64,000 bases of DNA from positions 35,739 to 99,738 of the forward strand of contig JAOZPT010000002.1 of NCBI GenBank assembly GCA_029932605.1. The letters are read 5' to 3'. Made by a program: the position numbers and the translations under genes. The notes beneath the pieces were generated by a model. The model had not been told where the DNA came from and made no database searches. It was given only the letters and a program-made list of their open reading frames with translations. This document shows, piece by piece, positions 1 to 64,000 of the stretch. Numbering within the stretch: position 1 is the stretch's first letter; every line of letters starts with the position of its first letter. The DNA is from Candidatus Zixiibacteriota bacterium. GTDB taxonomy: Bacteria; Zixibacteria; MSB-5A5; UBA10806; 4484-95.

Positions 1-239
1 GGAATTAACATAGAATAAAGAAAGGCGCGCTTGGTAGATTTCGTCTCAAACTCATAAATATCGCCGGTAAGGGGAATTTCCTCAGAGCCGCCAACCGATT
101 TTTCAGCGGCAAAGAAATTATTAGCCACCATTTCATTAGCTGAAAAATATCCTTCGATAGAAACAGGCTCTTTTAATTGACCGGTCCAACCTATGGACGA
201 AAGGGATATAATCAATATAGGCAACAGTATCCTGCGCAT
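1..239 (-). CDS. Partial CDS (N-terminal part, runs off the window edge). Hypothetical secreted protein with an N-terminal signal-peptide-like segment, MRRILLPILIISLSSIGW...
   Basis: Seen in sequence: the reverse complement of 1-239 is an open frame starting at an ATG (complement of 237-239). A GAGGAGG Shine-Dalgarno (complement of 244-250) sits 4 nt upstream. The N-terminus is hydrophobic and signal-like. This ORF is not in the supplied track because it is truncated by the window edge. Confidence 0.45.
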   Translation of the reverse strand, partial: MRRILLPILIISLSSIGWTGQLKEPVSIEGYFSANEMVANNFFAAEKSVGGSEEIPLTGDIYEFETKSTKRAFLYSMLI

Positions 240-249
240 AAAACCTCCT

Positions 250-3200
250 CTATTTAATCAAAGCTACTTTTACAATTACATTTTTCTTTATGTCCGGAGA
301 GCTGGCTTCCAGCCTGGCAAAATACACACCTGAAGCAAATTCCGAGCAATCCCAAGAGACTTCGTTTACTCCCCCTCGAGGAGACGAGCCTTTCAGTTCA
401 TCTACCAGTTCACCCGACATATCGAATATCTTAATATTCACCTCGGCTTGGCGATCGACATAATATCTAAAACAAGTCATATCAGTAGCGGGATTAGGAT
501 AATTGTAAACCTCGGCCTCAGGTAAAAAACCCTCAGCAATCGATATATCCTTATCAAAAGCAGGCGATAGATAACATCTATGGCCGATACCGCCACCAGC
601 CATGGGCCAGGGAAGGTTAATGCTGTCAGTTGAGGTTTCAAGATCCCAGACAGAGACGAATCCAGCGCTGTCCATTGCTGCCACCTCGATATCGCCATCA
701 GCGTCAATGTCACTTACTATCGGCGCCATCGTAATCCTTGTTGAGGTTGGCAGAGGAAACCCACCAAGCATATCGCCATGATAATTGTAACACGCCAACC
801 CGCCATCCGGAAGGCAAACAAGTATATCGGGGTTGTTGTCGGCATCAACATCCGCTATCACTGTTTCCACTTTTTGCATTGCCCAAGACCAACTTTGGGG
901 TAAACGAACAGGGAAACCATCAAATAATACCTCCAGATTATTATATACATACACACAGTCATTACCGCCGGTAAAAATTATCTCAGGATAGCCATCGGAA
1001 TTAATGTCAGCCAATGATGGTGGGCCCGGGCTTTCTATATTTATCGTTTTAATCGTCCCCCTCTGGCCATTATAAATACATAGATAATCGCCCACCGTAA
1101 CGACGGCATCATCGAAGCCATCACGGTCGATATCACCACAGACGATACCGATAACATGGCCATCCGGTAAGCTTATAGTATGTTGCTGGTCTGCATCGTT
1201 CTCACCGTGGTTACGAACATAAAGATTGAAATTATCGGAACTGCCATAAACAACAAAGGTCATTTCATCAGATATGGCAATATCTATGGGGATATCATCG
1301 AGATCATCAATAAGAGTAACGTCAATAGTATCTATATCTGAGATATCGATAAGGTGCAAAGAAGAATCATCGAACCCCACAATAAGCTCATCCTTATTGT
1401 CATTGTCGATATCATAAGCTACCGGACCAGCAGTGAGCGATGCTGACAACGTTTCAGATACCAATAAATCTGCCAAGGAATCAAGCGGTGTTCGATCGTA
1501 TCCCTCAAATATATATAACTTGTTCAAAATATCACAGCAGGCTACTTCCAAGGAATCATCACCATCAAAATCACCAGCTATAAGATTGCCTGTGATATTT
1601 GTATCTAATATGGCAAAAACCGGCAAGACATATATTAGCGAATCGCCATCGAAACCGGGAATTAAAAGGCCGGAGCTGGTGTCCATAACCGGTGAACCAT
1701 CGGGATTCACTGCTATTAGAAACTTTCCGACACCGGTTAATATTTCATTCTGGCCATCCGAATCGATATCCAAAACCAATAAGCCATCACAATTATCACC
1801 AAGATCGGGAAATCCCATTACCGGAAAACCATCCTGGTTCCAGCCGATTGAGATATCACAATACATAAGAGTGTCCGTTTCGGTAATACCGGTTATGGAT
1901 ATATGTGTATCAGCACCGAGATTGGAGCGAGTATCAGGATTAGTTGAGGGGGTAAAATCGGTATTATTGCCGATTTTGAAAAAATCGTCATCAGTGCCAT
2001 AACCGCTAAAATAGTTATAATCTCCCAAATCAACTATACCATCTGCCTCCACCACTGAAACGAAACGCCTGTTTGGGTCCCATTGAAGGGTATTTTGCAG
2101 GAAGTTATTACCACCTTCTCCAACATAATCCATATAAGCTACCGCTTCATCGACATGCCATATCAACACACCATCCCCGGGCAACAACCGGTCGTATTCG
2201 CCGGTCAGGACTTTATATAATTCGTTATTATCATAATAAGCCCAACCTGGGCCAAGGATAACACCCGTTGTCGAATCGGCTATAATTGCATTAGGTATAG
2301 ATGGATCATAATGAATATAATCGAAATCAGCATATCTCTGACGATTTTCTATAAGGAAATATTCCATTTCGGAAATCGGCACTTTCACAATTTCATCGTC
2401 GTGATAGTATTGTTCAGCGGCTGAAATAACGACATTCTGTCCATCAGCGATTTCCCTGACAGCAGAAAAGCCCAAATAAGCACGAGACCAGGCATCGGGA
2501 TAAACGGGTAAGACACCTGTTACAAACGGGCCATCGTCCTCGAAAATTATACTTACTGAAAGACCGTTGTTATCCATAAGAGAAAAATCCCCAACCGCAG
2601 TTTGAAAATTGTAGGTGTTATAGAGGTCAACAAGGCCAAGTTGATGCCCGAATTCATGAGCTAAAACAGCGTTTAACACACCAACCCGATTATCCTGGGA
2701 CACAGTCTCCGGAACGATTAAACCATCGGGTATATCCGTCCAGCCGGCACCATTTGAATCGACGCATACCGGTTCAGCCAACCTTATAAAACCTGTCCAG
2801 AGGTCAAATGGTGTGTCATTGATAAAGGCGATATTGTTCTGCTGGTCGCTACCGGCATGAAATAAAATTACCGATTGATAGTCAGAGAAGTTTATTTCAG
2901 GAGCTAATGTATCCGCTAATTTTACAGCATCTTTAAAAAAGCGTTCAAGTCTAACTACGATACTATCCATTCCCCATGAGGTCTCAGATCCATAATAAGA
3001 TATAGGATTAGGCAATCTAAAAGATAATGTTTCTTCCTGAGGATAAATATCCCATTCAAGGTTAAGTGTTTTATCAGAGACAAACCACCAGTAATTATGA
3101 AGAGCCTCCAGGTGTGATGAGAAATACGATGTGTTGTGAGGAGCCGGGTCAAAATCATGCCCTTCTTCCTCCACGAATTGGTCAAGTGAACGAAGGTCAA

Positions 3201-3531
3201 AGTTGCCGTTACCGGTGGTGGTTGGATCATCAGGGTCCTCTGTTTGGAATTCAATCTTTAAAGCAAGTATACGTATTGTATCAGCTTGGATTGCCAGAGT
3301 TATTGGTATGCCGTTTTTGCGTATAGCAGGACCAAACGGCGTTTCTCTCTCCAATCCCAGAAGGTTTCTTTGACAAATCATAGAGCGAAATTGAATTGTC
3401 CCGGGTGGAATATCATTTTGTTGATAGGTGATTATTTTACCGCCTGCCTGCCGAGGTGTTAAAAGCTTATATTCCCCAGATCCTGCTGGAATGACCAACG
3501 AAATCAACAATATTAAAACAAACCAAACCAC
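250..3531 (-). CDS. Secreted M6 (immune inhibitor A-like) zinc metallopeptidase with FG-GAP/VCBS-type repeats and a T9SS C-terminal sorting domain
   Basis: Seen in sequence: N-terminal signal peptide (MVWFVLILLISLVIPAGSG). HEFGHQLGLVDLY fits the HExxHxxGxxD zinc-binding signature of M6 peptidases. Multiple D-x-D-x-DG repeats are present (DIDSDGQNEIL, DIDRDGFDDAVV, DINSDGYPEIIF, DIDADGDIEV), typical of FG-GAP/VCBS. The last ~80 aa (YNYPNP...GVYFARL...VKV) match the type-A T9SS CTD (TIGR04183-like). Family assignments are from established knowledge. Confidence 0.75.
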   Translation of the reverse strand: MVWFVLILLISLVIPAGSGEYKLLTPRQAGGKIITYQQNDIPPGTIQFRSMICQRNLLGLERETPFGPAIRKNGIPITLAIQADTIRILALKIEFQTEDPDDPTTTGNGNFDLRSLDQFVEEEGHDFDPAPHNTSYFSSHLEALHNYWWFVSDKTLNLEWDIYPQEETLSFRLPNPISYYGSETSWGMDSIVVRLERFFKDAVKLADTLAPEINFSDYQSVILFHAGSDQQNNIAFINDTPFDLWTGFIRLAEPVCVDSNGAGWTDIPDGLIVPETVSQDNRVGVLNAVLAHEFGHQLGLVDLYNTYNFQTAVGDFSLMDNNGLSVSIIFEDDGPFVTGVLPVYPDAWSRAYLGFSAVREIADGQNVVISAAEQYYHDDEIVKVPISEMEYFLIENRQRYADFDYIHYDPSIPNAIIADSTTGVILGPGWAYYDNNELYKVLTGEYDRLLPGDGVLIWHVDEAVAYMDYVGEGGNNFLQNTLQWDPNRRFVSVVEADGIVDLGDYNYFSGYGTDDDFFKIGNNTDFTPSTNPDTRSNLGADTHISITGITETDTLMYCDISIGWNQDGFPVMGFPDLGDNCDGLLVLDIDSDGQNEILTGVGKFLIAVNPDGSPVMDTSSGLLIPGFDGDSLIYVLPVFAILDTNITGNLIAGDFDGDDSLEVACCDILNKLYIFEGYDRTPLDSLADLLVSETLSASLTAGPVAYDIDNDNKDELIVGFDDSSLHLIDISDIDTIDVTLIDDLDDIPIDIAISDEMTFVVYGSSDNFNLYVRNHGENDADQQHTISLPDGHVIGIVCGDIDRDGFDDAVVTVGDYLCIYNGQRGTIKTINIESPGPPSLADINSDGYPEIIFTGGNDCVYVYNNLEVLFDGFPVRLPQSWSWAMQKVETVIADVDADNNPDILVCLPDGGLACYNYHGDMLGGFPLPTSTRITMAPIVSDIDADGDIEVAAMDSAGFVSVWDLETSTDSINLPWPMAGGGIGHRCYLSPAFDKDISIAEGFLPEAEVYNYPNPATDMTCFRYYVDRQAEVNIKIFDMSGELVDELKGSSPRGGVNEVSWDCSEFASGVYFARLEASSPDIKKNVIVKVALIK

Positions 3532-3543
3532 TTAATTTCCTTT

Positions 3544-6129
3544 TTAAAAACCTACATTCATAGAAAAACGCATTGTGTTACCCATACGGTTGTATCGTTC
3601 ATCTGAGGCGGGAATATATGAAAAATCGAATCTATAGTTTGTCCACTGCAGCGATGCACCAAGGGTTAAATATCTCTGTTCCCCTATCTCATCATAAATG
3701 TACCCGGCGCGCAACGAAACATAGTTTGAATACCAGTATTCAGCGCCAATATGAGGTATAATCTCTTTGATTTCCGTTTCGATGTCATCGTTGAGGTCAA
3801 CTAATAGCTTATCAGCTTCCCCGATAAATGTAAGCTTGTTAAAAGGTGTATCAACAAGTTTGTAGGCGAAAGCTATTGCCAATTTAGTAGGCAACGGGTC
3901 GGCCTGGTCAGCGTCGATATAAGCGATATCGGGACCAATATTAGTTATAGTTGATGCAAATGTCATTTTCCTATTCATACTATATAAGATGCCACCATCC
4001 ACGGCAAAAGAAAAACCAACTCCCTTGCCTTTCTCCATGATAGCACCGACATCGGCAAGATGGGAATTTATATATCTTGCGGATAAGCCAGCAGACATAT
4101 TTTTTGCCAATTTCGTTCCATAAGATAGTGTAATGGCCAAATCGTAGGAGTTAAACTGGCCAATAACCGTGCCAACTTCATCAGTCCGATCCTGCCGACC
4201 ATACGACATAAAGGTTATGCCCAAGCCAAAAGTCCCCCATTCACTGCTGGGATAGACGATGGAGAAGAAATCATAGTAAAGGTCTTTTGCAAGTTGAACC
4301 AAATAATTCGAATGCATGAAAGTAATCTGTCTTACAGCATGAGCAAGAATATATACCTTGTCGTCCGTGGCAAACCACATCTCTCCCGATTCGGTTTTTA
4401 TCGTATGGGTCGGGGTTTTAGCAAGCTCTGGCTTGGAGAATCTGCTCCAGAGGCCATCGTTATATTCAACCACACCATAGGCGGTGCCTATATAGGCTTT
4501 CTTTGAAGAATGTACAGCTATGGAAAGAATCGGAGCACCAAGAGCATTGGCATAAACCATGACACTCCGCCCCTGGTCTATCATTTCCCCTTCCTCAAGA
4601 TTGTTGTATTCCCTGATTAGTCTGGCAAGATGTTGGACTTTTTCTGGGGAAATTCCGGGTAAAAACTCCTTGGCAATTTCCTCTGCAGAAATCATTTTTT
4701 CAGGTTTATATTCCTTATAGCCGAAGTGAAAGAATGTTTTACCGTTAAAAAAGATAACTCCCTTTTGGGTTCCTATCCAAACATTTTTATCTTTGGCTGC
4801 CAGTGAAAGAATTTTACCTTTAAAAGCCAATCTGAAGGGGAGTTTAATCTTCTGACCAACCGTTAAATCCCCTTGAATACCGTTAAAACTCATTATCTCG
4901 CTTTTAATACCCTCTAAATCAATTACAGCCATTGCCCGATAGAAAATATTTATGATGTTATCGATATCCTCGCCAACCGTGACCTCATGCTCAACATAGT
5001 TCCGCCACTCATGGCCATCATAGTAGAAAAGGTCATTTTCATAAGCTGCCCAGATGTTGCGATCATTGGTTGCTGCAATATTAGTAATGTAACCCGATGG
5101 AGGATTTTGCTTGGAAGAATATTTTTTGATCTTGACCCCGTTAAAGTAAACAACCCCTTTAGCGGTGCCAATAACAATGCTTTTCCTTCCTATCCGGCCC
5201 AAAGCCGTGATCTTTAAGGAAGGCAAACTATCCTCTAAACCATACGATTTCCATCTATTCCGCCTGGGATCAAAACGATAGAAACCGTTATCGGTACCGG
5301 TATACAACATACCGCCATGAGATTCCAAACAATTAATTTTTGAACCTAAGATCAAGTCGTAAGGTATCTCGATTTTATTTATTGACCTTTTCCTGATCGC
5401 CTGGTCAAAACCAAAAGCAATCTTGTCAAGCTCCAAATTTGTCATAAGGCTATCGGTTAACCCTTCACGTATTATCTTCTCAAGCGCATTAAAACCATCC
5501 CTATCTATCTTAAGATCATTCCAGGCGTTTCTAAGCTTATCAAAACCAAAAGATATTTCCTCTGAATACTGGTAATCATCGGGGATAAATGGTTGAAGTA
5601 TTTGTTGAAGAGTGTCTATTTTTTCGATCGGGATGTCGTTGTTCAATCTGGTAAGTTTGTCATAATAGTTTTTAATCTGCTCCTCTTCCAACCCTGTATA
5701 GCGAAGCAGTATATTTTTTATCGTTTTCCCTTCCTCTAACGTATGAGTAGTTCCCCTTTTCCATGACTCTCCATTCCATCGTGATATATGTCCATTAATG
5801 ATAGCCCAGACATCATACTGGCGGTAGTTAACCTCAGGAATATCGTTTTTAACGAGAGCGATATTCTCAATTTTTTCTCCCTTATCGGTGCGAATCTCAA
5901 TCCAGCTTGGTGATAAAGGATACCTGCCCAAACCAGCAGGATTCCAGTGGGTTGCTGTGGCATCATCCGAAATAGCGACAAACGTTTCCCCCATACCGCC
6001 GGCTCTGGCTCCGGGAGCAATAAGCAGAAACGGCACCGCGGTTTGAGAAACCTGGCCAAAGACACTTATAACTAATATTGCTATCATTATTGGTACCCAT
6101 GCCAGCACCTTTTTCATATTATCCTCCAA
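3544..6129 (-). CDS. PorV/PorQ-family T9SS outer-membrane beta-barrel with a large inserted beta-propeller (two-component-regulator-propeller-like repeats)
   Basis: Seen in sequence: signal peptide, then VPFLLIAPGARAGGMGETFVAISDDATATHWNPAGLG, which matches the N-terminal signature of PorV/PorQ (and UPF0164) barrels. The C-terminal ~330 aa alternate hydrophobic residues in a beta-strand pattern and end in -NVGF, as outer-membrane barrels do. Between these lies ~480 aa with repeated G-T-x-x-G-(V/F)-x-x-(F/Y)-(N/D)-G-x-x-W motifs (GTDNGFYRFDPRRNRWKSY, VWIGTQKGVIFFNGKTFF, AYIGTAYGVVEYNDGLWSRF) resembling Reg_prop repeats. This middle-domain assignment is an inference. Confidence 0.6.
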   Translation of the reverse strand: MEDNMKKVLAWVPIMIAILVISVFGQVSQTAVPFLLIAPGARAGGMGETFVAISDDATATHWNPAGLGRYPLSPSWIEIRTDKGEKIENIALVKNDIPEVNYRQYDVWAIINGHISRWNGESWKRGTTHTLEEGKTIKNILLRYTGLEEEQIKNYYDKLTRLNNDIPIEKIDTLQQILQPFIPDDYQYSEEISFGFDKLRNAWNDLKIDRDGFNALEKIIREGLTDSLMTNLELDKIAFGFDQAIRKRSINKIEIPYDLILGSKINCLESHGGMLYTGTDNGFYRFDPRRNRWKSYGLEDSLPSLKITALGRIGRKSIVIGTAKGVVYFNGVKIKKYSSKQNPPSGYITNIAATNDRNIWAAYENDLFYYDGHEWRNYVEHEVTVGEDIDNIINIFYRAMAVIDLEGIKSEIMSFNGIQGDLTVGQKIKLPFRLAFKGKILSLAAKDKNVWIGTQKGVIFFNGKTFFHFGYKEYKPEKMISAEEIAKEFLPGISPEKVQHLARLIREYNNLEEGEMIDQGRSVMVYANALGAPILSIAVHSSKKAYIGTAYGVVEYNDGLWSRFSKPELAKTPTHTIKTESGEMWFATDDKVYILAHAVRQITFMHSNYLVQLAKDLYYDFFSIVYPSSEWGTFGLGITFMSYGRQDRTDEVGTVIGQFNSYDLAITLSYGTKLAKNMSAGLSARYINSHLADVGAIMEKGKGVGFSFAVDGGILYSMNRKMTFASTITNIGPDIAYIDADQADPLPTKLAIAFAYKLVDTPFNKLTFIGEADKLLVDLNDDIETEIKEIIPHIGAEYWYSNYVSLRAGYIYDEIGEQRYLTLGASLQWTNYRFDFSYIPASDERYNRMGNTMRFSMNVGF

Positions 6130-6261
6130 AGCTAATTAACCACTTCATTAATTTATCGTCAACAAAATGCTCGTTAAAAGCTTAAAACCTGTATCTTCTT
6201 TTTACAACCTTGCTCAAGCCAATATTGTCAATTTAATATTTTAAATCAACCCTTTTAACCA

Positions 6262-9200
6262 CTAACGCAAAATCACTAATTTCGACTGAAAACTCGACTT
6301 CCTGCGAACGCCATCAACACCTGTACCGATTGCCTCAATTTTATAGATATAAACTCCGCTGGCAAGTTTATCACCATCATCATCCCTAAGATAGTAAGGA
6401 ACATATTTGTATCCCCCGGTGGTGTATGTCGTTCCGGTCAAATCGAAACTTTTAACTTTCCTTCCCGATAAGGAAAATATCTTAAGCGATACTTTTTCGG
6501 CGGAACCGGTCAGCATATATTGAAAAACGGTCGAGTCAGCTCTGACAACAGGGTTGGGATAGTTCATCACTCTCTGTATAGAGAAATACTCATCCTGGTA
6601 TACCCGGATAACTGCTGTAAACAGGGAGGAGTTATTGTAATTGTCCCAGGCTTTTAATGAAATTTGATGTTCGCCCTCAGGGATATCCGATATCTCAAAA
6701 GTTGCCGAGCCCTGTTGCCAATCCCCCTTATCGAATATGAAATTATTTGTGATATCCTCTGAATAAATATCACCATCATCCAATTTCACCACAATTCCAT
6801 GCCCCATTGAACCGGTCATATTGATACCATGGAGGTCAAATAAACGGGTTTCAAACACGGCATTAGCAGAGACAGCGGTTAGACCACTGTTCAACATCTT
6901 ACCGTTATATAAAATCTCTATGGTTGGACCGATAGAATCGGCCTCGGCAGAAATCCCGCCAGCGATTGATATCGAATCTACAACCCCCGAACCATCTACA
7001 AAACCGTTCTCGAAATAAACATAAATTCTGGCTCTGCTTCCGCCATAGGTGATATCCTTGGGTATAAAAAACGATGTCGAGAACTGGCCATTGCTGACCT
7101 CGGCTGGACCGTTGAAAATAGTTGGCCCGGGAAGAATGTAATCAACATATATCGGCGGATATAAGGGAACACCGGCGTAATTAGTCAAGGCTTTATGCCT
7201 GTTAATTAAAGCATCTTTGACAAGCACCCAGACAGTGCCGTTGAAATCTGACATAAACAAACTATCCTGATAGATCTCGCCGGATATAGAATCAATTGTT
7301 AAACCCCTTAAGGAATCCGGCCTGTAGGTAAAATGCGCTTCAAGCGAGGGTTTTCCAGCAATCAATGCCGGATCGCTAAAAATTACATATCCCCTATCGT
7401 TGTCAATACTGCCTCTGAGAAACTTTGCTATATAAAGTGCCCCACCAAAAGATGTTGAATCACCGAACAACAGTTGATCAAATATCTCCCTATTTAAAGC
7501 GGAGTTTTGTCCAGCATTGACCGGCCTTGTGGCTCCGATAGAGGCGATAGCCCCGCCGTTGGGGTAACGAATAAAATCCTCGGACATCCCCTGTTCATTG
7601 GGGTCATCGAAAAACCCGACCGAACATGAAGCGGCTAATATCATAGGCAGTTTATCATGATTGTGAAGGAGTGGTATATCTTCAATCCTTCTAAATAAAA
7701 TCTCATGAGCCCACAATCCTTTGTTGCCATGACCGATCCAGTTGACTATCAGTCCACCATTATTAATAGCACTAATAAGAGCCTCTCTGGCATCAGGTTT
7801 TGTCCTGCCGGCGCGAATTGGATACTCCAGCATATAAATTTTTTGCACCTCGATATTTTTGGGCACATGTAATTCAGCTAAAGCTTCGGCTTGATTTGTA
7901 TGGAACGCCTCTCTCATACCATCACCAAAATTGTCATCAGCGGCGATGATGATGTTATTGCGCCACTTTCCTATAGTCGGATTGGATTCATAGTTGATAA
8001 TTTTCTCGACAACAATATCCATCTGGTCAGTACTGTTCACCGGTATGCGACCAATTATCATATCTATACTGCCGGAATCATCATAGTCCAAATCACCAAA
8101 CTGACCAAAATAGATATAATTATCATCGGAAGCTGAGGCTGTTGTACTGTTGGGTTTGGGGGCTTCAAACGGTGGTATGAACATTCCCCCGCTTGAGCCA
8201 AGATTGTTTCGGTAATCGAAATGCCCATCACCTACCAGCATTACATACCCCGGTGGTGCACCGCTCCAGTTTTCATAGGCGTATTTCAAGAAATCTCTTA
8301 TGGCCATCGGATCAAACAAACCCCAGCTAAACTGATTATATATATCTTCAATATCCACCACCATAGCGGTTATACCAGGAGAAACACTTTCCCTATGAGC
8401 AGCCAGCTCCAGCGACTGCTGATAGAATTGCCCATGGGTGATGATTATGTAATCAGCCCTGTTCGAGGCCGATTTCAGATCAACAGGTTCATAAAGGTCA
8501 AAACTGCTGACCGTCTTATAACGTGATGAATTAGCAAGATAATACAAACGCCTCAAGTAGTTATAATGTTGAAATCTCAATTCAGAACCAGATAATTCAG
8601 CATTGACAATCAGGCAGACACTGTCAGGATATGAGATATCAAGAAGTATGTAATCCGAAGGAACATTGGTTAACCTGTATTCTATCAAACCCGGAGAATC
8701 AGGGCTTGAAAACATAAGTTTATTGTCTAATACATACAGTAAACGGTTGTAGTGAACATCGATATAATCAAGGTAAAATTTGGCAGTATCAGTAACCGAT
8801 ATTATATTAAAACCACTCCTAAAATTTGTAGAATTATAAAGAAAGATACCATTGTAACTCGATATCAATCCAGCCTCGACATTATTTACCAAAAGATTTT
8901 TCATTCCTCCACTTGCTTTAACTACAACCAGCGCTTCACTGCCAGTCACAACATCGAACAGTTGAACATTCGATGTGAAAGTCGTATCCCAACCCCAGTA
9001 CCATTCGAAATAATTATAGTAATCAGTGCTTGTACCCTTTTGATAAAATTTAACTTCCCTTTCTTCATGTATAAAGTCGTCAAAACTTGTCACAGCATAA
9101 TCGTACGGTTCCTGAGGCGAACCATCAACTTCAGCCCATCTTTTAGGAGAAGAGGCAAAAGAACCGTTATATGTTAACCAGTAGACGTTCTTCGAGGTAT

Positions 9201-10233
9201 AATGGTTATGCCGAAAAACAAACCTACTATCATCAGGGCTGTATTCGAACCTGTCGGTAGCTTCGGCATAAAACAGTATCTGGTCTCCACCGTCAAATTC
9301 GCCATCATCCTCCCCTATTACATGAATTGGTATCTCGTACAGTTGGGGTCTTGGTTCATCGTTGTCAAACGGTAACTCGGCTCCCCCCCCGTAAAATATT
9401 CTTATCTGTCGGGGGTCAACCTCATCGATCTCAACTCCAGCAGTTGAGAGTTCATAACGACCGATTTTATAAACTCCAGCATCGGTCACCTCAAGTTTTA
9501 CCCAAACCAACGATGAATCGAAAACAGATTGACTTATCTGGGTTTTTGAGGGAATCGGTGGCCAATAGATACGCCAGTTTTTAGCTATATCATAATTGGC
9601 TATTATCCGAGGAAGAATGTTTTCGAATACCTGACCAACTGGCCGCGGAGGATAATAACCACCTTTTTTCGCGCTGTTAAAATCAACCCTTACCGTTATG
9701 GTTTCACCTTTATATAACATTCCATTTTCTATCTTAGCTGCCGCTATTCCGATTTTTATGACTCTTAAACCGCGTAACATCTCTTCTCCGAAGATAAAGG
9801 CGGTATGTAAAGGCCAGTTTTTCTCAGATGTGATCCGGTTAGAGGCCCTGGATGAATAATCCTGCGAAGGTAATTCAACATCAAAATTGGGAACATCCGA
9901 TTTTCCAATGTTATTGTAATGTTGGCTTAAGACTGTTACTGTTGGCTTAGAATCATAGGGAACACCTATCGGAATAAACTTTAAAGGCAAAAGAGGTTGA
10001 CCCTGACAACGATTTTGTGCAGTCCGGGATATCTGTGGATATTTGAAATTTTCAGGATAACCGTTAATACTGGTCAGAACGACATCGGGAACAAAATATG
10101 TAAACGTAATTCCATTTTCATCAGAAACCAATATCTTTACGTCACTATCAAATATCTTTTCAGCTTGAGCAAAATTAAAGAATACAATTAATAAAAAAGT
10201 GGTAATTATCGCATTTAAGGCGAGCCTCATCAA
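6262..10233 (-). CDS. Gingipain-like C25 cysteine peptidase with a T9SS C-terminal sorting domain
   Basis: Seen in sequence: signal peptide (MMRLALNAIITTFLLIVFFNFAQA). A catalytic His context (NWIGHGNKGLWAHE) and a catalytic Cys context (ILAASCSVGFFDD) typical of peptidase family C25. A C-terminal NYPNPV...KIFSLSGRKV...GVYIYKIEA block matches the T9SS CTD. At 1323 aa, the size fits a propeptide plus catalytic domain plus Ig-like domains plus CTD. Confidence 0.8.
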   Translation of the reverse strand: MMRLALNAIITTFLLIVFFNFAQAEKIFDSDVKILVSDENGITFTYFVPDVVLTSINGYPENFKYPQISRTAQNRCQGQPLLPLKFIPIGVPYDSKPTVTVLSQHYNNIGKSDVPNFDVELPSQDYSSRASNRITSEKNWPLHTAFIFGEEMLRGLRVIKIGIAAAKIENGMLYKGETITVRVDFNSAKKGGYYPPRPVGQVFENILPRIIANYDIAKNWRIYWPPIPSKTQISQSVFDSSLVWVKLEVTDAGVYKIGRYELSTAGVEIDEVDPRQIRIFYGGGAELPFDNDEPRPQLYEIPIHVIGEDDGEFDGGDQILFYAEATDRFEYSPDDSRFVFRHNHYTSKNVYWLTYNGSFASSPKRWAEVDGSPQEPYDYAVTSFDDFIHEEREVKFYQKGTSTDYYNYFEWYWGWDTTFTSNVQLFDVVTGSEALVVVKASGGMKNLLVNNVEAGLISSYNGIFLYNSTNFRSGFNIISVTDTAKFYLDYIDVHYNRLLYVLDNKLMFSSPDSPGLIEYRLTNVPSDYILLDISYPDSVCLIVNAELSGSELRFQHYNYLRRLYYLANSSRYKTVSSFDLYEPVDLKSASNRADYIIITHGQFYQQSLELAAHRESVSPGITAMVVDIEDIYNQFSWGLFDPMAIRDFLKYAYENWSGAPPGYVMLVGDGHFDYRNNLGSSGGMFIPPFEAPKPNSTTASASDDNYIYFGQFGDLDYDDSGSIDMIIGRIPVNSTDQMDIVVEKIINYESNPTIGKWRNNIIIAADDNFGDGMREAFHTNQAEALAELHVPKNIEVQKIYMLEYPIRAGRTKPDAREALISAINNGGLIVNWIGHGNKGLWAHEILFRRIEDIPLLHNHDKLPMILAASCSVGFFDDPNEQGMSEDFIRYPNGGAIASIGATRPVNAGQNSALNREIFDQLLFGDSTSFGGALYIAKFLRGSIDNDRGYVIFSDPALIAGKPSLEAHFTYRPDSLRGLTIDSISGEIYQDSLFMSDFNGTVWVLVKDALINRHKALTNYAGVPLYPPIYVDYILPGPTIFNGPAEVSNGQFSTSFFIPKDITYGGSRARIYVYFENGFVDGSGVVDSISIAGGISAEADSIGPTIEILYNGKMLNSGLTAVSANAVFETRLFDLHGINMTGSMGHGIVVKLDDGDIYSEDITNNFIFDKGDWQQGSATFEISDIPEGEHQISLKAWDNYNNSSLFTAVIRVYQDEYFSIQRVMNYPNPVVRADSTVFQYMLTGSAEKVSLKIFSLSGRKVKSFDLTGTTYTTGGYKYVPYYLRDDDGDKLASGVYIYKIEAIGTGVDGVRRKSSFQSKLVILR

Positions 10234-10413
10234 CTCCTCCTGTTCAGCCCGGAAATAACCGTATAAACCCGGACAATTTTATCTGGCCCAAAGGGCACTC
10301 CTCCTCAATTATTAATTCGGCACATCTGCCATAAACCCTTTAGCCAGTTGCGATAAAAAACCTTCCTTTTAATGAATAATAAATGGTTTAAATTTAAAGT
10401 CAAGTTTTTTTGC

Positions 10414-11493
10414 TTATCCTCCAATATGTTCATTCAAAAACGATGCCGAGCCCTCTGCCCTGAAAGCCCTTATGAAATCACACGCTGTCCGGTAAGACTC
10501 ATCTATTATAGATTTAACGTTTTCGGATGGAATATCATCTATCTCTTTCTTAAAAGGTTTTGTTGCCATTTTAATATTTTTACCTTCAGTCTTCGCCCAT
10601 TGTTTCATGCGAGACATCAAATCTGCGGGTAAATGTTTATGGGCGATATTTTGCCAGTGGGTGCCGACATTCCCCTTGCGAATACCATATTCAGCAAATT
10701 TCCCAACTATGTTTAAAGGTGTACCGGTAATGCCATGTTGAGCGATACGGATATCATGTTTTTTAATTGCCTGATAGATCTCACCGGTTCGGTTTAAATC
10801 GATATTTATTTTCTCTCCCTCAAGGTAATTACCGTGCTTGGAACCGTTGTTAATAGCCAGAAGATTAGGATGTATCCCGTTGTCAAGCAAAGCCGAGATA
10901 AAAGATGTCGCCTCTTCCACCGTGGTGATTTCAGCTGTTTGTCCAGCCGATTTGATCTCGCCAACCTCAACCTCAAGACCCCATCCTGCCTCAACTATGG
11001 GTTTGGCAAGCATGGAAGTTATATGAACATTATCGTCATGTTCATTGAACGAAGCGTCAATAGCAAATGAAGTATAACCCGCTTTAAGCTCCTCTGCAAC
11101 CAAAACCTTACCCGCTTCTATCTCGTCGTTGCTCGTGTTCTTGACGGTAATATGGTCACCATGTATGTAAAATGGCATCTCAAAACCGGTTTGTTCAGCA
11201 TAATCAATCAATGTTTCAAAGAAGATACGCGGTGTCATACCTGTGTAACCACCATCGATATTCCCCTCGCTTTTAGCAAGCTCGAAACCAACGATTGCAT
11301 CCAACTCCTGAGCCGCCTTCATAATGCCGGGAATTGCATGTTTAATACGAGTATTGCAGGCCATCATTATCATTTGATGGTCGCGGACCGTATGAAAAAT
11401 ATCCCGTCCATTCAAAAGACAAACTTTACTTTTAGCCCCCAGTTTAGCCTTGATAGAATCAGGCCTTCTTTCAAGTAATTTAAGATAAGCCAT
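10414..11493 (-). CDS. fba: Class II fructose/ketose-bisphosphate aldolase family protein
   Basis: Seen in sequence: 359 aa with YIHGDH, AIDASF and AINNGSKHG segments that resemble the divalent-metal-binding regions of class II aldolases. This is an inference from remembered family motifs. Confidence 0.55.
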   Translation of the reverse strand: MAYLKLLERRPDSIKAKLGAKSKVCLLNGRDIFHTVRDHQMIMMACNTRIKHAIPGIMKAAQELDAIVGFELAKSEGNIDGGYTGMTPRIFFETLIDYAEQTGFEMPFYIHGDHITVKNTSNDEIEAGKVLVAEELKAGYTSFAIDASFNEHDDNVHITSMLAKPIVEAGWGLEVEVGEIKSAGQTAEITTVEEATSFISALLDNGIHPNLLAINNGSKHGNYLEGEKINIDLNRTGEIYQAIKKHDIRIAQHGITGTPLNIVGKFAEYGIRKGNVGTHWQNIAHKHLPADLMSRMKQWAKTEGKNIKMATKPFKKEIDDIPSENVKSIIDESYRTACDFIRAFRAEGSASFLNEHIGG

Positions 11494-11538
11494 ATCTAAC
11501 TCCTTTTAACTTTTCAATAATTGCCATAGTTCCAACAT

Positions 11539-12216
11539 CTATTTGAACATCCAGGTGATGATAGCGGCTAAAGGTAATGCCAGAATCAAATTGCCAACTT
11601 TTATTTTGGACAAGCCAAGGAGGTTAATAGCTATGCCAAGAATCATTACTCCACCGGTAGCTGATATCTCGGTCACTATTGCATCGCTTAAAGCTGTTTG
11701 AAAATACTTTGCCATAAATGTCAACGCTCCCTGGTAAACAAAAACAACCAATGCTGAAAAAATTACACCTGGACCCAATGTCGCCGATAGCGCCATCGAG
11801 GAAAAACCATCCATTACCGATTTAATATATATAAGTTCCCCCCTATTGTAAAGACCATCCTCAAACGAACCAACGATCGTCATAGGACCAACACAAAAAA
11901 GTAATAAGGCGGTGATAAAACCCAAAACAAAATCCTGCCTTGATGAACCAACCCTTTTTTTGAGACTCTCTCCAACTTTTTCTAATTTCTCCTCAATTTC
12001 CAACCACTGGCCTATAATACCGCCTATTACCAATGATACCACAACAATCAAAGCGTTTTCCGTCTTTATAGCCATCTTAACACCTATTAAAACCGTAACC
12101 AACCCCAGAGAGATTAGAATTATGCGCTTGTATTTCTCTTTAAGTTTAGTGCCAGCTAAAAGCCCTATTGAAGAGCCAACCAGGACGGTGCTTGTATTTA
12201 CCAAAAACCCAATCAT
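11539..12216 (-). CDS. DUF554 family membrane protein (YqgA-like)
   Basis: Seen in sequence: 225 aa, polytopic and hydrophobic, with the general layout of DUF554 proteins (MIGxLVNTxxVLxGSxIG...). Inference. Confidence 0.55.
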   Translation of the reverse strand: MIGFLVNTSTVLVGSSIGLLAGTKLKEKYKRIILISLGLVTVLIGVKMAIKTENALIVVVSLVIGGIIGQWLEIEEKLEKVGESLKKRVGSSRQDFVLGFITALLLFCVGPMTIVGSFEDGLYNRGELIYIKSVMDGFSSMALSATLGPGVIFSALVVFVYQGALTFMAKYFQTALSDAIVTEISATGGVMILGIAINLLGLSKIKVGNLILALPLAAIITWMFK

Positions 12217-12337
12217 AGTAAGATAGATTGTTATATAATATTAGGGTAGTTTATTGGCAAGGTAAAAGATTTAACCGGGTTGCCGGGAACCTCTTCCCAA
12301 GTAAACAGAACCCTGTCAGGAATGGGTACATACGGTA

Positions 12338-12520
12338 CTACAGGTTATTTTTTTTATTCTTTTTACCCTTATCATCCACTACCCAGCCCTCGCCAACAGC
12401 ATCCTTCAAATTTCTCTTCTTTGCACTGTGTCGAGGCTTCTTGCCAATTTCACGTAATAGTGATAATGATAATCTGAATAGTAGAAGCACTGCGATTATG
12501 ATTAAGATTATTCGTAGCAA
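12338..12520 (-). CDS. Candidate small membrane protein (60 aa, TTG start): one TM helix followed by a Lys-rich tail
   Basis: Seen in sequence: TTG start with GGAG 6 nt upstream (complement of 12527-12530). An N-terminal hydrophobic helix (LRIILIIIAVLLLF) is followed by a basic, charged C-terminus. No homology support. Confidence 0.3.
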   Translation of the reverse strand: MLRIILIIIAVLLLFRLSLSLLREIGKKPRHSAKKRNLKDAVGEGWVVDDKGKKNKKNNL

Positions 12521-12544
12521 TTATTTCTCCTTATATAGTACGTA

Positions 12545-12603
12545 CCGTCAGGTCGCCCGACCTGACGGCTTGTTTGTTAAAGTGGTCGGACGAGGTAAAC
12601 CGA
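12545..12603. repeat. Two GC-rich hairpins. A perfect 11-bp palindrome ccgtcaggtcg-cc-cgacctgacgg (12545-12568) and a 5-bp stem gtcgg...ccgac (12584-12603)
   Basis: Seen in sequence: the perfect inverted repeat lies between the stop of the 172-aa gene and the SD of the small TTG ORF. No U-tract follows on the minus strand, so it is not a canonical intrinsic terminator. Confidence 0.5.
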
Positions 12604-12649
12604 CAGCATGTTTATCTAGGGTATCTTGTCCAATGCTTCGCTATATACT

Positions 12650-13168
12650 TTAATTACTATATGTCCCATCGACTATTTCAAAATCCCTAATTTTTAGTTC
12701 CTCCAAACTAGTTAAATCAAACCATTTTTTTCTTTCTTCTGAAACGTGTTCCACAAACATTCTAAATTTTCTAATCAGTTCCTCCAACATTTGGGAGAAT
12801 TCCCATTGTTTCAAGGCTTCTATCCTTTTATAGGTGATGTGCGCCAGGTACTTGTTTACATCATTGTGCTCTTCTATTAAGTATCTTGTTTTTTTACCTC
12901 TTTTTTCTTCCCAGCGTTTAACGTCATTAACGTAATCGATCGATAATATATCATCATCTTTATTTTTTGAAGACTTATAGAGGAAATCTATGAGGTTACG
13001 CCAATGAATAAGAAATGACTCTATGAAAATATTTTTCAGATAAATATCGTCTTTTGCTTTAAATATCATTCTAAATGCATAATGGAGATGCCTAATTTCA
13101 TATTGTAAGGTTTTCACCCCTTCTCTCAACTTCTCATCGTTACCTTTTAAGATAACTCGCTTTTTCAT
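12650..13168 (-). CDS. Hypothetical protein, low GC, predicted all-alpha. Possible HEPN-like R-x5-H motif (RYLIEEH)
   Basis: Seen in sequence: 172 aa, K/E-rich, local GC clearly below the neighbours. No recognisable catalytic family. The HEPN suggestion is an inference from a single RYLIEEH match. Confidence 0.5.
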   Translation of the reverse strand: MKKRVILKGNDEKLREGVKTLQYEIRHLHYAFRMIFKAKDDIYLKNIFIESFLIHWRNLIDFLYKSSKNKDDDILSIDYVNDVKRWEEKRGKKTRYLIEEHNDVNKYLAHITYKRIEALKQWEFSQMLEELIRKFRMFVEHVSEERKKWFDLTSLEELKIRDFEIVDGTYSN

Positions 13169-13174
13169 CTCATC

Positions 13175-14725
13175 CTACTCCCACTCAATCGTCGCTGGTG
13201 GTTTAGATGATATATCATACACCACCCGGTTGATGCCTTTGACCTCGTTGATTATGCGATTGGAAACCAAGGCTAAAAAATCCTCGGGCAGCCGTGCCCA
13301 GTCAGCGGTCATGGCATCGGTGGAGGTTACCGCACGCAAGGTTACTACATTTTCATAGGTTCGTTCATCGCCCATTACACCCACGCTCTTAACCGGCAGA
13401 AGAACACAGAACGCCTGCCAGGTTTTGTTGTAAAGTTTGTGTCGATATAGTTCCTTAATGAATATATCATCAGCCTGTCGCAGAAGGTCTAATCTCTTTG
13501 GCGTAACTGCTCCGATAATTCTAACTGCCAGCCCCGGTCCGGGGAATGGATGGCGCATGGTAAGACTTTTAGGAAGACCAAGTTTAGCTCCAACCATCCG
13601 AACCTCGTCTTTAAAAAGCTCTCGCAGAGGTTCCACAAGTTTTAGGTGCATCCGACTGGGAAGGCCACCTACGTTATGGTGGGATTTTATCGTCGCAGAC
13701 GGCCCCTTGAATGAAACCGATTCAATCAAATCCGGATAAAGCGTTCCCTGGGCTAAGTATTTAATTTTACCAAGCTTATTTGCCTCTTTGGTAAAGACCT
13801 CTATAAAGGTGCGGCCAATTATCTTTCTTTTGCGTTCCGGGTCAGCCACACCCTGCAATCGTTTTAAAAAAAGCTTGGAGGAATCAACATATCTGAGATC
13901 CAATCTCAATTTCTCAAATGAGCTGATAACCTCCTCAGGCTCATTAAGTCGCAACAGGCCATTATTGATGAAGATACAGACGAGATTTTTGCCAACGGCT
14001 TTATGCAGGAGCATAGCCGTCACCGAAGAATCGACTCCACCGGAGAGAGCACATATCACCCTGTTATTGCCAAGGTGCTCTTTCAAATCATCTATCCGGG
14101 TTTTAATGAACGATGTTGGAGTCCAGTTAGCTTTAGCACCGCATATATCAAATAAAAAATTAGCGATTATTTGACTGCCGTATTCGGTATGGGCTACCTC
14201 CGGATGAAATTGCAAGGCATAAACATTCCTCGCCTTATTTTCAATGACAGCATTGGCAAGGGTTTCGGTTGAGGCTGTGGTTTTAAAACCCGGCGGAAGT
14301 TTTATTACCGAGTCACCATGGCTCATCCAGACCTTTGATGTTTTCGGAAGGTTTTTTAAAATAGGTGAGGCTGATTTGCTACCAGCTCGAAAGCGAAGTT
14401 TAAGAACAGCCGGGCCATACTCCCTGGTTTTTGCCCTCTTGACCTTGCCACCAAGTATATCGACAAGGTGCTGTAGACCGTAGCATATACCAAGTATCGG
14501 CAAACCCGATTTCAGCCAGCCCGGATGGAGATGTGGAGCGTTTTCATCGTGTACCGACGATGGTCCACCTGAAAGGATTATGCCTTTGATAGACTTGTCC
14601 GGCTTCACAGCAGGTGGTGTATCATGTTGAACAAGTTCTGAAAAGACATTGTACTCGCGAACCCGCCTTGTTATAAGCTGTGAGTATTGTGAACCAAAAT
14701 CCAGTATTATTATTTTATCAACCAT
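13175..14725 (-). CDS. guaA: GMP synthase (glutamine-hydrolysing)
   Basis: Seen in sequence: an N-terminal class I glutamine amidotransferase ([20 protein letters not shown]), a central ATP-pyrophosphatase SGGVDSSV motif and the GuaA C-terminal dimerisation domain. 516 aa. Confidence 0.95.
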
Positions 14726-16338
14726 TATCCCTTTCCCGAAAAATCTCTCTGAATAATCGTGTTTTTTCTGAAATTTTCATCATCCCTCTCTGGAAAATCA
14801 ATATTATAGTGAAGCCCACGGGACTCTTTGCGAAGTAAAGCTGATTTTATCAATATCAATGCAACATCAGCGATATTACGAAGCCTCAAAACCTCTTGAC
14901 GAATAGGATTTTTCTTATAGAACTGCCTTATGTGTTTGCGCATCATCATACAACGATCGTAGGCCTTCTTCAGACGGTTTTTCGAGCGTACAATACCGAC
15001 ATAATCCCACATCAGCATACGGATCGTCTGTAAATCATGGGAAACAATAACCCACTCATGATGGTCAAATACACCGGATTCATCCCATGGAGGGAGAGCA
15101 AAGGTTTTTCTTTTTTTGAGCGAGGAGAAGTTTTTGATAGTCCATCGAGCGGCGAAATCGGCAAATGCAACGGCCTCTAAAAGAGAATTCGAGGCCAAAC
15201 GGTTTGCGCCATGCATACCGGTGCATGCTACTTCGCCAGCCGCAAGAAGATTCTTTATCGAGGTGCACCCGTTTATATCCGTAAGGACACCTCCACAGAA
15301 GTAATGGGCTGCGGGCACAACCGGTATCGGCTCTTTAACCGGATCAATACCCAGACTTCGACATTTTTTGACTATGGTTGGGAATCGCCTTTCAATAAAA
15401 GTCTTACTCCGATGAGAAATGTCTAAATAAACACATTCATTGCCAGTTTCTTTTAAAACCTCATCTATGGCTCTAGCAACAACATCACGAGGGGCAAGCT
15501 CCGCCATTGGATGATAACCCTCCATGAAACGTTCGCCATTTGATGACAGAAGTACTCCACCCTCACCGCGAAGCGCTTCCGTTATCAAAAACGGTTTATC
15601 GTCAGTTGTATAAAGCCGCGTTGGGTGAAACTGGACAAACTCGAGGTTTGCAATTTTCGCTCCGGCACGATATGCCATGGCTACACCATCGCCGGTAGCA
15701 ATATCAGGATTGGTTGTATGTTGATATACGTATCCCGCACCACCTGTAGCAAGCATAGTCAAATTGGCGTTTAACGTCTTCACCTTGTTTAGCTTGTTAT
15801 CGTAAACATAAACACCATAACAGGTCAGTTTGCTTTTGGGTATTTTCTTTCCAAGACGATATTGAGTAATGATATCAATCGCGGTATGCTCCTCGAACAA
15901 GTCGATATTTTCATAACCCGCCAGAGAATTCAAAAGCGCCATCTCAATATTACGTCCTGTATGATCTGCAGAATGGACTACACGATTATGGGAATGCCCA
16001 CCTTCCCGGCCAAGGTCGTATTTCCCACGACAATGGGAAAACTGGACACCAAGGTTAACAAGTTCCTTTATGTATTCAGGTCCTCTTTTCACAACTCTTT
16101 TTACGACCTCTTCGTCACAGAGGCCACAACCTGTTTTTAAAGTGTCTTCAATATGGTTCTTATAGCTGTCGGTTTTATCAAATACCGAAGCAATACCCCC
16201 CTGAGCATAGTTGGTCGAAGTGTCGATACGGTTCTTTTTGGTGATAATGGCTATTTTCCCCAGACGAACTGTTTTAAGAGCGTACATCAAACCTGCTATA
16301 CCAGAACCGATAACCAGGATGTCATAATTTTCGCTCAT
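14725..16338 (-). CDS. nadB: L-aspartate oxidase
   Basis: Seen in sequence: N-terminal FAD-binding motif ([13 protein letters not shown]) in a fumarate reductase/succinate dehydrogenase flavoprotein-like fold, with HYFCGGV near the C-terminal third. Size is ~537 aa. The start overlaps the guaA stop by 1 nt. Confidence 0.8.
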
Positions 16339-17333
16339 AATCCCAATAGCTTCTCAAAAATGGATGCATCGCTTACTTCAATTTCTAACACACTAAAATA
16401 TACATCAATATTCCCAAAATCAAAACCCCCAATTTTAACTGCATCCTTGTTTGTGGTTAAAATACAATCTGCACCGTAACACATAGCCTCTTCTTTCAGC
16501 ATATCAATATCCCTTTGAGTATAACGATGGTGGTCTTTAAAACAAATGAATTTCCGGGGCTTGATATTTACTTTTTCCAGGCTATGCTTAAATTTTACCG
16601 GAACACAAATCCCGCAGAAGGCGATAGGTTTTTTTGAAACTATATCATCAACGTTGAAAGATTCTTTTGACTTTAGATGCGTAAATCCAATTATCGAAGA
16701 CGATGACCGGAATATCTTTGCTTGAAAATTCATATTTATCATATGTTTCCCTCTTGCACTGAGGTCATCACAGGATGTGTAAATTATAATGTTGGCTCTT
16801 TTCAATGCCAGAGGTCCCTCGCGCAACAAGCCCATCGGAAGATAACCACCCGGGCCCAATGGTTTAGTCTGGTCAAGGCATACTATATCAACATCACGGT
16901 CAAGTTTGCGATGCTGGAAACCATCGTCAATGATTATCAGCTCGGCTCCGTCGATAGCAGCTTTTCGGGCAGCTTTTGTTTTGGAACCAGCTACATAAAC
17001 TCTAACATCCTTATTGTTCTGGAATATCTCTAACGGCTCATCGCCGGCATCCAGCCAGTTTGATTTATCATCCAGCTCAATAAGTCCTTTTTCAATACGT
17101 TTATAACCTTTAGCTACAACGGCGGTCTTAAATCCAGCTCTCGCCGCCAAATTGGCGATATGAATTACAATCGGTGTTTTGCCAGTACCGCCGGCTACGA
17201 TGTTCCCTACAGAAATCACCTTGCAGGGAAGTTTCACTTTGGGAGCCAGCCGCCAATAGATATCCCACAATAAAACGAATCCCCTGTAAACCAGTGAAAA
17301 TGGCCACAGAAAAAGCCGCCATCGGCCAGACAT
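16335..17333 (-). CDS. lpxK: Tetraacyldisaccharide 4'-kinase
   Basis: Seen in sequence: ISVGNIVAGGTGKTP P-loop in an LpxK-type context, 332 aa. It sits between waaA and nadB with 4-nt overlaps. Confidence 0.85.
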   Translation of the reverse strand: MSGRWRLFLWPFSLVYRGFVLLWDIYWRLAPKVKLPCKVISVGNIVAGGTGKTPIVIHIANLAARAGFKTAVVAKGYKRIEKGLIELDDKSNWLDAGDEPLEIFQNNKDVRVYVAGSKTKAARKAAIDGAELIIIDDGFQHRKLDRDVDIVCLDQTKPLGPGGYLPMGLLREGPLALKRANIIIYTSCDDLSARGKHMINMNFQAKIFRSSSSIIGFTHLKSKESFNVDDIVSKKPIAFCGICVPVKFKHSLEKVNIKPRKFICFKDHHRYTQRDIDMLKEEAMCYGADCILTTNKDAVKIGGFDFGNIDVYFSVLEIEVSDASIFEKLLGL

Positions 17334-18589
17334 TAAATTAACTCCACCAGCTTTTGGGCAATCCTTTTTGAAATCCCTGAACCAGATACAACCGTCTGCC
17401 TGGCTTTCTCACCCATAACCTCCGCAATCTTCTTGTCTGCTGAAACCTCCTTTACCAAATGTGCCAGTTCCCTGCCGTTTTTTACATAAACAGCACCACC
17501 GGACTGAACAAGAAGGTCCGCAAACACACGGCTGTTGTCCATATAAGGTCCAAAACAGACCATACATCCCGCTGAGGCTGGTTCAAGAGGGTCATGCCCT
17601 CCTAATGGCTCAAACGATCCACCTACGAATGCCAGGTCAGCAAAACGATATAGTCCCCCCAATTCACCCATGGTATCAAGAACAAGAACAGGATTTTCAA
17701 TATCACCAGCCCTTTGCAAACCGGTTCTTTTAATATAACTTATATTAAACGATTTTAAACTCTTCTCAACCAGCTTAGAGTCCTTCATATGACGGGGGGC
17801 AATAATTGTTTTAATGTTATTGATATCTCTTCTTATATCATAAATTGCTTTGATTACCTCCATTATTTCACCAGCCCGCACCGAACCCGCTATGAAAACA
17901 AATTTATCTTCTTCATTTATAAAATCCACAAGCTCTTTCGCGGATGGTTTAATATCTCGAATTAGTGCCTGGTCGAATTTGGTATTACCATGGACACCCA
18001 CACTTGAAGGTAACGCCCCGAGCTCGATAAATCTTTTGCAGTCGCTATCGGTCTGTGCCATTAATAAATCTACGCTTTGTAACACCGATGAGAAAAGAAA
18101 CTTAAAAATTTTATAGAATCGAAATGACTCTCTGGAAATTCTGCCATTAACGATGACAATTTTTACACCTTTTTTCTTCAACTGCTTTATTAAAACAGGC
18201 CATATCTCCGTTTCAACAAGCACTAAAAGCACCGGCCTGATTTTTCGTTTAACCATGTTAACCGCGAATATCGTATCTAAAGGCAAGTAATATATATCAG
18301 CTGATGGAAATAACTTTCCGGCCATTTTCTTTCCGGTTTTGGTGATGGTGGTAATGACTATCCGAATATCGGGGATTATCTCATTCAGCCTGGGAAGGAT
18401 TGTTGCGATAACTTTAAGTTCCCCCATCGAGGCTGCGTGAAACCATATCGTCTTCCTATCATCAGGCACAAAATCCCATATGCCGAGCCTTTCCTTTAAT
18501 CCATGTCCACCGATTAATGCCCGCAACACCAAGTATGGCCAGGATATCAAAAGCGCCAATAAAAAAACAATTCTATATATTAAGTACAA
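17333..18589 (-). CDS. waaA: 3-deoxy-D-manno-octulosonic acid (Kdo) transferase
   Basis: Seen in sequence: an N-terminal membrane anchor, then FHAASMGE (the conserved WaaA/KdtA motif) and a GT30 fold. 418 aa. Confidence 0.85.
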   Translation of the reverse strand: MYLIYRIVFLLALLISWPYLVLRALIGGHGLKERLGIWDFVPDDRKTIWFHAASMGELKVIATILPRLNEIIPDIRIVITTITKTGKKMAGKLFPSADIYYLPLDTIFAVNMVKRKIRPVLLVLVETEIWPVLIKQLKKKGVKIVIVNGRISRESFRFYKIFKFLFSSVLQSVDLLMAQTDSDCKRFIELGALPSSVGVHGNTKFDQALIRDIKPSAKELVDFINEEDKFVFIAGSVRAGEIMEVIKAIYDIRRDINNIKTIIAPRHMKDSKLVEKSLKSFNISYIKRTGLQRAGDIENPVLVLDTMGELGGLYRFADLAFVGGSFEPLGGHDPLEPASAGCMVCFGPYMDNSRVFADLLVQSGGAVYVKNGRELAHLVKEVSADKKIAEVMGEKARQTVVSGSGISKRIAQKLVELI

Positions 18590-19227
18590 CTTCCCACCTC
18601 GTTTAATACATCAGCTAAGATATGACTGTGACGTTTAATTTGCATTTGGCTTTTGACGTTTTCCAAAAGTATCGGTTGACCGTACTGCACAACAATCTCC
18701 GCAAAAGGTTTGGGTATTTGAAAACGGTCCCAGGATGAAAGCACCCATTTCTTCGAACTATTGCAGGATACCGGTATAATAGGCAAACCCGATCTGGAGG
18801 CTAAAAATATCACTCCGGGCTTGACAATTCCTCGGGGACCTTTGGGTCCATCAACCGTTATCGCTAAGTCTTTAGCCTTCTCATTTTTTATCATCCCGAA
18901 AAGACCGGAAACTCCCATCTTTGTCGATGAGCCTCGGATAGGGTAATAGCCCATACGCTTAACTATGCGAGCAATGATCTCACCATCGATATGAGTCGAT
19001 ATCAGAATGCCAATATTTCTATTGCGGTGAGTATAACAAAGACTGAGAATACGGTTATGCCAGAAACAGAATATTACTTTACCGTATTTTGCCCTGCACT
19101 GATTTAGCTCGGTTTTGCCCACATATCTTATTTTCCATGTTGAGCCGATAAGTTTGATAATAAACGGCCCGAGAAAACGAGCAACAAACAGTAAAAGTTT
19201 TTGCTTTAATGTGAAGCTCTTGTCCAT
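18580..19227 (-). CDS. DUF374/lysophospholipid-acyltransferase-like protein commonly linked to waaA
   Basis: Seen in sequence: 215 aa with an H-x4-D-like acyltransferase signature (FWHNR, DGEIIARIV). It overlaps waaA by 10 nt. Established knowledge: DUF374 genes frequently sit next to kdtA/waaA. Confidence 0.55.
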   Translation of the reverse strand: MDKSFTLKQKLLLFVARFLGPFIIKLIGSTWKIRYVGKTELNQCRAKYGKVIFCFWHNRILSLCYTHRNRNIGILISTHIDGEIIARIVKRMGYYPIRGSSTKMGVSGLFGMIKNEKAKDLAITVDGPKGPRGIVKPGVIFLASRSGLPIIPVSCNSSKKWVLSSWDRFQIPKPFAEIVVQYGQPILLENVKSQMQIKRHSHILADVLNEVGSCT

Positions 19228-19514
19228 TATAATAGGAAATATTAATCTACAAACCAGTCAAAGTCAATTTTAATGTAGTTACAATTAAGATATAGTGAAC
19301 CTTTAATAGTTGACCCTTTCCAGAGTTAATTAAAAACTGGCTTTTTCTGAGATAGGTGCGAGGCTGGAAAACATCGCCTATTAGGGTGGTGTTTTTGAAA
19401 ACTGTAATTTTGAGATTTTTTAGTGGAACTCCTCGTATAATTCTAACTGACTTAAAAAATTATTGACATAATTAAATATAGTGGCACAGCATTTTTGTGT
19501 TTGAAAAATAGTCA

Positions 19515-19718
19515 GTGAACTTTGTTATGATAAAAGCAAAATTACCTAAAGCCATTATTGGTAATTATTGGCTAGTTATTGTTGTATTCCTTTTTACCAC
19601 TCTATTTCAAGAAGTATCAGCTCAGTGGCAAGTTACTGGAGCTATAATCAGAGACCCTATTAGTCCTATTGACGACGAGATTATTATCCCTGACCAGTAT
19701 TGTATTACTAAACATTAG
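19515..19718 (+). CDS. Candidate small secreted protein, possibly frameshifted with the overlapping ORF 19669-19869
   Basis: Seen in sequence: GTG/ATG start, then a signal-peptide-like IIGNYWLVIVVFLFTTLFQEVSAQ. The +1 frame continues through a Cys-rich stretch (CGGFYCVWEGGC) up to the lpxB stop. No homology support. Confidence 0.25.
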   Translation: MNFVMIKAKLPKAIIGNYWLVIVVFLFTTLFQEVSAQWQVTGAIIRDPISPIDDEIIIPDQYCITKH

Positions 19719-19870
19719 TATCTTGGATGGTGGAAGATTGGGTACTCCAGTAATATTTTCAGATAATTTTGCGATTTCTCCTGATTTGTGTGGCGGATTT
19801 TATTGTGTCTGGGAAGGAGGTTGTATATTTTTACAACATGAAGTAAGAAATTTGCCTTTAATGGCCTGAT

Positions 19871-21013
19871 TTATGTTTTCGTAATATCACTTTGCATTAG
19901 CTCCACCGCCGCTACAGCCGCTTTTTTTGCTGCACCCGAATCACCCAGCTTTGATTTTATATGTGATAACTGCTCTTTAACCAGCCGGTAATATTTATCA
20001 TCCTCAAGATATTTCATGGTGATATCAGCGATATTTTCAGCGGTGCAATCATTTTGAATCAGTTCCGGCACAATCCGTTTGCCAGCCACCACATTGACCA
20101 GACCGATATCGGGAATTTTTACCAGGTTACGGGCTATACAATACGTTACAAACGAGGTCTTATAAACAACAACCATGGGCGTGCCGATTATTGCACATTC
20201 CAACGTTGCGGTGCCGGAACAGACAATATTCATCTTAGCATATGCCATAAGCTCATAATTGATACCCTCAAGAACGGTAACATTGATACCATAGCGGTCG
20301 ATTATCTCTCTATAAACCGATTCATCTAAAGCTGGAGATCTACTGATAACGCCCTTGATGTTTTTGTCTTTAATTATTTTCAAAGCCGATAGCATCTCCG
20401 GTAAAATCTTTTTGACCTCCTGCTCTCTTGAACCGGGGAATAATCCAATTAAAATATCATTATCCTCAAGGTCAGCTTTGTGGCGGAACTCTTCCTCTGT
20501 TAAAGATATCTTTACCGTATCTATAAGGGGATGACCAACCCATTTGACCGGAATGGCCGCTTTTTCGTAGATATCTTTCTCAAACTCGAAAATTGTCGCC
20601 ATCATATCGACACTATTTCTTATCTTGTTAACACGCTTTTCGCCCCAGGCCCATATCTGTGGACTGATGTAATAAAAAATTTTAACGCCGCGTTTTTTTA
20701 ATTTTGGTGCCAGGCGAAGGTTGAATCCGGGGTAATCAATAAGCACTGCCATTTTCGGTTGAAGCTCGTCCGCCAGGGAAAGGAGCTCTTTTTTAACATG
20801 ACGCAGAAACCATAAATTTCTTAACACCTCCCAAAACCCAAAAAAGGCCAGACTTTTAATATGATAAGTGAGATTGACACCAGCCTTAGCCATCATATCG
20901 CCACCAAGTCCAAAAAATCTGCAATCCGGTCGAATTTGTAAAAATTCTCGAACGAAACCAGCACCATGCATGTCGCCTGAGGCTTCACCTGCAATTATCA
21001 AAATATGGTTCAT
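19871..21013 (-). CDS. lpxB: Lipid-A-disaccharide synthase
   Basis: Seen in sequence: MNHILIIAGEASGDMHGAGFVREF, the canonical LpxB N-terminus, in a GT19 fold. 380 aa. Confidence 0.9.
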   Translation of the reverse strand: MNHILIIAGEASGDMHGAGFVREFLQIRPDCRFFGLGGDMMAKAGVNLTYHIKSLAFFGFWEVLRNLWFLRHVKKELLSLADELQPKMAVLIDYPGFNLRLAPKLKKRGVKIFYYISPQIWAWGEKRVNKIRNSVDMMATIFEFEKDIYEKAAIPVKWVGHPLIDTVKISLTEEEFRHKADLEDNDILIGLFPGSREQEVKKILPEMLSALKIIKDKNIKGVISRSPALDESVYREIIDRYGINVTVLEGINYELMAYAKMNIVCSGTATLECAIIGTPMVVVYKTSFVTYCIARNLVKIPDIGLVNVVAGKRIVPELIQNDCTAENIADITMKYLEDDKYYRLVKEQLSHIKSKLGDSGAAKKAAVAAVELMQSDITKT

Positions 21014-21993
21014 AGATTTTTCTGGTATTCGATACAGAGTTGCTCGATATGTTTAGCCACTTTCAAAGCGGAAAAGCCAGCCTCTCCCGAGACGGCAGGC
21101 GGATGTTTTCCCTTGACCGCATCGATAAATGAATTTATCTCCATCTGAAGACTATCAGTGGAGGGGATATCAATATCCTCCCTGACAATGACTCGTCCGT
21201 CGGGAAGGTTAAATCGTGAGAATAACCCAGCATTCTTTGCCAATGGCGAATCAGGTTCAGTCAGAATAAAAGATTCCAGCTCTGATGACGCCATATCCAT
21301 CGAAATATAGCCTGATTTCTGGAAAACCCTAAGTTTTCGCATCTCCTTTAAAGATATCCGGCTGGCGGTTATATTAGCCACACAACCGGTGGGAAATGTC
21401 AGACGGGCGTTGACTATATCAAGCGTATCTGTGATAACTCCTACTCCTGCGGCTTCAACCGATGAGGGTTCACTGCCTATGATATCCAGAAGGAGGTCGA
21501 TATCGTGAATCATCAAATCGAGTATCACAGCCACATCATGACCTCGACCCTTAAAAGAGGCTAATCTGTGAGTTTCTACAAAGCGGGGTTTATCTATCTT
21601 TAGCCTGGCCGCCTGGTAGACCGGATTAAATCTTTCGCTATGGCCTATCTGTAATACCGCATTGTTCTTCCTGGCTGCCTCAACAATCTTCTCGGCAGAA
21701 TCCAAATCAGGAGCGATGGGCTTTTCCAGAAGCACCGCTATTTTATTTTCAAGAAATGGTAAAGAGCATTCGAGATGGTTTTGAGTTGGAACGGCAATGC
21801 AGACCGCCTTGACCTCACCGATAAATTCTGTCAACGACCTAAAAACCCGGCAATTGAATTCAGAGGCAACCTCCTGGGCTTTATCCGAAACGATGTCAAA
21901 ACACCCAATGAAATCTACATCAGGTGAAGATGTAAGTTTGGCGGCGTGGAATTTTCCCATATGCCCACAGCCTATTAACCCAGCCCTGACTAT
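21010..21993 (-). CDS. Gfo/Idh/MocA-family NAD(P)-dependent oxidoreductase (GnnA-like position in the lpx cluster). The N-terminus extends upstream of the first ATG, with a probable non-canonical ATA start
   Basis: Seen in sequence: the frame stays open upstream of the tracked ATG (21958-21960) and encodes ...IVRAGLIGCGHMGKFH..., i.e. the Rossmann GxGxxG. There is no ATG/GTG/TTG between that motif and the upstream in-frame stop. A strong SD, AGAAAGAGGAG (complement of 22001-22011), lies 7 nt upstream of an ATA (complement of 21991-21993), which overlaps the lpxA TAG stop as ATAG. Confidence 0.75.
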   Translation of the reverse strand: MVRAGLIGCGHMGKFHAAKLTSSPDVDFIGCFDIVSDKAQEVASEFNCRVFRSLTEFIGEVKAVCIAVPTQNHLECSLPFLENKIAVLLEKPIAPDLDSAEKIVEAARKNNAVLQIGHSERFNPVYQAARLKIDKPRFVETHRLASFKGRGHDVAVILDLMIHDIDLLLDIIGSEPSSVEAAGVGVITDTLDIVNARLTFPTGCVANITASRISLKEMRKLRVFQKSGYISMDMASSELESFILTEPDSPLAKNAGLFSRFNLPDGRVIVREDIDIPSTDSLQMEINSFIDAVKGKHPPAVSGEAGFSALKVAKHIEQLCIEYQKNL

Positions 21994-22763
21994 TTGATTA
22001 CTCCTCTTTCTGATGAGCGGATAAAATCGACTACCCGTTTAACCTCCGAAATCATTTCAATCTCTTCCTCTATCTTCTTTAAGGCCTCAGATGTTTTGAG
22101 CTTTTTGGAGAGCAAAAAATGAAATGCCTTTTTCAATTTTAAGATGACGTCTGCAGAAAACCCTCTTCGTTTAAGGCCGATTGTGTTCAGACCCAGGCAT
22201 CTCAATGGGTACCCGGCATCCAGACTGAAAGGTATTATATCCTGAGTAATCCGGAAACCACCACCCACCATCACATGTTCACCTATCTTACAAAACTGGT
22301 GGATCACTGTGCCCCCTCCTATTATGGTATAATCGCCAATCTCGACATGGCCTCCCATCTCCACGCAGTTGGCGATTATAACATCAGAACCTATTATGCA
22401 ATCATGAGCGACATGCGAATAGGCCATGAACAGACAGTTATTACCAATTTCGGATTTTCCATGGGCAGCGGTGCCACGGTTTAACGTAACATACTCACGG
22501 ATTATGCAGTTTGCACCAACTACGAGTTCGGTTTTCTCGCCAGCATATTTAAGATCCTGTGGAGGACCGGCTATGGCTGCGCCATGATATATCTTACAAC
22601 CCGGACCTATATGTGCCCCTGATTTTATTGAGACATGCGAATCGATCCAGACATTTTCACCGATGAGGACATCATCCTCGATAATCGAGTAAGGCCCAAT
22701 TGTGACACTGTCAGATATTTTTTTCAGATTTGCTATTATTGCGGTCTGGTGTATGTCCGGCAT
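21990..22763 (-). CDS. lpxA: Acyl-ACP--UDP-N-acetylglucosamine O-acyltransferase
   Basis: Seen in sequence: left-handed beta-helix hexapeptide repeats throughout and the LpxA-type N-terminus (IHQTAIIANLKKISDSVTIGPYSII). 257 aa. Confidence 0.9.
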   Translation of the reverse strand: MPDIHQTAIIANLKKISDSVTIGPYSIIEDDVLIGENVWIDSHVSIKSGAHIGPGCKIYHGAAIAGPPQDLKYAGEKTELVVGANCIIREYVTLNRGTAAHGKSEIGNNCLFMAYSHVAHDCIIGSDVIIANCVEMGGHVEIGDYTIIGGGTVIHQFCKIGEHVMVGGGFRITQDIIPFSLDAGYPLRCLGLNTIGLKRRGFSADVILKLKKAFHFLLSKKLKTSEALKKIEEEIEMISEVKRVVDFIRSSERGVIK

Positions 22764-22824
22764 TGTAATTGTGCCTCAGCCGTAAAATCTTTCTATGTTC
22801 ATTTCATAATATGGAATCATTGCC

Positions 22825-24072
22825 TTACTTACCTCTCGGCCCACCGTAAAGCCCCATATCCGAGCGACTGCCATCGTTATCTGTTATCTCTGGGTCGCCT
22901 GCGTTAATACATGGCGAGTCCGGCCTGAGATGGTAATCGTTCTGGCCGACAAACATCGGTTCAACCGAGATATTACCTGATTTATCTGTAAGGTCCGGCA
23001 TATCACGATACTCGCCATCATGATTATTGTAAATATTATTGTGCGATATGATAAAGTTTTTAAGATAACCGTAGTTCCAGAGACCAACCCGTGGGCAAAC
23101 CCATTCCTCCCGCCAGCCATTTTCGGTTACGATATTATTGGCAAACCGCCCACTGCAAACATCCGACCATATAGCCAATCCACAGTTGCCGTTTTTCGTT
23201 ACCACATTATTGGTGACATCCATATAGGCTTTGTTGGTGACAATTATTCCCCAACCCAGATTATCGGTCACCAGATTATTGGAGACAATCGCCCGGCTAG
23301 CACCGAAAGCTCCAATACCTTTCCAGTAGTTGCTGATCTTGTTTCGATATATTTGCGCGGATGCATCCCAAGTAATGCCGATTCCGGCGCCACGACCACC
23401 GTTGATATCGTTGTCGGCTATAACGGCAGTAGCCCCACGATATAAGGCTATTCCATCCCAGCCGTTGTTGAAGAACCGATTACCCAGGATGAATAGTTCA
23501 GCCCCCTCACGGCCGAATACTCCTCCGATACCCACTGCTAACTCCTCAGGCCGGTCAGTGTTGTCAGCAATCAAACACTCTAATACAGTAACCCTCGAGT
23601 TGCGCACAACTATAGCGGCATCAGTAGCGTTACCGTCAGGATCGCGTTTACCGCCCGTGATTTTTACTTTAGTAATAACTGAATTAGGAGAATTTAAAAA
23701 GAGCACACCGTAACCCGCATTGGTTACAAGTGTTGTCGAATCCACTCCAGAACCTATAACAGTCAAACTTTTATCCTTTATAAGAAAACCATAGCTGGCT
23801 TTTACTTTTGTAATATGGGTTTCGCAGTTACCGCAGAGCGTTTCTGCAAATGCATGTGTTTTCGATTCGAATAATCCCGGGCCTATCCTGATAGTATCAT
23901 CATCGACTGCATTATCTATGGCTGTTTGAAAATCATCATAAAAATTTATCTTGATACCCGTAGTGTCCTTACTAAGACCGATCCGGTGCTCGAATGTGCT
24001 ATCGCCAACGTATACAACAGCACCATTTGAAATAATGGCGCTTAACAAGACAATTATCAGTCCAAACCTCAT
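22825..24072 (-). CDS. Secreted right-handed parallel beta-helix repeat protein (pectate-lyase-like or NosD-like fold)
   Basis: Seen in sequence: signal peptide, then many N-N-x-I/V-x-x-N repeats (NNLVTDN, NNVVTKN, NNIVTEN) typical of parallel beta-helix proteins. Confidence 0.65.
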   Translation of the reverse strand: MRFGLIIVLLSAIISNGAVVYVGDSTFEHRIGLSKDTTGIKINFYDDFQTAIDNAVDDDTIRIGPGLFESKTHAFAETLCGNCETHITKVKASYGFLIKDKSLTVIGSGVDSTTLVTNAGYGVLFLNSPNSVITKVKITGGKRDPDGNATDAAIVVRNSRVTVLECLIADNTDRPEELAVGIGGVFGREGAELFILGNRFFNNGWDGIALYRGATAVIADNDINGGRGAGIGITWDASAQIYRNKISNYWKGIGAFGASRAIVSNNLVTDNLGWGIIVTNKAYMDVTNNVVTKNGNCGLAIWSDVCSGRFANNIVTENGWREEWVCPRVGLWNYGYLKNFIISHNNIYNNHDGEYRDMPDLTDKSGNISVEPMFVGQNDYHLRPDSPCINAGDPEITDNDGSRSDMGLYGGPRGK

Positions 24073-24131
24073 GTAGGATATATATAATTTCGCCTTCTCC
24101 AGGTCAATCCGTTTTTAAACTGACATCATTT

Positions 24132-24161
24132 CAAACAAAAAGGGGAAAAGCCAATTCCCCT
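24132..24161 (-). terminator. Rho-independent terminator after the ABC/GldG/DUF4340 operon
   Basis: Seen in sequence: a perfect 7-bp stem, aggggaa-aagccaa-ttcccct (24141-24161). On the minus strand it is followed by UUUUGUUUG (complement of 24132-24140), just downstream of the DUF4340 stop. Confidence 0.6.
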
Positions 24162-24201
24162 TTAATCTCTACTGACAAGTTTTATTATATCTCAATAGTT
24201 C

Positions 24202-25203
24202 TCAATCTTTTTCAAACGGCTTTTCAAATAGCGAGCTGAAATAGTAATTCGTTACCTTATAAACAAATGGCTTACCTTTAACCATTGCATAAACGTTTTT
24301 AGATGTCGTATCGATCATGTTGCCGAACTCAAAGCTTATCGTCTCACCATCGGTGGTGGTTATGCTGGCAATATACTTCGGCTTGGCAAAACCTAATTCA
24401 GCCGGGTTATCTGGCTTAAATATATCGTTACCTCTGATAGTTGTGAGCCGGTTCAAAATGTTCTGTATGTCTTTATCCTCAAGTATCTTTCCCTTTTTCG
24501 GTTTGATCTGCTGCCAGACATATTTTATCGGCTCAAGAGTATCCTCTGTGGCCTGTTCCTTTTTCTCAAACAGGTATTTTTTACGTTTAGCGACAATCTC
24601 GATTGATTTAACATCGTCTTTGTTGACATCGGCCATCTTTAGCTCGGTCCACCTATTGACGGGCATTTTCTTTGAGGGTTCAGCCTGCCATACCGCAAAG
24701 CGAGAAATGAAATTCTCGTTAACCATATAAACGGTGTCACTATTGTAATTGCGAATAAAGCTCGACCGAGAGGCCTGTTTCACGCCCTTACCAACTAGAA
24801 AATGAGCAACCTCTGATGAATCAGGACCTAAAAACTCGAGGTGCAACGCCAAACTATCAGTGATTTCATAGTCATCGAAAAGCTCCGGTTTGGTAGAGCG
24901 GATTTCACCCTTGATGTTTTTTGCATCTTGAAGGATTTTTTCGATATCGCTTTGTTTGCCAGGAACATCATAATACGATGAGATAACCCACTGCCCCTCT
25001 TTTTTGGCAAATGCTAAACCGGAATCTGGATATTCCTGCTTGTAAACCTTTATGTAACTGACGCTGGAGGGATTCAAATCGGGGAATAGTTGAATGAAGC
25101 TTTCCGTTGCACTTTTCCTGCCGGTAGATAAATTTTGAATTATATAGACAATTATAAGAACCCCCAGAACCGACAACAGAACAATAAAGCTCTTGTTTCT
25201 CAT
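24202..25203 (-). CDS. DUF4340-like protein (GldG-associated)
   Basis: Seen in sequence: N-terminal TM anchor, 333 aa. Established knowledge: DUF4340 genes typically sit immediately downstream of GldG-type ABC auxiliary proteins. Confidence 0.55.
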   Translation of the reverse strand: MRNKSFIVLLSVLGVLIIVYIIQNLSTGRKSATESFIQLFPDLNPSSVSYIKVYKQEYPDSGLAFAKKEGQWVISSYYDVPGKQSDIEKILQDAKNIKGEIRSTKPELFDDYEITDSLALHLEFLGPDSSEVAHFLVGKGVKQASRSSFIRNYNSDTVYMVNENFISRFAVWQAEPSKKMPVNRWTELKMADVNKDDVKSIEIVAKRKKYLFEKKEQATEDTLEPIKYVWQQIKPKKGKILEDKDIQNILNRLTTIRGNDIFKPDNPAELGFAKPKYIASITTTDGETISFEFGNMIDTTSKNVYAMVKGKPFVYKVTNYYFSSLFEKPFEKD

Positions 25204-25213
25204 TTAACTCACC

Positions 25214-27664
25214 TCATAAAGTTGATTGTTCGAGCAAACGATGATAAGCCTCTCGCCTTTGACGTCTCATCATGTATCGCACAATGCCAATCACAATTAA
25301 AATCAAAGGCACTAAAATAATCACGAAAAATCTCCAAAACATCTTGGCCGCAGCCGTAGTTTCATCGATAAACCTTGTTGTTATCATCTTGGTTCGGACA
25401 TTGATGAGATCATTACCCAAAACAAGGGCATCGACCGAATTAAGCATCAAGAGGGCATTACCAACCGCTCCTACGATTTGATCTGAAAACATTTCCCCAC
25501 ATCCAAATAATATCATCTTACCGGGAGATTTTTTAATCTTTACAGGTTCGTTATTGACCCCGGTAGTGTCCGATTGGCCAGGCCATTTGGGTGGTGGTGT
25601 ATTCTCATAGGCATCGGGAAATTGACCAGTAACAAGAAGTGCCAGAAACTGTGGTCCCAACATTTCATGATTTTTAGGATCGATATCTTCAGGAGTAAGT
25701 GCCCCGGCGGAGAAAGGAACGGTCCAGGTCCTTGGTGATGACGTGCAAAGTACTTTACAGTCAAGGCCCAGCTCCGACAGTTTGCTCTCATCATATTTTA
25801 AACTACTACCCCAGAGATACAACAAGCTAGAAATCCTGTTGGTGATTGATACTTCCGAGTTCAACTCTTTATCGGTAACTTTAATCTGTATAGGCAGTTT
25901 TACCGGTGTTTGAACGGTTGTAGTCAAAAATCCACCTATGGTCTGCCTGGTGGGAATCGAGAGCACCTCCTGATTTGCATCCATCAGTATATCATCGTTG
26001 ACTGAAAGGCCATAGTGCTCGAGAAGGTCATTGACTCCCGGACGGTTAGGCGAGGGTACAACCCTAATACCAGCACCACGTTGTGGCATATAATTAAAGC
26101 TGTAGTTCTGTATCCCCATTATCACATTTTTACCGGAGACGATCGCTCTGTTTATCTCCCAGCGCTGCCGGTCAGAGAGGTTTCGGGGAGACAATACAAT
26201 CATCAGGTCAAAATCATCAGGCAATGGATCCGATTGAGTCATCTCTGTCCTGATGACCTCATAATCCTCGTTTTGGAGGATTTTAGCAACGCTGGTGAAT
26301 CTATCCTCCTTTTCAGGTATGTCCTGACCCATTTGCCTTAAATATCGTTGCATGCGCGGATCCTGCTGGGAGATATCATAAGGTGCAACTAATACTACTC
26401 TGGGTTTCTTATCCATAGTCATCCTAAATATCTTGGATAAGAGCTCATATTCAAGATTGGCGAGGTTTTGAGGGGTAACCTGAGGAATGATTTGATCTGG
26501 TTTATCAAGGTATGAGATAGCAATGGCGGAATAAATCCTTTTTATACCAAAAGAATCTTTCTCAACCGTCCGAGTATCAAACGGATACACACCCTTTTGC
26601 TCGAGAGTCCCAACCATATCGACATCGGCCGTAGGGTCAATAACCTCGAAGCGGAAGCGGTCTGAAACAACCTCGAACTCACGTAAAAGGTCTGTGACTT
26701 CCTGCTCGATATTCTTCATAGCCGGAGGCATCTTCTCCCTAGGAGAAACATAGTAACGAACAGTTATTGGAGCATCCTTGAGTTTTTTGAGAATATTTTT
26801 TGATGCTGGACTGATCGTGTAAATTTTCCCCTCGGTAAGGTCAAATCGTCCTAAATGTAAATTGCCAGCGACCAGGTTCAACATTATGGCTACGGCTAAA
26901 CCAATTATCGCATTAACAGCAAACCTCTTCTCGGCCAGCCGGCGCATTAACTGTTCGACCGTTACAGAATTTAGCCACAAAAACAAAACTGTATATGAAG
27001 CGAAATATATTATGTCTCGTATATCAAGCACACCTCGCTCTATTGATGAGAAATGGGTAGCTGTTCCAACGGATTGCATCAGAAATGAACCTAGACCACC
27101 AAACCAACCGTCCAGAACTATGGCGATATAGTCAGTTCCAAGCATGTAAAACACAAAGCAAGCTACCATGCTTAATATGAAGGCTATAATCTGGTCTTTG
27201 AACAAGCCCGATATAAAAATACCGACTGAGAGGTAAAACGCTCCCAGAAAAGCGGCGCCTAAATATCCCCCGAAAATAGGTCCTATATCAGGATTGCCCA
27301 GAAAGAGAATCATTATCGGGATGACAATAGTACCAGCAAGAGATACCAGATAAAATAAAAAGCTGGCTAAAAATTTGCCAACAACCAGTTGACTCCCGGT
27401 AATGGGAAATGATTGTAAAAGGGCTATTGTACCGCCCTTGGCATCCTCCGACCAGAGACGCATCGTCACCGCTGGAATAAAAATGATAAGGGATATTGGC
27501 AAGAGGGCAAAAAATCCGCGCATATCAGCAGTCCCAGCAAGGAAAAACGAGGTCATGAACAAACCGCTGTTAACCGCTAAAAAAACAATAATAAATATGT
27601 AAGCTATGGGAGCGTTAAAATAGGCGACAAACTCACGTATGAATATGGTTTTTATGTTTTTCAT
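25214..27664 (-). CDS. Fused ABC-2 type permease (GldF-like) and GldG-like ABC-associated auxiliary domain protein
   Basis: Seen in sequence: N-terminal ~250 aa with six hydrophobic helices (ABC-2 permease-like), followed by a large domain with GldG-like character and a C-terminal TM helix. The likely true start, MKNIKTIF (ATG 27662-27664), overlaps the upstream ATPase TGA stop as ATGA, whereas the tracked ORF extends 27 codons further upstream. Confidence 0.7.
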   Translation of the reverse strand: MKNIKTIFIREFVAYFNAPIAYIFIIVFLAVNSGLFMTSFFLAGTADMRGFFALLPISLIIFIPAVTMRLWSEDAKGGTIALLQSFPITGSQLVVGKFLASFLFYLVSLAGTIVIPIMILFLGNPDIGPIFGGYLGAAFLGAFYLSVGIFISGLFKDQIIAFILSMVACFVFYMLGTDYIAIVLDGWFGGLGSFLMQSVGTATHFSSIERGVLDIRDIIYFASYTVLFLWLNSVTVEQLMRRLAEKRFAVNAIIGLAVAIMLNLVAGNLHLGRFDLTEGKIYTISPASKNILKKLKDAPITVRYYVSPREKMPPAMKNIEQEVTDLLREFEVVSDRFRFEVIDPTADVDMVGTLEQKGVYPFDTRTVEKDSFGIKRIYSAIAISYLDKPDQIIPQVTPQNLANLEYELLSKIFRMTMDKKPRVVLVAPYDISQQDPRMQRYLRQMGQDIPEKEDRFTSVAKILQNEDYEVIRTEMTQSDPLPDDFDLMIVLSPRNLSDRQRWEINRAIVSGKNVIMGIQNYSFNYMPQRGAGIRVVPSPNRPGVNDLLEHYGLSVNDDILMDANQEVLSIPTRQTIGGFLTTTVQTPVKLPIQIKVTDKELNSEVSITNRISSLLYLWGSSLKYDESKLSELGLDCKVLCTSSPRTWTVPFSAGALTPEDIDPKNHEMLGPQFLALLVTGQFPDAYENTPPPKWPGQSDTTGVNNEPVKIKKSPGKMILFGCGEMFSDQIVGAVGNALLMLNSVDALVLGNDLINVRTKMITTRFIDETTAAAKMFWRFFVIILVPLILIVIGIVRYMMRRQRREAYHRLLEQSTL

Positions 27665-28602
27665 TTTCCTGCACTCTCCTTGGTCAGTTGGATAAAGGCC
27701 TGCTCGAGACTTGATTTGCTGGGGGAAAACTCCTTTACCAACCAACCTTCTGTTTTAACCTTCTCCGAAATGGCTTTCCAGTCCTTCTCAAAATCGGTGC
27801 TAGTGATAATGAACCGGCTAAATTCTCCATCACCACCTGTATATTCAAGGTGAATATTCCCATTAAAATCCTTAAACGAGGCTTCAACTTTCTGCCTCTC
27901 TGCTTTTATTTCAAGAACATAACCTTGGTTCTCACCAGCCATCTGCCTGAGTTCATCAGGAGTGCCATCAGCTATGATTATTCCCTCGTTGATAATGACT
28001 ATTCGGTCGGATATGGCCTCAACCTCCTGTAAAATATGTGTGGAAAATATAATGGTCTTGTGAGCTGAAAGCTCCTTAATAAGTTGCCGTATGCCAATAA
28101 TTTGAAGAGGATCAAGCCCCGAGGTCGGTTCATCCATGACCAATACTTCAGGGTCATGTATCAAGGCCTGAGCCAATCCTACTCGTTGACGGAATCCTCG
28201 TGAAAGCTCACCGATGGGGCGGCGAAAAACCTCCTTTATTTTGCAAGAGTTAACCACCCAATCGATCCTGGACCTCAAACGATTGTTATCAAGACCTCGG
28301 CCTTTACCAACGAACTCCAGATATTCTACCACCTCCATGTCGTTGTAAAGAGGAGCTGTCTCCGGAAGGTATCCTACCTTTTTACGCACCTCTATCGGGT
28401 CTTCAAGGATGTCGATTCCAGCAACAGTAACCGTGCCATCAGTAGGAACCATCTGGGTGGTTACAATTTTCATACAGGTAGTCTTACCAGCACCATTAGG
28501 CCCCATAAGCCCCATCACCTGGTTGGAGGAAGCGACAAAGGAGACATCGATCAAGGCCTTGGTTGTTCCGTAATTCATATAAAGATTTTTAACTTCAACC
28601 AT
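27661..28602 (-). CDS. ABC transporter ATP-binding protein (GldA-like)
   Basis: Seen in sequence: Walker A (GLMGPNGAGKTT), ABC signature (LSRGFRQRVGLAQAL) and Walker B (VLVMDEPTSGLD). 313 aa. Confidence 0.9.
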   Translation of the reverse strand: MVEVKNLYMNYGTTKALIDVSFVASSNQVMGLMGPNGAGKTTCMKIVTTQMVPTDGTVTVAGIDILEDPIEVRKKVGYLPETAPLYNDMEVVEYLEFVGKGRGLDNNRLRSRIDWVVNSCKIKEVFRRPIGELSRGFRQRVGLAQALIHDPEVLVMDEPTSGLDPLQIIGIRQLIKELSAHKTIIFSTHILQEVEAISDRIVIINEGIIIADGTPDELRQMAGENQGYVLEIKAERQKVEASFKDFNGNIHLEYTGGDGEFSRFIITSTDFEKDWKAISEKVKTEGWLVKEFSPSKSSLEQAFIQLTKESAGK

Positions 28603-28823
28603 CCATCACTCCTTTTATCATTGTTAAACACACCCACAAAAACCGATAGCCCAAATTGTTTTTTTTTACTTATAGGGCCAATTATTGTTCATCAAAAATA
28701 TTATTTTTTCACCATTTAGCAAGAAAAAATATCTATGAATTATGTCCTCTCTCTTTAGTTATGCTTTGTTTTTTTCTAAATCCCGTGCTTGACTCAAATA
28801 ACCATATCCTTTATCATTGTTTT

Positions 28824-30332
28824 ATGCAAATGGCTGTAAAGTTGACCATTGTTATTATGATAACGTTCTTTTTGTTTGCCTATGCTATCCCTGCAGATTA
28901 CGACAATCCTAATCTTTTCGACCGGTTAGATCCAAGGTTGCCCGGCCATAGAGCTATCCTCCTTTCACGCTTGCAGGTGGCTTCGGGAAACATACCGTCG
29001 GTAGATTATAAGCAGTTAAGTAGAATAAGCCAAAGAGGTTTAAACAGAGAATTTTTTAATTTTCTCAAAAAGCCGAGAGCATACCCATTCAATTTTACGA
29101 AAGATGACTTCAGGTTCTCAGCCGGTTTTCAAATCAAAGAGGACTGGCTGGGCATTGCTGAAGGTGGAGAAAGTATTAGCAACTTACAAACAGTTCTGAC
29201 AATTAAGGGTAAGGCAATTCTGAAAGATAAAATAGAATTTCACCAGGATTTAACATTATTCCGCGCCGATAGCACTGAAAATCTCAATGATATCTCAACT
29301 ACCGGTGAATTCTTAAAAGATCCACTGCTCTCTTATCCGCTGGCTGGTCGTGGACCCGTAGCCTCAAGCCAAAACATCTTGGATGTACAAACTGACAGAG
29401 CTTTCATCAAAACCGAGCTTTACGGTATCGGCATCCAGTTTGGCAGAGATCGATTACAGTTCAAAATAGGGTATCATTCAGGTTTGTTGTTTTCAGGTTT
29501 GACACGTCCAGTGGATATGTTTTACAAGCTGGATTATAATGTCTGGCGATTTAGTTTTACAGCTTTATCAGGTCAGTTAACCGATGCCGGTAAAAGATAC
29601 ATATCTGCCAAAAGGGCAACTCTCAGATTAGCCCATAATCTTCAAATTGGGGCTACCGAGGCTGTTGGCTTTGCTGATGATCCAACCGCTTATATCAACC
29701 CTCTTATGTTGTTTTACCTGATCCATCGCCACCGCCCCAACAACCAGGATAATTTATTGGCTTCGTTCGACATATCATATACACCAATGAAAAATCTCAA
29801 TCTTTACGGTGAATTTCTTGATGATGATCTTATTCTATTCGAAGGGGGCGCCTCAAAATACGGTTTTTTATTTGGTTTGTATAAATCCCAACTGTTTTCT
29901 GAAAGGGTCGACTTAAGACTTGAGTATTCGCATGTAAGAAAATGGACCTATACCCATGTCAGCCTGATAAACGCCTGGGAGTATCGTGGTCAGCCATTCG
30001 GTTTCTGGCTTGGCCCTGACGCCGATGAGCTATTCGGACAATTAAATTTCTTTCTATCGCCCTCCTCGGTATTGAAAATAAACTTTGATTATGTGCGTAA
30101 GGGCGAGGGCGATATGTATCATCCTTATGAAGAAGAACAGGGGGACAAATCGCCTCCTTTTCCTTCCGGATTGGTCGAAAAATCGACAGGCTCATGGTTT
30201 GATGTAAGACATGAGTTTTCCAGATTTATATTTCTTTCTCGCCTGGGCTATCGCTTTATAGATAACCGTCTTAATATACCGGATGATGTCGATAGTTACT
30301 TTGCTCATATAGTGATCGTTTATGATTTTTAA
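28824..30332 (+). CDS. Outer-membrane beta-barrel protein, possibly Wzi-like capsule-assembly family
   Basis: Seen in sequence: a signal peptide, from the ATG at 28824 (MQMAVKLTIVIMITFFLFAYAIPA) in preference to the tracked TTG at 28656. Alternating-hydrophobic beta-strand patterning follows, ending in -IVYDF, with a Y/W-rich RKWTYTHVSLINAWEY block. The family call is a tentative inference. Confidence 0.45.
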   Translation: MQMAVKLTIVIMITFFLFAYAIPADYDNPNLFDRLDPRLPGHRAILLSRLQVASGNIPSVDYKQLSRISQRGLNREFFNFLKKPRAYPFNFTKDDFRFSAGFQIKEDWLGIAEGGESISNLQTVLTIKGKAILKDKIEFHQDLTLFRADSTENLNDISTTGEFLKDPLLSYPLAGRGPVASSQNILDVQTDRAFIKTELYGIGIQFGRDRLQFKIGYHSGLLFSGLTRPVDMFYKLDYNVWRFSFTALSGQLTDAGKRYISAKRATLRLAHNLQIGATEAVGFADDPTAYINPLMLFYLIHRHRPNNQDNLLASFDISYTPMKNLNLYGEFLDDDLILFEGGASKYGFLFGLYKSQLFSERVDLRLEYSHVRKWTYTHVSLINAWEYRGQPFGFWLGPDADELFGQLNFFLSPSSVLKINFDYVRKGEGDMYHPYEEEQGDKSPPFPSGLVEKSTGSWFDVRHEFSRFIFLSRLGYRFIDNRLNIPDDVDSYFAHIVIVYDF

Positions 30333-30391
30333 AACGACTAAAACCGTTCAAGGCATAATCGACACCGATAATATAAACTATTTATAATATC

Positions 30392-31624
30392 TTGAAAAAA
30401 TCTCTAAATAAAATAATTATTATTTACACAATCGCCGTAATTCTCAGAATTATTACTGTTCTTCTTTTTGCAGATAAAAATTATATATTCTTTGAACCTT
30501 ATGTTATTGGTAAAAACCTTGCTGATGGATTAGGTTATACATTTGGCTGGTATGGCAAGGTTCCGCTTCAACCGACAGCCCTGTTTCCACCGATTTATAC
30601 ATTATTCATTGCTTCAATTTTAAGTATATTTAAAAACCCCGATACTATATTCATCGTTCAATCTTTTTTAAATGCAGCTTGTGTTTTCCCTGCATATATT
30701 CTTGGCAGTTATATCAAAGACAAAAATACGGGGCTGATATCTTCTTTACTGGTGGCGGCTTTTCCGCAAATGGTCTTTGTTCCAGCCAAACTTGTCTCTG
30801 AAAATTTTTTCATTCCGCTCTTCGGTGTAACTATCTACTCATACATATCAATCAGAGAAAAAATTTTTGGTCATAACATGAGGTTAATATTTTATGGCAT
30901 TTTAGTAGGTTTGCTTACGCTAACAAAGTCCATAGGGATACTATTATTGATAACCGCAATTCTGGATATTTTCCTTAAAGGTAATAAAATTAAATATTCA
31001 ATAAAACATTCGCTTTTTATTTTAATTGCTTTTTTATCCATCATGACACCCTGGATGATAAGGAATACAATTGAACTTGGTTATCCGATAATGACCCGAA
31101 CAGGTTTGGGCTTTAACCTCTGGAGAGGGAATCATCAAGGAGCCTCAGGCACCGGCCGGGTTTCGCCATGGTTGACTATCGAAAAAGCCATGTCTTATGA
31201 ATATAAAAATTATATCCAACAAAATCTTCCAGAAAATGAACTTGAGATTGATAATTTCTATAAAAATGAAGCGCTAAGGTTCATCAGGAAAAATCCGATA
31301 AAATTTACCTGGCTGAGCCTGAAGAGACTTATATACTTCCTGACTATCGATCCTACTCATTACTTAACCAGAAATGTCATATACATAGCCAGTTATATTT
31401 TCTTAATGATCTTCGGTATATCAGGTATTATCAGCATGGTCAAAAAGAAGCGATGGAACGCGTATTTTACCATGACTATTGTCTCATTTATTGTCGTTTA
31501 CTCGGTAGTTATGGTACTTCCCCGATATCGCCTGCCATTAACCTGGCTTCTTTTATGTTTCTCTTCAATACCTCTCTCGAGATATCTATTGAAGGTTAAG
31601 GTAATTAAAACCCTGATCACTTAA
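30392..31624 (+). CDS. GT-C fold glycosyltransferase (ArnT/PMT/GT39-GT83-like polytopic membrane protein)
   Basis: Seen in sequence: 410 aa with ~10 predicted TM helices and an N-terminal loop resembling 4-amino-arabinose/mannosyl transferases. Very AT-rich. Confidence 0.55.
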   Translation: MKKSLNKIIIIYTIAVILRIITVLLFADKNYIFFEPYVIGKNLADGLGYTFGWYGKVPLQPTALFPPIYTLFIASILSIFKNPDTIFIVQSFLNAACVFPAYILGSYIKDKNTGLISSLLVAAFPQMVFVPAKLVSENFFIPLFGVTIYSYISIREKIFGHNMRLIFYGILVGLLTLTKSIGILLLITAILDIFLKGNKIKYSIKHSLFILIAFLSIMTPWMIRNTIELGYPIMTRTGLGFNLWRGNHQGASGTGRVSPWLTIEKAMSYEYKNYIQQNLPENELEIDNFYKNEALRFIRKNPIKFTWLSLKRLIYFLTIDPTHYLTRNVIYIASYIFLMIFGISGIISMVKKKRWNAYFTMTIVSFIVVYSVVMVLPRYRLPLTWLLLCFSSIPLSRYLLKVKVIKTLIT

Positions 31625-31886
31625 CATTATTTTATTTTCTAGAACAATGTAAAATTATCATCAGACAGATAATTATAAAATGCTATGTTGATAACAAGCA
31701 TTAGATTTTATAAAGGCTCTTTTATTACTGGCGTATCCCCAAATCATACCTAAATTGAGACTTTGAAAAATACAACCATCTTTCTGTAACTTATATAAAA
31801 ATATTGACAACAATATATTCTGGCTTATATTATCCAAAATTATAAAATGGGAATCTTAAAACAAATATCCCGAAAGGCGTATCAGC

Positions 31887-32531
31887 GTGTTAAAGGTTAA
31901 TTACCTTCTATTAACAATGAAAACCGACCGTGAAGTCAAACTGGGAGTTTCTCCTTTATCATTACAGGTTACCTCGGAATATCAGAAACTATTGAACCAA
32001 TCAGGTTACACCCCATCGGGAGGTAATTACCCTTTGATTCAATATAAGGTTATTCGGGGAGCACCGATCATCGTGGCTGTTAATGAGGGATGCGATGTTC
32101 TCTGGAATATTTATGATTGCTTGGATGAAATAAACGAAAGAAGCACATGGGAGATTACCGAAAAACGGATTATCGATAAAAAAGTAAACCTTGGGCCGAC
32201 CGATAAGTGGGTGCGATATCGATTCTTAACACCATGGTTGACTATTCCCGCTGAGGAACTTGGCAAAAAGACTCAAAATAACTTACAACAGAAAAACAAA
32301 ATCCTTACTCCTGTGTTGGAAAATAACTTTCTGGGTATAGCCCGTAATTTCGATATCCCTGTTGAAGATGAAATAAATATCAATTTAAATGTCAGGGATA
32401 ATTTCATTATTCAGAAAGACACTGGTGTAGCTGGCTTTTTCGGTACATTCTATGCAAATTTCGAATTGCCACCATTTTTGGGACTTGGTAGGTCGATTTC
32501 CCGTGGTTTTGGTACGATTAAACATAATTAA
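31887..32531 (+). CDS. Cas6-like RAMP endoribonuclease homolog (orphan; no CRISPR array or other cas genes in the window)
   Basis: Seen in sequence: the C-terminal GLGRSISRGFGTIKH matches the Cas6 glycine-rich loop consensus G-h-G-x5-G-h-G, positioned ~10 aa from the C-terminus as in Cas6 (compare P. furiosus GVGSKTALGFGRI). Size is 214 aa. Flanked by ~250 bp AT-rich spacers. Inference. Confidence 0.4.
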   Translation: MLKVNYLLLTMKTDREVKLGVSPLSLQVTSEYQKLLNQSGYTPSGGNYPLIQYKVIRGAPIIVAVNEGCDVLWNIYDCLDEINERSTWEITEKRIIDKKVNLGPTDKWVRYRFLTPWLTIPAEELGKKTQNNLQQKNKILTPVLENNFLGIARNFDIPVEDEININLNVRDNFIIQKDTGVAGFFGTFYANFELPPFLGLGRSISRGFGTIKHN

Positions 32532-32704
32532 ATAGAATATTTTATAAAACATGGTTTAATCTAGTTTTTTATGGTTATTATTGTGGCTGACATGGAGATA
32601 ATATCACCCACGTTAAAAAACACCATCAGGATTGACTTATCAGATAAGTGGTATTATGATTTTTTTTTACTCAGCAAATAAAAAATACTCTTTTTTTAAT
32701 AATC

Positions 32705-32750
32705 TTGACATATTTTTTATTTTGACATATAAATTGTCTTCGTTAAATAT
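32705..32750 (+). promoter_or_regulatory. Putative grpE promoter with tandem TTGACATAT direct repeats
   Basis: Seen in sequence: ttgacatat at 32705-32713 and 32722-32730. The second TTGACA, a 17-nt spacer and AAATAT would form a sigma70-like promoter ~20 nt upstream of the grpE SD. No CIRCE inverted repeat was found. Confidence 0.3.
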
Positions 32751-32766
32751 TCATAATTGAGGTAAG

Positions 32767-33360
32767 ATGTCTGGGAAGAAAGACAAGAAGTCAAAAGCAG
32801 AAGCTATTGGTAGTGAAAAAGAAAAAAAGGCTTCTAAAGCAGCCGGCAAGCCTAAAGCTGGAGTTTCGGTTGTAGATATTAAGGAAAGTGAAGAGTATAA
32901 GGAGCTTGAGGATAAATACTTAAGGCTTGCGGCCGAGTTTGAAAATTTCAAAAAAAGAAGCGCCCGCGAATTCTCCCGCCTCATCGAGACTGCCAGTGAT
33001 GATTTGATGCTTGAGTTACTGGAGGTCATCGATGATTTCCAGAGAGCACTACAGCTTGAACATTCTAATATCAAGGCTTTCCAGAAAGGTACTGAGCTGA
33101 TATATAATAAGCTTGGTGAAATCCTACGTAGAAGAAACTTAAAGGAGATAAAGGCTGTTGGTGAAGCTTTCGATCCAATGTATCACGAAGCCGTTATGCA
33201 AAAAGAGGTTGAGGACAAAGAGGATGGAATAATTATCGAGGAATTACAAAAAGGATACCTTGTTAACGATAGAGTCCTGCGACCTTCGAGAGTGGTTGTC
33301 GCCAAGAGGAAATTGCCAGAGCCCGATGAGTCAAATAATAATGATGTAAGCGAAAATTAG
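32767..33360 (+). CDS. grpE: Nucleotide exchange factor GrpE
   Basis: Seen in sequence: a coiled-coil N-terminus (LEDKYLRLAAEFENFKKR), then the conserved GrpE core (VGEAFDPMYHEAVMQ). 197 aa. Confidence 0.9.
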   Translation: MSGKKDKKSKAEAIGSEKEKKASKAAGKPKAGVSVVDIKESEEYKELEDKYLRLAAEFENFKKRSAREFSRLIETASDDLMLELLEVIDDFQRALQLEHSNIKAFQKGTELIYNKLGEILRRRNLKEIKAVGEAFDPMYHEAVMQKEVEDKEDGIIIEELQKGYLVNDRVLRPSRVVVAKRKLPEPDESNNNDVSEN

Positions 33361-33589
33361 CGGGGTTTAATAAAGGGACATCTTTTTCGACTAATTAATT
33401 AAAGCCTGGTTAAATAATTTGTACTCGAGAATCAGCGTTCTTCGATATGTTATTTATTAAAAATACAAGGTTCAAAAAGCTGGTTACAGACGTTTTTTTA
33501 TAATAGTTGGTTTTAAGAATTATTAATCAAAAATAGATACAAATGTAATTTAGTTTAATATGATGACATAAAACATATCAAAAGGAGTT

Positions 33590-34462
33590 TTGATGACACG
33601 GATTATCGGTATCGTCAACTTAAAAGGTGGTGTGGGTAAGACAACAACATGTGTTAATCTTGGAGCCGCTCTTGCTTTAAAAGGGCAGAAAGTGCTTTTG
33701 ATTGACTTAGACCCCCAACAGAGCCTGACCAGCTGGGCAGGGATAGACCAGTGGCCGACAATAAGCAATGTACTCTCCGGTGAAACGGATGCTTCTCAGG
33801 CGATTGTTAAATGGGAGAAGACCGGTTGCTGGGTAATCCCATCCGGGGAAGATCTGCGCTTGAAAGAAAATCAGCTTACAACGCTTGATCAACGCGAGTT
33901 TGTCCTGAAAAATAAATTGCAGATATTGGAAGATTTCGACTATATGTTTATAGATACTTCCCCATCCTATGGACTTTTGACAATTAATGCTATTTGCGCC
34001 TCAACCGAGATTATCATCCCCTTGCAGACTGAGATACTGGCTCTTGAAAGCACAATCCCATTTTTCGATACCCTGGGAGATATAAAAGAAAGATTTCACC
34101 CACGGTTGAAAATTACCGGTATTTTACCGTGCATGTTTGATGCACGCACCCGTTTGTCTAAAAATACTCTTGACCAGATGAGGTCATCAGAATACCTCGG
34201 ACCGCTTTTATTTAAAACATTCATAAGGAAAAATGTCAGGTTGGCTGAAACTCCCGCTCAGGGTTTTGCTGTAACCCGATATTCATCAGCTTATGGTGCC
34301 GAGGACTATATAGCCCTGGCTGAGGAGGTTCATAGCAGAGGCGGAGAACTGGGAATTGAGGTTTTACCCGACGATAAAAACGGAATTGAAATGGATTCAG
34401 CAGAAGTAATATCATCAGAATCTCAATCGCCTAATCTAATGGGAAAATCAGATGATCTTTAA
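33590..34462 (+). CDS. ParA/MinD-family P-loop ATPase (orphan; no parB seen)
   Basis: Seen in sequence: deviant Walker A (NLKGGVGKTTT), Walker A' and Walker B (LIDLDPQ, FIDTSPS). 290 aa with an acidic tail. Confidence 0.85.
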   Translation: MMTRIIGIVNLKGGVGKTTTCVNLGAALALKGQKVLLIDLDPQQSLTSWAGIDQWPTISNVLSGETDASQAIVKWEKTGCWVIPSGEDLRLKENQLTTLDQREFVLKNKLQILEDFDYMFIDTSPSYGLLTINAICASTEIIIPLQTEILALESTIPFFDTLGDIKERFHPRLKITGILPCMFDARTRLSKNTLDQMRSSEYLGPLLFKTFIRKNVRLAETPAQGFAVTRYSSAYGAEDYIALAEEVHSRGGELGIEVLPDDKNGIEMDSAEVISSESQSPNLMGKSDDL

Positions 34463-34530
34463 TGCGATAAACTAAAGATATAATTTTTATGAAACCAGAC
34501 GTTTGAAAACAGGTAGGTGAGATGAGTGTT

Positions 34531-34752
34531 ATGAAGATTTCTATTGAATACTGCGTTGAGTGAAATTATGAACCGCAAGCGACCAGTTTGGCCACAGCTT
34601 TGAAGAAACGTTTTGGCGTAAAGTCCCAATTGATTAAATCGGGCGGGGGTGTATTTGAGATTGTAAAAGACGATGTTTTGATTTTCTCCAAAAAGCAAAC
34701 CGGAAGATTCCCGGAGCATGATGAGATTTTCGAAAAGATAAAGGAAAAATAA
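34531..34752 (+). CDS. SelW-like (Rdx family) selenoprotein with an in-frame TGA (Sec) at 34561-34563
   Basis: Seen in sequence: MKISIEYCVE-[TGA]-NYEPQATSLATALKKRFGVKSQLIKSGGGVFEIVKDDVLIFSKKQTGRFPEHDEIFEKIKEK. The TGA falls exactly at the CxxU position of SelW/Rdx proteins, and the downstream frame keeps the family hallmarks (GGGVFEI, LIFSKK, GRFPE). AGGTAGGTGAG lies upstream; an alternative in-frame ATG is at 34522. Not in the ORF track because of the TGA. Confidence 0.65.
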
Positions 34753-34985
34753 AATAATTTTTTAACAGTAAAAGATATTTTTTTATTCGATTAAAAAAGG
34801 CCACCGATATCATACAGTTTTTTAACATCAAACCTGACAAATTGCTTTTTTAATTTGAACTTGCTTTAAAATTTTCAAATATTTATATTTTTTAACGTGG
34901 AGAAAATATCGGGATATTCTATAATTACGATTTATGACATTAAAGTAGCTTTTAATGAAAAATCATATAAGGTGTATTTAACATA

Positions 34986-35810
34986 ATGTTTACGCTTTTG
35001 AAATATGTTTTCTCGGTAGTTATCTGGGCTGTTGTTGCGGCAGCTTTCCTGATTGCTAAGAGTCCAGAGCTATTCTTGTTCTGGGTGTTGATAGGCGCTG
35101 TTTTGATACTATCCTGGTTGGTCAAATTCATTTGGAAATGGATCGTGGGCATATTTTTCCCCACTATTATGATAAGGTCATTCGCTTTATTTATCATGCT
35201 TGCTATTATTTTATTTGCTCTTGTATACCAGGCTATTATCGTCCCGGGTTTGAATCACTGGGGCACAACTAAAAACGAACTGGAAAAACAATACCCTATA
35301 GATAAGTTCCTCCCTCAGTCTAAAACAGTGGCTTATCGGGCGGTCACAATCGATGCGCCGGTGAATAGAGTTTACCCGCTGATAGAACAACTGGCTACCG
35401 AGGGGCTTTTGAATTTTAATGTAAACATTTTCGATTTGCTCAAAAATGAACCAGCTATGTTCATATTCAAAAAAACAGAAAGCTTTAATGGCCTTTCCAA
35501 TATTAATGTGGGTGACAGATTTTTAGTGGGCGAGATAGTCCAGGCAGAAAGGAATCGCAGCTTGACTTTAAAGCTGGATCAGCGAAGGTTTCCCTGGAAT
35601 AAGTTCAATAATATTTATGCCGGCTATTACCTTGACAAACAGGGGAAAAATAAAACAAGAGTGGTGATGAAAATCAAAGCCGATTACGAGGGATATTTTG
35701 CCTGGTTTTCTGCGAAATATTTAATAGAACTGGGCGACTACTGGGTCTCTCGTTACCAATTAAATACCGTTAAGATGATGGCTGAGGCCCCGGTTACTGA
35801 GAAGGGTTAA
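34986..35810 (+). CDS. Membrane protein with a C-terminal SRPBCC/START-like soluble domain (hypothetical)
   Basis: Seen in sequence: three N-terminal TM helices, then a ~150-aa alpha/beta-looking domain. Weak inference. Confidence 0.4.
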   Translation: MFTLLKYVFSVVIWAVVAAAFLIAKSPELFLFWVLIGAVLILSWLVKFIWKWIVGIFFPTIMIRSFALFIMLAIILFALVYQAIIVPGLNHWGTTKNELEKQYPIDKFLPQSKTVAYRAVTIDAPVNRVYPLIEQLATEGLLNFNVNIFDLLKNEPAMFIFKKTESFNGLSNINVGDRFLVGEIVQAERNRSLTLKLDQRRFPWNKFNNIYAGYYLDKQGKNKTRVVMKIKADYEGYFAWFSAKYLIELGDYWVSRYQLNTVKMMAEAPVTEKG

Positions 35811-35874
35811 AAATGACTACCCGTTTTTGCTGTGTATTAACCTCAAATCCAATGAACTTATCGAGCAGTTAAAG

Positions 35875-37104
35875 ATGTCAGAATTGTTATATTTAATCAT
35901 AGGCATCGTTGTCGGGGTTATTGTCGTCCTGTTGATTTCTTACCTGAGGAGAAAAGATACTAAAGCTTTGGCTCAGCAGTTGGTTTTGGATGCTCAGGCG
36001 GAAAAGCTAAAGGACTTAGAAAGTTTTTTAGGCAGGATAAAAGAGTCTTTTGATTCAGTATCCATGGAGGCACTGAACAAAAGCTTAAAACAACATCTGG
36101 AAATTGCAAAAAGTGCGCTGTCAGAGCAGTCAGCCCTGGGGGCTAAAGAGCTGGAGAGCAAAAAGGATTTAATTTCCCAGACTTATAAATCGATGAAAGA
36201 TGAGCTGGAGAAAGTTAGCAGTTTGATAACGGAATTTGAGAAGGACCGCCAGAAGAAATATGGAGAGTTGACAAACCTTCTCAGCAATACGAGCAATGAA
36301 CTGAATCGTCTTCAGGAAACAACGGGTAAGCTGACCACCGCCTTATCCAGCGCCAGCATGAGAGGCCAATGGGGTGAAAGAATGGCAGAGGATGTCTTGA
36401 AGTTGGCGGGTTTTATTGAGGGTATTAACTATTATAAACAGAAAACTCTCGAGAGCTCAAGATACCGCCCCGATTTTACATTTACATTGCCCAATAATCA
36501 AAAAATTAACATGGATGTTAAGTTTCCATTTGACAATTATTGGCATTATTTAGAGGCTGATAATTCTGATGATAAGAACAGATTCAAAAACATGTTTTTA
36601 AGAGATGTTAGAAATCATATACGAGACGTTACTTCTCGTGATTATATCAATCCTGATGATAACACCTTGCCATATGTCATAATGTTTATTCCTAACGAAC
36701 AAGTCTACTCGTTTATCAATGAAAGTGACAGGTCAATACTTGACGAAGCCATCGAAAATAAGGTGGCTTTATGCTCACCGTTGACGCTTTTTGCTATACT
36801 GGCCATAATCAGGCAGGCGGTTGAAAATTTTAAGTTGGAAAGTACAGCAGGCCAGATGTCATCTTTGATGGGCAATTTCAAAAAACAGTGGGAACTGTTC
36901 ATCGCAGGTATGAATAAAATGGGTAAACGAATAGATGATGCACAGAGAGAATACAACAGGCTGGTTACGACCCGTAAAAACCAGCTTCAAAAACCGCTGG
37001 ACAAAATAGAAGAGCTGAGAATACAAAAGGGTTTGCCGATATCTGAGATTGAAGAGGTCGGGTTTGATGAAGAAAACTTTCTTGATGTTAAAAACGATGA
37101 TTAA
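35875..37104 (+). CDS. rmuC: DNA recombination protein RmuC
   Basis: Seen in sequence: an N-terminal TM helix (MSELLYLIIGIVVGVIVVLLISYL), a long coiled-coil, and the RmuC C-terminal nuclease-like core (RGQWGERMAEDVLKLAGF...PDFTFTLPNNQKINMDVKFP). The ATG at 35875 is preferred over the tracked TTG at 35827. Confidence 0.75.
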   Translation: MSELLYLIIGIVVGVIVVLLISYLRRKDTKALAQQLVLDAQAEKLKDLESFLGRIKESFDSVSMEALNKSLKQHLEIAKSALSEQSALGAKELESKKDLISQTYKSMKDELEKVSSLITEFEKDRQKKYGELTNLLSNTSNELNRLQETTGKLTTALSSASMRGQWGERMAEDVLKLAGFIEGINYYKQKTLESSRYRPDFTFTLPNNQKINMDVKFPFDNYWHYLEADNSDDKNRFKNMFLRDVRNHIRDVTSRDYINPDDNTLPYVIMFIPNEQVYSFINESDRSILDEAIENKVALCSPLTLFAILAIIRQAVENFKLESTAGQMSSLMGNFKKQWELFIAGMNKMGKRIDDAQREYNRLVTTRKNQLQKPLDKIEELRIQKGLPISEIEEVGFDEENFLDVKNDD

Positions 37105-37259
37105 TCTTTTTAAATTTAAAAGTATTAAAGTTGAATAAAAAATTAAACATTCTTTTTGGTCTTTAGTTATTATTTTGTGCTGTTGCATTTTTAATAAAAA
37201 TATGTTATATAAATTAATCATATAGATTTATACTATGAAAGCAAAGGAGTTAAAATAAA

Positions 37260-39194
37260 ATGTCAAAAGTGATAGGAATAGACCTTGGCACTACTAATTC
37301 ATGCGTGGCGGTAATGGAGGCTGGTGAGGCGAAAGTCATCACCAATCCTGATGGCTCTCGCACCACTCCCTCGGTGGTGGCTTTTACAAAAACCGGCGAA
37401 AGGCTTATCGGCCAAACTGCCAAAAGGCAGGCGATAACCAACCCGGAAAACACGATATTCTCCATCAAACGGTTTATGGGGCGTCGCCATGGTGAGGTTT
37501 CCTCGGAGGAGAAAATTGTTCCTTACAAAGTGACTCATGCCCCCAATGACGACGTTCGAGTAATAGCTCAGGGTAAAGAATATGCGCCACCGGAAATATC
37601 GGCAATGATTCTTCAGTATCTCAAAAAAGCAGCTGAGGAATATCTTGGTGAAACCGTTACTAAAGCAGTAATTACTGTACCAGCTTATTTCAATGACAGT
37701 CAAAGGCAAGCAACCAAGGATGCCGGTGAGATTGCCGGTCTTGAGGTGCTTCGGATTATTAACGAACCAACAGCTGCTTCTCTGGCTTACGGCCTTGACA
37801 AGAAAAAAGACCAGAAAATTGCAGTATTTGACCTAGGAGGTGGCACTTTTGACATCTCGATACTGGATTTGGGCGAGGGAGTATTTGAAGTAAGGGCTAC
37901 AAACGGTGATACACATCTGGGTGGTGACGATTTCGATCAACGGATCATTGATTATCTGGCAGATGAGTTCAAAAAAGACCAGGGTATTGATCTCCGGCAA
38001 GATAGAATGGCTTTGCAACGATTGAAAGAGGCCGCTGAAAAGGCAAAGTGCGAGCTATCGACAACTATGCAAACCAACATTAATCTACCCTTTATAACTG
38101 CTGACCAGTCAGGCCCGAAACATCTTGATATGACATTAACACGTGCCAAGCTAGAACAATTATGTGATGACTTAATTCAACGTGTAATCGAACCCTGTCG
38201 CCAAGCTTTAGAGGATGCCAAGCTCTCCACCGGCGATATCAATGAAGTTATATTGGTTGGTGGAATGACGCGTATGCCAAAGGTTCAGGAAACTGTCAAG
38301 GAGCTTTTCGGACGAGAACCTCATAAGGGAGTCAATCCCGATGAGGTGGTGGCAGTTGGAGCGGCCATTCAAGCCGGTGTTTTAGCCGGTGATGTTAAAG
38401 ATGTACTTCTTCTGGATGTTACCCCACTATCTCTTGGTATCGAAACTCTTGGCGGTGTTTTCACCAAGCTTATCGAACGCAACACCACAATTCCCACTAA
38501 AAAGTCGCAGATATTTTCCACGGCGGCTGACAATCAACCAGCTGTTTCCATCAATGTGCTTCAGGGTGAACGTGAAATGGCAATAGACAACCGCACGTTG
38601 GGAAGATTCGATTTGGTTGGCATTCCTCCCGCTCCTCGAGGCGTACCGCAGATCGAGGTTACTTTCGATATCGATGCTAATGGTATCATGCATGTTTCAG
38701 CCAAGGACCTTGGAACGGGCAAAGAACAATCAATCAAAATCGAATCCTCTTCTGGATTAACTGAACAAGAGATTGAGCGGATGAAGAAAGATGGGGAACT
38801 TCATTCGGAAGAGGATAAGAAGCGCCGTCAACTTGTCGAAGCTAAGAACAAAGCTGACTCAATGATATACACAACCGAGAAGTCGCTCAAAGAATATGGT
38901 GATAAAATATCCGAAGATGACAAGAAGAAAATTGAACAGGCAATAAACACCTGTAGAGAGGCTATGAAATCCGACGATACCGAGCGGATAAACAAGACTG
39001 TCGAAGAGTTGATGACAGTCTCGCACAAACTGGCAGAGGAGATCTATAAAAAGACATCCACTGAGAGTAAGCAGACCGCCGGTGACCAAACGGCGGAAAC
39101 AAAGAAAGCTCATACTGCCGATTCCGGTGACAAGGGCAAGGGTAAAGACGAGGGGGCAGTTGATGCAGACTTTGAAGTTGTCGATGATAAATAA
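37260..39194 (+). CDS. dnaK: Molecular chaperone DnaK (Hsp70)
   Basis: Seen in sequence: [40 protein letters not shown] and a C-terminal lid with an acidic tail. AAAGGAG SD. 644 aa. Confidence 0.97.
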
Positions 39195-39474
39195 AACCAT
39201 ATAATATCAACTAAAAAATTGTCAAAATGGTAATTTATTCTTATTAAAAAACCGATAAAAATATTGATATTTCAATACTGGATGATTATCGTAAAAATCG
39301 AAAATATCAATTACAATGTTTATTTATTAGAACATTTGGAAAATAGGTTTCACCGCTAACCGTTTAGGGAGCTTATCCATCTAACAAAGCCTGTTTGGTA
39401 ATTTCTATGAAAACAAAAGAAATCCTTTTATTGCCTTAAAAACAAGTTGAACGGAAATTAAATATTAACGTATT

Positions 39475-39831
39475 ATGAGTAAAATTACCAACAAAATTAA
39501 GCAATGGCTTGAAGATCAAAATCTCAGTTATGCCATTCAAGCAGAGACTTTTGTTATTGACGGTGATGGCCCGAAACCCTTCAAATATATCCCCAATTTT
39601 ATCATCTTGGGCAGACGATTCCAAAACAAAGCGGTAGTAGTTGAACCAATCACTTCATTTGTTCCTCAGGGTGGTTTAAAAAGGGTTCAAGCGTTTAAAC
39701 GTCAATTTAATAGTAAGTACCATATTGTAATCATTACTAAGAAACGGATACTGGACCTGATTCCCAAAAACGCTTATGACCAGCTTATAGTTTACGAACA
39801 GCTGGATAAGTCAAGAATCAAGTTTCGGTAA
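39475..39831 (+). CDS. Hypothetical protein (118 aa, low GC)
   Basis: Seen in sequence only. No confident family. Isolated between dnaK and uvrD. Confidence 0.35.
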   Translation: MSKITNKIKQWLEDQNLSYAIQAETFVIDGDGPKPFKYIPNFIILGRRFQNKAVVVEPITSFVPQGGLKRVQAFKRQFNSKYHIVIITKKRILDLIPKNAYDQLIVYEQLDKSRIKFR

Positions 39832-40022
39832 GTTAAATAGATAAGGTCTCTTCCATTTACATTAAACATTCATCTACATTTCTGATGAGAAGTTCAACCA
39901 AGTTTTAGGGCATCATCTTATAAAGCTTAATTTTGTTTGGTTCTTCACCTCGATCTGATAAATAGCAATTTTTCTGTAAAACCATTAACATTACAGAGAA
40001 AATAGATTATATTAATACCGCT

Positions 40023-42296
40023 ATGAATAAAGACCCTCTTGAGGGATTGAATCCTCCCCAAATGGAAGCTGTTTGTCATATTCGGGGACCTTTATTAGTA
40101 TTGGCAGGAGCTGGCTCGGGCAAAACAAAAGTAATAACTCATCGCATCGCCTATCTTGTTGCCAAACAAGTTGTCGACGCTGATCAAATTCTGGGTGTAA
40201 CCTTTACCAATAAAGCCGCCAACGAGATGAAGCAACGGGTGATAAATTTGTTAGGCCCAGCAGGACACCTGGTAACTCTTTGTACATTTCATTCATTTTG
40301 CGCAAGGCTTCTTCGCCAGCATGTCCCGTTGATTGGATACAACCGAAAATTCTCCATCTATGATGAAGCCGACAGCCTGGCTCTTATAAAACGTATCATC
40401 AAGTCCCTGGGAATACCAGAGAACCAACCCTCGCCGGAGTCTGCGCTAAACCTGATCTCCCAAGCCAAGGACAGGCTTATTTCTGCTGACACCTTTCTTA
40501 AGACATCAGACGATTACATTAAACAAAATACCGCCCGAATTTATGCAGAGTATCAACATCAATTAAAACAAAACAATGCCTTAGATTTTGATGATTTGCT
40601 TTTTACTACAGTGATATTGTTTGAAAAATTTCCACATTTGCTTTCCCAATATCAAAAAAAATTTCCATACCTTTTGGTAGATGAATATCAGGATACCAAC
40701 TATGCCCAGTATCAGTTGGTTATGCTTTTAGGAAGTAAAAATAAAAATATCTGTGTGGTTGGCGATGATGACCAATCAATTTATGGTTGGCGTGGCGCCG
40801 ATATCAACAATATACTGAATTTCGAGACGGATTTTCCTGATTGCAAAGTCATAAAATTAGAGCAGAACTATCGCTCAACCAAAACCATCCTTGATGCCGC
40901 TCATGGAATTGTTATTAAAAACGAAAACCGCAAACCGAAAAAGCTTTTCACCGTTCGGCCTGGTGGTGATAAAATAACTTTAATGCTATGCGGTGATGAC
41001 CGTGAAGAGGCTGGCGCAATCGTTGATAAGATAAAATTTGGACTCTCTTCCGGTAAAAAACTCACCGACCATGCTATTTTGTACCGTACTCATGCCCAGT
41101 CACGCGCCTTGGAGGATGCTCTTCGTGATGCCGGGATACCCTATGTTATCGTTGGCGGATTGCGATTTTACGACCGTTTGGAGATTAAAGATATAATCGC
41201 TTATCTGAGGCTTTTAGTTAACCCGGACGATACTGGGTCGCTTTTGCGAATTATCAATAAACCCAAACGAGGAGTTGGCAAAAAAACTATAGAAAAAATT
41301 TTAAACCAAGCTGTAAAAACAGGTGTTCCCGCATTTGAAGTTTTATCCAAACCCGAAGATGCAGGTATAAAAGGTAAATCAGCCGCAGAACTGACAAAGT
41401 TTTATAAAACGCTGAAAAATTTGTCTGTTGAGGTCAATGAGCTTACACCGGACGAGATTGCCATCAGACTTGTCAAACAGATAGGCTACGTAAAAATGCT
41501 CCAACAGGAAAATTCTGCCGAGGCCGATGTCCGCATTGATAATATCGGAGAGCTAATCAATGGCATAATCGTTTATATGGAAAAAGTAAAGGAAGAACAT
41601 GAAGATAGACAACCGACACTACAGGGATTTTTAGAGGAGGTTTCATTAATAACAGATGTCGATATATGGAACGAGGATGACGAGGCTGTGGTGCTTATGA
41701 CCCTTCATTCCGCAAAAGGATTAGAGTTTGATATTGTCTTTATGACCGGAATGGAACAGGGGTTATTCCCACTTCTGAGAAATTCACTTGGCCATTCATT
41801 GGTTAAGGATATGGAGGAAGAACGTAGGCTATGTTATGTGGGAATCACCAGAGCCAAAAGCAAACTACATCTTTCAATGGCTGGCTACCGAAGGCGTTTC
41901 GATGGACCAAATATTACAAGACCTTCGGAATTTCTGATGGATATACCCGAAAACCTGGTCGATGTTGAACGATATAGTTATTATAACACGAGTTTCGCTG
42001 GTAAAAATCTTAGCCTCTCAAACTCTCGTTTATCGAGAAGAGACAAACATCAATCAACCACTGACCGGTTAAGACAATCTAACACATATCAGAATGAAAT
42101 TTATCATAATGATGAAGAAGCACTTGATAGATTGCTCCAGGTGGGAATGATGATATCGCATAGCAAGTTTGGTGTAGGTAAGATTATCGATAAAGAAGGT
42201 AATGGAGAGGATATGATATTGACAATCCGTTTCGGTTCGGATGTCAAGAGGATAATGCCTAAATATGTGGGGCTGGAGGTGCTTGGTTACAACTAG
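40023..42296 (+). CDS. uvrD: ATP-dependent DNA helicase, UvrD/PcrA/Rep family
   Basis: Seen in sequence: helicase motif I (LVLAGAGSGKTKVITHRIAYL), motif II (LLVDEYQDTN), further SF1 motifs, and a C-terminal UvrD_C domain. 757 aa. Confidence 0.9.
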   Translation: MNKDPLEGLNPPQMEAVCHIRGPLLVLAGAGSGKTKVITHRIAYLVAKQVVDADQILGVTFTNKAANEMKQRVINLLGPAGHLVTLCTFHSFCARLLRQHVPLIGYNRKFSIYDEADSLALIKRIIKSLGIPENQPSPESALNLISQAKDRLISADTFLKTSDDYIKQNTARIYAEYQHQLKQNNALDFDDLLFTTVILFEKFPHLLSQYQKKFPYLLVDEYQDTNYAQYQLVMLLGSKNKNICVVGDDDQSIYGWRGADINNILNFETDFPDCKVIKLEQNYRSTKTILDAAHGIVIKNENRKPKKLFTVRPGGDKITLMLCGDDREEAGAIVDKIKFGLSSGKKLTDHAILYRTHAQSRALEDALRDAGIPYVIVGGLRFYDRLEIKDIIAYLRLLVNPDDTGSLLRIINKPKRGVGKKTIEKILNQAVKTGVPAFEVLSKPEDAGIKGKSAAELTKFYKTLKNLSVEVNELTPDEIAIRLVKQIGYVKMLQQENSAEADVRIDNIGELINGIIVYMEKVKEEHEDRQPTLQGFLEEVSLITDVDIWNEDDEAVVLMTLHSAKGLEFDIVFMTGMEQGLFPLLRNSLGHSLVKDMEEERRLCYVGITRAKSKLHLSMAGYRRRFDGPNITRPSEFLMDIPENLVDVERYSYYNTSFAGKNLSLSNSRLSRRDKHQSTTDRLRQSNTYQNEIYHNDEEALDRLLQVGMMISHSKFGVGKIIDKEGNGEDMILTIRFGSDVKRIMPKYVGLEVLGYN

Positions 42297-42347
42297 GCAT
42301 TTTAAAGTGACTTACAGTATTCTTGCTGAATATTTTCTTTATTGCCT

Positions 42348-43616
42348 TTATTTCAACAACATCATCTTGCGAAAGATGGCCTGGTCAGGGGTTTTAAGAC
42401 TGTAAATATATAAACCCGAGGAAACCTTATCGCCATTTTTATCCGTGCCATCCCACCAGAGCGATCGACGATAATTAACTGAACCATCAAATAAAACCTT
42501 AACCAGTTTGCCGACAATATCGTAAATTTCGATCCGGGCATATCCCGGCTTTTCAAGGATAAACTCGATTAACGTTCGGTTGTTAAATGGATTTGGGTAA
42601 TTTTGATAAAGAGTAGTCGATGAAGGTATAAGGGGTTGATTGTCAAAGACACCGGATGAAAAATCATAAATATAAATGCCATCTTCAGTGCCGGCAAAGA
42701 GTCTACCGTTGGCATCAATTTCAAGACTGTAAACATTGAGGTTATCTAAGCTGTCGTTAAAGGGTGAAAAAGTGGCACCTGCATCTGTAGAGATAAGCAC
42801 TCCACCGTTGGAAACTGACCCTACAAATAACCTGCCAGCAATCTGCGGGTCACAGGCAATTGGTACATTATCAACAGTGCTTGTGGGTGTATATTCCCAA
42901 TCCAGACCGCCGTTGAAGGATATAGCTACATAAGCATAGCATGAAACATAAAGGGTCTCCGGACCGTTGGGTTCATACTCGATTCTGTTAGGGTTGTAAT
43001 CCTCAAGGTTAAAAAGCCCCCCTATATCTTCCCAGCTGTTGGCGAAATCGGTTGTATGAGCTACAAAGGTTTCACCCACTGCGTAAGCCTCTAATTGATT
43101 GGTGCCATCACCTTTAATATCGATGATGTTCAGGTCGGGAAGACCTATATTAGCGCTTGAGTAGGTTTGAAAACTATCCTGTGATTTCAGTATACCATCC
43201 TCGAAACAGATATACATGAAACCAGGGTTGACCGGGTCAAACCCCAGACGGCGAGGATTTAACATATAACTTCTTGGCCACCAACCATTACCGTTATCAA
43301 TCGAATAATGGATCCCATCCGACCATGAACCACCAGCTAAAAGTGCCCATAGTGTATCATTATCATGAGGGTCGTAAGATAAAAACGGAACGTTGAGATT
43401 AACAAATTGACGATCCCAGGATTGACCGCTGTTGAAGCTTACAAATAATCCACTATCTGTTCCAGCGCAGATATATTGAGGATTAATAGGGTCGATCTCT
43501 ATGGACAATACCCGCATATCGGAAAGCCCCAGAAACTCCCAGTAGTTAGCACTGGCAGAGACCGCCAGTAAAGCTATTAATAAAACAACTATTAATATAG
43601 TTTTTCTGATCATCAC
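42348..43616 (-). CDS. BNR/Asp-box repeat beta-propeller protein with a T9SS C-terminal sorting domain
   Basis: Seen in sequence: signal peptide, repeated S-x-D-x-G-x-x-W/F Asp-box motifs (FNSGQSW, SIDNGNGW, TDFANSW, SFNGGLDW, STDAGATF). The C-terminal YQNYPNPFNNRTLIEF...SGLYIYSLKT block matches the T9SS CTD. Confidence 0.7.
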   Translation of the reverse strand: MMIRKTILIVVLLIALLAVSASANYWEFLGLSDMRVLSIEIDPINPQYICAGTDSGLFVSFNSGQSWDRQFVNLNVPFLSYDPHDNDTLWALLAGGSWSDGIHYSIDNGNGWWPRSYMLNPRRLGFDPVNPGFMYICFEDGILKSQDSFQTYSSANIGLPDLNIIDIKGDGTNQLEAYAVGETFVAHTTDFANSWEDIGGLFNLEDYNPNRIEYEPNGPETLYVSCYAYVAISFNGGLDWEYTPTSTVDNVPIACDPQIAGRLFVGSVSNGGVLISTDAGATFSPFNDSLDNLNVYSLEIDANGRLFAGTEDGIYIYDFSSGVFDNQPLIPSSTTLYQNYPNPFNNRTLIEFILEKPGYARIEIYDIVGKLVKVLFDGSVNYRRSLWWDGTDKNGDKVSSGLYIYSLKTPDQAIFRKMMLLK

Positions 43617-43868
43617 TTCTGACCTCCTTATTTGCCTGTTCTATAAAAGCTTAAAAGTTACATCATTTTAAAAATAACGTCTCTTTATCCATTATAGATA
43701 TCCTTGTTTTAGTATAATAAATTCTTTTTTATTATCAATAATTTTTTATAACACAATGAGTTGCATTTAGGTTTTGTAGGTAAACTTTACATTATCACGG
43801 GCTTAGAAGGATGCAATTTCTTATATTGCACTTTTATTAAAAACATTTATGGCGAATATACATTCAGC

Positions 43869-45035
43869 CTAGAACGATTCAAATACAACAATTTCCTCAA
43901 GACTCTTTTTATGAGGTGTATCAGGCCAGTGCTCAGGTATCCCGATTGGTGTAAAACAAATCAATTTATATCGATCAGGTATTCCGAAAAATAGCTTCAT
44001 ATTTTTTTCAGGGAAAAATGTAGTAAAAAACCCTGTGCCATAACCCAAAGACCTGGCCTCAATCATCAAATAACCGGCTGCCAATGTTCCGTCATACATA
44101 ACATATTCAGGATATTCTGCCTTGGAATCGACTAAAACCGCAATATATACTGGTGCTGATAGTATATCATTTAATTTGTTTTTAATGGCTTTACCTGTAT
44201 TTTCAAGCTCTTTCCGGTTTGGTTGTTTTTCATTTTTATATGATTCAATATACCATTGAACGGCTTCATCTTTTAATTTGCTAAGCTTTCTTTTATCCTG
44301 AATGACTAAAAATTTCCAGGGTTGTTGATTGCCAGCCGTTGGTGCATAACGGGCAGCATCAAGAATTTTCAAAATATGCTCCCGCGGTACAGGATTTGAT
44401 TTAAATTTTCTGACCGTTCGGCGTTTTTTTATCATATCGAAAAGATAAACCTGTTGCCAATCGTATCTTATTTCATCACCATCATCGGTGAGGTAACGGC
44501 CTATAGGAGTGCAAACATCAGCCACAACCTTCCACATCCCATTCTCCTTATGGAAAATAAGAGTGAAATAGGAATCGAGAAGATATGTTTTGCCCTCGGG
44601 GGTTTTGCTCCTGTAATGGAAAATTGCATTAGTATAACCATATTCATTTCCCTGCCGGACCTTTAATAATTCAACAGGCATCTCCCAATCTCTCTCTTTA
44701 AACCACTCTTTGTGAAAATCGTAATAACCTTTTCGATCGATTAATTTTCCGTTAGCTGTGAGAAAGAAAAAATCGTCGCTATCGGTTACGGTTGTAAAGA
44801 GCCCCTCGAGGTTTGAATTTTGAACTGCCTTAACATATAAATTGAAAGTTTCTTTTATTGAAAGACCGGATTGATTTCTTATGGATGTATTACCAGAATA
44901 ACTGGCAGTAACCGATGAAAATAAAAATACAAAACAGAATAACAATATTTTCAGGCTGATATTATCCGTTAAGGTTGAGTAATGAAACTGCGTTTGATTA
45001 AATATAGAACCTGATATGTAAGTAACCATAACCAT
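43869..45035 (-). CDS. Fusion of a SnoaL/NTF2-like (DUF4440-like) domain and a nitroreductase-family domain, secreted or anchored
   Basis: Seen in sequence: a hydrophobic N-terminal segment, an NTF2-like region, then nitroreductase hallmarks (RRTVRKFKSNPVPREHILKILDAARYAPTAGNQQPWKF). The start codon is uncertain. Confidence 0.65.
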   Translation of the reverse strand: MVMVTYISGSIFNQTQFHYSTLTDNISLKILLFCFVFLFSSVTASYSGNTSIRNQSGLSIKETFNLYVKAVQNSNLEGLFTTVTDSDDFFFLTANGKLIDRKGYYDFHKEWFKERDWEMPVELLKVRQGNEYGYTNAIFHYRSKTPEGKTYLLDSYFTLIFHKENGMWKVVADVCTPIGRYLTDDGDEIRYDWQQVYLFDMIKKRRTVRKFKSNPVPREHILKILDAARYAPTAGNQQPWKFLVIQDKRKLSKLKDEAVQWYIESYKNEKQPNRKELENTGKAIKNKLNDILSAPVYIAVLVDSKAEYPEYVMYDGTLAAGYLMIEARSLGYGTGFFTTFFPEKNMKLFFGIPDRYKLICFTPIGIPEHWPDTPHKKSLEEIVVFESF

Positions 45036-45100
45036 ATTTAAACCTCCTTAAAAAAATGTTGATATTACTTATATTATTAAATTTCAGGTTCATTGTTTTT

Positions 45101-45865
45101 TTAGTAGCCCTCTAAATCTGGTGAACTTTTAATATTAATCGCCTCCACTATTAAAAGAGGATCACCCTGTTTGTAACGGGTAAAATCGTAATTAGCAAAT
45201 TCTTTTGTCAGCTGAAAACCGGTTTTTTTTAGCAAGTCGTGAATATTATTTCTGTTGATTATGCCAACAAGAGAATGTTCTTCAATTCTATCTACAAGTT
45301 TACCATGGATATATTTTTCAAAAACAAGGATTGTTTCTCGTTTTTTATTGGAGAGAATTTTTCCACCTACATAACGACGATATTCTGTTTCACCTTCTGT
45401 AACCTTTCCCGAAGGAGATAACGGAGAATCTTTCATCATTCCCAAAAAGACATCAAAAATGAGTTTACTGTTTGGCCGCAAATGTTTACCGATGTTGGAA
45501 AGTGCTAAAAACCGTTCTCTGTCATCCAGCAAGTGATCAAAACATCCGGAAAGAAATGCAGCCGGGAAAGTTCTATTCAATTTAAAAGATATAGCGTTGC
45601 TGTCTATCAGCATAATATTTGCTAATAGTTTTTTTCTTTTTGATATTTTCCTGATAAATTCCTTTCTCATGGCTGGGGATGGTTCAATACAGAAAACCTT
45701 TATACCTTTCTCTGCCAGAGGGATTGCGATGCGACCGGTTCCTGCTCCGATATCAAGAATTTCACCTGATTCAGAAGCGTAATGATAAAAGAATTCGATG
45801 TTTTCTTTGGTATCGAATAGATCATACAGGTGAGCGCACTTTTCATATCCTTTATTGAGAGTCAT
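45101..45865 (-). CDS. Class I SAM-dependent methyltransferase
   Basis: Seen in sequence: motif I (ILDIGAGTGRIAIPLAEKG) and motif II/post-I acidic residues. 254 aa. Confidence 0.75.
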   Translation of the reverse strand: MTLNKGYEKCAHLYDLFDTKENIEFFYHYASESGEILDIGAGTGRIAIPLAEKGIKVFCIEPSPAMRKEFIRKISKRKKLLANIMLIDSNAISFKLNRTFPAAFLSGCFDHLLDDRERFLALSNIGKHLRPNSKLIFDVFLGMMKDSPLSPSGKVTEGETEYRRYVGGKILSNKKRETILVFEKYIHGKLVDRIEEHSLVGIINRNNIHDLLKKTGFQLTKEFANYDFTRYKQGDPLLIVEAINIKSSPDLEGY

Positions 45866-45870
45866 ATGTT

Positions 45871-46254
45871 CTAACGGGGTGCACAGGCGCTTAAATATTT
45901 TCCCCAGTTGACCTGAGTGATCTGAAGGATATTACCATCAGGATCTGTGAGAGTTGTCATACGAGCGCCCCATTGAGTATCCTTTGGGGCCTCTGTGAAA
46001 TACGCTCCTTTTTCTTTCAGGTAATTATAGGATTTATCAATATCATCTACAATGAAATTGATGCAAGGCTCACCTTTGCGGGGCTTTTCAAGTTCACCCC
46101 AGGTTTTCAATCCAATTTCAACACCTCCGCAATCGAATCCCGCATAATCCCTAAACTCGTATTTCTTTTGCAAACCGAGTATGTTCTCATAAAAACTCAC
46201 CGCTCTTCCAAGGTCAGATACCGTTAGTGTAATATCCCAGATTCTTTTAATCAT
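45871..46254 (-). CDS. VOC (glyoxalase/bleomycin-resistance/dioxygenase) family protein
   Basis: Seen in sequence: 127 aa. A betaalphabetabetabeta module N-terminus (ITLTVSDLGRAVSFYENILGL) typical of the VOC family. Confidence 0.65.
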   Translation of the reverse strand: MIKRIWDITLTVSDLGRAVSFYENILGLQKKYEFRDYAGFDCGGVEIGLKTWGELEKPRKGEPCINFIVDDIDKSYNYLKEKGAYFTEAPKDTQWGARMTTLTDPDGNILQITQVNWGKYLSACAPR

Positions 46255-46272
46255 GATTTAAATCTCCTTGTT

Positions 46273-46830
46273 TTAATGTTGATAATCCATTCGCTGGCGT
46301 ATTTTTTCCATAGCTTCTTTACCTGCCAGTTTTTCACATAGATATAGACCCAGATCGATAGCTGAGGTAACACCCCCGGCGGTGATTAAATCACCATCGT
46401 CGACAATTCTTTGGTTAACGATAAAGTCGCAATATTTTTTAAGTTCATTCTGTGCCAGAGGATGGGTAGTTGCCTTTCTACCATTCAGGAAACCAGCTGC
46501 TCCCAATAGCAGAGACCCGGTACATACAGAAACCTTGAACCTACATCCTCGAGCAGTCTTAAGCCATTTCAGAAATTCAGTATCGTCAATCAGGTTTCTT
46601 GAACCAGGACCACCAGGCACTATGACCATATCATAGCCTCTAAGTGAATCAACCACTTTAGTCGGTCCTAAACTTAGGCCGGTACTATCAGTTACCTTCC
46701 TGAAAGTCGAACAAACATCCCAGTGCAAATCTTTAATAAAGTTCATGGTTTTGAGCCGAACCACTGAATCATAAACTCCAATGAAATCCAGAGTGGTCAT
46801 ACCGTTGTAGATAATAAAAGCTATTCTCAA
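46273..46830 (-). CDS. DJ-1/PfpI family protein
   Basis: Seen in sequence: MRIAFIIYNGMTTLDFIGVYD... and a nucleophile-elbow Cys context (VCTGSLLLGAAGFL). 185 aa. Confidence 0.8.
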   Translation of the reverse strand: MRIAFIIYNGMTTLDFIGVYDSVVRLKTMNFIKDLHWDVCSTFRKVTDSTGLSLGPTKVVDSLRGYDMVIVPGGPGSRNLIDDTEFLKWLKTARGCRFKVSVCTGSLLLGAAGFLNGRKATTHPLAQNELKKYCDFIVNQRIVDDGDLITAGGVTSAIDLGLYLCEKLAGKEAMEKIRQRMDYQH

Positions 46831-47075
46831 TTTATCCTCTCTGATATGTTTTCCTTTTCTTTAATGATACATGAAACCCAAAAATTCATATTTCCGATTT
46901 AGATTTACGAAAATATAATTGTCAAAGTTGCTTTAATTTTAAGTTAGAGAAGATAATATAGTTGTTAGTTATGGCATTATATTAACGAAAGCTTTATGAG
47001 AACGAATAAATAATTTTAGAAGAGTTATTTCATTTTGATGTTTATCCAGGAACATTTTGAGATTCCAACGTTCAT

Positions 47076-47105
47076 AAAAAAACTCCCGGCCGAGATGACC
47101 GGGAG
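47076..47105 (-). terminator. Rho-independent terminator after the outer-membrane barrel gene
   Basis: Seen in sequence: a perfect 7-bp stem, ctcccgg-ccgagatga-ccgggag (47083-47105), followed on the minus strand by a U7 run (complement of 47076-47082). It lies ~25 nt downstream of the stop at 47130. Confidence 0.65.
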
Positions 47106-47129
47106 TGGTTACGTCACTTATTTTATGGC

Positions 47130-47951
47130 CTAAAGCCCATAGGTCACGCGAGCACCAATATCGATGGTCTGAAGTGTATTTGTTCCACCAAGATTGTACA
47201 GCATTTTAAATTTTAGACCAACATCCGGGTTGATCTGGTAACAGAATGAAGGACCAAGTTTATACCATTGCTCTTTGGTGTCGGGCAAACTATTGCTGTC
47301 CCATTTCCAATCCTGACCGAAACCCGATTCAAATTCTAAAGAGGCACGGTAGTCTTTGTTAAACCAATATCCGAAAGCACAATTAAACCATATCTCGTCA
47401 CCTGGTTTTAGGTTGGTGTCGCTGTTTTCCAGTCTGAGGTTGTAGTAGATCGAAGTCTGTATATGATAGGGATTTTTATACCAGGTATAAGCAAAACCTG
47501 GACGAATATTTACCTGGCCTGTGCCAAGACCCTTATTATCATCACCTGTTGGCAGATCAGACCAGAACCACATCGATAGATAATTACCCTTATTGTAATC
47601 GTCTATAATCCAGTATGCTGCTGAAATCTGGATATCGCCAAAACCACTTTCAGAATTTCCCGAGCCTTGGCTGTATGACATAAACGGCATTACAACACTA
47701 ACAGACCAACGATGGTCGTTAAACATGCTATAGTAGGTCGGTCTCAACATGAAGCCAAAACCGTTCCAGGTGTCACTGAATTCTTGCTTATCGCCATTCT
47801 GATCATAGTAATTTGAAGCGGTTGAGAATCCAGGATAACCCTGGATATAAACACCGACAGAATAGGGCTCATTATCAAAATCATCAACATCAGCGAAAGC
47901 TGAACCGACAAGCAAAATAACACCTAACGCTGCTAAAATTAAAATTCTCAT
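47130..47951 (-). CDS. Outer-membrane beta-barrel protein (MetA-pathway/transporter-like family)
   Basis: Seen in sequence: signal peptide, aromatic-rich alternating beta-strand pattern, C-terminal -VTYGL. 273 aa. The family call is an inference. Confidence 0.5.
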   Translation of the reverse strand: MRILILAALGVILLVGSAFADVDDFDNEPYSVGVYIQGYPGFSTASNYYDQNGDKQEFSDTWNGFGFMLRPTYYSMFNDHRWSVSVVMPFMSYSQGSGNSESGFGDIQISAAYWIIDDYNKGNYLSMWFWSDLPTGDDNKGLGTGQVNIRPGFAYTWYKNPYHIQTSIYYNLRLENSDTNLKPGDEIWFNCAFGYWFNKDYRASLEFESGFGQDWKWDSNSLPDTKEQWYKLGPSFCYQINPDVGLKFKMLYNLGGTNTLQTIDIGARVTYGL

Positions 47952-48480
47952 TTTATTTCCTCCATCAATTTATTGATGCGATCAATATCTTTTTGTATTG
48001 AAATGATTCAAACTTGGATATAAGCTTTTAGGGCATTATCACCTCCTTGTGACCCATTGGGTATCTTGTATATGGTTAACTGGTCATCTATAAATGTATT
48101 ATCGATGTTTTTAATAATAAATTTACAATATTTAAATAAATAATAACCAAATAAACCTTAAAAGTCAGTATAACTGTCACAACTAATTATTTTGCAAAAT
48201 GATACAGTGATAATAACAATGTAAGGCAAGCCTAAATTTTTTTGTTAACCTTTTGTTTTTATTCAGGTTATGTTTTTTTTCGATATTTTAGGAAGATGTT
48301 TTCAAGGAAAAATGGTGTTTAAAAATGAAAAGGTCAAATATTTTTCAATAAAGTACCCCACAGTAAATATAATACACTAGCCTTACAATAAAATAAAAAG
48401 AGTAATTAAGGTGTTACAGTTCGTTAAATTTCGGTTTTGTTGCTCATCAAGGTATTTTTTAGTTTTATCTATTTTGCAGA

Positions 48481-48514
48481 AAATAAAAAAAGGCGCTCCT
48501 GAATGAAGAGCACC
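48481..48514 (-). terminator. Intrinsic terminator for the small basic protein gene
   Basis: Seen in sequence: on the minus strand, stem ggugcuc-uucauucag-gagcgcc (one G-U pair), then UUUUUUUAUUUU (complement of 48481-48491). Confidence 0.5.
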
Positions 48515-48523
48515 TTAGAATGG

Positions 48524-48649
48524 TCACCTTTTCTTTTTGTGGAGGTGACAATACTTTGCAGGTGGTGTTACCATACGTTTACATCTTTTCCCCGTCGATG
48601 TCTTTCCTGCACAACGGACTTTTCTCCTGGGCTTCTTTTTAGTTGGCAT
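48524..48649 (-). CDS. Small basic Cys/His-rich protein (41 aa; putative zinc-ribbon-like), MPTKKKPRRKVRCAGKTSTGKRCKRMVTPPAKYCHLHKKKR
   Basis: Seen in sequence: ATG preceded by a perfect AAGGAGG SD with a 6-nt spacer. Cysteine/histidine pattern C-x9-C-x10-CH-x-H. An upstream promoter and downstream terminator were identified. Below the ORF-track length cutoff. Confidence 0.55.
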   Translation of the reverse strand: MPTKKKPRRKVRCAGKTSTGKRCKRMVTPPAKYCHLHKKKR

Positions 48650-48701
48650 TTAACCCCTCCTTAAGTTAAATGATGCCTCAGAATCCTCTGCCATTCTGTT
48701 T

Positions 48702-48728
48702 TTTATATCAAATACAATTTTATGTCAA
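48702..48728 (-). promoter_or_regulatory. Sigma70-like promoter (TTGACA-15/17-TATAAA) for the small basic protein gene. The ~50-nt 5'UTR carries a cagaau/auucug hairpin
   Basis: Seen in sequence: minus-strand TTGACA (complement of 48723-48728) and TATAAA (complement of 48702-48707). The 5'UTR cagaauggcagaggauucug forms a 6-bp stem. Confidence 0.4.
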
Positions 48729-49206
48729 CAATAAAAAAATTTTTTACATATATTTTTTCATGGTTTTACCGGTTAATCACTTTCGGTCTTTTTAAGAACT
48801 TAAAAGTCGTAAAGAACTATCTCCCCGAATATCGATAAATTTATACTAATTTTAACCAAAAGATAGGTTACCTTTTTAAGATTGATTCAATATCAAATAT
48901 CGCTTCTATAAATTCCTTCAGTTAACCCGACTGAAATAAAAATACCAAAAGTAATGATGAATCTATTAAAAACGTCCTGCTTTTATAGATGTGACATAAT
49001 TGGAATACTTAACGCAAAATACTGGGCAGTACTGAGGATTCATCATGACAAAAAAGAATATTAGCATTAATTACATAAAATTGATATATTATTTACGTGA
49101 ATGGCTCAAGTTGTCATGTGCCATTTAGTTTTCATTTAACATCGTGTAACCCCCGGAAGTATTCTGTGCAGGAAATATCCTGTTAAAAACATAATCTTAG
49201 CAAAAC

Positions 49207-49236
49207 TTGACATTTCCTCACAACAATATGTATTTT
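49207..49236 (+). promoter_or_regulatory. Putative sigma70-like promoter for the moxR/Bat operon
   Basis: Seen in sequence: TTGACA (49207-49212), an 18-nt spacer and TATTTT (49231-49236), ~65 nt upstream of the moxR ATG with GGAGG SD. Confidence 0.35.
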
Positions 49237-49301
49237 GTTTTTTGTCGATGGGAACATCAGGCACAAAAAATATGTAAAAACTTGAAAAAATCGGAGGTTT
49301 A

Positions 49302-50282
49302 ATGGATCCACAGATAGAGGAAATTCAAAAAGTTGTTGACAGACAGGGAGCTTTTGTTAGACGGCTGACAGATGAGATTGGCCTGGTTATTGTTGGCCAG
49401 AAGTATATGGTGGAAAGGCTTCTAATTGGCCTTTTAGCCGACGGCCATATCTTAATCGAAGGTGTACCGGGGTTAGCTAAAACTCTGTCAGCTAAGACCC
49501 TTTCTGATGCTGTGCAAACCACCTTCAAACGTATTCAGTTTACACCTGATTTATTACCAGGTGATTTAACCGGCACCATGGTTTACCAGAACGGTAAATT
49601 CATAGCTCGCAAAGGTCCAATTTTTGCCAATTTTATTTTGGCCGACGAGATAAACCGTGCTCCAGCTAAAGTCCAATCGGCATTACTTGAAGCCATGCAG
49701 GAACGTCAGGTCACAATTGGAGACCAAACATATCAATTGCCCAAACCTTTTCTTGTATTAGCCACACAGAACCCTATTGAGCAGGAAGGGACCTATCCGT
49801 TGCCGGAAGCTCAAGTTGACAGGTTCATGCTCAAACTGAAGATCGATTACCCTGACCGTGATGAGGAATTGAAAATCCAGGAGCGTATGGCTGTTAAGGA
49901 TGTGCCACACATAACCCCTGTCATCACCCCCGAGGAAATTTTGGCAGCCAGAGAGGCTGTTTATAATATCTACATAGATGAAAAGGTGAAAAACTATATC
50001 GTCGATATAGTAATGGCCAGCCGTAACCCCAAAAAGTATAATATCGACATAGAGGATTTAATTGCTTATGGAGCCTCACCGAGGGCTACGATTTATCTTA
50101 ATATTGCAGGACGAGCTCATGCCTTTTTACAGGGCCGGGCATATGTAACACCAGATGACATCAAACTGATCGGCCCAGATATTCTTCGCCACCGAATCAT
50201 ACTAAGTTATGAGGCTGAAGCGGAGGAACTAACCTCCGATGATATTGTGCAGAAAATCTTTGACGGTGTTGAAGTTCCTTAG
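49302..50282 (+). CDS. moxR: MoxR-family AAA+ ATPase
   Basis: Seen in sequence: Walker A (GVPGLAKT), Walker B (ILADEINRA) and sensor regions. 326 aa. Confidence 0.9.
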
Positions 50283-50285
50283 CAT

Positions 50286-51167
50286 ATGCTTCCACGCGAA
50301 CTTTTCAAGAAAATTAAAAAAATCGAGATTAAGACATCTCGGTTGGTCAACGATGTCTTTTCCGGTGAATACCATTCGATTTTTCGTGGCCGGGGGATGG
50401 AATTCTCCGAAGTACGTGAGTACATCTCCGGTGATGATATACGCACCATAGATTGGAACGTAACCGCCCGTTATAACCATCCCTACGTAAAGATCTACCG
50501 TGAAGAACGTGAGCTCACGGTAGTGCTTGCGGTTGACCTATCAGGCTCCGGCTCTTTCGGAAGCCTCCAGAAATTACGCAGGGAGATATCGGCCGAGCTT
50601 GCTGCTATTTTAGCATTCTCAGCCGTTAAAAACAACGATAAGGTTGGGCTTTTATTGTTTACTGATAAAATCGAAAAATTCATACCCCCAAAAAAAGGGC
50701 GTTTTCATGTGCTTCGGCTAATACGCGAGGTGCTATACTTTAAACCATCCGGAAAACGAACCAACTTAGCCGGAGCAATAGATTACCTCCTACGGGCAAT
50801 CAAAAAGAAAAGCGTGGTATTTCTAATATCCGACTTTTTAGATGAAAACTTTTTCAAGCCACTCGGTTTGGCCTCCAACAAACATGACCTTATCGCGGTG
50901 GAGATATATGACCCACTGGAAAGACGGATACCCGATGTTGGACTCGTCAATTTGGTTGACCTTGAATCGAATAAACATGTTCTTATCGATTTCTCCAGCA
51001 AAGATAATACTCGTACACTGGCACTGAAAGCTGAAACCATGAGAGCAAAACTGCATGAGTTTTTTCGGCGGCATAACATCGATATGATCGAATTAAGTAC
51101 CCATAAGGACTATACCCAGCCGCTTTACAGGTTTTTTGAACAACGTGCTAAACGTATACGGCGATAA
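50286..51167 (+). CDS. DUF58 (vWA-like) protein partnered with MoxR
   Basis: Seen in sequence: DUF58 hallmark (SGEYHSIFRGRGMEFSEVREYISGDDIRTIDWNVTAR). 293 aa, immediately downstream of moxR. Confidence 0.85.
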   Translation: MLPRELFKKIKKIEIKTSRLVNDVFSGEYHSIFRGRGMEFSEVREYISGDDIRTIDWNVTARYNHPYVKIYREERELTVVLAVDLSGSGSFGSLQKLRREISAELAAILAFSAVKNNDKVGLLLFTDKIEKFIPPKKGRFHVLRLIREVLYFKPSGKRTNLAGAIDYLLRAIKKKSVVFLISDFLDENFFKPLGLASNKHDLIAVEIYDPLERRIPDVGLVNLVDLESNKHVLIDFSSKDNTRTLALKAETMRAKLHEFFRRHNIDMIELSTHKDYTQPLYRFFEQRAKRIRR

Positions 51168-51179
51168 ACTTGAAATGCA

Positions 51180-52151
51180 ATGATTGGAAAAATTTTTAAA
51201 AAATTAACGATATTTTTTATTCTAATAGCAGTTTCTGTCATCGCACAGAATGCTCCGTTATCGGGAGATGAAAACCAAGACAAGGCTCCCATCAGGTTTG
51301 ATATCACCGTCCCTCAGGACAGCCTGACTATCGGAGACGATATCATAATCCACATTAAAGCAGATTACCCTTCTAATATCAAGGTAACACCACCATCAGG
51401 TCAAATACCAGACGAGGTGTTCGTTTTAAAATCAGGTCCGGAGGTGAAATCAAAAACCCGCAAAGGACGAAAATACGATGACTACACGTACGTGCTTACG
51501 GCATTCACAACCGGTGTTCTCGAGATACCCTCCTTTGAATTTTTTTGGTACGATTCGTTGGGCAATCAAAATGTGGTCTCTGCGCCAACAAAATCGATAT
51601 ATATCAAAAGCGTATTGCCAGCGGATACCAGCGGCCTTGATATAAAAGATATAATCGGACCAAAAGCTCTACCTAAACGACGATGGCCATATATCTTGAT
51701 AGGCATTTTAATAACAGTCATTATTATCGTAGTATATCTACTGCATAAACGAAAAATGAAAACTATTGAAATGCCCAAAGTACCCATTGAGCCACCATAT
51801 GATATCGCTATTAGGGAGCTGACCATACTTAAGGAGAAAGATTTACCGGGCAAAGGAAAAATAAAACTATATTATATCGAATTATCGGATATAATAAGGC
51901 GTTATATTGACGGGCGTTTTAATATCGATGCCGTGGAGGCTACTACCTATGAATTAAAGAAAGTTTTAAGACATCCTGAACTTCCAAAAGAAAAAATTTC
52001 AGATGCATTGAGTTTTTTAACCAGGGCCGACATGGTTAAATTCGCTAAGTTTATACCTTCGCCTCATTTAGTAAGAGGAGATTACGAGCTGGTAAAAAAA
52101 TTTATTGTCGAAACTAAACCGGTGGAAAAAGAGGTGGAAGTGGTAAAATGA
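51180..52151 (+). CDS. Bat-operon hypothetical membrane protein (DUF4381-like position)
   Basis: Seen in sequence: signal peptide plus a central TM helix (WPYILIGILITVIIIVVYLL). Operon position is between DUF58 and batA. Confidence 0.5.
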   Translation: MIGKIFKKLTIFFILIAVSVIAQNAPLSGDENQDKAPIRFDITVPQDSLTIGDDIIIHIKADYPSNIKVTPPSGQIPDEVFVLKSGPEVKSKTRKGRKYDDYTYVLTAFTTGVLEIPSFEFFWYDSLGNQNVVSAPTKSIYIKSVLPADTSGLDIKDIIGPKALPKRRWPYILIGILITVIIIVVYLLHKRKMKTIEMPKVPIEPPYDIAIRELTILKEKDLPGKGKIKLYYIELSDIIRRYIDGRFNIDAVEATTYELKKVLRHPELPKEKISDALSFLTRADMVKFAKFIPSPHLVRGDYELVKKFIVETKPVEKEVEVVK

Positions 52152-53140
52152 TAAGGTTTGCCCAACCATATTTCCTTTTACTTCTCTTACTTCCCATTGC
52201 TTACCTGCTTTTATATTATTTCAAGAGCTATTTAAAACCACCGGTAATGGGGTATTCCGAAACGGGGTTACTGGATCGACCCAAGCTCACTTTTAAAACA
52301 GCTTTTTACCAAGCGTTACCCGCTTTAGAAGCGTTGGCAATGGCTTTAGTGATAATTGCTGCAGCCAGACCGCAGTCAGGACATGGCGAGCGTCAGGTTT
52401 TCACCGAGGGTGTAGACATAATGCTTGTGCTTGATACTTCCGGCAGTATGCAGGCAGAAGATTTCAAACCCGAAAACAGGCTGGTTGTATCAAAAAATGT
52501 CATAAGAAACTTCATCAAAGGACGGCAGGGTGATAGAATAGGTTTGGTGGTTTTCGCCCGTCAGGCTTTCACTCAATGCCCTCTGACAAACGATTATCAG
52601 CTTCTGTTACAATTCTTAAAGGAGGTTGATTTCGGTATGGTGGACGACGGCACAGCTATAGGTCTGGCTCTCCTAACTGCCGCCAACAGACTGATCTCAT
52701 CCGATGCAAAAAGCAAAGTAATAATTCTTCTCACAGATGGCGTTAACAACGCTGGCCAGATAGACCCCATAACAGCAGCCAAAGCTATAGCCACCCTCGG
52801 AATTAAAACCTACACAATTGGCGCTGGTAAACATGGCATGGTTGATTTTCCCGTTTATGACCCACTATTTGGCAAGCGTTATGTCAAAAAGATGTCACAG
52901 ATTGACGAGGAAACTCTAAAGGAAGTTGCCAGCATCACCAACGGAAGATTCTTCAGGGCAGAAAACAGCCAAACCTTGCAGGACATCTATGACGAGATAT
53001 CAGTTATGGAAAAAACAAAAATAGAGGTTAAGGAGTATTACCGTTATGAGGAGTTATATGCTGGTTTTTTGGCACTTGGGTTGTTATTGATAACTGGAAA
53101 ATTTATTTTAAGTTCAACTGTATTGAGGAGTCTCCCATGA
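52148..53140 (+). CDS. batA: vWA domain protein BatA
   Basis: Seen in sequence: N-terminal TM helices, then a vWA MIDAS motif (DTSGSM). 330 aa, with a 4-nt overlap with the upstream gene. Confidence 0.8.
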   Translation: MIRFAQPYFLLLLLLPIAYLLLYYFKSYLKPPVMGYSETGLLDRPKLTFKTAFYQALPALEALAMALVIIAAARPQSGHGERQVFTEGVDIMLVLDTSGSMQAEDFKPENRLVVSKNVIRNFIKGRQGDRIGLVVFARQAFTQCPLTNDYQLLLQFLKEVDFGMVDDGTAIGLALLTAANRLISSDAKSKVIILLTDGVNNAGQIDPITAAKAIATLGIKTYTIGAGKHGMVDFPVYDPLFGKRYVKKMSQIDEETLKEVASITNGRFFRAENSQTLQDIYDEISVMEKTKIEVKEYYRYEELYAGFLALGLLLITGKFILSSTVLRSLP

Positions 53141-54141
53141 GGTTCTTACACCAAGATGTTCTTTACTTGCTTTTTTTACCCGTCGTATTGTTTTTTATAT
53201 ATATCGTTGGCTCAAAGTTGTCCAAAAAACGTCTTTCCAAACTAGGCGGTTTACAGATAAAACAGATGGCTCAACGTAGTGTCTCAGAAAGCCGCCGCAG
53301 GTTTAAATTTGCCTTAACAATGGTTGGCTTAACCTTGATGATTGTAGCTCTAGCTCGCCCTCAATATGGCTCTGAGCTTATCAAGGTTAAATCTACCGGA
53401 ACCGAGGTCATGATTGCTCTTGATGTATCCCTGTCGATGCTGGCAGGTGATTTTTATCCCTCTCGGTTAGATAAAGCCAAACGCCAGATATCAACGGTTA
53501 TTGATAATCTGCCCGGGGAAAGCATCGGCCTTATAGTGTTTTCCGGACAGGCTTTTGTGCAATGCCCGCTGACAGTGGACCACAGCGCCCTCAGGATGTT
53601 TCTTGATATCGTTGATGTGGGAACTATATCGGATACCGGCACTGATATAGAAAAAGCAATTGAAAAAGCCGCTGAGAGTTTTTCAGAGGAAAGCAAAGCG
53701 GACAAAGTGCTTGTAATATTCACCGATGGTGAGACCCAGGAAGGCGATCCCGTTTCGACGGCTAAGAAATATAAAAGCCTGTTTAAGATTTATACCGTTG
53801 GAGTTGGCACTCCTAAAGGTGAACCGATACCCATTCGTGGTGCTGATGGTTCAATTGAGGGCTACAAGAAAGACAAAAACGGAGAACTCGTAATATCTAG
53901 ATTAAATGAAGACCTTCTCATGGAAATCGCCACAGCTTCAGGTGGTATGGCTTATCGTTCCACACCGGGTGAACAGGAGCTGAAGTCTTTAGTAAAATGT
54001 ATTAAAGGTATGAAGAAAGGTGAAACCGAGAGTAATTTCCGCCGTCTTTATGAGGAAAAATTCCAGTATTTCTTAATACCGGGGATTTTATTTATCAGCC
54101 TGGCAATGTTTATCGGTCAGAGAGGAAAACATGCGTTGTAA
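53137..54141 (+). CDS. batB: vWA domain protein BatB
   Basis: Seen in sequence: TM helices, a vWA MIDAS motif (DVSLSM) and a C-terminal TM. 334 aa, with a 4-nt overlap. Confidence 0.8.
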   Translation: MRFLHQDVLYLLFLPVVLFFIYIVGSKLSKKRLSKLGGLQIKQMAQRSVSESRRRFKFALTMVGLTLMIVALARPQYGSELIKVKSTGTEVMIALDVSLSMLAGDFYPSRLDKAKRQISTVIDNLPGESIGLIVFSGQAFVQCPLTVDHSALRMFLDIVDVGTISDTGTDIEKAIEKAAESFSEESKADKVLVIFTDGETQEGDPVSTAKKYKSLFKIYTVGVGTPKGEPIPIRGADGSIEGYKKDKNGELVISRLNEDLLMEIATASGGMAYRSTPGEQELKSLVKCIKGMKKGETESNFRRLYEEKFQYFLIPGILFISLAMFIGQRGKHAL

Positions 54142-54844
54142 TATCGTTGCCCTTTTAATGATAATACTTGTGTCATTATCTTATGGTGACCAGTATCGAG
54201 ACTACATGAATAAGGGACAAAAACTGTATAACTCTGAGGATTATCAAACCGCCACCGAACAATTCCGCCAGGCGGAGGTGCTAAAACCTGATGACCCTAT
54301 CGCATCGTTTAATCTTGGTACAGCTCTTTATAAAAGTCAAGATTACAGTAAAGCCGTCGAAAAATTTTCACAATCTGCCGCAACAGCCGAAAAAAAACTA
54401 AAAAATGAATCATACTATAACCTGGGAAATTCTCAATATAGAAACCAAGAATACGCCGGGGCTTTACAGTCGTATAAAAACGCTCTGATAAACGACCCCA
54501 CCAATTTTGACGCTAAATACAATTTCGAACTGTCAAAGATACGTCTAAAACAACAGCAACAACAGCAAAATCAACAAAAACAGCAAAAAGAGGATGAAAA
54601 TAAAAAAGACCAGGAACAACAACGGCAACAGCAACAAAAAGAACAGGAACAACAACAGAAGTCACAAAATCAACAACAAAATCAAAAGCAGGAACAACAG
54701 AAACAACAACCCAAACCGAAAAAAGGCGAGATGACAGAACAGGAGGCAAAAGAGCTTTTAGAGGCATTTGAAAAGGATGAAAAACAGATTCAAAAAGAGC
54801 TTAAGAAATTTAAAATTAAATCCGGTTCGGCTCGCGATTGGTAG
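54131..54844 (+). CDS. batC: TPR-repeat protein BatC with a Gln-rich low-complexity tail
   Basis: Seen in sequence: TPR-like repeats (YNLGNSQYRNQEYAGALQSYKNAL), then a ~55-residue Q/E/K-rich segment. Confidence 0.7.
   Translation: MRCNIVALLMIILVSLSYGDQYRDYMNKGQKLYNSEDYQTATEQFRQAEVLKPDDPIASFNLGTALYKSQDYSKAVEKFSQSAATAEKKLKNESYYNLGNSQYRNQEYAGALQSYKNALINDPTNFDAKYNFELSKIRLKQQQQQQNQQKQQKEDENKKDQEQQRQQQQKEQEQQQKSQNQQQNQKQEQQKQQPKPKKGEMTEQEAKELLEAFEKDEKQIQKELKKFKIKSGSARDW
54549..54712 (+). repeat. CAA/CAG (Gln codon) low-complexity microsatellite-like tract inside batC
   Basis: Seen in sequence: the run caacagcaacaacagcaaaatcaacaaaaacagcaaaaag..., encoding QQQQQQNQQKQQ...QQQKSQNQQQNQKQEQQKQQ. Confidence 0.7.
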
Positions 54845-56615
54845 TTTTATAACCCTGGCTTTAATCTGTCCGCATGCCATAAGCCAGGATATAAATATAA
54901 CCGCCAATGTCGACCGCAATATCGTCGAGCTCGGCGAAACGATTAATCTCTCCATTTCTGTATCCGGTTCGGTAAGGTCCGTGTCAAAACCATCGCTACC
55001 CGATTTATCAGATTTTGATGTTTATTCCTCCGGGACAAGCTCCAATATTTCGATTGCCCCCGGTGCTACTAGTTATCAAACCGATTACAGCTATGTTTTG
55101 GTCCCCCGAAAAGTTGGAACTTATGTTATTGGTTCAGCAAAGGTTAAATACAAAGGCAGGGAGTATTCCACTCAACCAATTCAGATAAAGGTTAATCCTC
55201 CCACTAAACGAATCTCGCCATCTCAACCTGGTAGAAAACAACAGCATAACATACCCGCAAATGAAAACCAGGATTTCTTTATCGAACAGGCTGTGGACAA
55301 CAACCAGCCGTACGTAGGTGAACAGGTGACGATGGTTTTTAGGTTTTATCAGGGCCAGAACCTTTATGAGCAGCCTAGCCTCGAATGGCCTGATTATAAA
55401 GGTTTCTGGGTCGAGGACCTTCCTCCCCAAAAATCCTATAACAAATATATCAATGGCAGAAACTACAGGGTTATTGAAATACGTAAAGCTCTTTTCCCAA
55501 CAGTTTCCGGAAAGATAATAATAGAACCAGCAGTACTTACTATTCCCCCCGATGCATTTAGCTTCTTTTTCGACAGTGATCCATTTAATATGTTTTCCAA
55601 TCGTCGAAGGAGAAGTCATACCCAAAAGGTCCTGCGAACAAACAAGATCGTTTTAAATATTAAGCCATTGCCCGAAGAAAACAAACCTGCCTCTTTTACG
55701 GGAGCAGTAGGCAAATTCAATTTAAAAATATCTCTTGATAAGGATACCGTTGAGGTTGACCAACCAGTCACTTTGAAGGCGGTTTTAAATGGTGCCGGTA
55801 ATATCAAGAAACTTCCCGGAATTAATATACCCAAACTTGAAAATTTCCGACTCTATGATTCTGGCAGTAACGAAAACATCTCGAAAAACAACTATACGGT
55901 CTCGGGCTCAAAAGTTTTCGAATGGGTATTGATTCCCACCGCCCCCGGTGAGTACGACCTTCCCGAGCTCAGCTTCAGCTATTTTGACCTGTTGAAAAAA
56001 AAATACAAAACCCTGACCAAAAAACCAGGAAGCATATATGTTAAACCATCATCGATAACTTCTTTTTCTCCAGAGTTAATAACAAAAAATATCATCCCGG
56101 GCGCAAAAACAAGTTTGAATTATATCGTTACCGATTTTCCCGAGGATTTGCCTGGCCAACCCCTTTATAAGAATAAAATTTTGTGGATGCTCCAACTTCT
56201 TCCTCTGGTCTGGCTTCTTTCTTTAGCTATCTATACCAATCGACGCAATAAATTCAAAACAGACATTGCTTATGCCAGGCGAAGGCTTGCCACAAAGGCC
56301 GCTAAAAAAGCTTTGAATAAAGCAAAAGAGGGGTTAAACAAACCTGAACAATTTTACAGCCTGGTCTATAATGCAATTACTGGTTTTATATCAGATAAGC
56401 TTAATATCAACACCGCTGGCCTTACAAATATACAGATAATCGAGCTTTTGAAAAATACTAAAAAAGAAAGCGATACCCTCGATGACCTATTGAATTTTCT
56501 CAATCTTTGCGACGCTGGTAAATTTTCACCAGCTAAACCATCCCAGGAACAAATGAGGGAATTCTATTTTAAAGCGGAAAAGATCCTTGAAATGCTCGAA
56601 CGAGACTTGAAATGA
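54768..56615 (+). CDS. batD: BatD-like oxygen-tolerance protein
   Basis: Seen in sequence: 615 aa, a secreted domain plus a C-terminal TM helix (ILWMLQLLPLVWLLSLAIYT) and a cytoplasmic tail. Operon position fits BatD. The tracked start overlaps batC by 77 nt, so the true start is uncertain. Confidence 0.7.
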   Translation: MKRMKNRFKKSLRNLKLNPVRLAIGSFITLALICPHAISQDINITANVDRNIVELGETINLSISVSGSVRSVSKPSLPDLSDFDVYSSGTSSNISIAPGATSYQTDYSYVLVPRKVGTYVIGSAKVKYKGREYSTQPIQIKVNPPTKRISPSQPGRKQQHNIPANENQDFFIEQAVDNNQPYVGEQVTMVFRFYQGQNLYEQPSLEWPDYKGFWVEDLPPQKSYNKYINGRNYRVIEIRKALFPTVSGKIIIEPAVLTIPPDAFSFFFDSDPFNMFSNRRRRSHTQKVLRTNKIVLNIKPLPEENKPASFTGAVGKFNLKISLDKDTVEVDQPVTLKAVLNGAGNIKKLPGINIPKLENFRLYDSGSNENISKNNYTVSGSKVFEWVLIPTAPGEYDLPELSFSYFDLLKKKYKTLTKKPGSIYVKPSSITSFSPELITKNIIPGAKTSLNYIVTDFPEDLPGQPLYKNKILWMLQLLPLVWLLSLAIYTNRRNKFKTDIAYARRRLATKAAKKALNKAKEGLNKPEQFYSLVYNAITGFISDKLNINTAGLTNIQIIELLKNTKKESDTLDDLLNFLNLCDAGKFSPAKPSQEQMREFYFKAEKILEMLERDLK

Positions 56616-57364
56616 AATCAAGTAAATTTTTATTTCTGATATTAATGGTTTTGTCAACCAGTGTCTGTTTCGGATCAAACAATGATATCTGGACAAAGGC
56701 AAATACCGCTTATGACCAGGGGGATTTCAGTTCAGCAATCGATGGTTATCGAAAACTGCTGGAACATGGTCACCGCCATCCGGCGGTTTACTACAACCTC
56801 GGCAATGCCTATTTTAAAAAAGGAAAAATAGGACTTGCTATTGCCGCCTATGGCCATAGTCTTAAAATCGATCCGTCGTTCAAATTGGCCAGAGAAAATC
56901 TTGAGTATGTGAGGAAATTTACCGTTGACAAAGTGGAAGAAAAAGCGAAAGGATTCTTGCTTAATATCTGGTATGGGTTGGTTGATCTTCTACCTGCTGA
57001 GGCCTATTTCGCGATGACTATCATTGCATATTGGACATTATGCACGATTATAACGTTTTTGATGATAGGTCACGGGCGAAAAGAATTCCTCACTTATCTG
57101 TTGATATTATTTTCCACAGTATTTATTTTAGGGATTGCTATCAGCCGTTTCGCGGTCAATGAAACTCAGAACACGAAATGGGGAGTGATAGTTGTTCCCT
57201 CGGTGGAGTTGAGAGAGGGTCCTGGTGAGGAATTCGAAAAGATTTTCACAGGTCATGAGGGGTTGGAGTTTAAGATACTTTCTCAACGTCAGGATTATTA
57301 TCTTATTGAGCTTGGCAATGGTCTTAAGGGATGGATACCTGTAACCACCTTAACGGAGATTTAA
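56612..57364 (+). CDS. batE: TPR plus SH3-like protein BatE
   Basis: Seen in sequence: TPR repeats (AYDQGDFSSAIDGYRKLL, VYYNLGNAYFKKGK), TM helices, and a C-terminal SH3b-like segment (GWIPVTTL). Confidence 0.7.
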   Translation: MKSSKFLFLILMVLSTSVCFGSNNDIWTKANTAYDQGDFSSAIDGYRKLLEHGHRHPAVYYNLGNAYFKKGKIGLAIAAYGHSLKIDPSFKLARENLEYVRKFTVDKVEEKAKGFLLNIWYGLVDLLPAEAYFAMTIIAYWTLCTIITFLMIGHGRKEFLTYLLILFSTVFILGIAISRFAVNETQNTKWGVIVVPSVELREGPGEEFEKIFTGHEGLEFKILSQRQDYYLIELGNGLKGWIPVTTLTEI

Positions 57365-57365
57365 C

Positions 57366-58397
57366 TTGTCCCTGTTGAAAAGAAAAAGGTTCTGGGCAAC
57401 AGTCCTGGCTCTGGGATTGTCGGTTTACCTTTTTCGTGATTTCAAATTCTATCAAATCTGGACGCTGATAAAAGGCATCAACCTATGGTATCTTATCCCA
57501 TTAAGCATACTTGAAATCGTTATTGCGTTTGTACGCTCCCAGCGCTGGAAATACATAATAGACCCCGGTAAAAAGATAACAACTTTGAATATATTTTCCA
57601 CTTATTCAATCGGTATGATGATGAATCTCCTCCTACCAGCTTTAACCGGCCAGGTTGCTCGCATATTCCTACTTGCAAAAAAAGAAGAGATAAAAAAGAC
57701 CTTCGCTTTTACCTCGGTAGTGCTGGAGGTGCTGTTTGATGCCATCATACTGATAGGGTTATTATTTTTTGTCTCATATTTTTATGTATTCCCCGATCTT
57801 ATACGTAGCTGGGAGGTTATCGGCGGAATATTGGTGGTAGCTTTGGCGGTGTTTTTATACTGGGTGTCACGTCGCCACCATGACACTTCACACGATATAG
57901 AAAAAGTAAAACATAAACACAGCAATTTCGCTGAAAGGATAATTGATATAAAAAACAGCTTTGTTTATGGTTTAAGAATGCTTAGAAGCTCAAAGCATTT
58001 ATTTCTGGTCACGGGCCTTACTATAATTTCCTGGAGCCTGCAGGCGATGATGGTTTACCTTGTAATCGAAGCTGTCGATCTACAGATTGACCTCTGGGGT
58101 GCGGTTGTAATCATGGTAATTAATACTGTTATGGTGATGGTTGTGGTTACGCCCGTCAACGTTGGCACCTTTCAGCTTGCTTGTGTCTTTGCCCTATCCC
58201 TGTTCGACATCAACAAGCAAACCGCCTTGAGTTTTTCAATCGTTCTTCACGCTTTTAATTACTTCCCGCCTGTGCTGCTGGGTTGGTTCTTCTCATTGCG
58301 AGAGGGGTTAAGTTTCAAGAAGATGTATCGTGAGCGGAAGGAAAAAGAGGATATCGACTTAGAAAGGGTAAAGATCACTGAAGAGGTAAAAAAATAA
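57366..58397 (+). CDS. Flippase-like/LPG-synthase-TM (UPF0104) family membrane protein
   Basis: Seen in sequence: 343 aa with ~8 TM helices and an N-terminal FRDF...WTLIKG region resembling UPF0104/lysylphosphatidylglycerol-synthase transmembrane domains. Inference. Confidence 0.5.
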   Translation: MSLLKRKRFWATVLALGLSVYLFRDFKFYQIWTLIKGINLWYLIPLSILEIVIAFVRSQRWKYIIDPGKKITTLNIFSTYSIGMMMNLLLPALTGQVARIFLLAKKEEIKKTFAFTSVVLEVLFDAIILIGLLFFVSYFYVFPDLIRSWEVIGGILVVALAVFLYWVSRRHHDTSHDIEKVKHKHSNFAERIIDIKNSFVYGLRMLRSSKHLFLVTGLTIISWSLQAMMVYLVIEAVDLQIDLWGAVVIMVINTVMVMVVVTPVNVGTFQLACVFALSLFDINKQTALSFSIVLHAFNYFPPVLLGWFFSLREGLSFKKMYRERKEKEDIDLERVKITEEVKK

Positions 58398-58697
58398 GAA
58401 AAGACTTAATTTGCACAAAACTGTTGGGGCCGTGGCTTGGACATCTTGCCCAAGAATCGCTCCTGATATAAGTTGGAGTGCTGCATTGCAGACAATAAAA
58501 TTCTTTCAGACAACTCAAAAACACACTGCAACTTCAACAGAGCCCGCATCACCGAAGTTAGTATATTACATTTCAATAAATTAGCAACGTCTCAATTAAA
58601 TGTTAAAATATGCTTATGAATTATTCGGGATATATAATTCATAATATTTATTCTATTGACTTTATATATATAAAAAATTAAAATTAAAATCTATATT

Positions 58698-59387
58698 TTG
58701 AATAAGAACTTGATGAAAAAATTTGTCAGGATTGATGAATTGCTTGAAAAAGAGTATGGCAAAAAACCCTATAGCCAGGGACCTGATCCGCTTACGGAGT
58801 TGATACTTACTGTACTTTCACAGAATACCAGCGATATTAACAGAAACAGGGCTTTCAAATCATTAAAAGAGCATTTCCCCACCTGGGAAGATGTCCTTAA
58901 CACATCACCGGCTAAGCTATCCTCAGCCATAAGCATCGGCGGTTTGGCCAAAATCAAATCATGGCGAATAATAAAACTCCTCAAGTCCATACAAAAAAGC
59001 CATGGCCGTCTTGACTTAGACTTTCTACACAACTGGCCCGATAAAAAGGTCAAAGATTATTTGCTGGGTATAGATGGTATAGGACCCAAAACAGCTGCCT
59101 GTGTGCTGGTATTCTCTTTAGGACGAAATGTTATGCCGGTTGACACTCATGTTTATAGAGTTTCTAAAAGGTTGGGAATAATTCCCGGCAATACTACTGC
59201 AGAAGCAGCACATGATTTCTTTATAAGATTCGATGGAACGGTATCGTTATACCAGTTTCACCTTAATATTATCGAACATGGACGGAAAATCTGTCAAGCA
59301 AGAAAGCCCCGTTGTAATGAATGCAGTTTAAAACGATTATGCAGGTATTACAAAAATACCGGTAATACGAGGAGTAACACGAATTGA
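58698..59387 (+). CDS. nth: Endonuclease III (HhH-GPD glycosylase with a 4Fe-4S cluster)
   Basis: Seen in sequence: HhH-GPD (LLGIDGIGPKTAACVLVFSLGRNVMPVDTHVYRV) and the C-terminal cluster C-x6-C-x2-C-x5-C (CQARKPRCNECSLKRLC). Confidence 0.85.
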   Translation: MNKNLMKKFVRIDELLEKEYGKKPYSQGPDPLTELILTVLSQNTSDINRNRAFKSLKEHFPTWEDVLNTSPAKLSSAISIGGLAKIKSWRIIKLLKSIQKSHGRLDLDFLHNWPDKKVKDYLLGIDGIGPKTAACVLVFSLGRNVMPVDTHVYRVSKRLGIIPGNTTAEAAHDFFIRFDGTVSLYQFHLNIIEHGRKICQARKPRCNECSLKRLCRYYKNTGNTRSNTN

Positions 59388-60349
59388 TCAGAACACTACA
59401 ATATAATATAGAAACCGGTTGTAAGCGTTTCGATGGAATTATTCACTTTACCGAAATACTATCCCACCACGAGAACTCATACTGGATCGATTTCGAAAAT
59501 CCCAGTGATGAAGAATCGTATATTTTATATTCAGATTTTAAATTCCATCCTCTTATAATTGAGGATACGATTGAGAGTTCAAGTCCCAAGCTCGATGTTT
59601 TTAAGGACTATCTATACATGGTATTCCATACCGCCGATTATGTAAAAGAGGGTGAACTCGGTTCGAGAGAGATCGATTTCTTCCTCGGCAAAAACTATGT
59701 GGTGACATATCACCGAGAAAAATTTCCAACCTTAAACCATTTGTTTGAAAAATGCCTTCGTGATGACAGAATCCTTTCCCGCGGTGCTGATTTTATAATG
59801 CATACCATCATCGATAATCTCGTTGATGACTACAATAATACTTTAAAGATGGTGGCCGCTACAATAGATTCGTTCGAGGCTGAAATATTCAGCGGTAATC
59901 CCGGTAGAGAGATTTTAAAGAGAATTTTTGAGCTTAAAGAGGATATCGCTGAATTGAAAAAAACCGCCCTTGCTCAAAGGGATATGTTATGGAGATTCTC
60001 TAGAGGAGAATATAAGCTTACAAGCCCAGAGTCGCTTATTTATTTCAGGGATGTTTACGACCATCTGTCGCAGGTCAACGATAAAGCTGACCATTTCCGC
60101 GACTTGCTGACATCGGTTATGGAGGCCTTTTTTTCCATCACCTCAGAAAAAACCAACAGGATAATGAAAACACTGACAGTTTTCACGGTTGTGCTTTTAC
60201 CTCTCTCGTTGATCGCCAGCATATACGGAATGAATTTTAAAAATATGCCCGAATTGCAATGGGAGTATGGTTATTATTTTGCCCTACTGTTGATGCTTGT
60301 AGTAATGATCGTGACTCTGGTGATATTTAAAATAAAAGATTGGTTATAA
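59384..60349 (+). CDS. corA: Magnesium/cobalt transporter CorA
   Basis: Seen in sequence: the GMN motif (YGMNFKNMPE) before two C-terminal TM helices. 321 aa. Confidence 0.9.
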   Translation: MIRTLQYNIETGCKRFDGIIHFTEILSHHENSYWIDFENPSDEESYILYSDFKFHPLIIEDTIESSSPKLDVFKDYLYMVFHTADYVKEGELGSREIDFFLGKNYVVTYHREKFPTLNHLFEKCLRDDRILSRGADFIMHTIIDNLVDDYNNTLKMVAATIDSFEAEIFSGNPGREILKRIFELKEDIAELKKTALAQRDMLWRFSRGEYKLTSPESLIYFRDVYDHLSQVNDKADHFRDLLTSVMEAFFSITSEKTNRIMKTLTVFTVVLLPLSLIASIYGMNFKNMPELQWEYGYYFALLLMLVVMIVTLVIFKIKDWL

Positions 60350-60430
60350 CATGAGATTTAAAAAAGAAAATGTTATAAACCATAAAATACCTGTTCATTA
60401 CGCTGACATGTAAATATCCCAGGAGGATTT

Positions 60431-60898
60431 ATGAACAATATAAATGTGGTGAGAGTTGGATTTTTTGCCCCGGAAATAAAGCTTCCGGACATTTCCGGCG
60501 ATATCAAAGACCCTATCGACAGATCGGGTGAAAAGTTGACCTGCCTTATATTTGTCAATACTGATGAAATTGGCGGTGGTTTAATCGGAGATCTGGAAAA
60601 TAACATGCCCCTAACCGCCGGCGGTTATGACTGGTCAATCTCGGTTATTGTTCCGGTCAAGGCCAAGCTCGCAAAAGAATTTAAAGAACGCTACGGGATT
60701 AAAACACAAATTTTATGTGACAGCGATTTGAGAGCCGGGAACCTATATAGCATAGTAGATTCATCTCTTTCAAAACCTTCATATCATCCAGTTGTTTTTA
60801 TAATCGGCGATGATGGTTCTGTCCGCTACCGCCAGGTTGTGGAAAAGTCAGGTTTTGATATGCAGAAATTCCAGTCCTCGGTGAGTAAAATAATTTAG
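60431..60898 (+). CDS. Redoxin/peroxiredoxin-like thioredoxin-fold protein lacking the canonical peroxidatic Cys
   Basis: Seen in sequence: FFAPEIKLPDISG...LIFVNTDE resembles the Prx FxxP...FVCPTE region but with N/T in place of Cys. AGGAGG SD. Confidence 0.4.
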   Translation: MNNINVVRVGFFAPEIKLPDISGDIKDPIDRSGEKLTCLIFVNTDEIGGGLIGDLENNMPLTAGGYDWSISVIVPVKAKLAKEFKERYGIKTQILCDSDLRAGNLYSIVDSSLSKPSYHPVVFIIGDDGSVRYRQVVEKSGFDMQKFQSSVSKII

Positions 60899-61005
60899 AA
60901 TTTTTCATACTAACCGATGATATCCGAACTTAACGAAATCTCTTAATCTTGGTTATGGTTATTTAAAATAATGAGAGATGATGGCATGATGTAAATATCC
61001 GGTGA

Positions 61006-62631
61006 TTGATGGACAATTATACCTTAAATTTCAACCAGCTTTTTAAAACCACAAAACTTTTCGATGATTACCTAAAGGGTAATCTGAACGATTTATTCAG
61101 GTACGATTTTACCGATTCTGGAAACCTGGAAAAGGTCGCTCATGAGATAAACGGCAAACATATCGACCAACACCTCCTTTATAAAGTTGTTTCCGATGGT
61201 AATAAAAAATTTGAGCCTTCAACCAAGACGCTCCATAATATTGAACTGCTCAAACAACCCGAAACATTATGTGTCTTCTCCAGCCAACAGACGGGAATTT
61301 TGGGGGGACCTATGTTAACAATTTACAAGGCTCTGACCGCCGTTAAATTGTCAGAAAAATGTCAGCAGATACTGAAACGTCCGGTGGTGCCATGTTTCTG
61401 GATGGCTACCGATGACCATGACTTTGAAGAGGTGCGATATGCCAACTTCCTACAGAGGGATGGTGAAATAACTACCGTTTCGTATAATCCTTTAAATGCC
61501 CCCTCCAATACTCCAATTGCCGAGATTGTCATGGATGAAAATGTCAATAAATTGCTTGAGTCTGTTGAAAACTCATTAATCGATACCGAGTTCAAACAGC
61601 AATTGGTAAATGTTCTCAACGAGTTTTATTCACCGGGGCGAAAATTATCCGAAGCCTTTGCTATGCTATTTTACTATTTCCTTGGTGATTGGGGAATTAT
61701 CCTTGTCGACCCAAATTTTTTGGGCATGAAAGAGTCTTTCAGAAACGTTTATAGTAAAGAAATACTTCATCACGATAAAACCCAGCAACTTTTCAAACAA
61801 AGAACTGAACTGCTTTTAAAAAACGGCTATCATGCCCAGGTGCATAAAACCGGTGAGAATCTCAATCTATTTTACCATAGTAAAGGAAGGCGAAATATTT
61901 CAATAAACGGAGATTTTTATCATCCAGAAGGGACATCCTTAAAATTCACAGAAAAAGAACTTTTGGAGATAGTAGAAAAATCGCCTTATAATTTTTCTGC
62001 CAATGTCCTATTAAGTCCTATTGTCCGGTGCACTGCTTTTCCAACATTAATCCAGACAGTAGGTCCCTCTGAACTGGCATATTTTGCCCAGATAGAACCG
62101 CTTTTTGATTTTTTTGATATACCCTTTCCGGTTATTTATCCTCGTCTGGGGATGACAATCGTTGAACCACATATTAAACGAATATTAAAAAAATATGAGC
62201 TAAAACTACCCCAGCTAAGAAAAGAACTTGAAGGCACTGTCGGAATGGTGATAGAAAAACTGTTTCCATCAAAGTCAGCAAAGGTGATGACTTCATTGCA
62301 AAACCATTTCAACGGCGACCTTGAGAAATACGCCAAGATGTTGCAAAAATCCGATCAAGAGGGTTACCAGCATCTCGCTAATTTTAAAAAACGCATCGAT
62401 TATGAACTGAAACATCTTCAGAAAAAACTGAAAGCCTCGAACAAAAAACGGCATGATGAACTGGCCTCTCAGATAAGAAAAACGTACAGATACACTTTCC
62501 CTAACAACAAGCTCCAGGAACGAGTATTATCACCCGTTTACTTTGCCAACAAATACGGGCCAGAGATTTTTCAAAAGATCTTTGAAGCTCTCAATATGGA
62601 TAAACCCGGTCATATTATTTTAGAGTTATGA
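61006..62631 (+). CDS. bshC: Bacillithiol biosynthesis cysteine-adding enzyme BshC
   Basis: Seen in sequence: SSQQTGILGGPMLTIYKALTAVKLSEK...PCFWMATDDHDFEEV aligns with the conserved BshC (YllA) core GGQQAGLLTGPLYTIHK...FWVAGEDHDLDE. 541 aa. Confidence 0.8.
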   Translation: MMDNYTLNFNQLFKTTKLFDDYLKGNLNDLFRYDFTDSGNLEKVAHEINGKHIDQHLLYKVVSDGNKKFEPSTKTLHNIELLKQPETLCVFSSQQTGILGGPMLTIYKALTAVKLSEKCQQILKRPVVPCFWMATDDHDFEEVRYANFLQRDGEITTVSYNPLNAPSNTPIAEIVMDENVNKLLESVENSLIDTEFKQQLVNVLNEFYSPGRKLSEAFAMLFYYFLGDWGIILVDPNFLGMKESFRNVYSKEILHHDKTQQLFKQRTELLLKNGYHAQVHKTGENLNLFYHSKGRRNISINGDFYHPEGTSLKFTEKELLEIVEKSPYNFSANVLLSPIVRCTAFPTLIQTVGPSELAYFAQIEPLFDFFDIPFPVIYPRLGMTIVEPHIKRILKKYELKLPQLRKELEGTVGMVIEKLFPSKSAKVMTSLQNHFNGDLEKYAKMLQKSDQEGYQHLANFKKRIDYELKHLQKKLKASNKKRHDELASQIRKTYRYTFPNNKLQERVLSPVYFANKYGPEIFQKIFEALNMDKPGHIILEL

Positions 62632-63749
62632 AGGTTGCTATTATATGTTATCCGGTAAAAGGGGGTTCAGGCGTGGTTGCTTCCGAACTTGGTGTAGGTT
62701 TATCAAGGCGAGGTTGTAAAGTTCATTTTTTCTCATATGAATTACCCTTCAGACTTACAAGTTTTGAAGCCAATTTCATTTTTCACAAGGTTGATATATG
62801 CCGTTATCCGCTTTTCAAGTATCCTCCATACACAGTAACCTTAGCAGCCAGGTTAGCTGATGAATCGATTCACCACGGCTTCGATATAATCCATGCCCAT
62901 TACGCCATCCCTCATACTGCTGCTGCTTATCTTGCTGTAAAAGCTATAAAGAACAACCCGCCCAAAATTATAACCACCCTTCACGGCACCGACATAACCC
63001 TCATCGGTCAGGACAAATCATTTTATTCTATCACCAAATTTTCGATTGAGATCTCCGACGGGGTCACCGTGGTATCAAAATACCTCATGGATAAAACGTA
63101 TGAGACATTCAGCTTTAAAAAGAAAATAAAAGTAATACCGAATTTCGTTGATACCGAACGTTTCAATCCTGACGGAGCTACCTGCGTCCGTAAAACCCTG
63201 GCCGAACCAGAACAGAAAATCATAATGCACATGTCAAATTATCGTCCTCTTAAAAATACCCACCACGTTGTCAAGATATTCGATAACATCCAGAAAAAAA
63301 TCCCCGCCAGATTGATTCTTATCGGTGAGGGGCCGGATACCGGTAATGTCAAAAGTCTTGTTCATGAATTGGGTCTATCAGGGAAAGTGATGTTTTTGGG
63401 TGACCAGAACAGAGTCCAGCATATTTTACCGTTAGCCGATCTTTTCTTACTGCCCTCGGCATCGGAAGCATTTGGATTGGTTGCTTTAGAGGCGTTAAGC
63501 TGTGGAGTACCTGTGGTCGGAAGTCTCGTTGGAGGGTTGCCTGAAATTATCATCAACGGTGTAAACGGTTATTTATACCCGGTTGGTGATATCAAGGGTA
63601 TGGCAGATAAATCGCTTGAGATTTTAACCAATGACGCCCTGTCAAAGAAACTATCTATTGCTGGACGCCAGCTTGTAATCGACAAGTATAAAATCGATGA
63701 CGTTATAGATAATTACTTGAATTACTATAAGGAAGTGCTGAATGGATAA
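62628..63749 (+). CDS. bshA: N-acetyl-alpha-D-glucosaminyl L-malate synthase BshA (GT4)
   Basis: Seen in sequence: MKVAIICYPVKGGSGVVASELGVGLSRRGCKVHFFSYELPFRL closely parallels the BshA N-terminus, and a GT4 C-terminal E-x7-E region is present. 373 aa. Confidence 0.85.
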   Translation: MKVAIICYPVKGGSGVVASELGVGLSRRGCKVHFFSYELPFRLTSFEANFIFHKVDICRYPLFKYPPYTVTLAARLADESIHHGFDIIHAHYAIPHTAAAYLAVKAIKNNPPKIITTLHGTDITLIGQDKSFYSITKFSIEISDGVTVVSKYLMDKTYETFSFKKKIKVIPNFVDTERFNPDGATCVRKTLAEPEQKIIMHMSNYRPLKNTHHVVKIFDNIQKKIPARLILIGEGPDTGNVKSLVHELGLSGKVMFLGDQNRVQHILPLADLFLLPSASEAFGLVALEALSCGVPVVGSLVGGLPEIIINGVNGYLYPVGDIKGMADKSLEILTNDALSKKLSIAGRQLVIDKYKIDDVIDNYLNYYKEVLNG

Positions 63750-64000
63750 ATTACCCGAACTTGACGTTTTGGCTATTGCGGCCCACTGTGACGATGCTGA
63801 AATCGTCAGTGGTGGAACTCTTATAAAAATGATTGACCTCGGCTATGATGTTGGAATATTAGATCTAACAGCAGGTGAATCAGGAAGCAGGGGTAATGCC
63901 TCAACAAGAAAAAAGGAGGCTTTATGCGCAGCGAAAACAATGGGGATCGATTTTCGCCAAAACCTGCACTTACCGGATGCTGGTTTATTCCTTACCCAGG
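63742..64000 (+). CDS. bshB: N-acetylglucosaminyl-malate deacetylase BshB (LmbE/PIG-L family), partial at the window end
   Basis: Seen in sequence: MDKLPELDVLAIAAHCDDAEIVSGGTLIKM is the LmbE/PIG-L zinc-binding AHxDDE motif. The start overlaps the bshA stop by 8 nt. Truncated by the window. Confidence 0.75.
   Translation, partial: MDKLPELDVLAIAAHCDDAEIVSGGTLIKMIDLGYDVGILDLTAGESGSRGNASTRKKEALCAAKTMGIDFRQNLHLPDAGLFLTQ

Follow-up and report, generated by a model that had tools for sequence, protein, structure and literature searches.

The three large, co-oriented genes on the minus strand of this DNA raise the question of whether they form a self-contained export and activation cassette, in which two cargo proteases flank a dedicated PorV paralog, as a preliminary description had proposed, or belong to the T9SS machinery itself. 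The ORF list of the window (the whole 64,000-nucleotide stretch analyzed here, from a Zixibacteria genome) bore out three large, tightly spaced genes in a non-Bacteroidota host: ORF1 (250..3531; 1093 aa), ORF2 (3544..6129; 861 aa from TTG), and ORF3 (6262..10233; 1323 aa from TTG). For ORF2, both a Shine-Dalgarno sequence (GGAGG) and the gene calls in public records favored a start at ATG 6117 (857 aa); GGAGG also preceded ATG 10230 of ORF3 (1322 aa), with TTG 10233 one codon upstream. The gap between ORF1 and ORF2, previously given as 13 bp, was 12 bp (3532-3543), while the second value of ~130 bp agreed with the 132 bp measured between ORF2 and ORF3 (144 bp counted from ATG). Assignments to the C25, M6-like, and FG-GAP families were sustained by HMM matches: Peptidase_C25 (PF01364) on ORF3 with E 7e-87, NF052323 on residues 82-562 of ORF1 with E 7.7e-114, and FG-GAP_3 (PF13517) on three stretches of ORF1 with E 5.5e-14. 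The ORF lengths and HMM E-values of all three genes were far outside chance.

6262..10230, minus strand: porU, T9SS sortase (C25 family), 1322 aa; NF033707, PF01364, PDB 6za2
7624..7731, minus strand: PorU catalytic dyad, aligned to GHG and TATCDF of P. gingivalis PorU

Judged from its sequence, the C25 protein encoded by ORF3 is PorU, the T9SS sortase itself, and not gingipain-like cargo as previously described, because it matched NF033707 (T9SS_sortase) along its full length with 687.1 bits (cut-off 420; residues 243-1302 against 6-1078 of 1095 model positions) and retained both the dyad and a PorU-specific Arg. Besides its signal peptide, the protein had ~240 N-terminal residues that Bacteroidota PorU lacks, followed by the C25 catalytic domain and, at the C-terminus, a beta-sandwich; it was similar to P. 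gingivalis PorU (PDB 6za2; E 3.8e-55). As in Bacteroidota PorU, catalytic His834 (NWIGHG; codon 7729-7731) and Cys869 (LAASCSVGFF; codon 7624-7626) were accompanied by a conserved Arg: Arg902, 33 residues past Cys869, was the counterpart in the alignment of PorU-specific Arg722, which is located 32 residues past the catalytic Cys, is kept in PorU orthologs, and is missing from gingipains (PMC4560394). The equivalog score and Arg902 both spoke against a gingipain-like cargo identity. ORF3 also fitted canonical PorU far better than the putative PorU2 (NF052324), for which only 172 bits were obtained. Of the type A C-terminal sorting domains (CTDs) proposed for both outer proteins, that of ORF1 exceeded both cut-offs (TIGR04183, 32.1 bits against 23; PF18962, 38.8 bits against 27), whereas the generic CTD score of ORF3 was sub-threshold (20.7 against 23), its C-terminus aligning with the C-terminal domain of 6za2. 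PorU of this family would cut the CTD off substrates at the cell surface.

3544..6117, minus strand: long porV, 857 aa (861 aa from TTG 6129); NF033709, AF2 model, Foldseek
5932..6048, minus strand: PorV N-terminal conserved segment (SQTAVPFLLIAPGARAGGMGETFVAISDDATATHWNPAG) with the NPA motif at its end; aligns with F. johnsoniae PorV residues 26-64
4354..5931, minus strand: 526-residue PorV insertion; alignment, AF2 pLDDT ~90-95, Reg_prop, fold matches
4837..4998, minus strand: LysM-like module 1, inside the propeller, residues 374-427 of 857; AF2 beta-alpha-alpha-beta
4552..4719, minus strand: LysM-like module 2, residues 467-522; AF2 beta-alpha-alpha-beta
3547..4353, minus strand: PorV 14-stranded FadL-type barrel, residues 589-857, ending in MNVGF; AF2 model, aligns with F. 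johnsoniae PorV 65-395

A PorV/PorQ signature and a C-terminal barrel had been noticed in the middle protein, and both were confirmed: ORF2 matched the PorV/PorQ family (NF033709) with 238.8 bits (cut-off 90), the match being split between residues 31-68 and ~593-861. When the insert was removed in silico, the remaining 331 aa matched PorV_fam end to end (264.3 bits), with about twice the PorQ score. The values with the PorV equivalog model, 180.9 bits and 207.3 bits after excision, were under its Bacteroidota-trained cut-off of 250, a point against the assignment. The match to the putative PorV2 model (NF052325) was confined to the N-terminal motif. In the AF2 model (pLDDT 84.7, pTM 0.77), for which the best Foldseek matches were the PorV chains 8gl6_F (E 3e-17) and 6h3i_F (E 1e-14), all 14 long strands were C-terminal to the insert, and long loops alternated with short turns. 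The N-terminal segment was modelled with low confidence (pLDDT 55-59) and was the best-conserved stretch across 68 homologs; FadL "delta NPA" and P34A mutants are present in the PDB, consistent with NPA being the hatch motif of the FadL family. The protein thus shares the N-terminal motif and the 14-strand FadL-type barrel with Bacteroidota PorV, whose extracellular loops would bind the CTD while the barrel holds PorU. The middle gene is PorU's regular partner PorV and not the cargo-linked paralog previously proposed, because porU-porV adjacency is the standard arrangement in Bacteroidota (PG0026/PG0027, 75 bp apart; Fjoh_1556/Fjoh_1555); families (6za2, 6h3i_F, and 8gl6_F), gene order, and adjacency are all alike. 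Since the C25 protein is PorU and the middle gene PorV, what is left of the two protease classes said to flank PorV is a single conserved metalloprotease of cargo-like type, encoded downstream of porUV.

The most unusual feature of the locus, missed by the preliminary description, is the oversized PorV itself. The insertion, which Bacteroidota PorV lacks, follows the NPA motif and separates the NPA segment from barrel strand 1, exactly between the counterparts of residues 64 and 65 in PorV of F. johnsoniae. Its modelled fold was a Reg_prop-type beta-propeller of approximately seven blades with a ~110-aa all-helical subdomain and two LysM-like modules, and its Foldseek matches were the periplasmic sensor propellers BT4673, BT4663, and BT3049. 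Reg_prop was detected in ORF2 (23.2 bits; cut-off 20.4) and in 45 of 55 long PorV homologs; LysM was detected in 25 of the 55. The LysM score of the PorV in the window was sub-threshold (13.7 against 20.9); orthologs matched Pfam LysM at ~379-435 with 35.7-44.9 bits (same cut-off) and, in P0091 and P0102, at 471-522 with 30.3 and 26 bits, coinciding with the two modelled modules. Pro427 of module 1 was invariant, as were Asn505 and Gly516 of module 2 across 55-68 homologs. Among 1.84 billion representatives searched, the complete insert was found only at ~65-590 of proteins of 850-1050 aa. Homologs numbered at least 164 at 90% clustering, and 66 clusters were obtained at 50% identity. The locus is best described as known T9SS components, PorU and PorV, in a new architectural variant.

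Topology rules and the alignment indicate that the insert is probably located in the periplasm, since the module joins the barrel at the periplasmic rim. In PorV of F. johnsoniae, experiments have defined residues 193-199 as a periplasmic loop (PMC10994853). This loop aligned with the turn that connects strands 6 and 7 of the model, and strand 1 therefore starts on the periplasmic side. The terminal Phe of a protein with all of its strands after the insert also counted for this topology. Contacts on the periplasmic face of PorV are already known, namely with a helix of SkpA, and attachment complexes are located above the PorKN rings. The insert would tether PorV and PorU to peptidoglycan and/or dock to periplasmic T9SS scaffolding; comparable tasks are performed in Bacteroidota by separate proteins (PorE, SkpA/SprE, or PorK/N contacts). 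On the other hand, tethering to peptidoglycan is hard to reconcile with the view of PorV as a mobile shuttle, which counts against the tether. PorE (PG1058) is a T9SS lipoprotein of the periplasm that contains TPR, beta-propeller, CRD, and peptidoglycan-binding OmpA_C-like domains (PMC7192894, PMC12773672). Like PorE, the insert would bring together a beta-propeller and a unit for binding peptidoglycan beneath the outer membrane as part of a T9SS; it differs in having no sequence relation to PorE, in LysM replacing OmpA_C, and in the fusion of the module into PorV instead of a separate lipoprotein; that the two might be functionally equivalent is put forward as a hypothesis only.

250..3531, minus strand: M6-like metalloprotease/FG-GAP propeller/type A CTD protein, 1093 aa; HMMs, synteny
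1846..3288, minus strand: M6-like catalytic region, residues 82-562, with HEFGHQLGLVD at 2626-2658; NF052323, TIGR03296
532..1845, minus strand: FG-GAP/VCBS-type beta-propeller, ~residues 563-1000; PF13517, PF01839
268..501, minus strand: type A T9SS C-terminal sorting domain, residues 1011-1088; TIGR04183, PF18962

The third gene, ORF1, is probably a T9SS substrate rather than a subunit: a secreted Zn-metalloprotease, as predicted from its intact motif, that would most likely be a conserved substrate co-expressed with the sorting machinery. The HExxHxxGxxD motif was present in 74 of 78 ORF1 orthologs and invariant in a three-way alignment; PF01839 supported the propeller with 22.3 bits (cut-off 22.1), and no sequence-level match was found between ORF1 and solved structures. 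The closest NCBIfam model, NF052323, describes a T9SS-dependent M6-like inactivated metalloprotease family, to which the N-terminal 480 residues were clearly homologous; however, the score of 381.7 bits (cut-off 600) and the intact motif placed ORF1 outside this inactivated family. The motif and detectable homology (TIGR03296, E 1.2e-20) were also shared with immune inhibitor A (InhA; MEROPS M6), from which ORF1 differed in scoring under the TIGR03296 and PF05547 cut-offs and in carrying a fused FG-GAP propeller and T9SS CTD. NF052323, NF052324 (putative PorU2), and NF052325 (putative PorV2) together cover the same three kinds of protein as this locus, and we infer from their names and consecutive numbers that they describe one cassette. 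The order PorU, long PorV, and M6-like/FG-GAP/CTD protein was kept in ~80 genomes at the species level, the majority bearing Zixibacteria in their titles, with median gaps of ~20 and ~15 bp.

The best joint explanation, which we consider probable, is porU with an insert-bearing porV, whose module is periplasmic, and a co-expressed M6-like substrate. Two cargo proteases flanking a dedicated PorV paralog is, by comparison, very improbable. All three family-level calls behind that proposal were correct, the genes are tightly linked at all loci, and PorU itself carries a CTD and depends on the T9SS (Table 2 of PMC5445135); nevertheless, it is largely refuted by the PorU assignment, with its full-length equivalog match and the Arg that gingipains lack, while the porU-porV adjacency is generic, and long PorV was single-copy at each locus in the ~80 genomes, no second PorV-like gene being found within 10 kb at the loci examined. 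A more serious, although still unlikely, alternative is that ORF1 is a stable component of the attachment/sorting complex, which would either stand in functionally for PorZ or serve as a protease in the maturation of other CTD cargos. In essentially all related loci, the gene immediately downstream of long porV was of the ORF1 type, and such universally linked "cargo" is unusual given the pattern in P. gingivalis, in which the genes adjoining T9SS component genes encode no cargo (PMC5445135), in contrast to the present operon with its CTD protein. ORF1 also combines a propeller with a CTD, as does PorZ, and the consecutive NCBIfam models hint, by naming only, that M6-like proteins had come to the notice of curators alongside PorU/PorV-like pairs elsewhere. 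However, it had no sequence similarity to PorZ beyond the CTD, the strongly conserved catalytic motif fits an enzyme rather than a scaffold, and the link between the models is drawn from names.

The location of the insert may also be read differently, as an extracellular propeller that would bind glycans in the manner of PorZ and is joined to the PorV barrel; a single polypeptide would then unite the PorV/PorQ anchor with the role of PorZ in delivering the lipopolysaccharide/glycan acceptor to PorU. BT4663, BT4673, and BT3049, hybrid two-component periplasmic sensors of Bacteroides and the best fold matches, are named in the PorZ structure paper (PMC5121618) as the closest architectural relatives of PorZ; the propeller fold binds saccharides in these relatives. 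PorZ was the sole NCBIfam match of the insert alone (21.5 bits, E 6.6e-5), and neither porZ nor porQ was seen in the operon. We regard this reading as improbable: the PorZ match, far under the cut-off of 260, spanned ~47 residues of one blade, the LysM modules suggest peptidoglycan, and with strand 1 beginning at the periplasmic rim and all strands following the insert, the chain would have to traverse the barrel lumen twice. A Reg_prop-type, seven-blade-like propeller is common to the insert, PorZ, and the sensors, but the insert has only one propeller, interrupted by helical and LysM insertions and embedded in an outer-membrane barrel protein. It lacks both Y_Y_Y and CTD domains, and its probable location is the periplasm, not the cell surface. 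Outer-membrane proteins of the intimin/invasin type reach peptidoglycan through a periplasmic LysM N-terminal to the beta-barrel. The periplasmic arrangement preferred here is similar in the order of LysM and barrel, while their barrel family is unrelated and has no propeller.

10376..10403, minus strand: candidate operon promoter, TTGACT-16-TATTAT, sigma-70-like, 10/12 matches, consensus match only
1..239, minus strand: 5' end of the next operon gene, a 271-aa DUF5683-like protein with a signal peptide

Positions 1-10403 appear to be the promoter-proximal, presumably co-transcribed part of a conserved operon of 8-9 genes headed by porU-porV, which encodes T9SS components of the outer membrane. 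The candidate promoter, the best sigma-70-like match of the region, was located upstream of porU, within a spacer of 180 bp. Terminator-like sites in 1-11600 numbered six, fewer than the shuffle expectation, and were all within coding sequence. The DUF5683-like gene began 10 bp past the ORF1 stop and extended out of the window. The operon goes on past the window edge with a pair of DUF5683-like genes, genes for an NHL propeller and for an outer-membrane barrel of ~1100 aa that may be related to SprA, and an Omp85 gene. No porK/L/M/N, sprA, porZ, or porQ was found within the 64-kb window, and a complete T9SS in the host genome is assumed. A second CTD protein at 42348-43616 showed that further type A CTD proteins are encoded in the genome, and ORF2 shared 100% identity with a protein annotated as hypothetical in "candidate division Zixibacteria bacterium 4484_95".

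Three large, closely spaced genes on the minus strand, as in the preliminary description, were followed by others that are known from related loci:

250..3531, minus strand: ORF1, M6-like protein with an FG-GAP region and a type A C-terminal domain (CTD), 1093 aa
3544..6129, minus strand: middle ORF, predicted PorV barrel protein with a large insert; 861 aa (857 aa from ATG 6117)
6262..10233, minus strand: C25 ORF, first gene of the operon, predicted PorU; 1323 aa (1322 aa from ATG 10230)
Beyond window position 1 (in related loci, L003:12331-13927; L002:15865-22583; L085:7422-15878): two DUF5683-like proteins, NHL propeller, ~1100-aa predicted barrel, Omp85/POTRA, UbiA

The starts at ATG 6117 and ATG 10230, each preceded by GGAGG, are those used by public gene calls on identical contigs (857 and 1322 aa). 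The intergenic spacings were 12 bp and 132 bp (the latter 144 bp when counted from the ATG), and a fourth gene starts at 239, 10 bp past the ORF1 stop, and continues off the window. By consensus matching only, the strongest promoter-like site found here fell in the 180-bp gap that precedes the first gene, and no terminator-like site was detected between the operon genes.

The C25 protein matched the T9SS sortase equivalog (NF033707) over almost its full length: 687.1 bits against a cut-off of 420, with query residues 243-1302 aligned to model positions 6-1078 of 1095. The solved PorU of P. gingivalis (6za2) was also matched (E 3.8e-55): His834 (in NWIGHG) and Cys869 (in LAASCSVGFF) aligned with the GHG and TATCDF of this enzyme, and Arg902 with its STTR. 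An arginine 32 residues past the catalytic cysteine is kept in PorU orthologs and missing in gingipains (PMC4560394). At the C-terminus, the type A CTD model TIGR04183 gave 20.7 bits (cut-off 23), and this part aligned with residues 1089-1137, in the C-terminal domain, of 6za2. Since the near-full NF033707 match, the 6za2 match, the catalytic dyad, and the PorU-specific arginine all agree, the supposed C25 "cargo" is the sorting enzyme itself, i.e., PorU, for which CTD cleavage and transpeptidation are predicted from the family. A gingipain-type secreted C25 protease, as originally proposed, was thus replaced by PorU, by far the best model and matched at full length. For annotation, a C25 gene adjoining porV should be read as the sortase, not as a gingipain.

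The PorV/PorQ signature and C-terminal barrel proposed for the middle protein were borne out: the PorV/PorQ family model NF033709 gave 238.8 bits (cut-off 90), in a match split into residues 31-68 and ~593-861. Query residues 28-66 aligned with residues 26-64 of the solved F. johnsoniae PorV, and query residue 593 onward with chain residue 65 onward. This split alignment indicates that 526 residues were inserted at one point, between the equivalents of F. johnsoniae residues 64 and 65; the usual compact build of PorV, on the other hand, is ~330-400 aa with the N-terminal segment joined straight to strand 1. When the insert was excised in silico, the remaining 331 residues matched NF033709 end to end (264.3 bits, model 1-326/326). 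The scores on the PorV equivalog NF033710 (cut-off 250) were 180.9 bits intact and 207.3 bits after excision, and that of the excised construct on PorQ was 98 bits (cut-off 220), nearer PorV than PorQ. Because the PorV score was below 250 and the PorQ score lower still, the protein is a PorV-like family member outside the range of the Bacteroidota-trained equivalog. PF19572 (PorV/PorQ) was detected in 55/55 homologs, and the WNPAG motif in the N-terminal NPA-containing segment was invariant. The middle protein, with 100% identity to a protein from 'candidate division Zixibacteria bacterium 4484_95' that is annotated as hypothetical, is by these sequence matches a PorV with a large insertion (hereafter long PorV); binding to the CTD, SprA, and PorU is predicted from the family.

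The long porV is encoded next to porU, matching the reference arrangement: porU beside porV is standard, as in PG0026/PG0027 (75 bp apart) and Fjoh_1556/1555 (PMC5445135). A scan with one genome per species yielded 80 loci, by record title mostly from Zixibacteria, with some from Ignavibacteria, GN15, the FCB group, or 'uncultured' sources. By tblastn, the operon order was PorU, long PorV, the M6-like/FG-GAP/CTD protein, two DUF5683-like proteins, an NHL propeller, and the ~1100-aa protein; essentially every locus having enough flank shared this order. Gene tables placed an Omp85/POTRA gene, then UbiA, past the ~1100-aa gene. Median spacers were ~20 bp (PorU-PorV) and ~15 bp (PorV-ORF1). No second PorV-like gene was found within 10 kb at the related loci and, given that porU-porV adjacency is standard, the proposal of a dedicated cargo-linked PorV paralog was not sustained.

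An AlphaFold2 model of the long PorV, built from 68 homologs, was confident, with a pLDDT of 84.7 and a pTM of 0.77 (90-95 pLDDT for the insert); the N-terminal NPA segment was modelled poorly. In this model, the barrel, of the FadL type, was formed by 14 long strands (residues 597-856, chain end ...VGF), and the insert by approximately seven blades of four strands each, a purely helical subdomain of ~110 residues (133-240), and two beta-alpha-alpha-beta modules (374-427 and 467-522). Foldseek ranked PorV chains at the top (8gl6_F, E 3.4e-17), followed by the periplasmic sensor propellers BT4673, BT4663, and BT3049 from Bacteroides hybrid two-component systems, and then FadL. Reg_prop (PF07494) exceeded its cut-off in the window insert (23.2 bits, cut-off 20.4), and the propeller fold matched BT4673 and BT4663. 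The LysM score (PF01476) was 13.7 bits in the window protein (cut-off 20.9) and 26-45 bits in orthologs, at both beta-alpha-alpha-beta positions; the hallmark residues Pro427, Asn505, and Gly516 were invariant among homologs. PorV, Reg_prop, and LysM (E <= 0.001) were found in 55, 45, and 25 of the 55 homologs, respectively. When the insert by itself was searched, without filters, against 1.84 billion representatives, the complete module was found only at positions ~65-590 of proteins of 850-1050 aa (66 clusters with E < 1e-30), and weaker matches had Reg_prop blades only. The complete module is therefore specific to the long-PorV lineage and was not seen free-standing. In a subgroup of longer members (~1020-1050 aa; loci L031-L035, L057, and L063, with match lengths of ~3060-3130 bp; proteins P0122, P0123, and P0126), ~200 aa more are present at the N-terminus and the insert begins near residue 265-273.

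The model also bears on the membrane side of the insert. All 14 barrel strands were C-terminal to it, with the usual C-terminal Phe, and the connections were loops of 9-17 residues past odd-numbered strands and turns of 2-5 residues past even-numbered strands. The loop of F. johnsoniae PorV shown by experiment to be periplasmic (residues 193-199; PMC10994853) aligned with the turn that joins model strands 6 and 7. Strand 1 would therefore start on the periplasmic rim, with the insert attached to it. Because of this position and the LysM units, we infer that the insert is most likely a periplasmic, peptidoglycan-facing domain; an extracellular insert with a PorZ-like role, which would place it on the opposite side from that suggested by the modelled strand 1, was assigned a lower probability.

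Residues 82-562 of ORF1 matched NF052323, a family of T9SS-dependent M6-like inactivated metalloproteases, with an E of 7.7e-114, whereas its 381.7 bits fell short of the cut-off (600); the zinc motif HEFGHQLGLVD was intact at residues 292-302, whereas the family name implies its loss, and the protein was not assigned to this family. The earlier designation as an M6 metalloprotease stands as regards homology and the HExxHxxGxxD motif, but the curated M6 models were missed: 74.6 bits (E 1.2e-20) against 110.8 for TIGR03296 and 19.8 against 22 for PF05547. The motif was kept in 74/78 ORF1 orthologs, and three of the exceptions are cut off by contig ends. An FG-GAP propeller region follows the M6-like region and then, as had been described, a type A CTD, which exceeded both curated cut-offs: 32.1 bits (cut-off 23) for TIGR04183 and 38.8 bits (cut-off 27) for PF18962. 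Together with an N-terminus that reads as hydrophobic, ORF1 had both a CTD and a putative signal peptide, as expected of a type A substrate of the T9SS. Most simply, ORF1 can be read as a metalloprotease that is active and T9SS-sorted and that is either surface-located or secreted; a role in structure or in maturation is less probable. The ORF1 sequence had no match among solved structures. The best 120 ORF1 matches were all full-length with the ORF1 architecture; every source-named organism among them belonged to Zixibacteria, and no named relative outside Zixibacteria led to the NF052323 family. A second protein with a type A CTD was encoded at 42348-43616 (minus strand; TIGR04183 37.3 bits, cut-off 23), with an N-terminal region weakly similar to F510_1955-family glycosylhydrolases; further proteins of this CTD type are thus present in the genome.

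Among the window ORFs scanned, there were no T9SS core genes besides porU and porV, and neither porK/L/M/N nor sprA was found in the window or in the flanks of the related loci. The two DUF5683-like operon proteins were paralogous to each other, both with a signal peptide. The ~1100-aa protein, whose orthologs had an invariant C-terminal Phe, was predicted to be a large outer-membrane barrel: its AlphaFold2 model (pLDDT 81, pTM 0.69) consisted almost entirely of long strands. Similarity of this barrel to the T9SS translocon SprA was weak and inconsistent. The SprA model TIGR04189 gave a local match in 17/28 orthologs, with a best E of 2.7e-8 that was far below the cut-off; the top three PDB hits of Foldseek were SprA chains (E 3e-10 to 3e-9) with TM-scores of only 0.23-0.25; and a sequence profile of the family did not find SprA among PDB chains. 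The protein fell short of SprA/Sov itself, a 36-strand barrel of ~2400 aa with a TIGR04189 cut-off of 200 bits, and may be SprA-related.

The mechanism of the T9SS is known almost wholly from two Bacteroidota models, in which a small PorV barrel is believed to carry cargo from the SprA translocon over to the attachment complex of PorU and PorZ. Reception of the CTD by PorV and its removal by PorU are established roles of the two families. By analogy, in Zixibacteria, PorU and PorV would be co-expressed with a conserved protease that bears a CTD. The extracellular loops of PorV would receive the CTD at the translocon, PorU would remove it, and the insert may fix or dock PorV from below, through LysM-peptidoglycan binding or contact with periplasmic T9SS parts. 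In Bacteroidota, both kinds of contact are present but on separate proteins: a SkpA helix contacts the base of PorV, attachment complexes are positioned above PorKN rings, and PorE combines a propeller with a peptidoglycan-binding domain (PMC7192894 and PMC12773672). A further-reaching reading, which we regard as improbable, is that the single operon encodes a streamlined outer-membrane T9SS module: PorU; a peptidoglycan-anchored PorV, the periplasmic propeller/LysM part of which takes the place of separate Bacteroidota components for anchoring of the PorE type and for docking to SkpA/SprE or PorK/N; and, served by an Omp85 assembly factor of its own, a translocon barrel related to SprA but of half its size (~1100 aa). 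In that case, PorV would be a fixed gate and not a freely diffusing shuttle, and the interest of the operon would be greater.

The component families are already known, and some orthologs are publicly annotated as 'PorV/PorQ family protein'. The architecture of the insertion and its conservation across the lineage appear to be new, as does the conserved operon: in the literature searched, we found no paper describing them, no description of a PorV with a LysM/propeller insertion, none joining Zixibacteria with T9SS, type IX secretion, or PorV, and nothing relevant on Zixibacteria and gliding motility or on PorU2/PorV2. The conserved operon is accordingly a compact locus from which to begin defining a T9SS outside Bacteroidota. 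A lineage with PorV fused to a large, well-folded propeller and LysM part, probably facing the periplasm, amounts to a natural test of the shuttle model: it suggests that PorV can be anchored from the periplasmic side, would show which periplasmic contacts matter, and offers the insert as a soluble domain for studies on the binding of peptidoglycan or partners.

The other window genes were those of an ordinary chromosome: guaA, nadB, lpxK/kdtA/lpxB/lpxA, dnaK/grpE, pcrA, and a Bat/MoxR operon. The lipid A cluster (lpxK, kdtA, lpxB, lpxA; 16335-22763, minus strand), 6-12 kb upstream of porU, includes an oxidoreductase similar to UDP-GlcNAc 3-dehydrogenase (151 bits, below the cut-off); any tie to the anchoring of T9SS cargo on glycolipid would be speculative. 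An ABC transporter at 25214-28602 (minus strand) comprised an ATPase similar to the gliding-associated GldA and, as a fusion of 843 aa, a permease/auxiliary protein similar to GldF-GldG, with all matches below the equivalog cut-offs. In the ~28600-32700 region, gene orientation flips at 28.6 kb from all-minus to all-plus, and GC skew changes sign, its cumulative minimum falling at ~31.5-32 kb, where the DNA is AT-rich (GC 0.32-0.36); DnaA-box-like sites were not enriched near this minimum, and dnaA was absent among the window ORFs scanned. An orphan Cas6b homolog (31887-32531, plus strand; Cas6b_C, E 1.6e-24; Cas6b_N, E 3.5e-10) was located just upstream of grpE, and neither a CRISPR array nor any further cas gene was found within 30.3-33 kb. 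The plus-strand genes at 49302-57364 (MoxR AAA ATPase, DUF58, VWA proteins, TPR, BatD, and TPR) formed an ordinary-looking, Bat-type (aerotolerance-like) operon.

What the first reader, a model, noticed from the sequence alone, without database searches (positions are those of the whole stretch)
3544..6129. PorV/PorQ-family barrel with a ~480-aa inserted beta-propeller (Reg_prop-like repeats): an unusual architecture
Canonical PorV proteins are ~390 aa. Here the N-terminal signature strand (PFLLIAPGARAGGMGETFVAISDDATATHWNPAGLG) and the C-terminal barrel (~330 aa ending in NVGF) are separated by a domain with four or five G-T-x-x-G-(V/F)-x-x-(F/Y)-(N/D)-G-x-W repeats. These resemble the two-component-regulator propeller found in sensor kinases. 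This would be a ligand- or cargo-binding propeller grafted into a T9SS shuttle protein, which I do not recall being described.
Basis: partly seen in the sequence, partly recalled or inferred. Interest (0 to 1): 0.65.

Follow-up and report, generated by a model that had tools for sequence, protein, structure and literature searches.

The report
PorV barrel with periplasmic propeller–LysM insert
This gene encodes the outer-membrane PorV protein of a type IX secretion system, carrying a 527-residue seven-bladed propeller with three LysM-like units inserted just before the first barrel strand; the form is conserved across Zixibacteria and probably hangs into the periplasm, not out from the cell surface.

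Summary
Window 3544-6117 (-) encodes an 857-aa protein. It has a signal peptide, a FadL-type hatch motif (..HWNPAGLG), a 527-aa insert (residues 69-595) and a 14-strand PorV-family barrel (596-857). The insert folds with high confidence (pLDDT 93) as a seven-bladed Reg_prop propeller most like Bacteroides hybrid two-component sensor domains.

The architecture is not a one-off. More than 200 sequence clusters have it, mostly from MAGs named Zixibacteria. It always lies in a conserved cluster: porU sortase, this gene, an M6-like protease with a T9SS sorting domain, then two small DUF5683-like proteins.

Published structural anchors in F. johnsoniae PorV place the insertion point at the periplasmic start of strand 1. 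The propeller is therefore most likely periplasmic, and neither a surface cargo binder nor a PorZ-like surface module. My best reading is a PorV whose periplasmic module tethers the PorU-PorV complex to peptidoglycan and/or periplasmic T9SS parts, like a fused PorE-PorP pair. Sidedness and peptidoglycan binding are inferred, not shown. I found no paper describing this. It is a new variant of a known kind and moderately interesting.

The parts
3544..6117 (-). Whole gene: PorV-family protein with insert (857 aa plus stop). The true start is the ATG at 6117, not the TTG at 6129.
   Evidence: ORF list; translation; 100% match to P0001, 857 aa; RBS context.
6123..6127 (-). GGAGG Shine-Dalgarno site, 6 nt upstream of the ATG.
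   Evidence: Read directly from the sequence.
6052..6117 (-). Signal peptide, residues 1-22 (MKKVLAWVPIMIAILVISVFGQ).
   Evidence: Sequence features; low conservation of 0.41. The cleavage site is inferred.
5914..6051 (-). FadL/PorV-type N-terminal hatch segment, residues 23-68, with the invariant W58-N59-P60 (NPA) motif. It is the most conserved part of the protein.
   Evidence: Aligns to FjPorV 1-63; mean conservation 0.87; the NPA hatch motif of FadL is described in PMC8407342. pLDDT is below 50 in the model, so placement inside the barrel is not verified.
4333..5913 (-). Insert, residues 69-595: a seven-bladed Reg_prop-type beta-propeller carrying three LysM-like insertions and a helical extension.
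   Evidence: Insert-only AF2 model has pLDDT 93.1 and pTM 0.87. Top Foldseek hits are BT4673, BT4663 and BT3049 sensor propellers, with PorZ at rank 23. Profile against 4a2l gives E=5e-42 in 7 stretches.
5383..5754 (-). LysM-like unit 1 (about residues 122-165) plus a helical extension (166-245).
   Evidence: hhalign of residues 118-165 against LysM unit 2 gives 96.7% probability; helices seen in DSSP. There is no Pfam LysM hit for this unit.
4825..4998 (-). LysM unit 2, residues 374-431, inserted after blade 4.
   Evidence: Pfam LysM scores 34.3 bits in homologue P0067 but only 15.6 bits (below the 20.9 cut-off) in the window protein. G382, N412, G421 and P427 are invariant or nearly so.
4543..4719 (-). 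LysM unit 3, residues 467-525, inserted after blade 5.
   Evidence: Pfam LysM scores 25.4 bits in homologue P0098, with no hit in the window protein. hhalign against unit 2 gives 98.2% probability. A482, N505 and G516 are invariant.
3547..4332 (-). 14-strand PorV-family beta-barrel, residues 596-857, ending in a C-terminal Phe.
   Evidence: PorV models; DSSP strands; Foldseek 8gl6_F E=6.6e-14 with TM 0.61 on the target; strand parity anchored on FjPorV N87, F115 and 193-199.
6262..10233 (-). Upstream gene: PorU, the T9SS C25-type sortase (1323 aa).
   Evidence: NF033707 scores 687 bits against a cut-off of 420; Peptidase_C25 E=7e-87. It lies immediately upstream in every locus whose contig reaches that far.
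250..3531 (-). Downstream gene, starting 12 nt after the PorV stop: an M6-like metalloprotease with FG-GAP repeats and a type A T9SS C-terminal sorting domain (1093 aa).
   Evidence: Conserved position in the genome loci. The HExxH motif is present in all 81 sequences examined.
1..239 (-). Start of the first of two conserved DUF5683-like small proteins that complete the five-gene cluster. Most of it, and all of the second, lie beyond the window edge.
   Evidence: Locus L081 from the same organism: genes at 12331-13146 and 13148-13927. Conserved downstream in 56 loci. The window coordinate is inferred from the 11-nt spacing in L081.

Best explanation

The barrel and its conserved extracellular loops probably do the usual PorV job. 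They bind type A C-terminal sorting domains of cargo and hold PorU at the surface.

The difference is a 527-residue module spliced between the luminal hatch and barrel strand 1. It is a seven-bladed Reg_prop propeller decorated with three LysM-like units.

Strand 1 starts at the periplasmic rim, and both ends of the insert meet there. The module therefore most likely sits in the periplasm, directly under the barrel. I infer that it tethers the PorU-PorV complex to peptidoglycan through the LysM units. It may also dock the complex onto periplasmic T9SS components through the propeller face. One polypeptide would then do what the PorE (propeller plus peptidoglycan-binding domain) and PorP (PorV-family barrel) pair does in Porphyromonas.

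Shown: the architecture, the fold, conservation, the operon, and the insertion point relative to FjPorV.
Inferred: periplasmic location, peptidoglycan binding and the tethering role.
For: - Family: PorV/PorQ family scores 238.8 bits (cut-off 90), and PorV scores higher than PorQ (180.9 vs 83.3 bits). The best structural matches of the barrel are PorV chains 8gl6_F and 6h3i_F.
- Partner: PorU is encoded immediately upstream. The porU, porV-insert, M6-CTD order holds in the 80 genome loci wherever the contig extends, and in the most distant members at 23% identity.
- Fold of the insert: pLDDT 93.1, seven blades, nearest to BT4673, BT4663 and BT3049. The profile gives E=5e-42 to 4a2l.
- LysM: 19 of 43 homologues hit Pfam LysM (best 5.7e-11). 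Units 2 and 3 exceed the gathering score in homologues. The three units are mutually homologous at 94-98% hhalign probability. Their hallmark Gly/Asn/Gly residues are invariant.
- Topology: Lauber 2024 (PMC10994853) places FjPorV N87 and F115 in extracellular loops and 193-199 in a periplasmic loop. The alignment maps these to K611, Y639 and 713-717. With the DSSP strands, this gives 14 strands with S1 = 597-604 running from periplasm to outside. Residue 596 is therefore at the periplasmic rim.
- Precedents: PorE binds peptidoglycan and binds the PorV-like barrel PorP (PMC9143113). Inverse autotransporters combine an outer-membrane barrel with a peptidoglycan-binding LysM domain (PMC5595812).
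Against: - No model coordinates were available, so the side of the membrane was not read from the model. It rests on alignment and strand parity.
- The hatch segment (1-64) has pLDDT below 50, so its position in the barrel lumen is unverified.
- In the window protein itself the LysM units fall below Pfam's threshold (15.6 bits, or no hit). Unit 1 never hits Pfam LysM.
- LysM and Reg_prop domains bind many glycans, so peptidoglycan is only the likeliest ligand in a periplasmic setting.
- The T9SS gene inventory of Zixibacteria (PorE, PorZ, PorQ, PorK/N, SprA) could not be determined. 'Replaces PorE' is therefore untested.
- A peptidoglycan-tethered PorV fits poorly with the classical 'freely diffusing shuttle' model.
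Confidence: 0.5

Rival explanations
1. The propeller is exposed on the cell surface. It acts as a PorZ-like or lectin module fused to PorV, binding LPS, glycan or cargo for the PorU transpeptidase. This is essentially the first reader's idea.
For: - PorZ consists of two propellers that its authors compare to BT4663 (PMC5121618).
- PorZ appears among the fold matches of the insert (rank 23, E=2.5e-7). There is a faint NCBIfam PorZ hit (19.1 bits).
- No PorZ or PorQ gene lies in the conserved cluster, in the 64-kb window or in the +/-10 kb flanks.
Against: - The insertion point is before strand 1 at the periplasmic rim, not in an extracellular loop.
- A 527-residue folded domain would have to cross the outer membrane.
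- Sequence similarity to PorZ is negligible (PDB profile E=0.013 against 5e-42 for the sensor kinases). There is no C-terminal sorting domain.
- In the examples retrieved, outer-membrane barrels carry their LysM domains on the periplasmic side.
Confidence: 0.17
2. The propeller is periplasmic but is not a wall anchor. It serves as a docking or receptor platform that binds periplasmic T9SS parts (ring, chaperone, translocon) or incoming cargo or glycan. The LysM-like units would be structural only.
For: - In F. johnsoniae the periplasmic face of PorV contacts SkpA. In P. gingivalis PorV and PorQ sit above PorK.
- The LysM units are degenerate in the window protein.
- The most conserved insert motif (N91, P94, N97, D102, W104) lies in blade 1, outside the LysM units.
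Against: - LysM hallmark residues are invariant across 43 homologues down to 36% identity.
- Units 2 and 3 score above Pfam threshold in many members, which argues for retained LysM function.
- No partner was identified.
Confidence: 0.25
3. It is not a T9SS component in function. It would be a FadL-like small-molecule channel whose hatch is controlled by a periplasmic glycan-sensing propeller.
For: - PorV belongs to the FadL family. FadL, TodX and TbuX appear among the fold matches.
- The hatch NPA motif is invariant.
- Reg_prop propellers sense glycans in hybrid two-component systems.
Against: - It scores far better against PorV models than against FadL. Toluene_X hits only 1 of 43 members.
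- It is invariably flanked by PorU and a cargo protein carrying a sorting domain.
- The PorV-type extracellular loop motif NxGPxIxYxD...PLP is shared with FjPorV.
Confidence: 0.05
4. It is an assembly or gene-calling artefact that fuses two genes.
For: None found.
Against: - It is a single uninterrupted ORF.
- 222 homologous clusters have the same length and order, from many independent assemblies including closed chromosomes.
- The insert lies inside the PorV domain rather than end to end with it.
Confidence: 0.01

Closest known systems
PorV of Flavobacterium johnsoniae / Porphyromonas gingivalis (PDB 6H3I and 8GL6 chain F; NCBIfam NF033710, NF033709)
   Same: - Same family by sequence and fold: N-terminal hatch motif, 14-strand barrel and conserved extracellular-loop motifs.
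- Encoded next to the PorU sortase.
- Genome contains type A sorting-domain cargo.
   Different: - A 527-aa propeller/LysM module lies between the residues equivalent to Fj 63 and 68.
- It lacks the roughly 50-aa Fj loop 258-311.
- It scores below the PorV equivalog cut-off (180.9 vs 250).
- The host phylum is Zixibacteria, not Bacteroidota.
PorE-PorP complex of P. gingivalis
   Same: Functional analogy only. A PorV-family 14-strand barrel (PorP) is joined to a periplasmic protein with a beta-propeller and a peptidoglycan-binding domain (PorE), bridging the outer membrane and the wall (PMC9143113).
   Different: - Here the two would be one polypeptide.
- The wall-binding candidate is LysM, not OmpA_C. 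There is no TPR or CRD domain.
- The propeller is Reg_prop type, not WD40.
- The barrel is closer to PorV than to PorP, and the partner is PorU rather than a type B cargo.
- No homology to PorE was shown.
Periplasmic sensor domains of Bacteroides hybrid two-component systems (BT4663 4A2L, BT4673 3OTT/3VA6, BT3049 3V9F; Pfam Reg_prop PF07494)
   Same: Closest relatives of the insert by sequence profile (E=5e-42) and by fold. They are seven-bladed Reg_prop propellers located in the periplasm and known to bind glycans.
   Different: - Single propeller rather than a tandem pair.
- No Y_Y_Y domain, transmembrane helix or kinase.
- Carries LysM-like insertions.
- Embedded in an outer-membrane barrel.
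PorZ (PDB 5M11; NF052228)
   Same: A T9SS attachment-complex protein built from Reg_prop-like seven-bladed propellers. It is a distant fold match to the insert.
   Different: - PorZ is a secreted surface protein with its own C-terminal sorting domain, anchored through PorQ.
- Sequence similarity is negligible (19.1 bits vs cut-off 260; PDB profile E=0.013).
- The insert has no sorting domain and is predicted to be periplasmic.
Inverse autotransporters with a periplasmic LysM domain (intimin, YeeJ)
   Same: An outer-membrane beta-barrel carrying a LysM domain that binds peptidoglycan (PMC5595812).
   Different: - Unrelated barrel family.
- A single N-terminal LysM rather than three LysM-like units nested in a propeller.
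- Different secretion system.
FadL / TodX / TbuX hydrophobic-compound channels
   Same: Parent superfamily of PorV: a 14-strand barrel with an N-terminal hatch bearing an NPA motif.
   Different: - Only weak matches (Foldseek E about 1e-6; Toluene_X in 1 of 43 members).
- No propeller.
- Not linked to PorU.

Membership tests
PorV/PorQ family (NCBIfam NF033709; Pfam PF19572) | Scores above the curated cut-off of the family models. | tested here: met
   NF033709 scores 238.8 bits against a cut-off of 90. PF19572 scores 77.3 bits against a cut-off of 27, in two stretches. All 43 homologues hit PF19572.
PorV/PorQ family (NCBIfam NF033709; Pfam PF19572) | 14-strand FadL-like outer-membrane barrel. 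| tested here: met
   The AF2 DSSP pattern gives 14 membrane strands from 597 to 856, with pLDDT about 70-80. Foldseek top hits are 8gl6_F and 6h3i_F, TM 0.60-0.61 on the target.
PorV/PorQ family (NCBIfam NF033709; Pfam PF19572) | N-terminal hatch with an NPA motif that plugs the barrel. | tested here: inconclusive
   The motif is present and invariant (W58, N59, P60) and aligns to FjPorV 1-63. The segment has pLDDT below 50 in the model, so its position is not established.
PorV proper (NCBIfam equivalog NF033710) | Scores above the equivalog cut-off. | tested here: not met
   It scores 180.9 bits against a cut-off of 250, split into three stretches by the insert. It still scores far above PorQ (83.3 bits) and PorV2 (49.6 bits).
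PorV proper (NCBIfam equivalog NF033710) | Genomic and functional partnership with the PorU sortase. | tested here: met
   PorU (687 bits) is encoded directly upstream on the same strand. This holds in all loci with enough contig. Physical interaction is not testable here.
PorV proper (NCBIfam equivalog NF033710) | Binds type A C-terminal sorting domains and carries cargo from the translocon. | not testable with these tools
   Only indirect evidence is available. The extracellular-loop motifs shared with FjPorV are conserved. Cargo with type A sorting domains is present in the window.
Reg_prop two-component regulator propeller (Pfam PF07494) | Repeat scores above the gathering threshold, and the repeats form a beta-propeller. 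| tested here: met
   It scores 23.2 bits against a cut-off of 20.4, and 40 of 43 homologues hit (best 3.4e-16). The profile hits 4a2l at E=5e-42 in 7 stretches. The seven-bladed model has pLDDT 93.
LysM domain (Pfam PF01476) | Scores above the gathering threshold, with the beta-alpha-alpha-beta fold. | tested here: inconclusive
   The window protein scores 13.7-15.6 bits against a cut-off of 20.9. The orthologous segments score 34.3 bits (P0067) and 25.4 bits (P0098), and 19 of 43 members hit. The secondary structure is beta, two helices, beta. The units are related to one another at 94-98% hhalign probability.
LysM domain (Pfam PF01476) | Binds GlcNAc-containing glycans such as peptidoglycan. 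| not testable with these tools
   Needs binding assays. Only the conservation of hallmark Gly/Asn/Gly residues was shown.
PorZ (NCBIfam NF052228) | Two propellers plus a retained C-terminal sorting domain, scoring above the cut-off. | tested here: not met
   It scores 19.1 bits against a cut-off of 260. PDB profile to 5m11 gives E=0.013. There is one propeller and no Por_Secre_tail in this protein.
PorE | TPR, WD40 propeller, CRD and OmpA_C-like peptidoglycan-binding domains in a lipoprotein. | tested here: not met
   No TPR, CRD or OmpA family hit at E<=0.1 in the Pfam or NCBIfam scans. The resemblance is functional analogy only.

The most novel reading that the evidence does not exclude
In Zixibacteria the T9SS carrier PorV would be a fixed, wall-anchored trans-envelope element: barrel, periplasmic propeller and peptidoglycan-binding LysM units in one chain. 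The PorU sortase complex would then be held in place on the sacculus rather than shuttling. This would be a single-polypeptide equivalent of the PorE-PorP arrangement. It would offer a natural test of whether T9SS carrier barrels need coupling to the wall or to the periplasmic machinery.
Probability: 0.3. Interest if true: 0.7.

Novelty: new variant of a known kind. Interest (0 to 1): 0.55.

Why it matters
Almost all T9SS work has been done in Bacteroidota, where PorV is a plain barrel of about 390 aa. How carrier and attachment complexes are positioned and energised there is still debated (free shuttle versus association with the PorK/N ring).

A phylum-wide PorV with a large, confidently folded module at its periplasmic mouth shows that the carrier can be hard-wired to something in the periplasm. 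The LysM-like units make peptidoglycan a concrete, testable candidate.

It also gives a well-defined soluble domain (residues 69-595) for binding and structural studies. The conserved five-gene porU cluster is a compact target for reconstitution. If the module turned out to be surface-exposed instead, it would be a fused PorZ-like element, which would also be new.

Tried and rejected
- Structure prediction returns no coordinates. The side of the membrane could not be read from the model and had to be inferred from alignment anchors.
- Literature searches for Zixibacteria together with type IX secretion, T9SS or PorV found no paper. The Lauber 2018 paper was not held.
- Cluster look-ups of 20 distant representatives gave a taxon name for only one (Zixibacteria). 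The taxonomic limits of the family rest on the record titles.
- I searched for a second PorV-family barrel, or a stand-alone copy of the insert, in the window and in 84 loci and found none.
- PorZ-fusion idea: rejected as a membership claim and kept only as a low-probability functional rival.
- The promoter and terminator scan gave nothing above chance between the genes. This is consistent with an operon but does not prove one.
Full report
**1. What is at the coordinates**

The minus strand carries an ORF at 3544..6129. Its translation begins LEDNMKKVL.... The TTG at 6129 overlaps a GGAGG Shine-Dalgarno site at 6123-6127, which lies 6 nt before the ATG at 6117. The identical database protein P0001 (857 aa) starts at that ATG. 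It is labelled a hypothetical protein of 'candidate division Zixibacteria bacterium 4484_95'. I therefore take 3544..6117 as the gene and use 857-residue numbering throughout.

**2. Domain content**

- Pfam PorV matches in two separate stretches. Reg_prop scores 23.2 bits against a cut-off of 20.4.
- NCBIfam PorV/PorQ family scores 238.8 bits (cut-off 90).
- The PorV equivalog scores 180.9 bits, below its cut-off of 250. PorQ scores 83.3 and PorZ 19.1.
- A profile of 43 homologues (alignment A1) hits F. johnsoniae PorV (6h3i_F) at E=3e-43 in three pieces: query 1-63 to Fj 1-63, 595-776 to Fj 68-258, and 778-860 to Fj 311-395.
- The same profile hits the periplasmic sensor domain of BT4663 (4a2l) at E=5e-42 in seven stretches. 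PorZ (5m11) reaches only E=0.013.

The protein is therefore a PorV-family sequence interrupted between the residues equivalent to Fj 63 and 68. The interrupting segment is 527 residues long (69-595) and of Reg_prop type. The strict pattern G[TS]xxG[VILFM]xx[FYW][NDE] occurs four times (274, 317, 449, 544), against 0.003 expected from shuffles.

**3. Structure predictions**

The full-length AF2 model has mean pLDDT 81.5 and pTM 0.75. The insert scores 85-95, the barrel about 70-80, and residues 1-64 fall below 50. Its best PDB matches are:
- the PorV chains 8gl6_F and 6h3i_F (TM 0.60-0.61 on the target);
- then the BT4673, BT3049 and BT4663 sensor domains;
- FadL, TodX and TbuX further down.

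The insert predicted on its own gives pLDDT 93.1 and pTM 0.87. Its strand pattern is that of seven four-stranded blades, closed by the N-terminal strand. Top matches are again the Bacteroides hybrid two-component sensor propellers. PorZ is at rank 23, among many generic seven- and eight-bladed propellers.

**4.

- Nineteen of 43 homologues hit Pfam LysM, with a best E-value of 5.7e-11.
- I cut out the helical interruptions of the propeller and scanned them separately.
- The segment equivalent to residues 374-431 scores 34.3 bits in P0067. The segment equivalent to 467-525 scores 25.4 bits in P0098. Both exceed the 20.9-bit threshold.
- In the window protein the same segments score 15.6 bits and nothing.
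- By profile-profile comparison, units 2 and 3 are homologous (98.2% probability). The first part of the large helical region (118-165) is homologous to both (96.7% and 94.2%).
- The LysM hallmark positions are invariant or nearly so across A1: G130/N159, G382/N412/G421/P427 and A482/N505/G516.

The insert is thus a seven-bladed propeller with LysM-like units after blades 1, 4 and 5. The first unit is followed by a helical extension of about 80 residues.

**5. Distribution**

- The word-indexed search returned 222 clusters. The 120 listed are 637-950 aa long, nearly all 840-890 aa, at 36-100% identity. Where named, they are called PorV/PorQ family protein of Zixibacteria.
- An exhaustive search with the insert alone found 64 representative clusters (50% identity level) at E<1e-30. 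Most are 850-1050 aa, with the match beginning at about residue 70-100. After these come generic Reg_prop proteins that match only residues ~190-320 of the insert query (about 258-388 of the protein).
- A scan of one genome per species found 517 loci. The best 80 almost all cover essentially the full length; a few are cut by contig ends.
- About 45 of the 80 are titled Zixibacteria or Zixiibacteriota, including closed chromosomes CP070742, CP070813 and OY969724. Most of the rest are co-assembly MAGs titled 'uncultured Ignavibacteria' or 'uncultured bacterium'. I could not verify those labels.
- Variants of about 1050 aa carry a tandem duplication of blade 1 plus the first LysM-like and helical module.
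- Conservation is highest in the hatch (0.87), then the barrel (0.71), then the insert (0.51).

**6. Genomic context**

- Upstream on the same strand is PorU (NF033707, 687 bits). Downstream, 12 nt after the stop, is an M6-like metalloprotease with FG-GAP repeats and a type A T9SS sorting domain.
- This order holds in every one of the 80 loci where the contig reaches far enough.
- Two paralogous DUF5683-like small proteins follow in 56 loci.
- The two most distant members examined (23% identity in the insert) have the same five-gene order.
- No second PorV-family barrel lies in the window or within 10 kb in any locus.
- No terminator-like site separates the genes.
- The window also encodes a GldF-GldG fusion next to an ABC ATPase, and another cargo protein with a sorting domain. 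A T9SS-type sorting system is evidently in use.

**7. Which side of the membrane**

The tools give no coordinates, so I reasoned from published anchors.

- Lauber et al. 2024 (PMC10994853) state that FjPorV Asn87 and Phe115 lie in the extracellular loops that hold the cargo sorting domain. They also state that residues 193-199 form a periplasmic loop touching SkpA.
- The residue identities at 87, 115 and 193-199 in the 6h3i_F sequence printed match, so the numbering agrees.
- The alignment maps N87 to K611, in the loop between predicted strands 597-604 and 614-624.
- It maps F115 to Y639, in the upper part of the long hairpin 628-645 / 651-671.
- It maps 193-199 to residues 713-717, the turn between strands 700-713 and 718-727.
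- I treat the poorly predicted, highly conserved 728-744 stretch as an extracellular loop. The strands then count to 14 and end in a C-terminal Phe at the periplasmic side.
- Strand 1 (597-604) runs from periplasm to outside. Residue 596, the end of the insert, is therefore at the periplasmic rim.

The other end of the insert follows the NPA hatch motif. In FadL-family proteins this motif belongs to the N-terminal segment that plugs the lumen (PMC8407342). That the hatch joins strand 1 at the periplasmic end is standard outer-membrane-protein topology; this is my own knowledge, not tested here.

I therefore rate a periplasmic location at about 0.7. The low confidence of the hatch in the model is the main weakness.

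**8. Mechanism**

The barrel, its conserved loops and the invariable PorU neighbour indicate an ordinary PorV role at the surface. That role is binding type A sorting domains and holding PorU.

A periplasmic propeller with LysM-like units suggests tethering to peptidoglycan, docking to periplasmic T9SS components, or both. Relevant precedents are:
- PorE (propeller plus peptidoglycan-binding domain) bound to the PorV-like barrel PorP (PMC9143113);
- contacts of the periplasmic face of PorV with SkpA, and a position above PorK;
- inverse autotransporters with a peptidoglycan-binding LysM domain (PMC5595812).

These are analogies. There is no homology to PorE, and no OmpA_C, TPR or CRD domain is present.

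Rival readings are:
- a surface-exposed PorZ-like or lectin module;
- a periplasmic docking platform without wall binding;
- a FadL-like channel gated by a glycan sensor;
- an artefact, which is excluded.

**9. Novelty**

I found no paper in the held library that mentions Zixibacteria together with T9SS or PorV. The T9SS papers I consulted describe PorV simply as a 14-stranded FadL-family barrel. Database names ('PorV/PorQ family protein', 'ligand-binding sensor domain-containing protein') show that automated annotation sees the pieces but not the architecture. I class it as a new variant of a known kind.

It is a solid, phylum-wide, structurally well-predicted elaboration of a T9SS core component, and the sidedness and ligand hypotheses are clearly testable. 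It is not a new kind of system.

Noticed in passing
window 250-3531 (-) and loci L001-L084: The gene after porV encodes an M6-like metalloprotease with FG-GAP repeats and a T9SS sorting domain. Its closest NCBIfam model is the 'T9SS-dependent M6-like inactivated metalloprotease' (381.7 bits, below the 600 cut-off). However, HExxH is intact here (HEFGH at residue 292) and in all 81 homologous loci. NCBIfam also has PorU2 and PorV2 models, which suggests a parallel PorU2/PorV2/M6i system elsewhere.
   Followed up: partly
window 1-239 (-) and beyond the left edge; L081 12331-13146 and 13148-13927: Two paralogous small proteins (271 and 259 aa; a faint or clear DUF5683 hit, hydrophobic segments, no NCBIfam family) follow the M6-like gene in 56 loci. 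They complete a conserved five-gene porU cluster. Their function is unknown.
   Followed up: partly
window 25214-27745 (-), 27661-28602 (-), 24202-25203 (-): A single 843-aa ORF matches both GldF (permease) and GldG of the gliding-associated ABC transporter, so it looks like a GldF-GldG fusion. It is flanked by an ABC ATPase (GldA-like) and a DUF4340 protein.
   Followed up: no
window 16335-21013 (-): Lipid A and core genes lpxK, the Kdo transferase (waaA) and lpxB lie on the same strand a few kb upstream of the porU cluster. This may be relevant if cargo is attached to LPS.
   Followed up: no
window 42348-43616 (-): A 422-aa protein with an F510_1955-like glycosylhydrolase region and a type A T9SS sorting domain. 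It is another likely cargo.
   Followed up: no
window 31887-32531 (+): A lone Cas6b-like gene (Cas6b_N plus Cas6b_C). No CRISPR array was found in 31500-33000, and no other cas genes were noticed nearby.
   Followed up: partly
window about 28600-32500: Gene orientation switches here. Nearly all ORFs are on the minus strand to the left and on the plus strand to the right, up to about 42 kb. Cumulative GC skew has its minimum here and GC falls to 0.345. A ParA-like gene lies at 33590-34462. This could be a replication origin region, but no dnaA was seen.
   Followed up: no
window 28656-30332 (+): A 558-aa protein with a Wzi capsule-assembly outer-membrane domain, followed by a PMT_2 glycosyltransferase-like membrane protein at 30392-31624.
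   Followed up: no
P0122, P0123, P0125 and loci L047, L049, L052-L055, L059, L063: A sub-lineage has PorV proteins of about 1020-1050 aa. In these, blade 1 plus the first LysM-like and helical module is tandemly duplicated.
   Followed up: partly
window 49302-56615 (+): A run of co-oriented genes ends in a BatD-domain protein (54768-56615). It looks like a MoxR/Bat aerotolerance-type operon. Only BatD was checked.
   Followed up: no

Follow-up and report, generated by a model that had tools for sequence, protein, structure and literature searches.

The closest described counterpart of the protein considered here is the Cas6b of the type I-B system of M. maripaludis (PDB 4Z7K/4Z7L), an enzyme in which cleavage is almost abolished by the H38A/H40A double mutation and lowered by Y47A (PMC3479195). 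The glycine-rich loop of Cas6 proteins has been implicated in the positioning of crRNA (PMC6546412). In some Cas6 enzymes the His is replaced by Lys, Arg or Tyr (PMC6546412, PMC3652601), and the Cas6 of Sulfolobus solfataricus is without a catalytic His in the usual place (PMC3652601).

A number of Cas proteins have been catalogued outside of CRISPR-cas loci, including the solo Cas1 of casposons, solo Cas4, transposon-borne or STAND-linked modules, and HRAMP (PMC5704561, PMC6452270, PMC8730458), and Cas proteins other than Cas4 are mostly rare in such positions (PMC5704561). Solo-Cas4 (PMC5704561) and casposon Cas1 (PMC6452270) resemble the gene described below in being Cas-family members that have left CRISPR-cas loci and are presumably re-used, as do the array-less modules represented by Streptomyces I-E plus STAND and by HRAMP, in which Cas proteins are likewise kept outside of CRISPR-cas loci (PMC8730458). 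One difference is the identity of the genes involved, because the cases listed in the reviews consulted concern Cas1, Cas4, Cas5/7/8 modules and effectors, whereas the present case is a solo Cas6.

The gene lies in a 64-kb stretch of Zixibacteria DNA, referred to below as the window, and its product shares with the M. maripaludis enzyme its size, the tandem RRM fold, the YPxxQYK and YxFxTPW segments, and the glycine-rich loop. Unlike type I-B Cas6b, the window protein has no equivalent of H38/H40, of Tyr47, or of the helix-1 Arg-Gly pair, and its gene is found not beside cas8b-cas7-cas5-cas3-cas1-cas2-cas4 or a 37-nt array but at a fixed housekeeping position. The comparison with S. solfataricus Cas6-type enzymes is also imperfect, as these belong to CRISPR-Cas hosts and process crRNA, whereas here there is no CRISPR context nearby and no substitute active site was recognised.

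Homology, fold and catalytic residues of the product

The coordinates of the gene and of its associated features are collected in Table 1. The GTG start is supported by the position of a YLLL segment (residues 6-9) that is at least 98% conserved among orthologues, because this segment precedes the first ATG. The product ends in ...GLGRSISRGFGTIKHN, and its sole His is H213. The exact protein is also recorded from 'candidate division Zixibacteria bacterium 4484_95' (GCA_002085375.1).

Table 1. Features of the cas6b-like locus, with positions numbered along the window
Feature	Position	Strand	Details
Predicted sigma-70-type promoter	31804-31833	+	-35 TTGACA 31804-31809; -10 TATATT 31826-31831 or TATTAT 31828-31833
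Predicted 5' UTR	31840-31886	+	Possible hairpin GGGA 31849-31852 / TCCC 31868-31871, abutting a Shine-Dalgarno-like GAAAGG 31872-31877
Cas6b-like coding sequence	31887-32531	+	214 aa, GTG start, stop codon included
L-S-L, residues 24-26	31956-31964	+	Equivalent of the canonical helix-1 L-R-G in the joint alignment
Helix 1-strand 2 loop, residues 37-47, NQSGYTPSGGN	31995-32027	+	Site of the canonical catalytic H-x-H and Tyr47; equivalent positions without His or Tyr
Glycine-rich loop GLGRSISRGFG, residues 199-209	32481-32513	+	Motif G-h-G-x5-G-h-G; Cas6 RNA-positioning element
Downstream AT-rich spacer	32532-32766	.	235 bp, 24.3% GC; grpE promoter-like sites 32632-32660 and 32722-32751

Profile and structure searches place the product in the Cas6b family. 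In the Pfam family pair PF17955/PF17262, Cas6b_C matched residues 105-213 with 86.7 bits (cut-off 39.4) and Cas6b_N matched with 40.4 bits (cut-off 25), the latter over residues 47-99 only, which correspond to positions 50-103 of the 105 in the profile. The PADLOC Cas6 and Cas6b models matched at E ~1e-42 (4.7e-42 for Cas6b), again with an alignment that begins only at residue 47, and the score of the window protein was 144 bits versus 291 bits for a canonical Cas6b. Both the late start of these alignments and a score of about half the canonical value are explained by the loss of the catalytic N-terminal motifs in the clade to which the protein belongs. A profile built from 42 relatives matched 4Z7K with E=3.3e-39, and a search of NCBIfam with the protein gave no match. 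The AlphaFold2 model (mean pLDDT 92.8, pTM 0.88) consists of two beta-alpha-beta units that together form a tandem ferredoxin-like/RRM fold, and the best structures retrieved with it by Foldseek were 4Z7K/4Z7L (E 8e-17, TM 0.74), with Csf5 and further Cas6 proteins ranking next. Its homology, fold and motifs make the protein a member of the Cas6b family by descent. The original prediction, which had described the gene as Cas6-like, had noted a G-h-G-x5-G-h-G loop close to the C-terminus, and had suggested a duplicated ferredoxin/RRM fold as something to check, is thus borne out by significant Cas6b matches in Pfam, PADLOC and PDB, by the loop itself, and by a predicted tandem fold that matches Cas6b 4Z7K best.

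Relatives of the window protein form a small, distinct clade. About 50 clusters with lengths of 208-253 aa came out of a protein search at 40-85% identity; wherever their source was named, it was Zixibacteria, and every remaining match of that search stood at or under about 41% identity. An exhaustive HMMER search over 1.84 billion representatives recovered only three representatives of the clade, at 348, 275 and 224 bits, with the next match at 173 bits. The clade was found almost only in Zixibacteria assemblies, and a neighbour-joining tree of 42 of its members together with 72 canonical Cas6b proteins recovered it as monophyletic (42/42) on a long stem. Among tier-1 members the length is constant at 212-214 aa, and the alignment of the clade has 34 invariant columns. 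The gene is under strong purifying selection, with dN/dS about 0.1: values of 0.10-0.13 were obtained where dS was measurable, in pairs among loci L006, L007 and L015, and dS was saturated in most other pairs, which share 54-88% amino-acid identity (one example at 86% identity had a dN of 0.085).

The joint alignment of the 42 clade members with the 72 canonical Cas6b proteins locates the residues that distinguish the two groups. In the canonical set, the helix-1 L-R-G motif (Arg 100%, Gly 97%), the two His residues of the LL-H-x-H motif (99% and 100%), and a Tyr situated two residues ahead of an invariant Y-P (97%) are almost without exception, and the H-x-H and the Tyr are equivalent to H38/H40 and Y47 of the M. 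maripaludis enzyme. The clade carries Ser (88%) and Leu (69%) at the Arg-Gly positions, Gly at the position equivalent to Tyr47, and gaps or residues other than His in the H-x-H columns, where His occurs in 0% and 2% of the 42 members. Profile alignment places the HNH of 4Z7K (residues 38-40) on the residue 37-47 loop of the window protein. In a motif check, H-x-H was found in 120 other collected Cas6b sequences and in 0 clade members, and it is missing from all of the 50-plus clade sequences inspected. The loop that would correspond to the catalytic site differs in both length and sequence among subclades, with tier 2 having a 12-residue insertion. The suggestion that the catalytic residues might be atypical, made originally for the single protein, therefore extends to a whole clade without H-x-H, Arg-Gly, or a Tyr47 equivalent, which are 97-100% conserved in CRISPR-linked Cas6b. 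A few scattered proteins outside of the clade also have one His or none, with the Arg-Gly motif still present.

The segments associated with RNA binding are retained. YPxxQYK, YxFxTPW, N-F..P and the glycine-rich loop GxGKSVSRGFGT.K are invariant in both the clade and canonical Cas6b, and within the loop G201, R206, G207, F208, G209, T210 and K212 are invariant in all 42 clade members and common to canonical Cas6b. A second group of residues (G20, R57, W73, E92, R94, I96, R112, L114 and Q176) is invariant in the clade and specific to it. The clade proteins are moderately basic, with a median pI of 8.8 and a median net charge of +3 versus +7 in canonical Cas6b. From these patterns, the protein is most likely to bind RNA through the Cas6b surface that has been kept, and it probably lacks canonical cleavage activity, bearing in mind that loss of His alone does not prove loss of cleavage.

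Genomic setting, transcription and candidate RNA partners

Scans with TRF, a direct-repeat search and a k-mer chain scan found no CRISPR array in the 64-kb window, and when the window ORFs were compared by BLASTP with the ORFs of 70 loci of canonical Cas6b, the cas6b-like gene itself was the only cas homologue, the sole recurrent match being the Cas6b ORF in the 70 loci. The absence of an array or other cas gene nearby, as first reported from the sequence of the window, is thereby confirmed for all 64 kb. At gathering thresholds Rfam gave no match in the window, which also lacks tRNA genes, and a PADLOC scan of all its ORFs was uninformative because it was swamped by UvrD/GajB-like matches. 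The same picture was obtained for the clade (loci L001-L019, L093-L110, plus L090 and L092, some of them redundant): in 37 loci, with flanks of up to 10 kb per side, there were 0 arrays and 0 cas homologues beyond the cas6b-like gene, many of these loci being short and approximately 18 extending over 5-10 kb to one side or both. The genes called in L090 and L092 included no cas Pfam families. A hidden array or mini-array close to the gene was also considered, and the three repeat searches found nothing of the kind in the window or in the 37 clade loci.

Canonical Cas6b loci behave differently in the same scan, which found arrays near 71/132 of them (36/70 and 35/62), or 54%. For instance, the control locus L061, from Methanolobus bombayensis, has the order cas8b-cas7b-cas5b-cas3-cas6b-cas1-cas2-cas4, followed by 70 repeats. 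The arrays of canonical loci are built from a strikingly uniform 37-nt repeat, ...ATCCAnnAAAACAAGGATTGAAAC (short form ...GGATTGAAAC) on the cas6b strand, which is the repeat already described for Cas6b, with its 8-nt tag AUUGAAAC (PMC3479195). The catalytic residues and the association with CRISPR arrays and cas genes, two features that define the functional family, are both missing, and the window protein is therefore filed as a Cas6b-derived protein and not as a crRNA endonuclease. Some of its orthologues carry the NCBI name 'CRISPR-associated endonuclease Cas6'. For this clade the Cas6 endonuclease label is probably misleading, and it is no proof of a CRISPR system in the host or of nuclease activity.

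In the window the gene, originally placed between a glycosyltransferase and grpE, has a PMT_2-family glycosyltransferase upstream and grpE downstream, with a ParA-like ATPase, rmuC, dnaK and uvrD following grpE, and lpxA, lpxB, kdtA and lpxK lying 9-15 kb upstream on the opposite strand. This arrangement makes the window organism an exception to the synteny of the clade, which is stable and of housekeeping character across about 30 loci. In most tier-1 loci, a kdsB-pyrG-(135-aa ORF)-kdsA block lies upstream, often with a divergently oriented gene intervening. NCBIfam NF003107 identifies that gene as a genuine archaeal-type gatE, at 540 bits (cut-off 456). In 11 loci drawn from both subclades it lies 107-210 bp from the cas6b-like gene and is transcribed divergently, and gltX is adjacent or no more than 3 kb away in 7 loci; in tier 2, gatE may or may not lie between. 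The downstream genes vary within the clade and include those for 2-oxoacid:ferredoxin oxidoreductase, urocanase, acyl-CoA dehydrogenase and DUF401, and no sign of a mobile element or of a defence island was seen in the neighbourhoods of the clade.

The association with gatE is not obligatory. GatE is much commoner in Zixibacteria than the cas6b-like gene (>120 clusters at >=48% identity), and two other GatE loci, one in the complete 3.7-Mb Zixibacteria genome CP070742.1, where gltX is still near gatE, and the other holding an NCBI-named Zixibacteria GatE, have no cas6b-like neighbour. Furthermore, adjacency to gatE has been lost in at least 8 tier-1 loci, and the window organism has neither gatE nor gltX within the 64 kb. 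The existence of GatE loci without the gene, together with the lost adjacency, means that the pattern fits an inherited insertion site, and the simplest reading is a single insertion of cas6b beside gatE in the ancestor of the sub-lineage, with the position mostly retained there.

The predicted promoter of the window gene matches 11/12 consensus positions. Across the upstream regions of 11 orthologues, whose neighbour genes differ, the TTGACA never varies and follows an A-rich tract, with the -35 and -10 boxes located ~75-85 nt ahead of the start codon. A conserved promoter of its own, whatever the neighbour, indicates that the gene is its own transcription unit. The start of the 5' UTR is conserved in the closest subclade as ATAATAAAAyGGGGG..TAAAGC, and a putative autoregulation would be conceivable. 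The spacers that bracket the gene, originally singled out as two AT-rich tracts of ~250 bp, do exist (262 bp upstream, with 26.7% GC, and 235 bp downstream, in a window that averages 40.4% GC), but the significance attached to them does not stand, because they are typical of the region. Over about 31.6-40 kb, the intergenic spacers are mostly 125-280 bp long with 17-35% GC, and each has promoter-like sites, so that the AT-rich tracts were dismissed as a special feature, being ordinary for the neighbouring stretch of the genome in both length and GC content.

Searches for an RNA partner close to the gene were negative. When the window and 11 clade loci were scanned with a weight matrix derived from 26 canonical repeats of 37 nt, no repeat-like site scored higher than in shuffled controls; the best site of the window, at 45320, reached 11.1, below the null maximum of 11.7. 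A resemblance of the 5' UTR (AAAATGGGAATCTTAAAAC) to the 3' end of the repeat was dropped, as no weight-matrix score there rose above the shuffled controls. A conserved flanking non-coding RNA was likewise rejected, since similarity upstream and downstream of the gene is limited to close relatives, the promoter excepted. No k-mers outside of coding regions are common across clade loci or subclades, the small ORFs downstream have no homology to one another, and Rfam at E<=1 gave nothing around the gene, including in the downstream spacer.

Interpretation and rival explanations

On balance, we lean towards reading the gene as an exapted cas6b that acts outside of CRISPR, stands alone, is maintained by selection, and whose product most likely binds RNA without cutting it in the canonical way. 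Of the two roles originally offered for an orphan Cas6, processing of a distant array or co-option for another role in RNA processing, it is the latter that is favoured, because the catalytic residues have been lost, the synteny is stable and of housekeeping character, the promoter is conserved, and the gene is under purifying selection. In such a scenario, the ancestor of one sub-lineage of Zixibacteria would have acquired a type I-B cas6b, which would have become fixed beside gatE and gltX, near the kdsB-pyrG-kdsA block, with no array and none of the other cas genes at that site. The protein has kept its tandem RRM fold together with the glycine-rich loop and the remaining shared motifs, and has lost the residues with which an ordinary Cas6b cleaves. 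Transcribed as a single-gene unit from its own strong sigma-70 promoter, it would most likely serve as a sequence- or structure-specific RNA binder that does not cut in the canonical manner, for example as a regulator, a chaperone, or the subunit of a ribonucleoprotein for a chromosomal RNA.

The main rival, and the other of the original options, is that the protein acts in trans as a crRNA maturase with a His-free active site, cleaving or binding and delivering the pre-crRNA of distant arrays such as those of type III or type I systems without a cas6 of their own. Retention of all the Cas6b RNA-binding motifs would suit this role, as would the existence of Cas6 enzymes that cleave without His and the notorious variability of Cas6 active sites (for both points PMC6546412 and PMC3652601). 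Moreover, several effector modules often share one cas6, a fixed 'attractor' gene (PMC6452270), and type III genes have been reported from a Zixibacteria MAG (PMC13477220). However, the clade has lost the invariant Arg-Gly and the Tyr47 equivalent besides the His, and the would-be active-site loop is variable in length and sequence among subclades. The gene also holds one chromosomal position down to about 40% identity, unlike CRISPR-Cas systems, which are patchy and mobile; arrays flank 0/37 clade loci (up to 10 kb per side) as against 54% of canonical loci, and the 64-kb window has no site like the cognate 37-nt repeat. We consider a maturase of distant arrays unlikely. A re-use of the RRM scaffold without RNA, for the binding of a protein or small molecule, would be compatible with a net charge below that of canonical Cas6b (median +3 versus +7) and with the invariance of clade-specific residues from G20 and R57 through W73, E92, R94, I96, R112 and L114 to Q176, but it sits poorly with the strongest conservation being in the segments common to RNA-binding Cas6b, the glycine-rich loop above all, and appears improbable.

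A more specific proposal, in which the protein would have a tRNA(Glu/Gln)-linked role together with GatE and GluRS, for instance as a protein that binds or presents tRNA(Gln), draws on the true GatE found divergent at 107-210 bp in 11 loci and on gltX being adjacent or within 3 kb in 7. The far wider spread of GatE in Zixibacteria and the two GatE loci without the gene argue against such a role, as do the at least 8 tier-1 loci without gatE adjacency and a window that lacks both genes within 64 kb. A functional link to GatE and GluRS is weakened in particular by the GatE loci that have no cas6b-like gene, and the proposal is likewise improbable. It might finally be supposed that the gene is the decaying and functionless remnant of a lost type I-B system, since its catalytic residues are gone and its partners are absent nearby. 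This idea is effectively refuted by the selection analysis, because an intact frame of 212-214 aa has been kept in dozens of lineages, 34 columns are invariant, a dN/dS of about 0.1 goes with saturated dS, and the promoter is conserved. Returning to the preferred reading of an exapted, RNA-binding Cas6b, a bolder form of it would make this the first RAMP/Cas6 to be fully domesticated as a vertically inherited, single-gene, cleavage-dead RNA-binding factor with a housekeeping RNA as its target, possibly tRNA(Gln) in connection with GatE-GluRS; we advance this form only tentatively and regard it as rather doubtful.

Cas6 scaffolds outside of CRISPR-Cas

Reviews and surveys of non-CRISPR cas genes yielded no precedent for a solo, orphan or inactive Cas6, or for a single-gene RAMP in a housekeeping context. 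To our knowledge, RAMP proteins (Cas5, Cas6 and Cas7) are generally held to be confined to CRISPR-Cas and to the multi-gene modules derived from it. There is an engineered parallel: Csy4 H29A, a Cas6f without its catalytic His, is a tight and specific binder of an RNA hairpin. The predicted likeness lies in a His-less Cas6 scaffold that binds RNA, and the difference in that Csy4 H29A is artificial and belongs to the Cas6f family.

With moderate confidence, the window gene can be put forward as a clean and testable case of Cas6 exaptation. A conserved, selected and catalytically depleted single-gene Cas6b would extend the known exaptations of Cas proteins to the crRNA-processing nuclease, and would give the engineered 'dead Cas6' RNA binders of synthetic biology an equivalent in nature. 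Should the bolder reading of full domestication prove true, Cas6 scaffolds would be recruitable from immunity into core RNA biology. The gene also points to an interaction between RNA and protein in a candidate phylum that has been little studied.

Repeats beside canonical cas6b genes and in the window

In the comparison loci with canonical cas6b genes of the PF17262 type (L021-L089 and L112-L172), the arrays always lie on the strand of cas6b, and the 24-nt 3' half of their repeats (ATCCAnnAAAACAAGGATTGAAAC) is almost identical from array to array, while the 5' 13 nt are freely variable. The hosts that share this 3' half are very distant from one another, and include Methanosarcinales, Methanomicrobiales, Clostridia, Bacteroidia, and Thermodesulfobacteriota. 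The only sizeable tandem-repeat signal that the window yields is an A/C-rich stretch of CAA/CAG-like units. It falls inside coding sequence (ORFs 54131-54844 and 54768-56615), where it specifies a Gln/Lys/Glu-rich linker; it is a low-complexity coding repeat and not CRISPR-like.

Short ORFs and ORF-poor stretches

Upstream of the cas6b-like gene, a 17-codon ORF (MGILKQISRKAYQRVKG) begins at an ATG and overlaps the GTG start of that gene in a different frame. Neither L009 nor L013, two loci from relatives, conserves this ATG, so the ATG and its ORF are probably without significance. Elsewhere, a 1.35-kb stretch of about 30% GC is devoid of any ORF of at least 60 aa, and its sole Rfam match, SNORD46, scored 27.7 bits against a gathering score of 40 and was dismissed as a sub-threshold chance hit. 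A second gap, of 643 bp and 33% GC, separates the DUF374 gene from lpxB within a lipid A/Kdo cluster (lpxK, kdtA, DUF374, lpxB, a GFO/IDH oxidoreductase gene, and lpxA), and its ORFs are all short (67 aa or less).

Features of the window and of related loci
Feature	Location	Strand
Type IX secretion-related cluster	window 250-10233	-
1093-aa FG-GAP protein, Por_Secre_tail sorting domain	within 250-10233	-
861-aa PorV-like protein	within 250-10233	-
1323-aa peptidase C25 (gingipain-like) protein	within 250-10233	-
Second Por_Secre_tail protein (type IX secretion-related)	window 42348-43616	-
DUF374-lpxB gap	window 19228-19870	
17-codon ORF	window 31847-31900	
ORF-poor stretch	window 47952-49301	
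41-aa ORF, very basic, Cys-rich (MPTKKKPRRKVRCAGKTSTGKRCKRMVTPPAKYCHLHKKKR)	window 48524-48649	-
A/C-rich repeat	window 54540-54742	
gatE	L005 8014-9894	-
gatE	L092 7908-9809	-
gatE	L009, L013, L094, L095, L097-L100, L105	

Secretion cargo and GatE in Zixibacteria

Cargo proteins similar to those of the type IX secretion-related genes are also found near the cas6b-like genes of relatives (L005 and L090).

The GatE (Glu-tRNA(Gln) amidotransferase subunit E) encoded by Zixibacteria is of the archaeal type and full-length, at 625-633 aa, and matches NCBIfam NF003107 at 540 bits (cut-off 456). Its gene is often close to gltX, and no gatD was seen in the flanks of the gatE loci. GatE is widely present across Zixibacteria, a bacterial phylum, and because accounts of GatDE usually present it as an enzyme of archaea, this breadth of occurrence may be worth attention.

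Follow-up and report, generated by a model that had tools for sequence, protein, structure and literature searches.

Bacterial SelW-like selenoproteins with a CxxU motif have been known since 2005 (Zhang, Fomenko and Gladyshev, PMC1088965). In the Sargasso Sea data set SelW-like was the most abundant selenoprotein family with 48 genes, each of which had a bacterial SECIS with a conserved G in the loop (PMC1088965). SelW-like selenoproteins have also been found in Geobacter, Desulfotalea, Alkaliphilus, Symbiobacterium and others, and Sec-using organisms have few SelW-like Cys forms (Zhang et al. 2006, PMC1794560). Genes of this family are routinely mis-annotated (PMC1088965, PMC1794560, PMC13188914). 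A 2026 review of prokaryotic selenoproteomes describes the SelW-like family (PF10262, CxxU) as 'predicted with high confidence' and not experimentally verified (PMC13188914). The bSECIS model presented in the same review (PMC13188914, Fig. 2 legend) asks for an apical loop 3-9 nt long that has G at position one or two, on an upper stem of 4-16 bp; the distance from UGA to the apical loop is 16-37 nt and the minimum free energy must not exceed -7.5 kcal/mol.

We analysed a 64-kb stretch of DNA from what appears to be an uncultured Zixibacteria relative (the window; 64,000 nucleotides, G+C content 40.4%). The initial annotation had placed a SelW-like gene with an in-frame UGA at the CxxU position at 34522-34752. 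Translation of these nucleotides on the plus strand gave MSVMKISIEYCVE, a stop, NYEPQATSLATALKKRFGVKSQLIKSGGGVFEIVKDDVLIFSKKQTGRFPEHDEIFEKIKEK and a second stop. The internal TGA (34561-34563) is found three codons past a Cys codon (TGC, 34552-34554) and is followed by 62 sense codons until TAA at 34750-34752. With the TGA read as selenocysteine, residues 8-11 would form the redox motif C-V-E-U (34552..34563, plus strand), where Val and Glu separate the Cys from the Sec codon. The 5' end given for the gene needs a small correction. Of the two possible start codons, ATG 34531 (MKISIEY...) is more likely than the upstream ATG 34522, judging from homologs and from the ribosome-binding context. 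Homolog N-termini (M-K-[IV]-x-I-E-Y-C) align to 34531, and a Shine-Dalgarno-like AGGTGA (34515..34520, plus strand), whose role is suggested by its sequence, lies 10 nt upstream of 34531 but just 1 nt upstream of 34522. The predicted SelW-like (Rdx family) selenoprotein CDS thus spans 34531..34752 on the plus strand and consists of 73 codons plus the TAA, with Sec as codon 11.

The gene was absent from the list of open reading frames. On the plus strand its sole entry was a 54-aa fragment past the TGA (34588-34752), and on the minus strand there were two antisense ORFs (34459-34719 and 34634-34840), exactly as had been pointed out. Neither antisense ORF had a Pfam match even at E<=1, and both were ruled out as genes by this lack of a family match together with the codon-position pattern described below. 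Antisense frames are open in most homologs too, so openness cannot discriminate between the strands. We also inspected gene calls in four assemblies that contain the locus. The SelW-like gene was skipped in three of them, and in the fourth (a JGI record) the gene caller gave the 54-aa ORF only, which still matched Rdx. Both outcomes arise because standard gene callers take UGA as a stop, so that the gene is either skipped or cut to its 54-aa C-terminal fragment. The SelW-like gene is real but unannotated, an ordinary annotation gap in a known family.

Profile searches were carried out with C in place of U at the TGA. Pfam Rdx (PF10262) was matched at E=1e-20 with 74.1 bits (cut-off 22.6) over model positions 1-73 of 74. 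As this match covers both sides of the stop it cannot be chance, and the observation of an interrupted family member is real. TIGR02174 (CXXU_selWTH) of NCBIfam scored 67.1 bits against a curated cut-off of 34.2, while NF041051, 'SelT/SelW/SelH family (seleno)protein', scored 94.9 bits (curated cut-off 88) and was covered from model position 1 to 70 of 70. All three profiles of the Rdx/SelW-like family (PF10262, TIGR02174 and NF041051) were thus matched as full-length domains above their curated cut-offs. NF041051 is an equivalog model ('SelTWH_Campy') named for Campylobacterota, whereas the nearest genomic relatives of the window gene were found in Zixibacteria, KSB1, Planctomycetota and other uncultured lineages, and we therefore read this match as family-level membership, not orthology. 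The family motifs (GGGVFE and LIFSKKQTGRFPE) are kept in frame.

Searches against the PDB retrieved Cys-form Rdx proteins with E values of 7e-8 to 2e-4 for bacterial chains and 8e-9 for 2ljk, with homology over the whole length. In the solved chains 2ljk, 3dex, 2fa8 and 2ojl, CxxC was aligned with CxxU, the Cys falling exactly at the UGA. The top PDB matches were designer pentatricopeptide repeat proteins; these were rejected as repeat-summing artefacts containing no individually significant stretch. From these sequence comparisons, the product is a member of the Rdx/SelW-like family, predicted to be a small redox protein with a thioredoxin-like fold.

We then looked at whether the TGA is conserved among relatives. 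When one genome was scanned for each GTDB species, 33 loci with 34-66% identity were obtained, hosted by Zixibacteria, KSB1, Planctomycetota, Acidobacteriota, cyanobacteria, Desulfobulbaceae and others. In all 33 the CxxU codon was TGA, and the sequence was conserved on either side of it. The search was not biased towards TGA, since only one of the six search peptides covers the TGA site, and that one demands Cys there. A scan of metagenomes gave 55 loci, of which 49 had TGA, four had Cys (L061, L066, L072 and L083) and two were uninterpretable; TGA was thus found in 49 of the 53 interpretable loci. With the metagenomic and the PDB Cys forms both carrying Cys at the UGA codon, the site constitutes a Sec/Cys pair, in agreement with the earlier claim that the stop falls at the Sec position of the family. 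Relatives at intermediate distance, which would serve for lineage-specific covariation, were not found in the metagenome scan: the loci came either from the same organism (L042) or had 66% identity or less.

The pattern of substitutions around the TGA was compared between the window and 21 homologs. Over the nine codons before the TGA, third positions accounted for 108 differences, first positions for 58 and second positions for 31. In the 11 codons downstream the corresponding numbers (third, first, second) were 128, 60 and 35. Third-position changes dominate on both sides, which indicates that one frame is read through and that selection at the protein level acts across the stop.

To describe the RNA downstream of the TGA, we numbered alignment columns with the U of UGA as column 1. 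In homologs a hairpin is formed by columns 18-25 paired with columns 29-36 around a three-base loop. Among 32 sequences, standard pairs occupied 80.2% of cells, compared with 24-48% when the 3' partners were slid by 1-3 columns, and five of the eight hairpin pairs showed changes on both sides. None of 500 shuffles reached the observed percentage paired or the covariation score. When 54 distinct Sec forms were considered, the loop G26 was present in all 54 and U27 in 53. Pair 21:33 was formed in 52 of the 54 (40.8 expected if columns were independent), with C-G, G-C, U-A and U-G all seen; pair 22:32 was formed in 37 (18.9 expected) and pair 18:36 in 31 (19.7 expected), each of these two with several pair types. 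Pairs 18:36, 21:33 and 24:30 join two third-codon positions, and covariation there is therefore not explicable by protein constraint. The hairpin thus displays the covariation looked for in a bacterial selenoprotein gene. RNAalifold, run on the 32-sequence alignment, recovered only four of the pairs, and its consensus energy was close to zero; pair counting on a named structure was more informative than RNAalifold.

The four Cys forms retained 0-5 of the eight pairs, and the G-U loop was absent in three of them. Such loss of the hairpin is the pattern expected if it serves Sec decoding and not amino-acid conservation, although with n=4 this control is small. Taken together, conservation of the TGA and the covarying hairpin downstream of it argue for the decoding of UGA as Sec that had been proposed. 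The in-frame UGA very probably encodes selenocysteine in a genuine SelW-like selenoprotein gene.

In the window, the corresponding candidate bacterial SECIS hairpin lies at 34577..34600 on the plus strand, and the element aagc...ccaGUUUgg...gcuu of the initial annotation turned out to be this family-homologous, conserved SECIS-like hairpin. Its upper part consists of CCA (34583-85) paired with UGG (34589-91), followed by an A34582/C34592 mismatch and the pair G34581-C34593. The same A/C mismatch was found at this place in 14 of the 54 distinct Sec forms. The G-C-rich pairs that usually lie below G34581-C34593 are replaced. The lower stem is formed by AAGC (34577-80) and GCUU (34597-600), and only with ACA (34594-96) bulged out on the 3' side. 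From the loop downwards the stem therefore reads 3 bp, an A/C mismatch, 1 bp, a 3-nt bulge and 4 bp, and whether it reaches the 4-16 bp of the bSECIS model depends on how the mismatch is treated. The apical loop is GUU (34586-34588; 3 nt, or 5 nt if taken as A-GUU-U) and has G within its first two positions, as the model specifies. The spacing from UGA to loop is 22 nt (34564-34585), within the 16-37 nt allowed.

The energy of this hairpin in the family register was -1.9 to -3.4 kcal/mol, which is the weakest of 32 copies (median -10.7). The bSECIS limit of -7.5 kcal/mol was reached by 27 of the 32 copies, but not by the window hairpin. When the 65 nt past the UGA were folded singly they were no more stable than shuffles (z=-0.06), and non-homologous hairpins were preferred. 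By chance alone, the allowed spacing range would contain about 0.06 copies of a minimal hairpin made of a 3-bp stem and a GUN triloop. The doubt originally expressed about folding the element was thus justified, as the hairpin is thermodynamically marginal in the organism of the window. Taken by itself the window offers weak evidence for a SECIS, and the case for this putative element rests on its homology to the covarying family hairpin. Rfam includes SECIS models. A gathering-threshold scan of the whole window detected neither SECIS nor any other credible family, and a permissive scan of 34400-34900 yielded nothing credible, its three matches (E ~3, minus strand) being attributable to chance. 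We also considered another hairpin, which lies at 34591-34617 and has a GAAG loop, a spacing of 38 nt and an energy of -6.0 kcal/mol, but rejected it, since it is absent from syntenic relatives.

The shifted lower stem is not restricted to the window. In three syntenic copies of the Zixibacteria type (L003, L004 and L065) pairs 19:38 and 20:37 are also formed, i.e. the same shifted arrangement, and pair 18:39 alternates between A-U and G-C among them. The neighbourhood of these copies is shared as well. On the plus strand of the window, grpE (32767..33360; Pfam GrpE E=7e-46, syntenic in all three) is followed by a gene for a ParA/MinD-like P-loop ATPase directly upstream of selW (33590..34462; Pfam AAA_31 and CbiA, 46% identity, syntenic in Zixibacteria loci). 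Directly downstream of selW is a conserved hypothetical gene of 274 aa (34986..35810, plus strand; ~30% identity, syntenic in all three), for which no Pfam family was found at E<=1, and dnaK (37260..39194, plus strand; Pfam HSP70 E=4e-278, syntenic in L004 and L065) marks the end of the conserved neighbourhood. The order grpE, parA-like, selW, 274-aa hypothetical, dnaK is common to Zixibacteria MAGs, with identities to the window of 42-46% for GrpE and ParA and 77-85% for DnaK. This suggests that the organism is a relative of Zixibacteria within the FCB group. A search of the window for CIRCE operators, allowing up to 3 mismatches, found none.

We searched the window for components of the selenocysteine machinery. 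ARAGORN found no tRNA in the 64 kb, hence no tRNA-Sec, and only tRNA-Arg genes in the flanks of 58 homolog loci. SelA, SelB and SelD domains were absent from the 46 long ORFs of the window in Pfam searches. A scan for TGA-interrupted frames as evidence of a second selenoprotein gene gave only SelW with a redox-type context, and nothing convincing was found in the three larger ORF-poor gaps of the window. The window also contains a lone Cas6b gene; a CRISPR array was looked for nearby and none was found.

Several other explanations of the in-frame TGA were weighed against selenocysteine decoding. A Cys codon (TGC or TGT) is one base change from TGA, and the family does include Cys forms, so a Cys-form Rdx gene could in principle have acquired a recent nonsense mutation or a sequencing or assembly error. 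Under this explanation the TGA should not recur in 33 of 33 genome relatives and 49 of 53 interpretable metagenome loci from many phyla, nor should a covarying hairpin with an invariant loop G accompany the TGA forms and be degraded in the Cys forms. In addition, the 330-nt locus was 100% identical in five independent metagenome assemblies, with flanks ~99.7% identical to the window. Assemblies with the locus are ENA ERZ2433807 (contig NODE_2893), JGI 3300005265 (Ga0073580_101336) and ENA ERZ23491060, ERZ23491052 and ERZ27248458. A mutation or error is thus effectively refuted by the comparative data and we regard it as very improbable. Still less credible is a genome-wide reassignment of UGA to Trp or Gly (genetic codes 4 or 25), for which nothing specific speaks beyond the in-frame UGA itself. 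It is refuted by stop-codon usage: TGA is the stop of 10 of the 46 long ORFs, and the standard code gives 88% coverage of the window and full-length Pfam domains. Relatives with the same TGA belong to many standard-code phyla, and conserved in-frame UGAs were not seen in other genes of the window.

It is also conceivable, although unlikely, that the window carries a decaying or poorly decoded copy in a lineage where the Sec trait is disappearing or already gone. The SECIS would then be degenerate and translation would mostly end at the UGA, leaving a 10-residue peptide or at best the 54-aa fragment from TTG 34588. That the window SECIS is the least stable of the 32 and misses the published energy threshold fits such decay, as does the lack of sel genes and tRNA-Sec in the 64 kb; the 54-aa ORF called in the JGI record does still match Rdx. 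That fragment, however, would lack the active site since it has no CxxU. The frame is otherwise intact and all family motifs (GGGVFE, LIFSKKQTGRFPE) are kept, with identity to distant relatives of up to 66%. The G-U loop, the upper stem and the spacing are retained as well, and the window has a G-C match at the third-position pair 21:33. The bulged layout of the lower stem is common to syntenic Zixibacteria copies with stronger hairpins, and a G+C content of 40% would favour A-U pairs in this stem. A different reading of the same bulge accepts Sec decoding and gives the hairpin a meaning of its own. The bulged SECIS at a conserved chaperone locus might represent a distinct minimal class, in which SelB would read little beyond the C-C-A/U-G-G stem and the G-U loop, or its lability might be deliberate, a temperature-sensitive switch coupling Sec insertion to the heat-shock locus around it. 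We consider this unlikely. The preferred reading remains a functional SelW-like gene whose UGA is decoded as selenocysteine.

By the established bacterial mechanism, the UGA at codon 11 would be recoded as selenocysteine to create a Cys-x-x-Sec active site. SelB with GTP and Sec-tRNA(Sec) would bind the hairpin when the ribosome stands at the UGA, following the E. coli paradigm (PMC1794560), and would deliver Sec there in competition with release factor 2. In the resulting protein the Cys and Sec may alternate between their reduced state, a selenolate/thiol pair, and a selenenylsulfide, as suggested by the family (PMC1088965) and by Rdx proteins in general. The CxxU protein could thereby act as a thiol-dependent reductase of some substrate, helped by a cellular thiol. 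We can only speculate that this partner is bacillithiol instead of glutathione, which is conceivable because BshC is encoded in the window. Type IX secretion components and a Bat/MoxR operon are encoded there as well.

The main value of these results lies in annotation quality, as a real gene is skipped or called as a fragment. The gene also marks an uncultured Zixibacteria relative as a probable selenocysteine user, and selA, selB, selC and selD are accordingly predicted elsewhere in its genome. It further provides an example of a low-G+C, low-stability putative SECIS that current SECIS search thresholds would reject. Knowledge of selenoproteins as such is unchanged by it. What is unusual about it is confined to its host lineage, its position in a chaperone locus and a SECIS below the threshold.

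When compared with the bacterial SelW-like selenoproteins described previously (PMC1088965, PMC1794560), the window protein has the same domain, the same size of ~70-75 aa and the same N-terminal CxxU. The genes likewise share an in-frame UGA with a hairpin directly after it in the coding region, whose small apical loop contains a G, and Sec forms outnumber Cys forms among the close relatives of the window gene, as reported for the SelW-like family (PMC1794560). The host differs, as it appears to belong to an uncultured FCB-group lineage related to Zixibacteria that is not mentioned for this family in PMC1088965, PMC1794560 or PMC13188914, and so does the candidate SECIS, with its bulged, A-U-rich lower stem and a stability below the usual threshold. 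The solved Cys-form Rdx proteins (Atu0228 2fa8, SAV_2001 3dex, 2oka, 2obk, 2p0g, 2ojl and human MIEN1/C17orf37 2ljk) are homologous to the window protein over its whole length, but they have Cys instead of Sec and are longer (~100-117 aa). Past the second Cys, a W-L-x-R-A motif is present in the bacterial Cys forms, which are without the IFSKKQTGRFPE motif of the window protein. Against E. coli fdhF-type SECIS elements and the bSECISearch consensus, the window element is likewise located in the coding region directly past the UGA, with its 22-nt spacing, and its loop, which begins with G and then U, matches the pattern N1-G-[G/U]-N-N2. It departs from the bSECISearch consensus in an energy far above the -7.5 kcal/mol limit and in an uninterrupted upper stem of only 3 bp.

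The SelW-like gene lies within a chaperone locus, in the order grpE, parA-like ATPase, selW, a gene for a 274-aa hypothetical protein, (rmuC) and dnaK (32767-39194). We found that the neighbourhood from grpE to dnaK is conserved and common to the window and Zixibacteria MAGs (loci compared: L003, L004, L065 and L045-L047). The rmuC gene is present in the window's neighbourhood but was not detected in the compared loci. No CIRCE operator was found in the window.

In the upper stem of the candidate SECIS, numbered from the U of the UGA as column 1, an A/C mismatch occupies columns 22:32 (window positions 34582 and 34592). The same mismatch was observed in 14 of the 54 distinct Sec-form homologs, the window included; G-C or U-A occurs at these columns in other homologs. 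By analogy with the bulged E. coli SECIS, A/C may be a non-canonical pair that is tolerated here or has a function.

On the forward strand, 61006-63749 holds the gene for BshC, a bacillithiol biosynthesis protein, followed by a family-4 glycosyltransferase gene, which may be BshA-like. Bacillithiol may therefore be the organism's low-molecular-weight thiol, and the SelW-like protein could have it as redox partner.

A lone Cas6b-like gene (31887-32531, forward strand) matches both the Cas6b_N and Cas6b_C domains. No further cas genes were detected near it, and no CRISPR array was found in its vicinity or by tandem-repeat search. The arrangement is the same in other assemblies of this organism. 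A difference between assemblies was observed elsewhere: approximately 200 nt of the window (45836-46036) are absent from this organism's JGI contig (L035, at 15856-15857), where the methyltransferase and glyoxalase calls are shorter (248 and 77 aa versus 254 and 127 aa in the other assemblies). The cause is an indel that varies between strains or a difference in assembly.

Type IX secretion features, all on the reverse strand (250-10233 and 42348-43616), point to an FCB-group organism. Among them, a Por secretion tail is carried by an FG-GAP protein of 1093 aa and by another cargo protein; a PorV-like protein (861 aa) and a gingipain-like peptidase C25 protein (1323 aa) also belong here. A lipid A/Kdo cluster, also on the reverse strand (16335-22763; lpxK, Kdo transferase, DUF374, lpxB, GFO/IDH/MocA oxidoreductase and lpxA), is evidence of a Gram-negative envelope. 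Between DUF374 and lpxB, 640 nt (19228-19870) contain no convincing ORF.

A longer stretch of 1.35 kb without a credible ORF (47952-49301) is flanked by a MetA-pathway porin-like gene and a MoxR/Bat operon; the JGI record likewise has no ORF called there. Neither a repeat nor an above-threshold Rfam family was detected in this stretch. The sole hit, to a eukaryotic snoRNA model, was dismissed as chance, since its 27.7 bits fall short of the gathering score of 40. The adjoining forward-strand operon (49302-57364) encodes, in order, a MoxR AAA ATPase, DUF58, two vWA proteins, TPR, BatD and a second TPR protein, with a short A/C-rich tandem repeat (54547-54699) at the TPR/BatD junction. This operon is similar to the Bacteroides aerotolerance (Bat) cluster.
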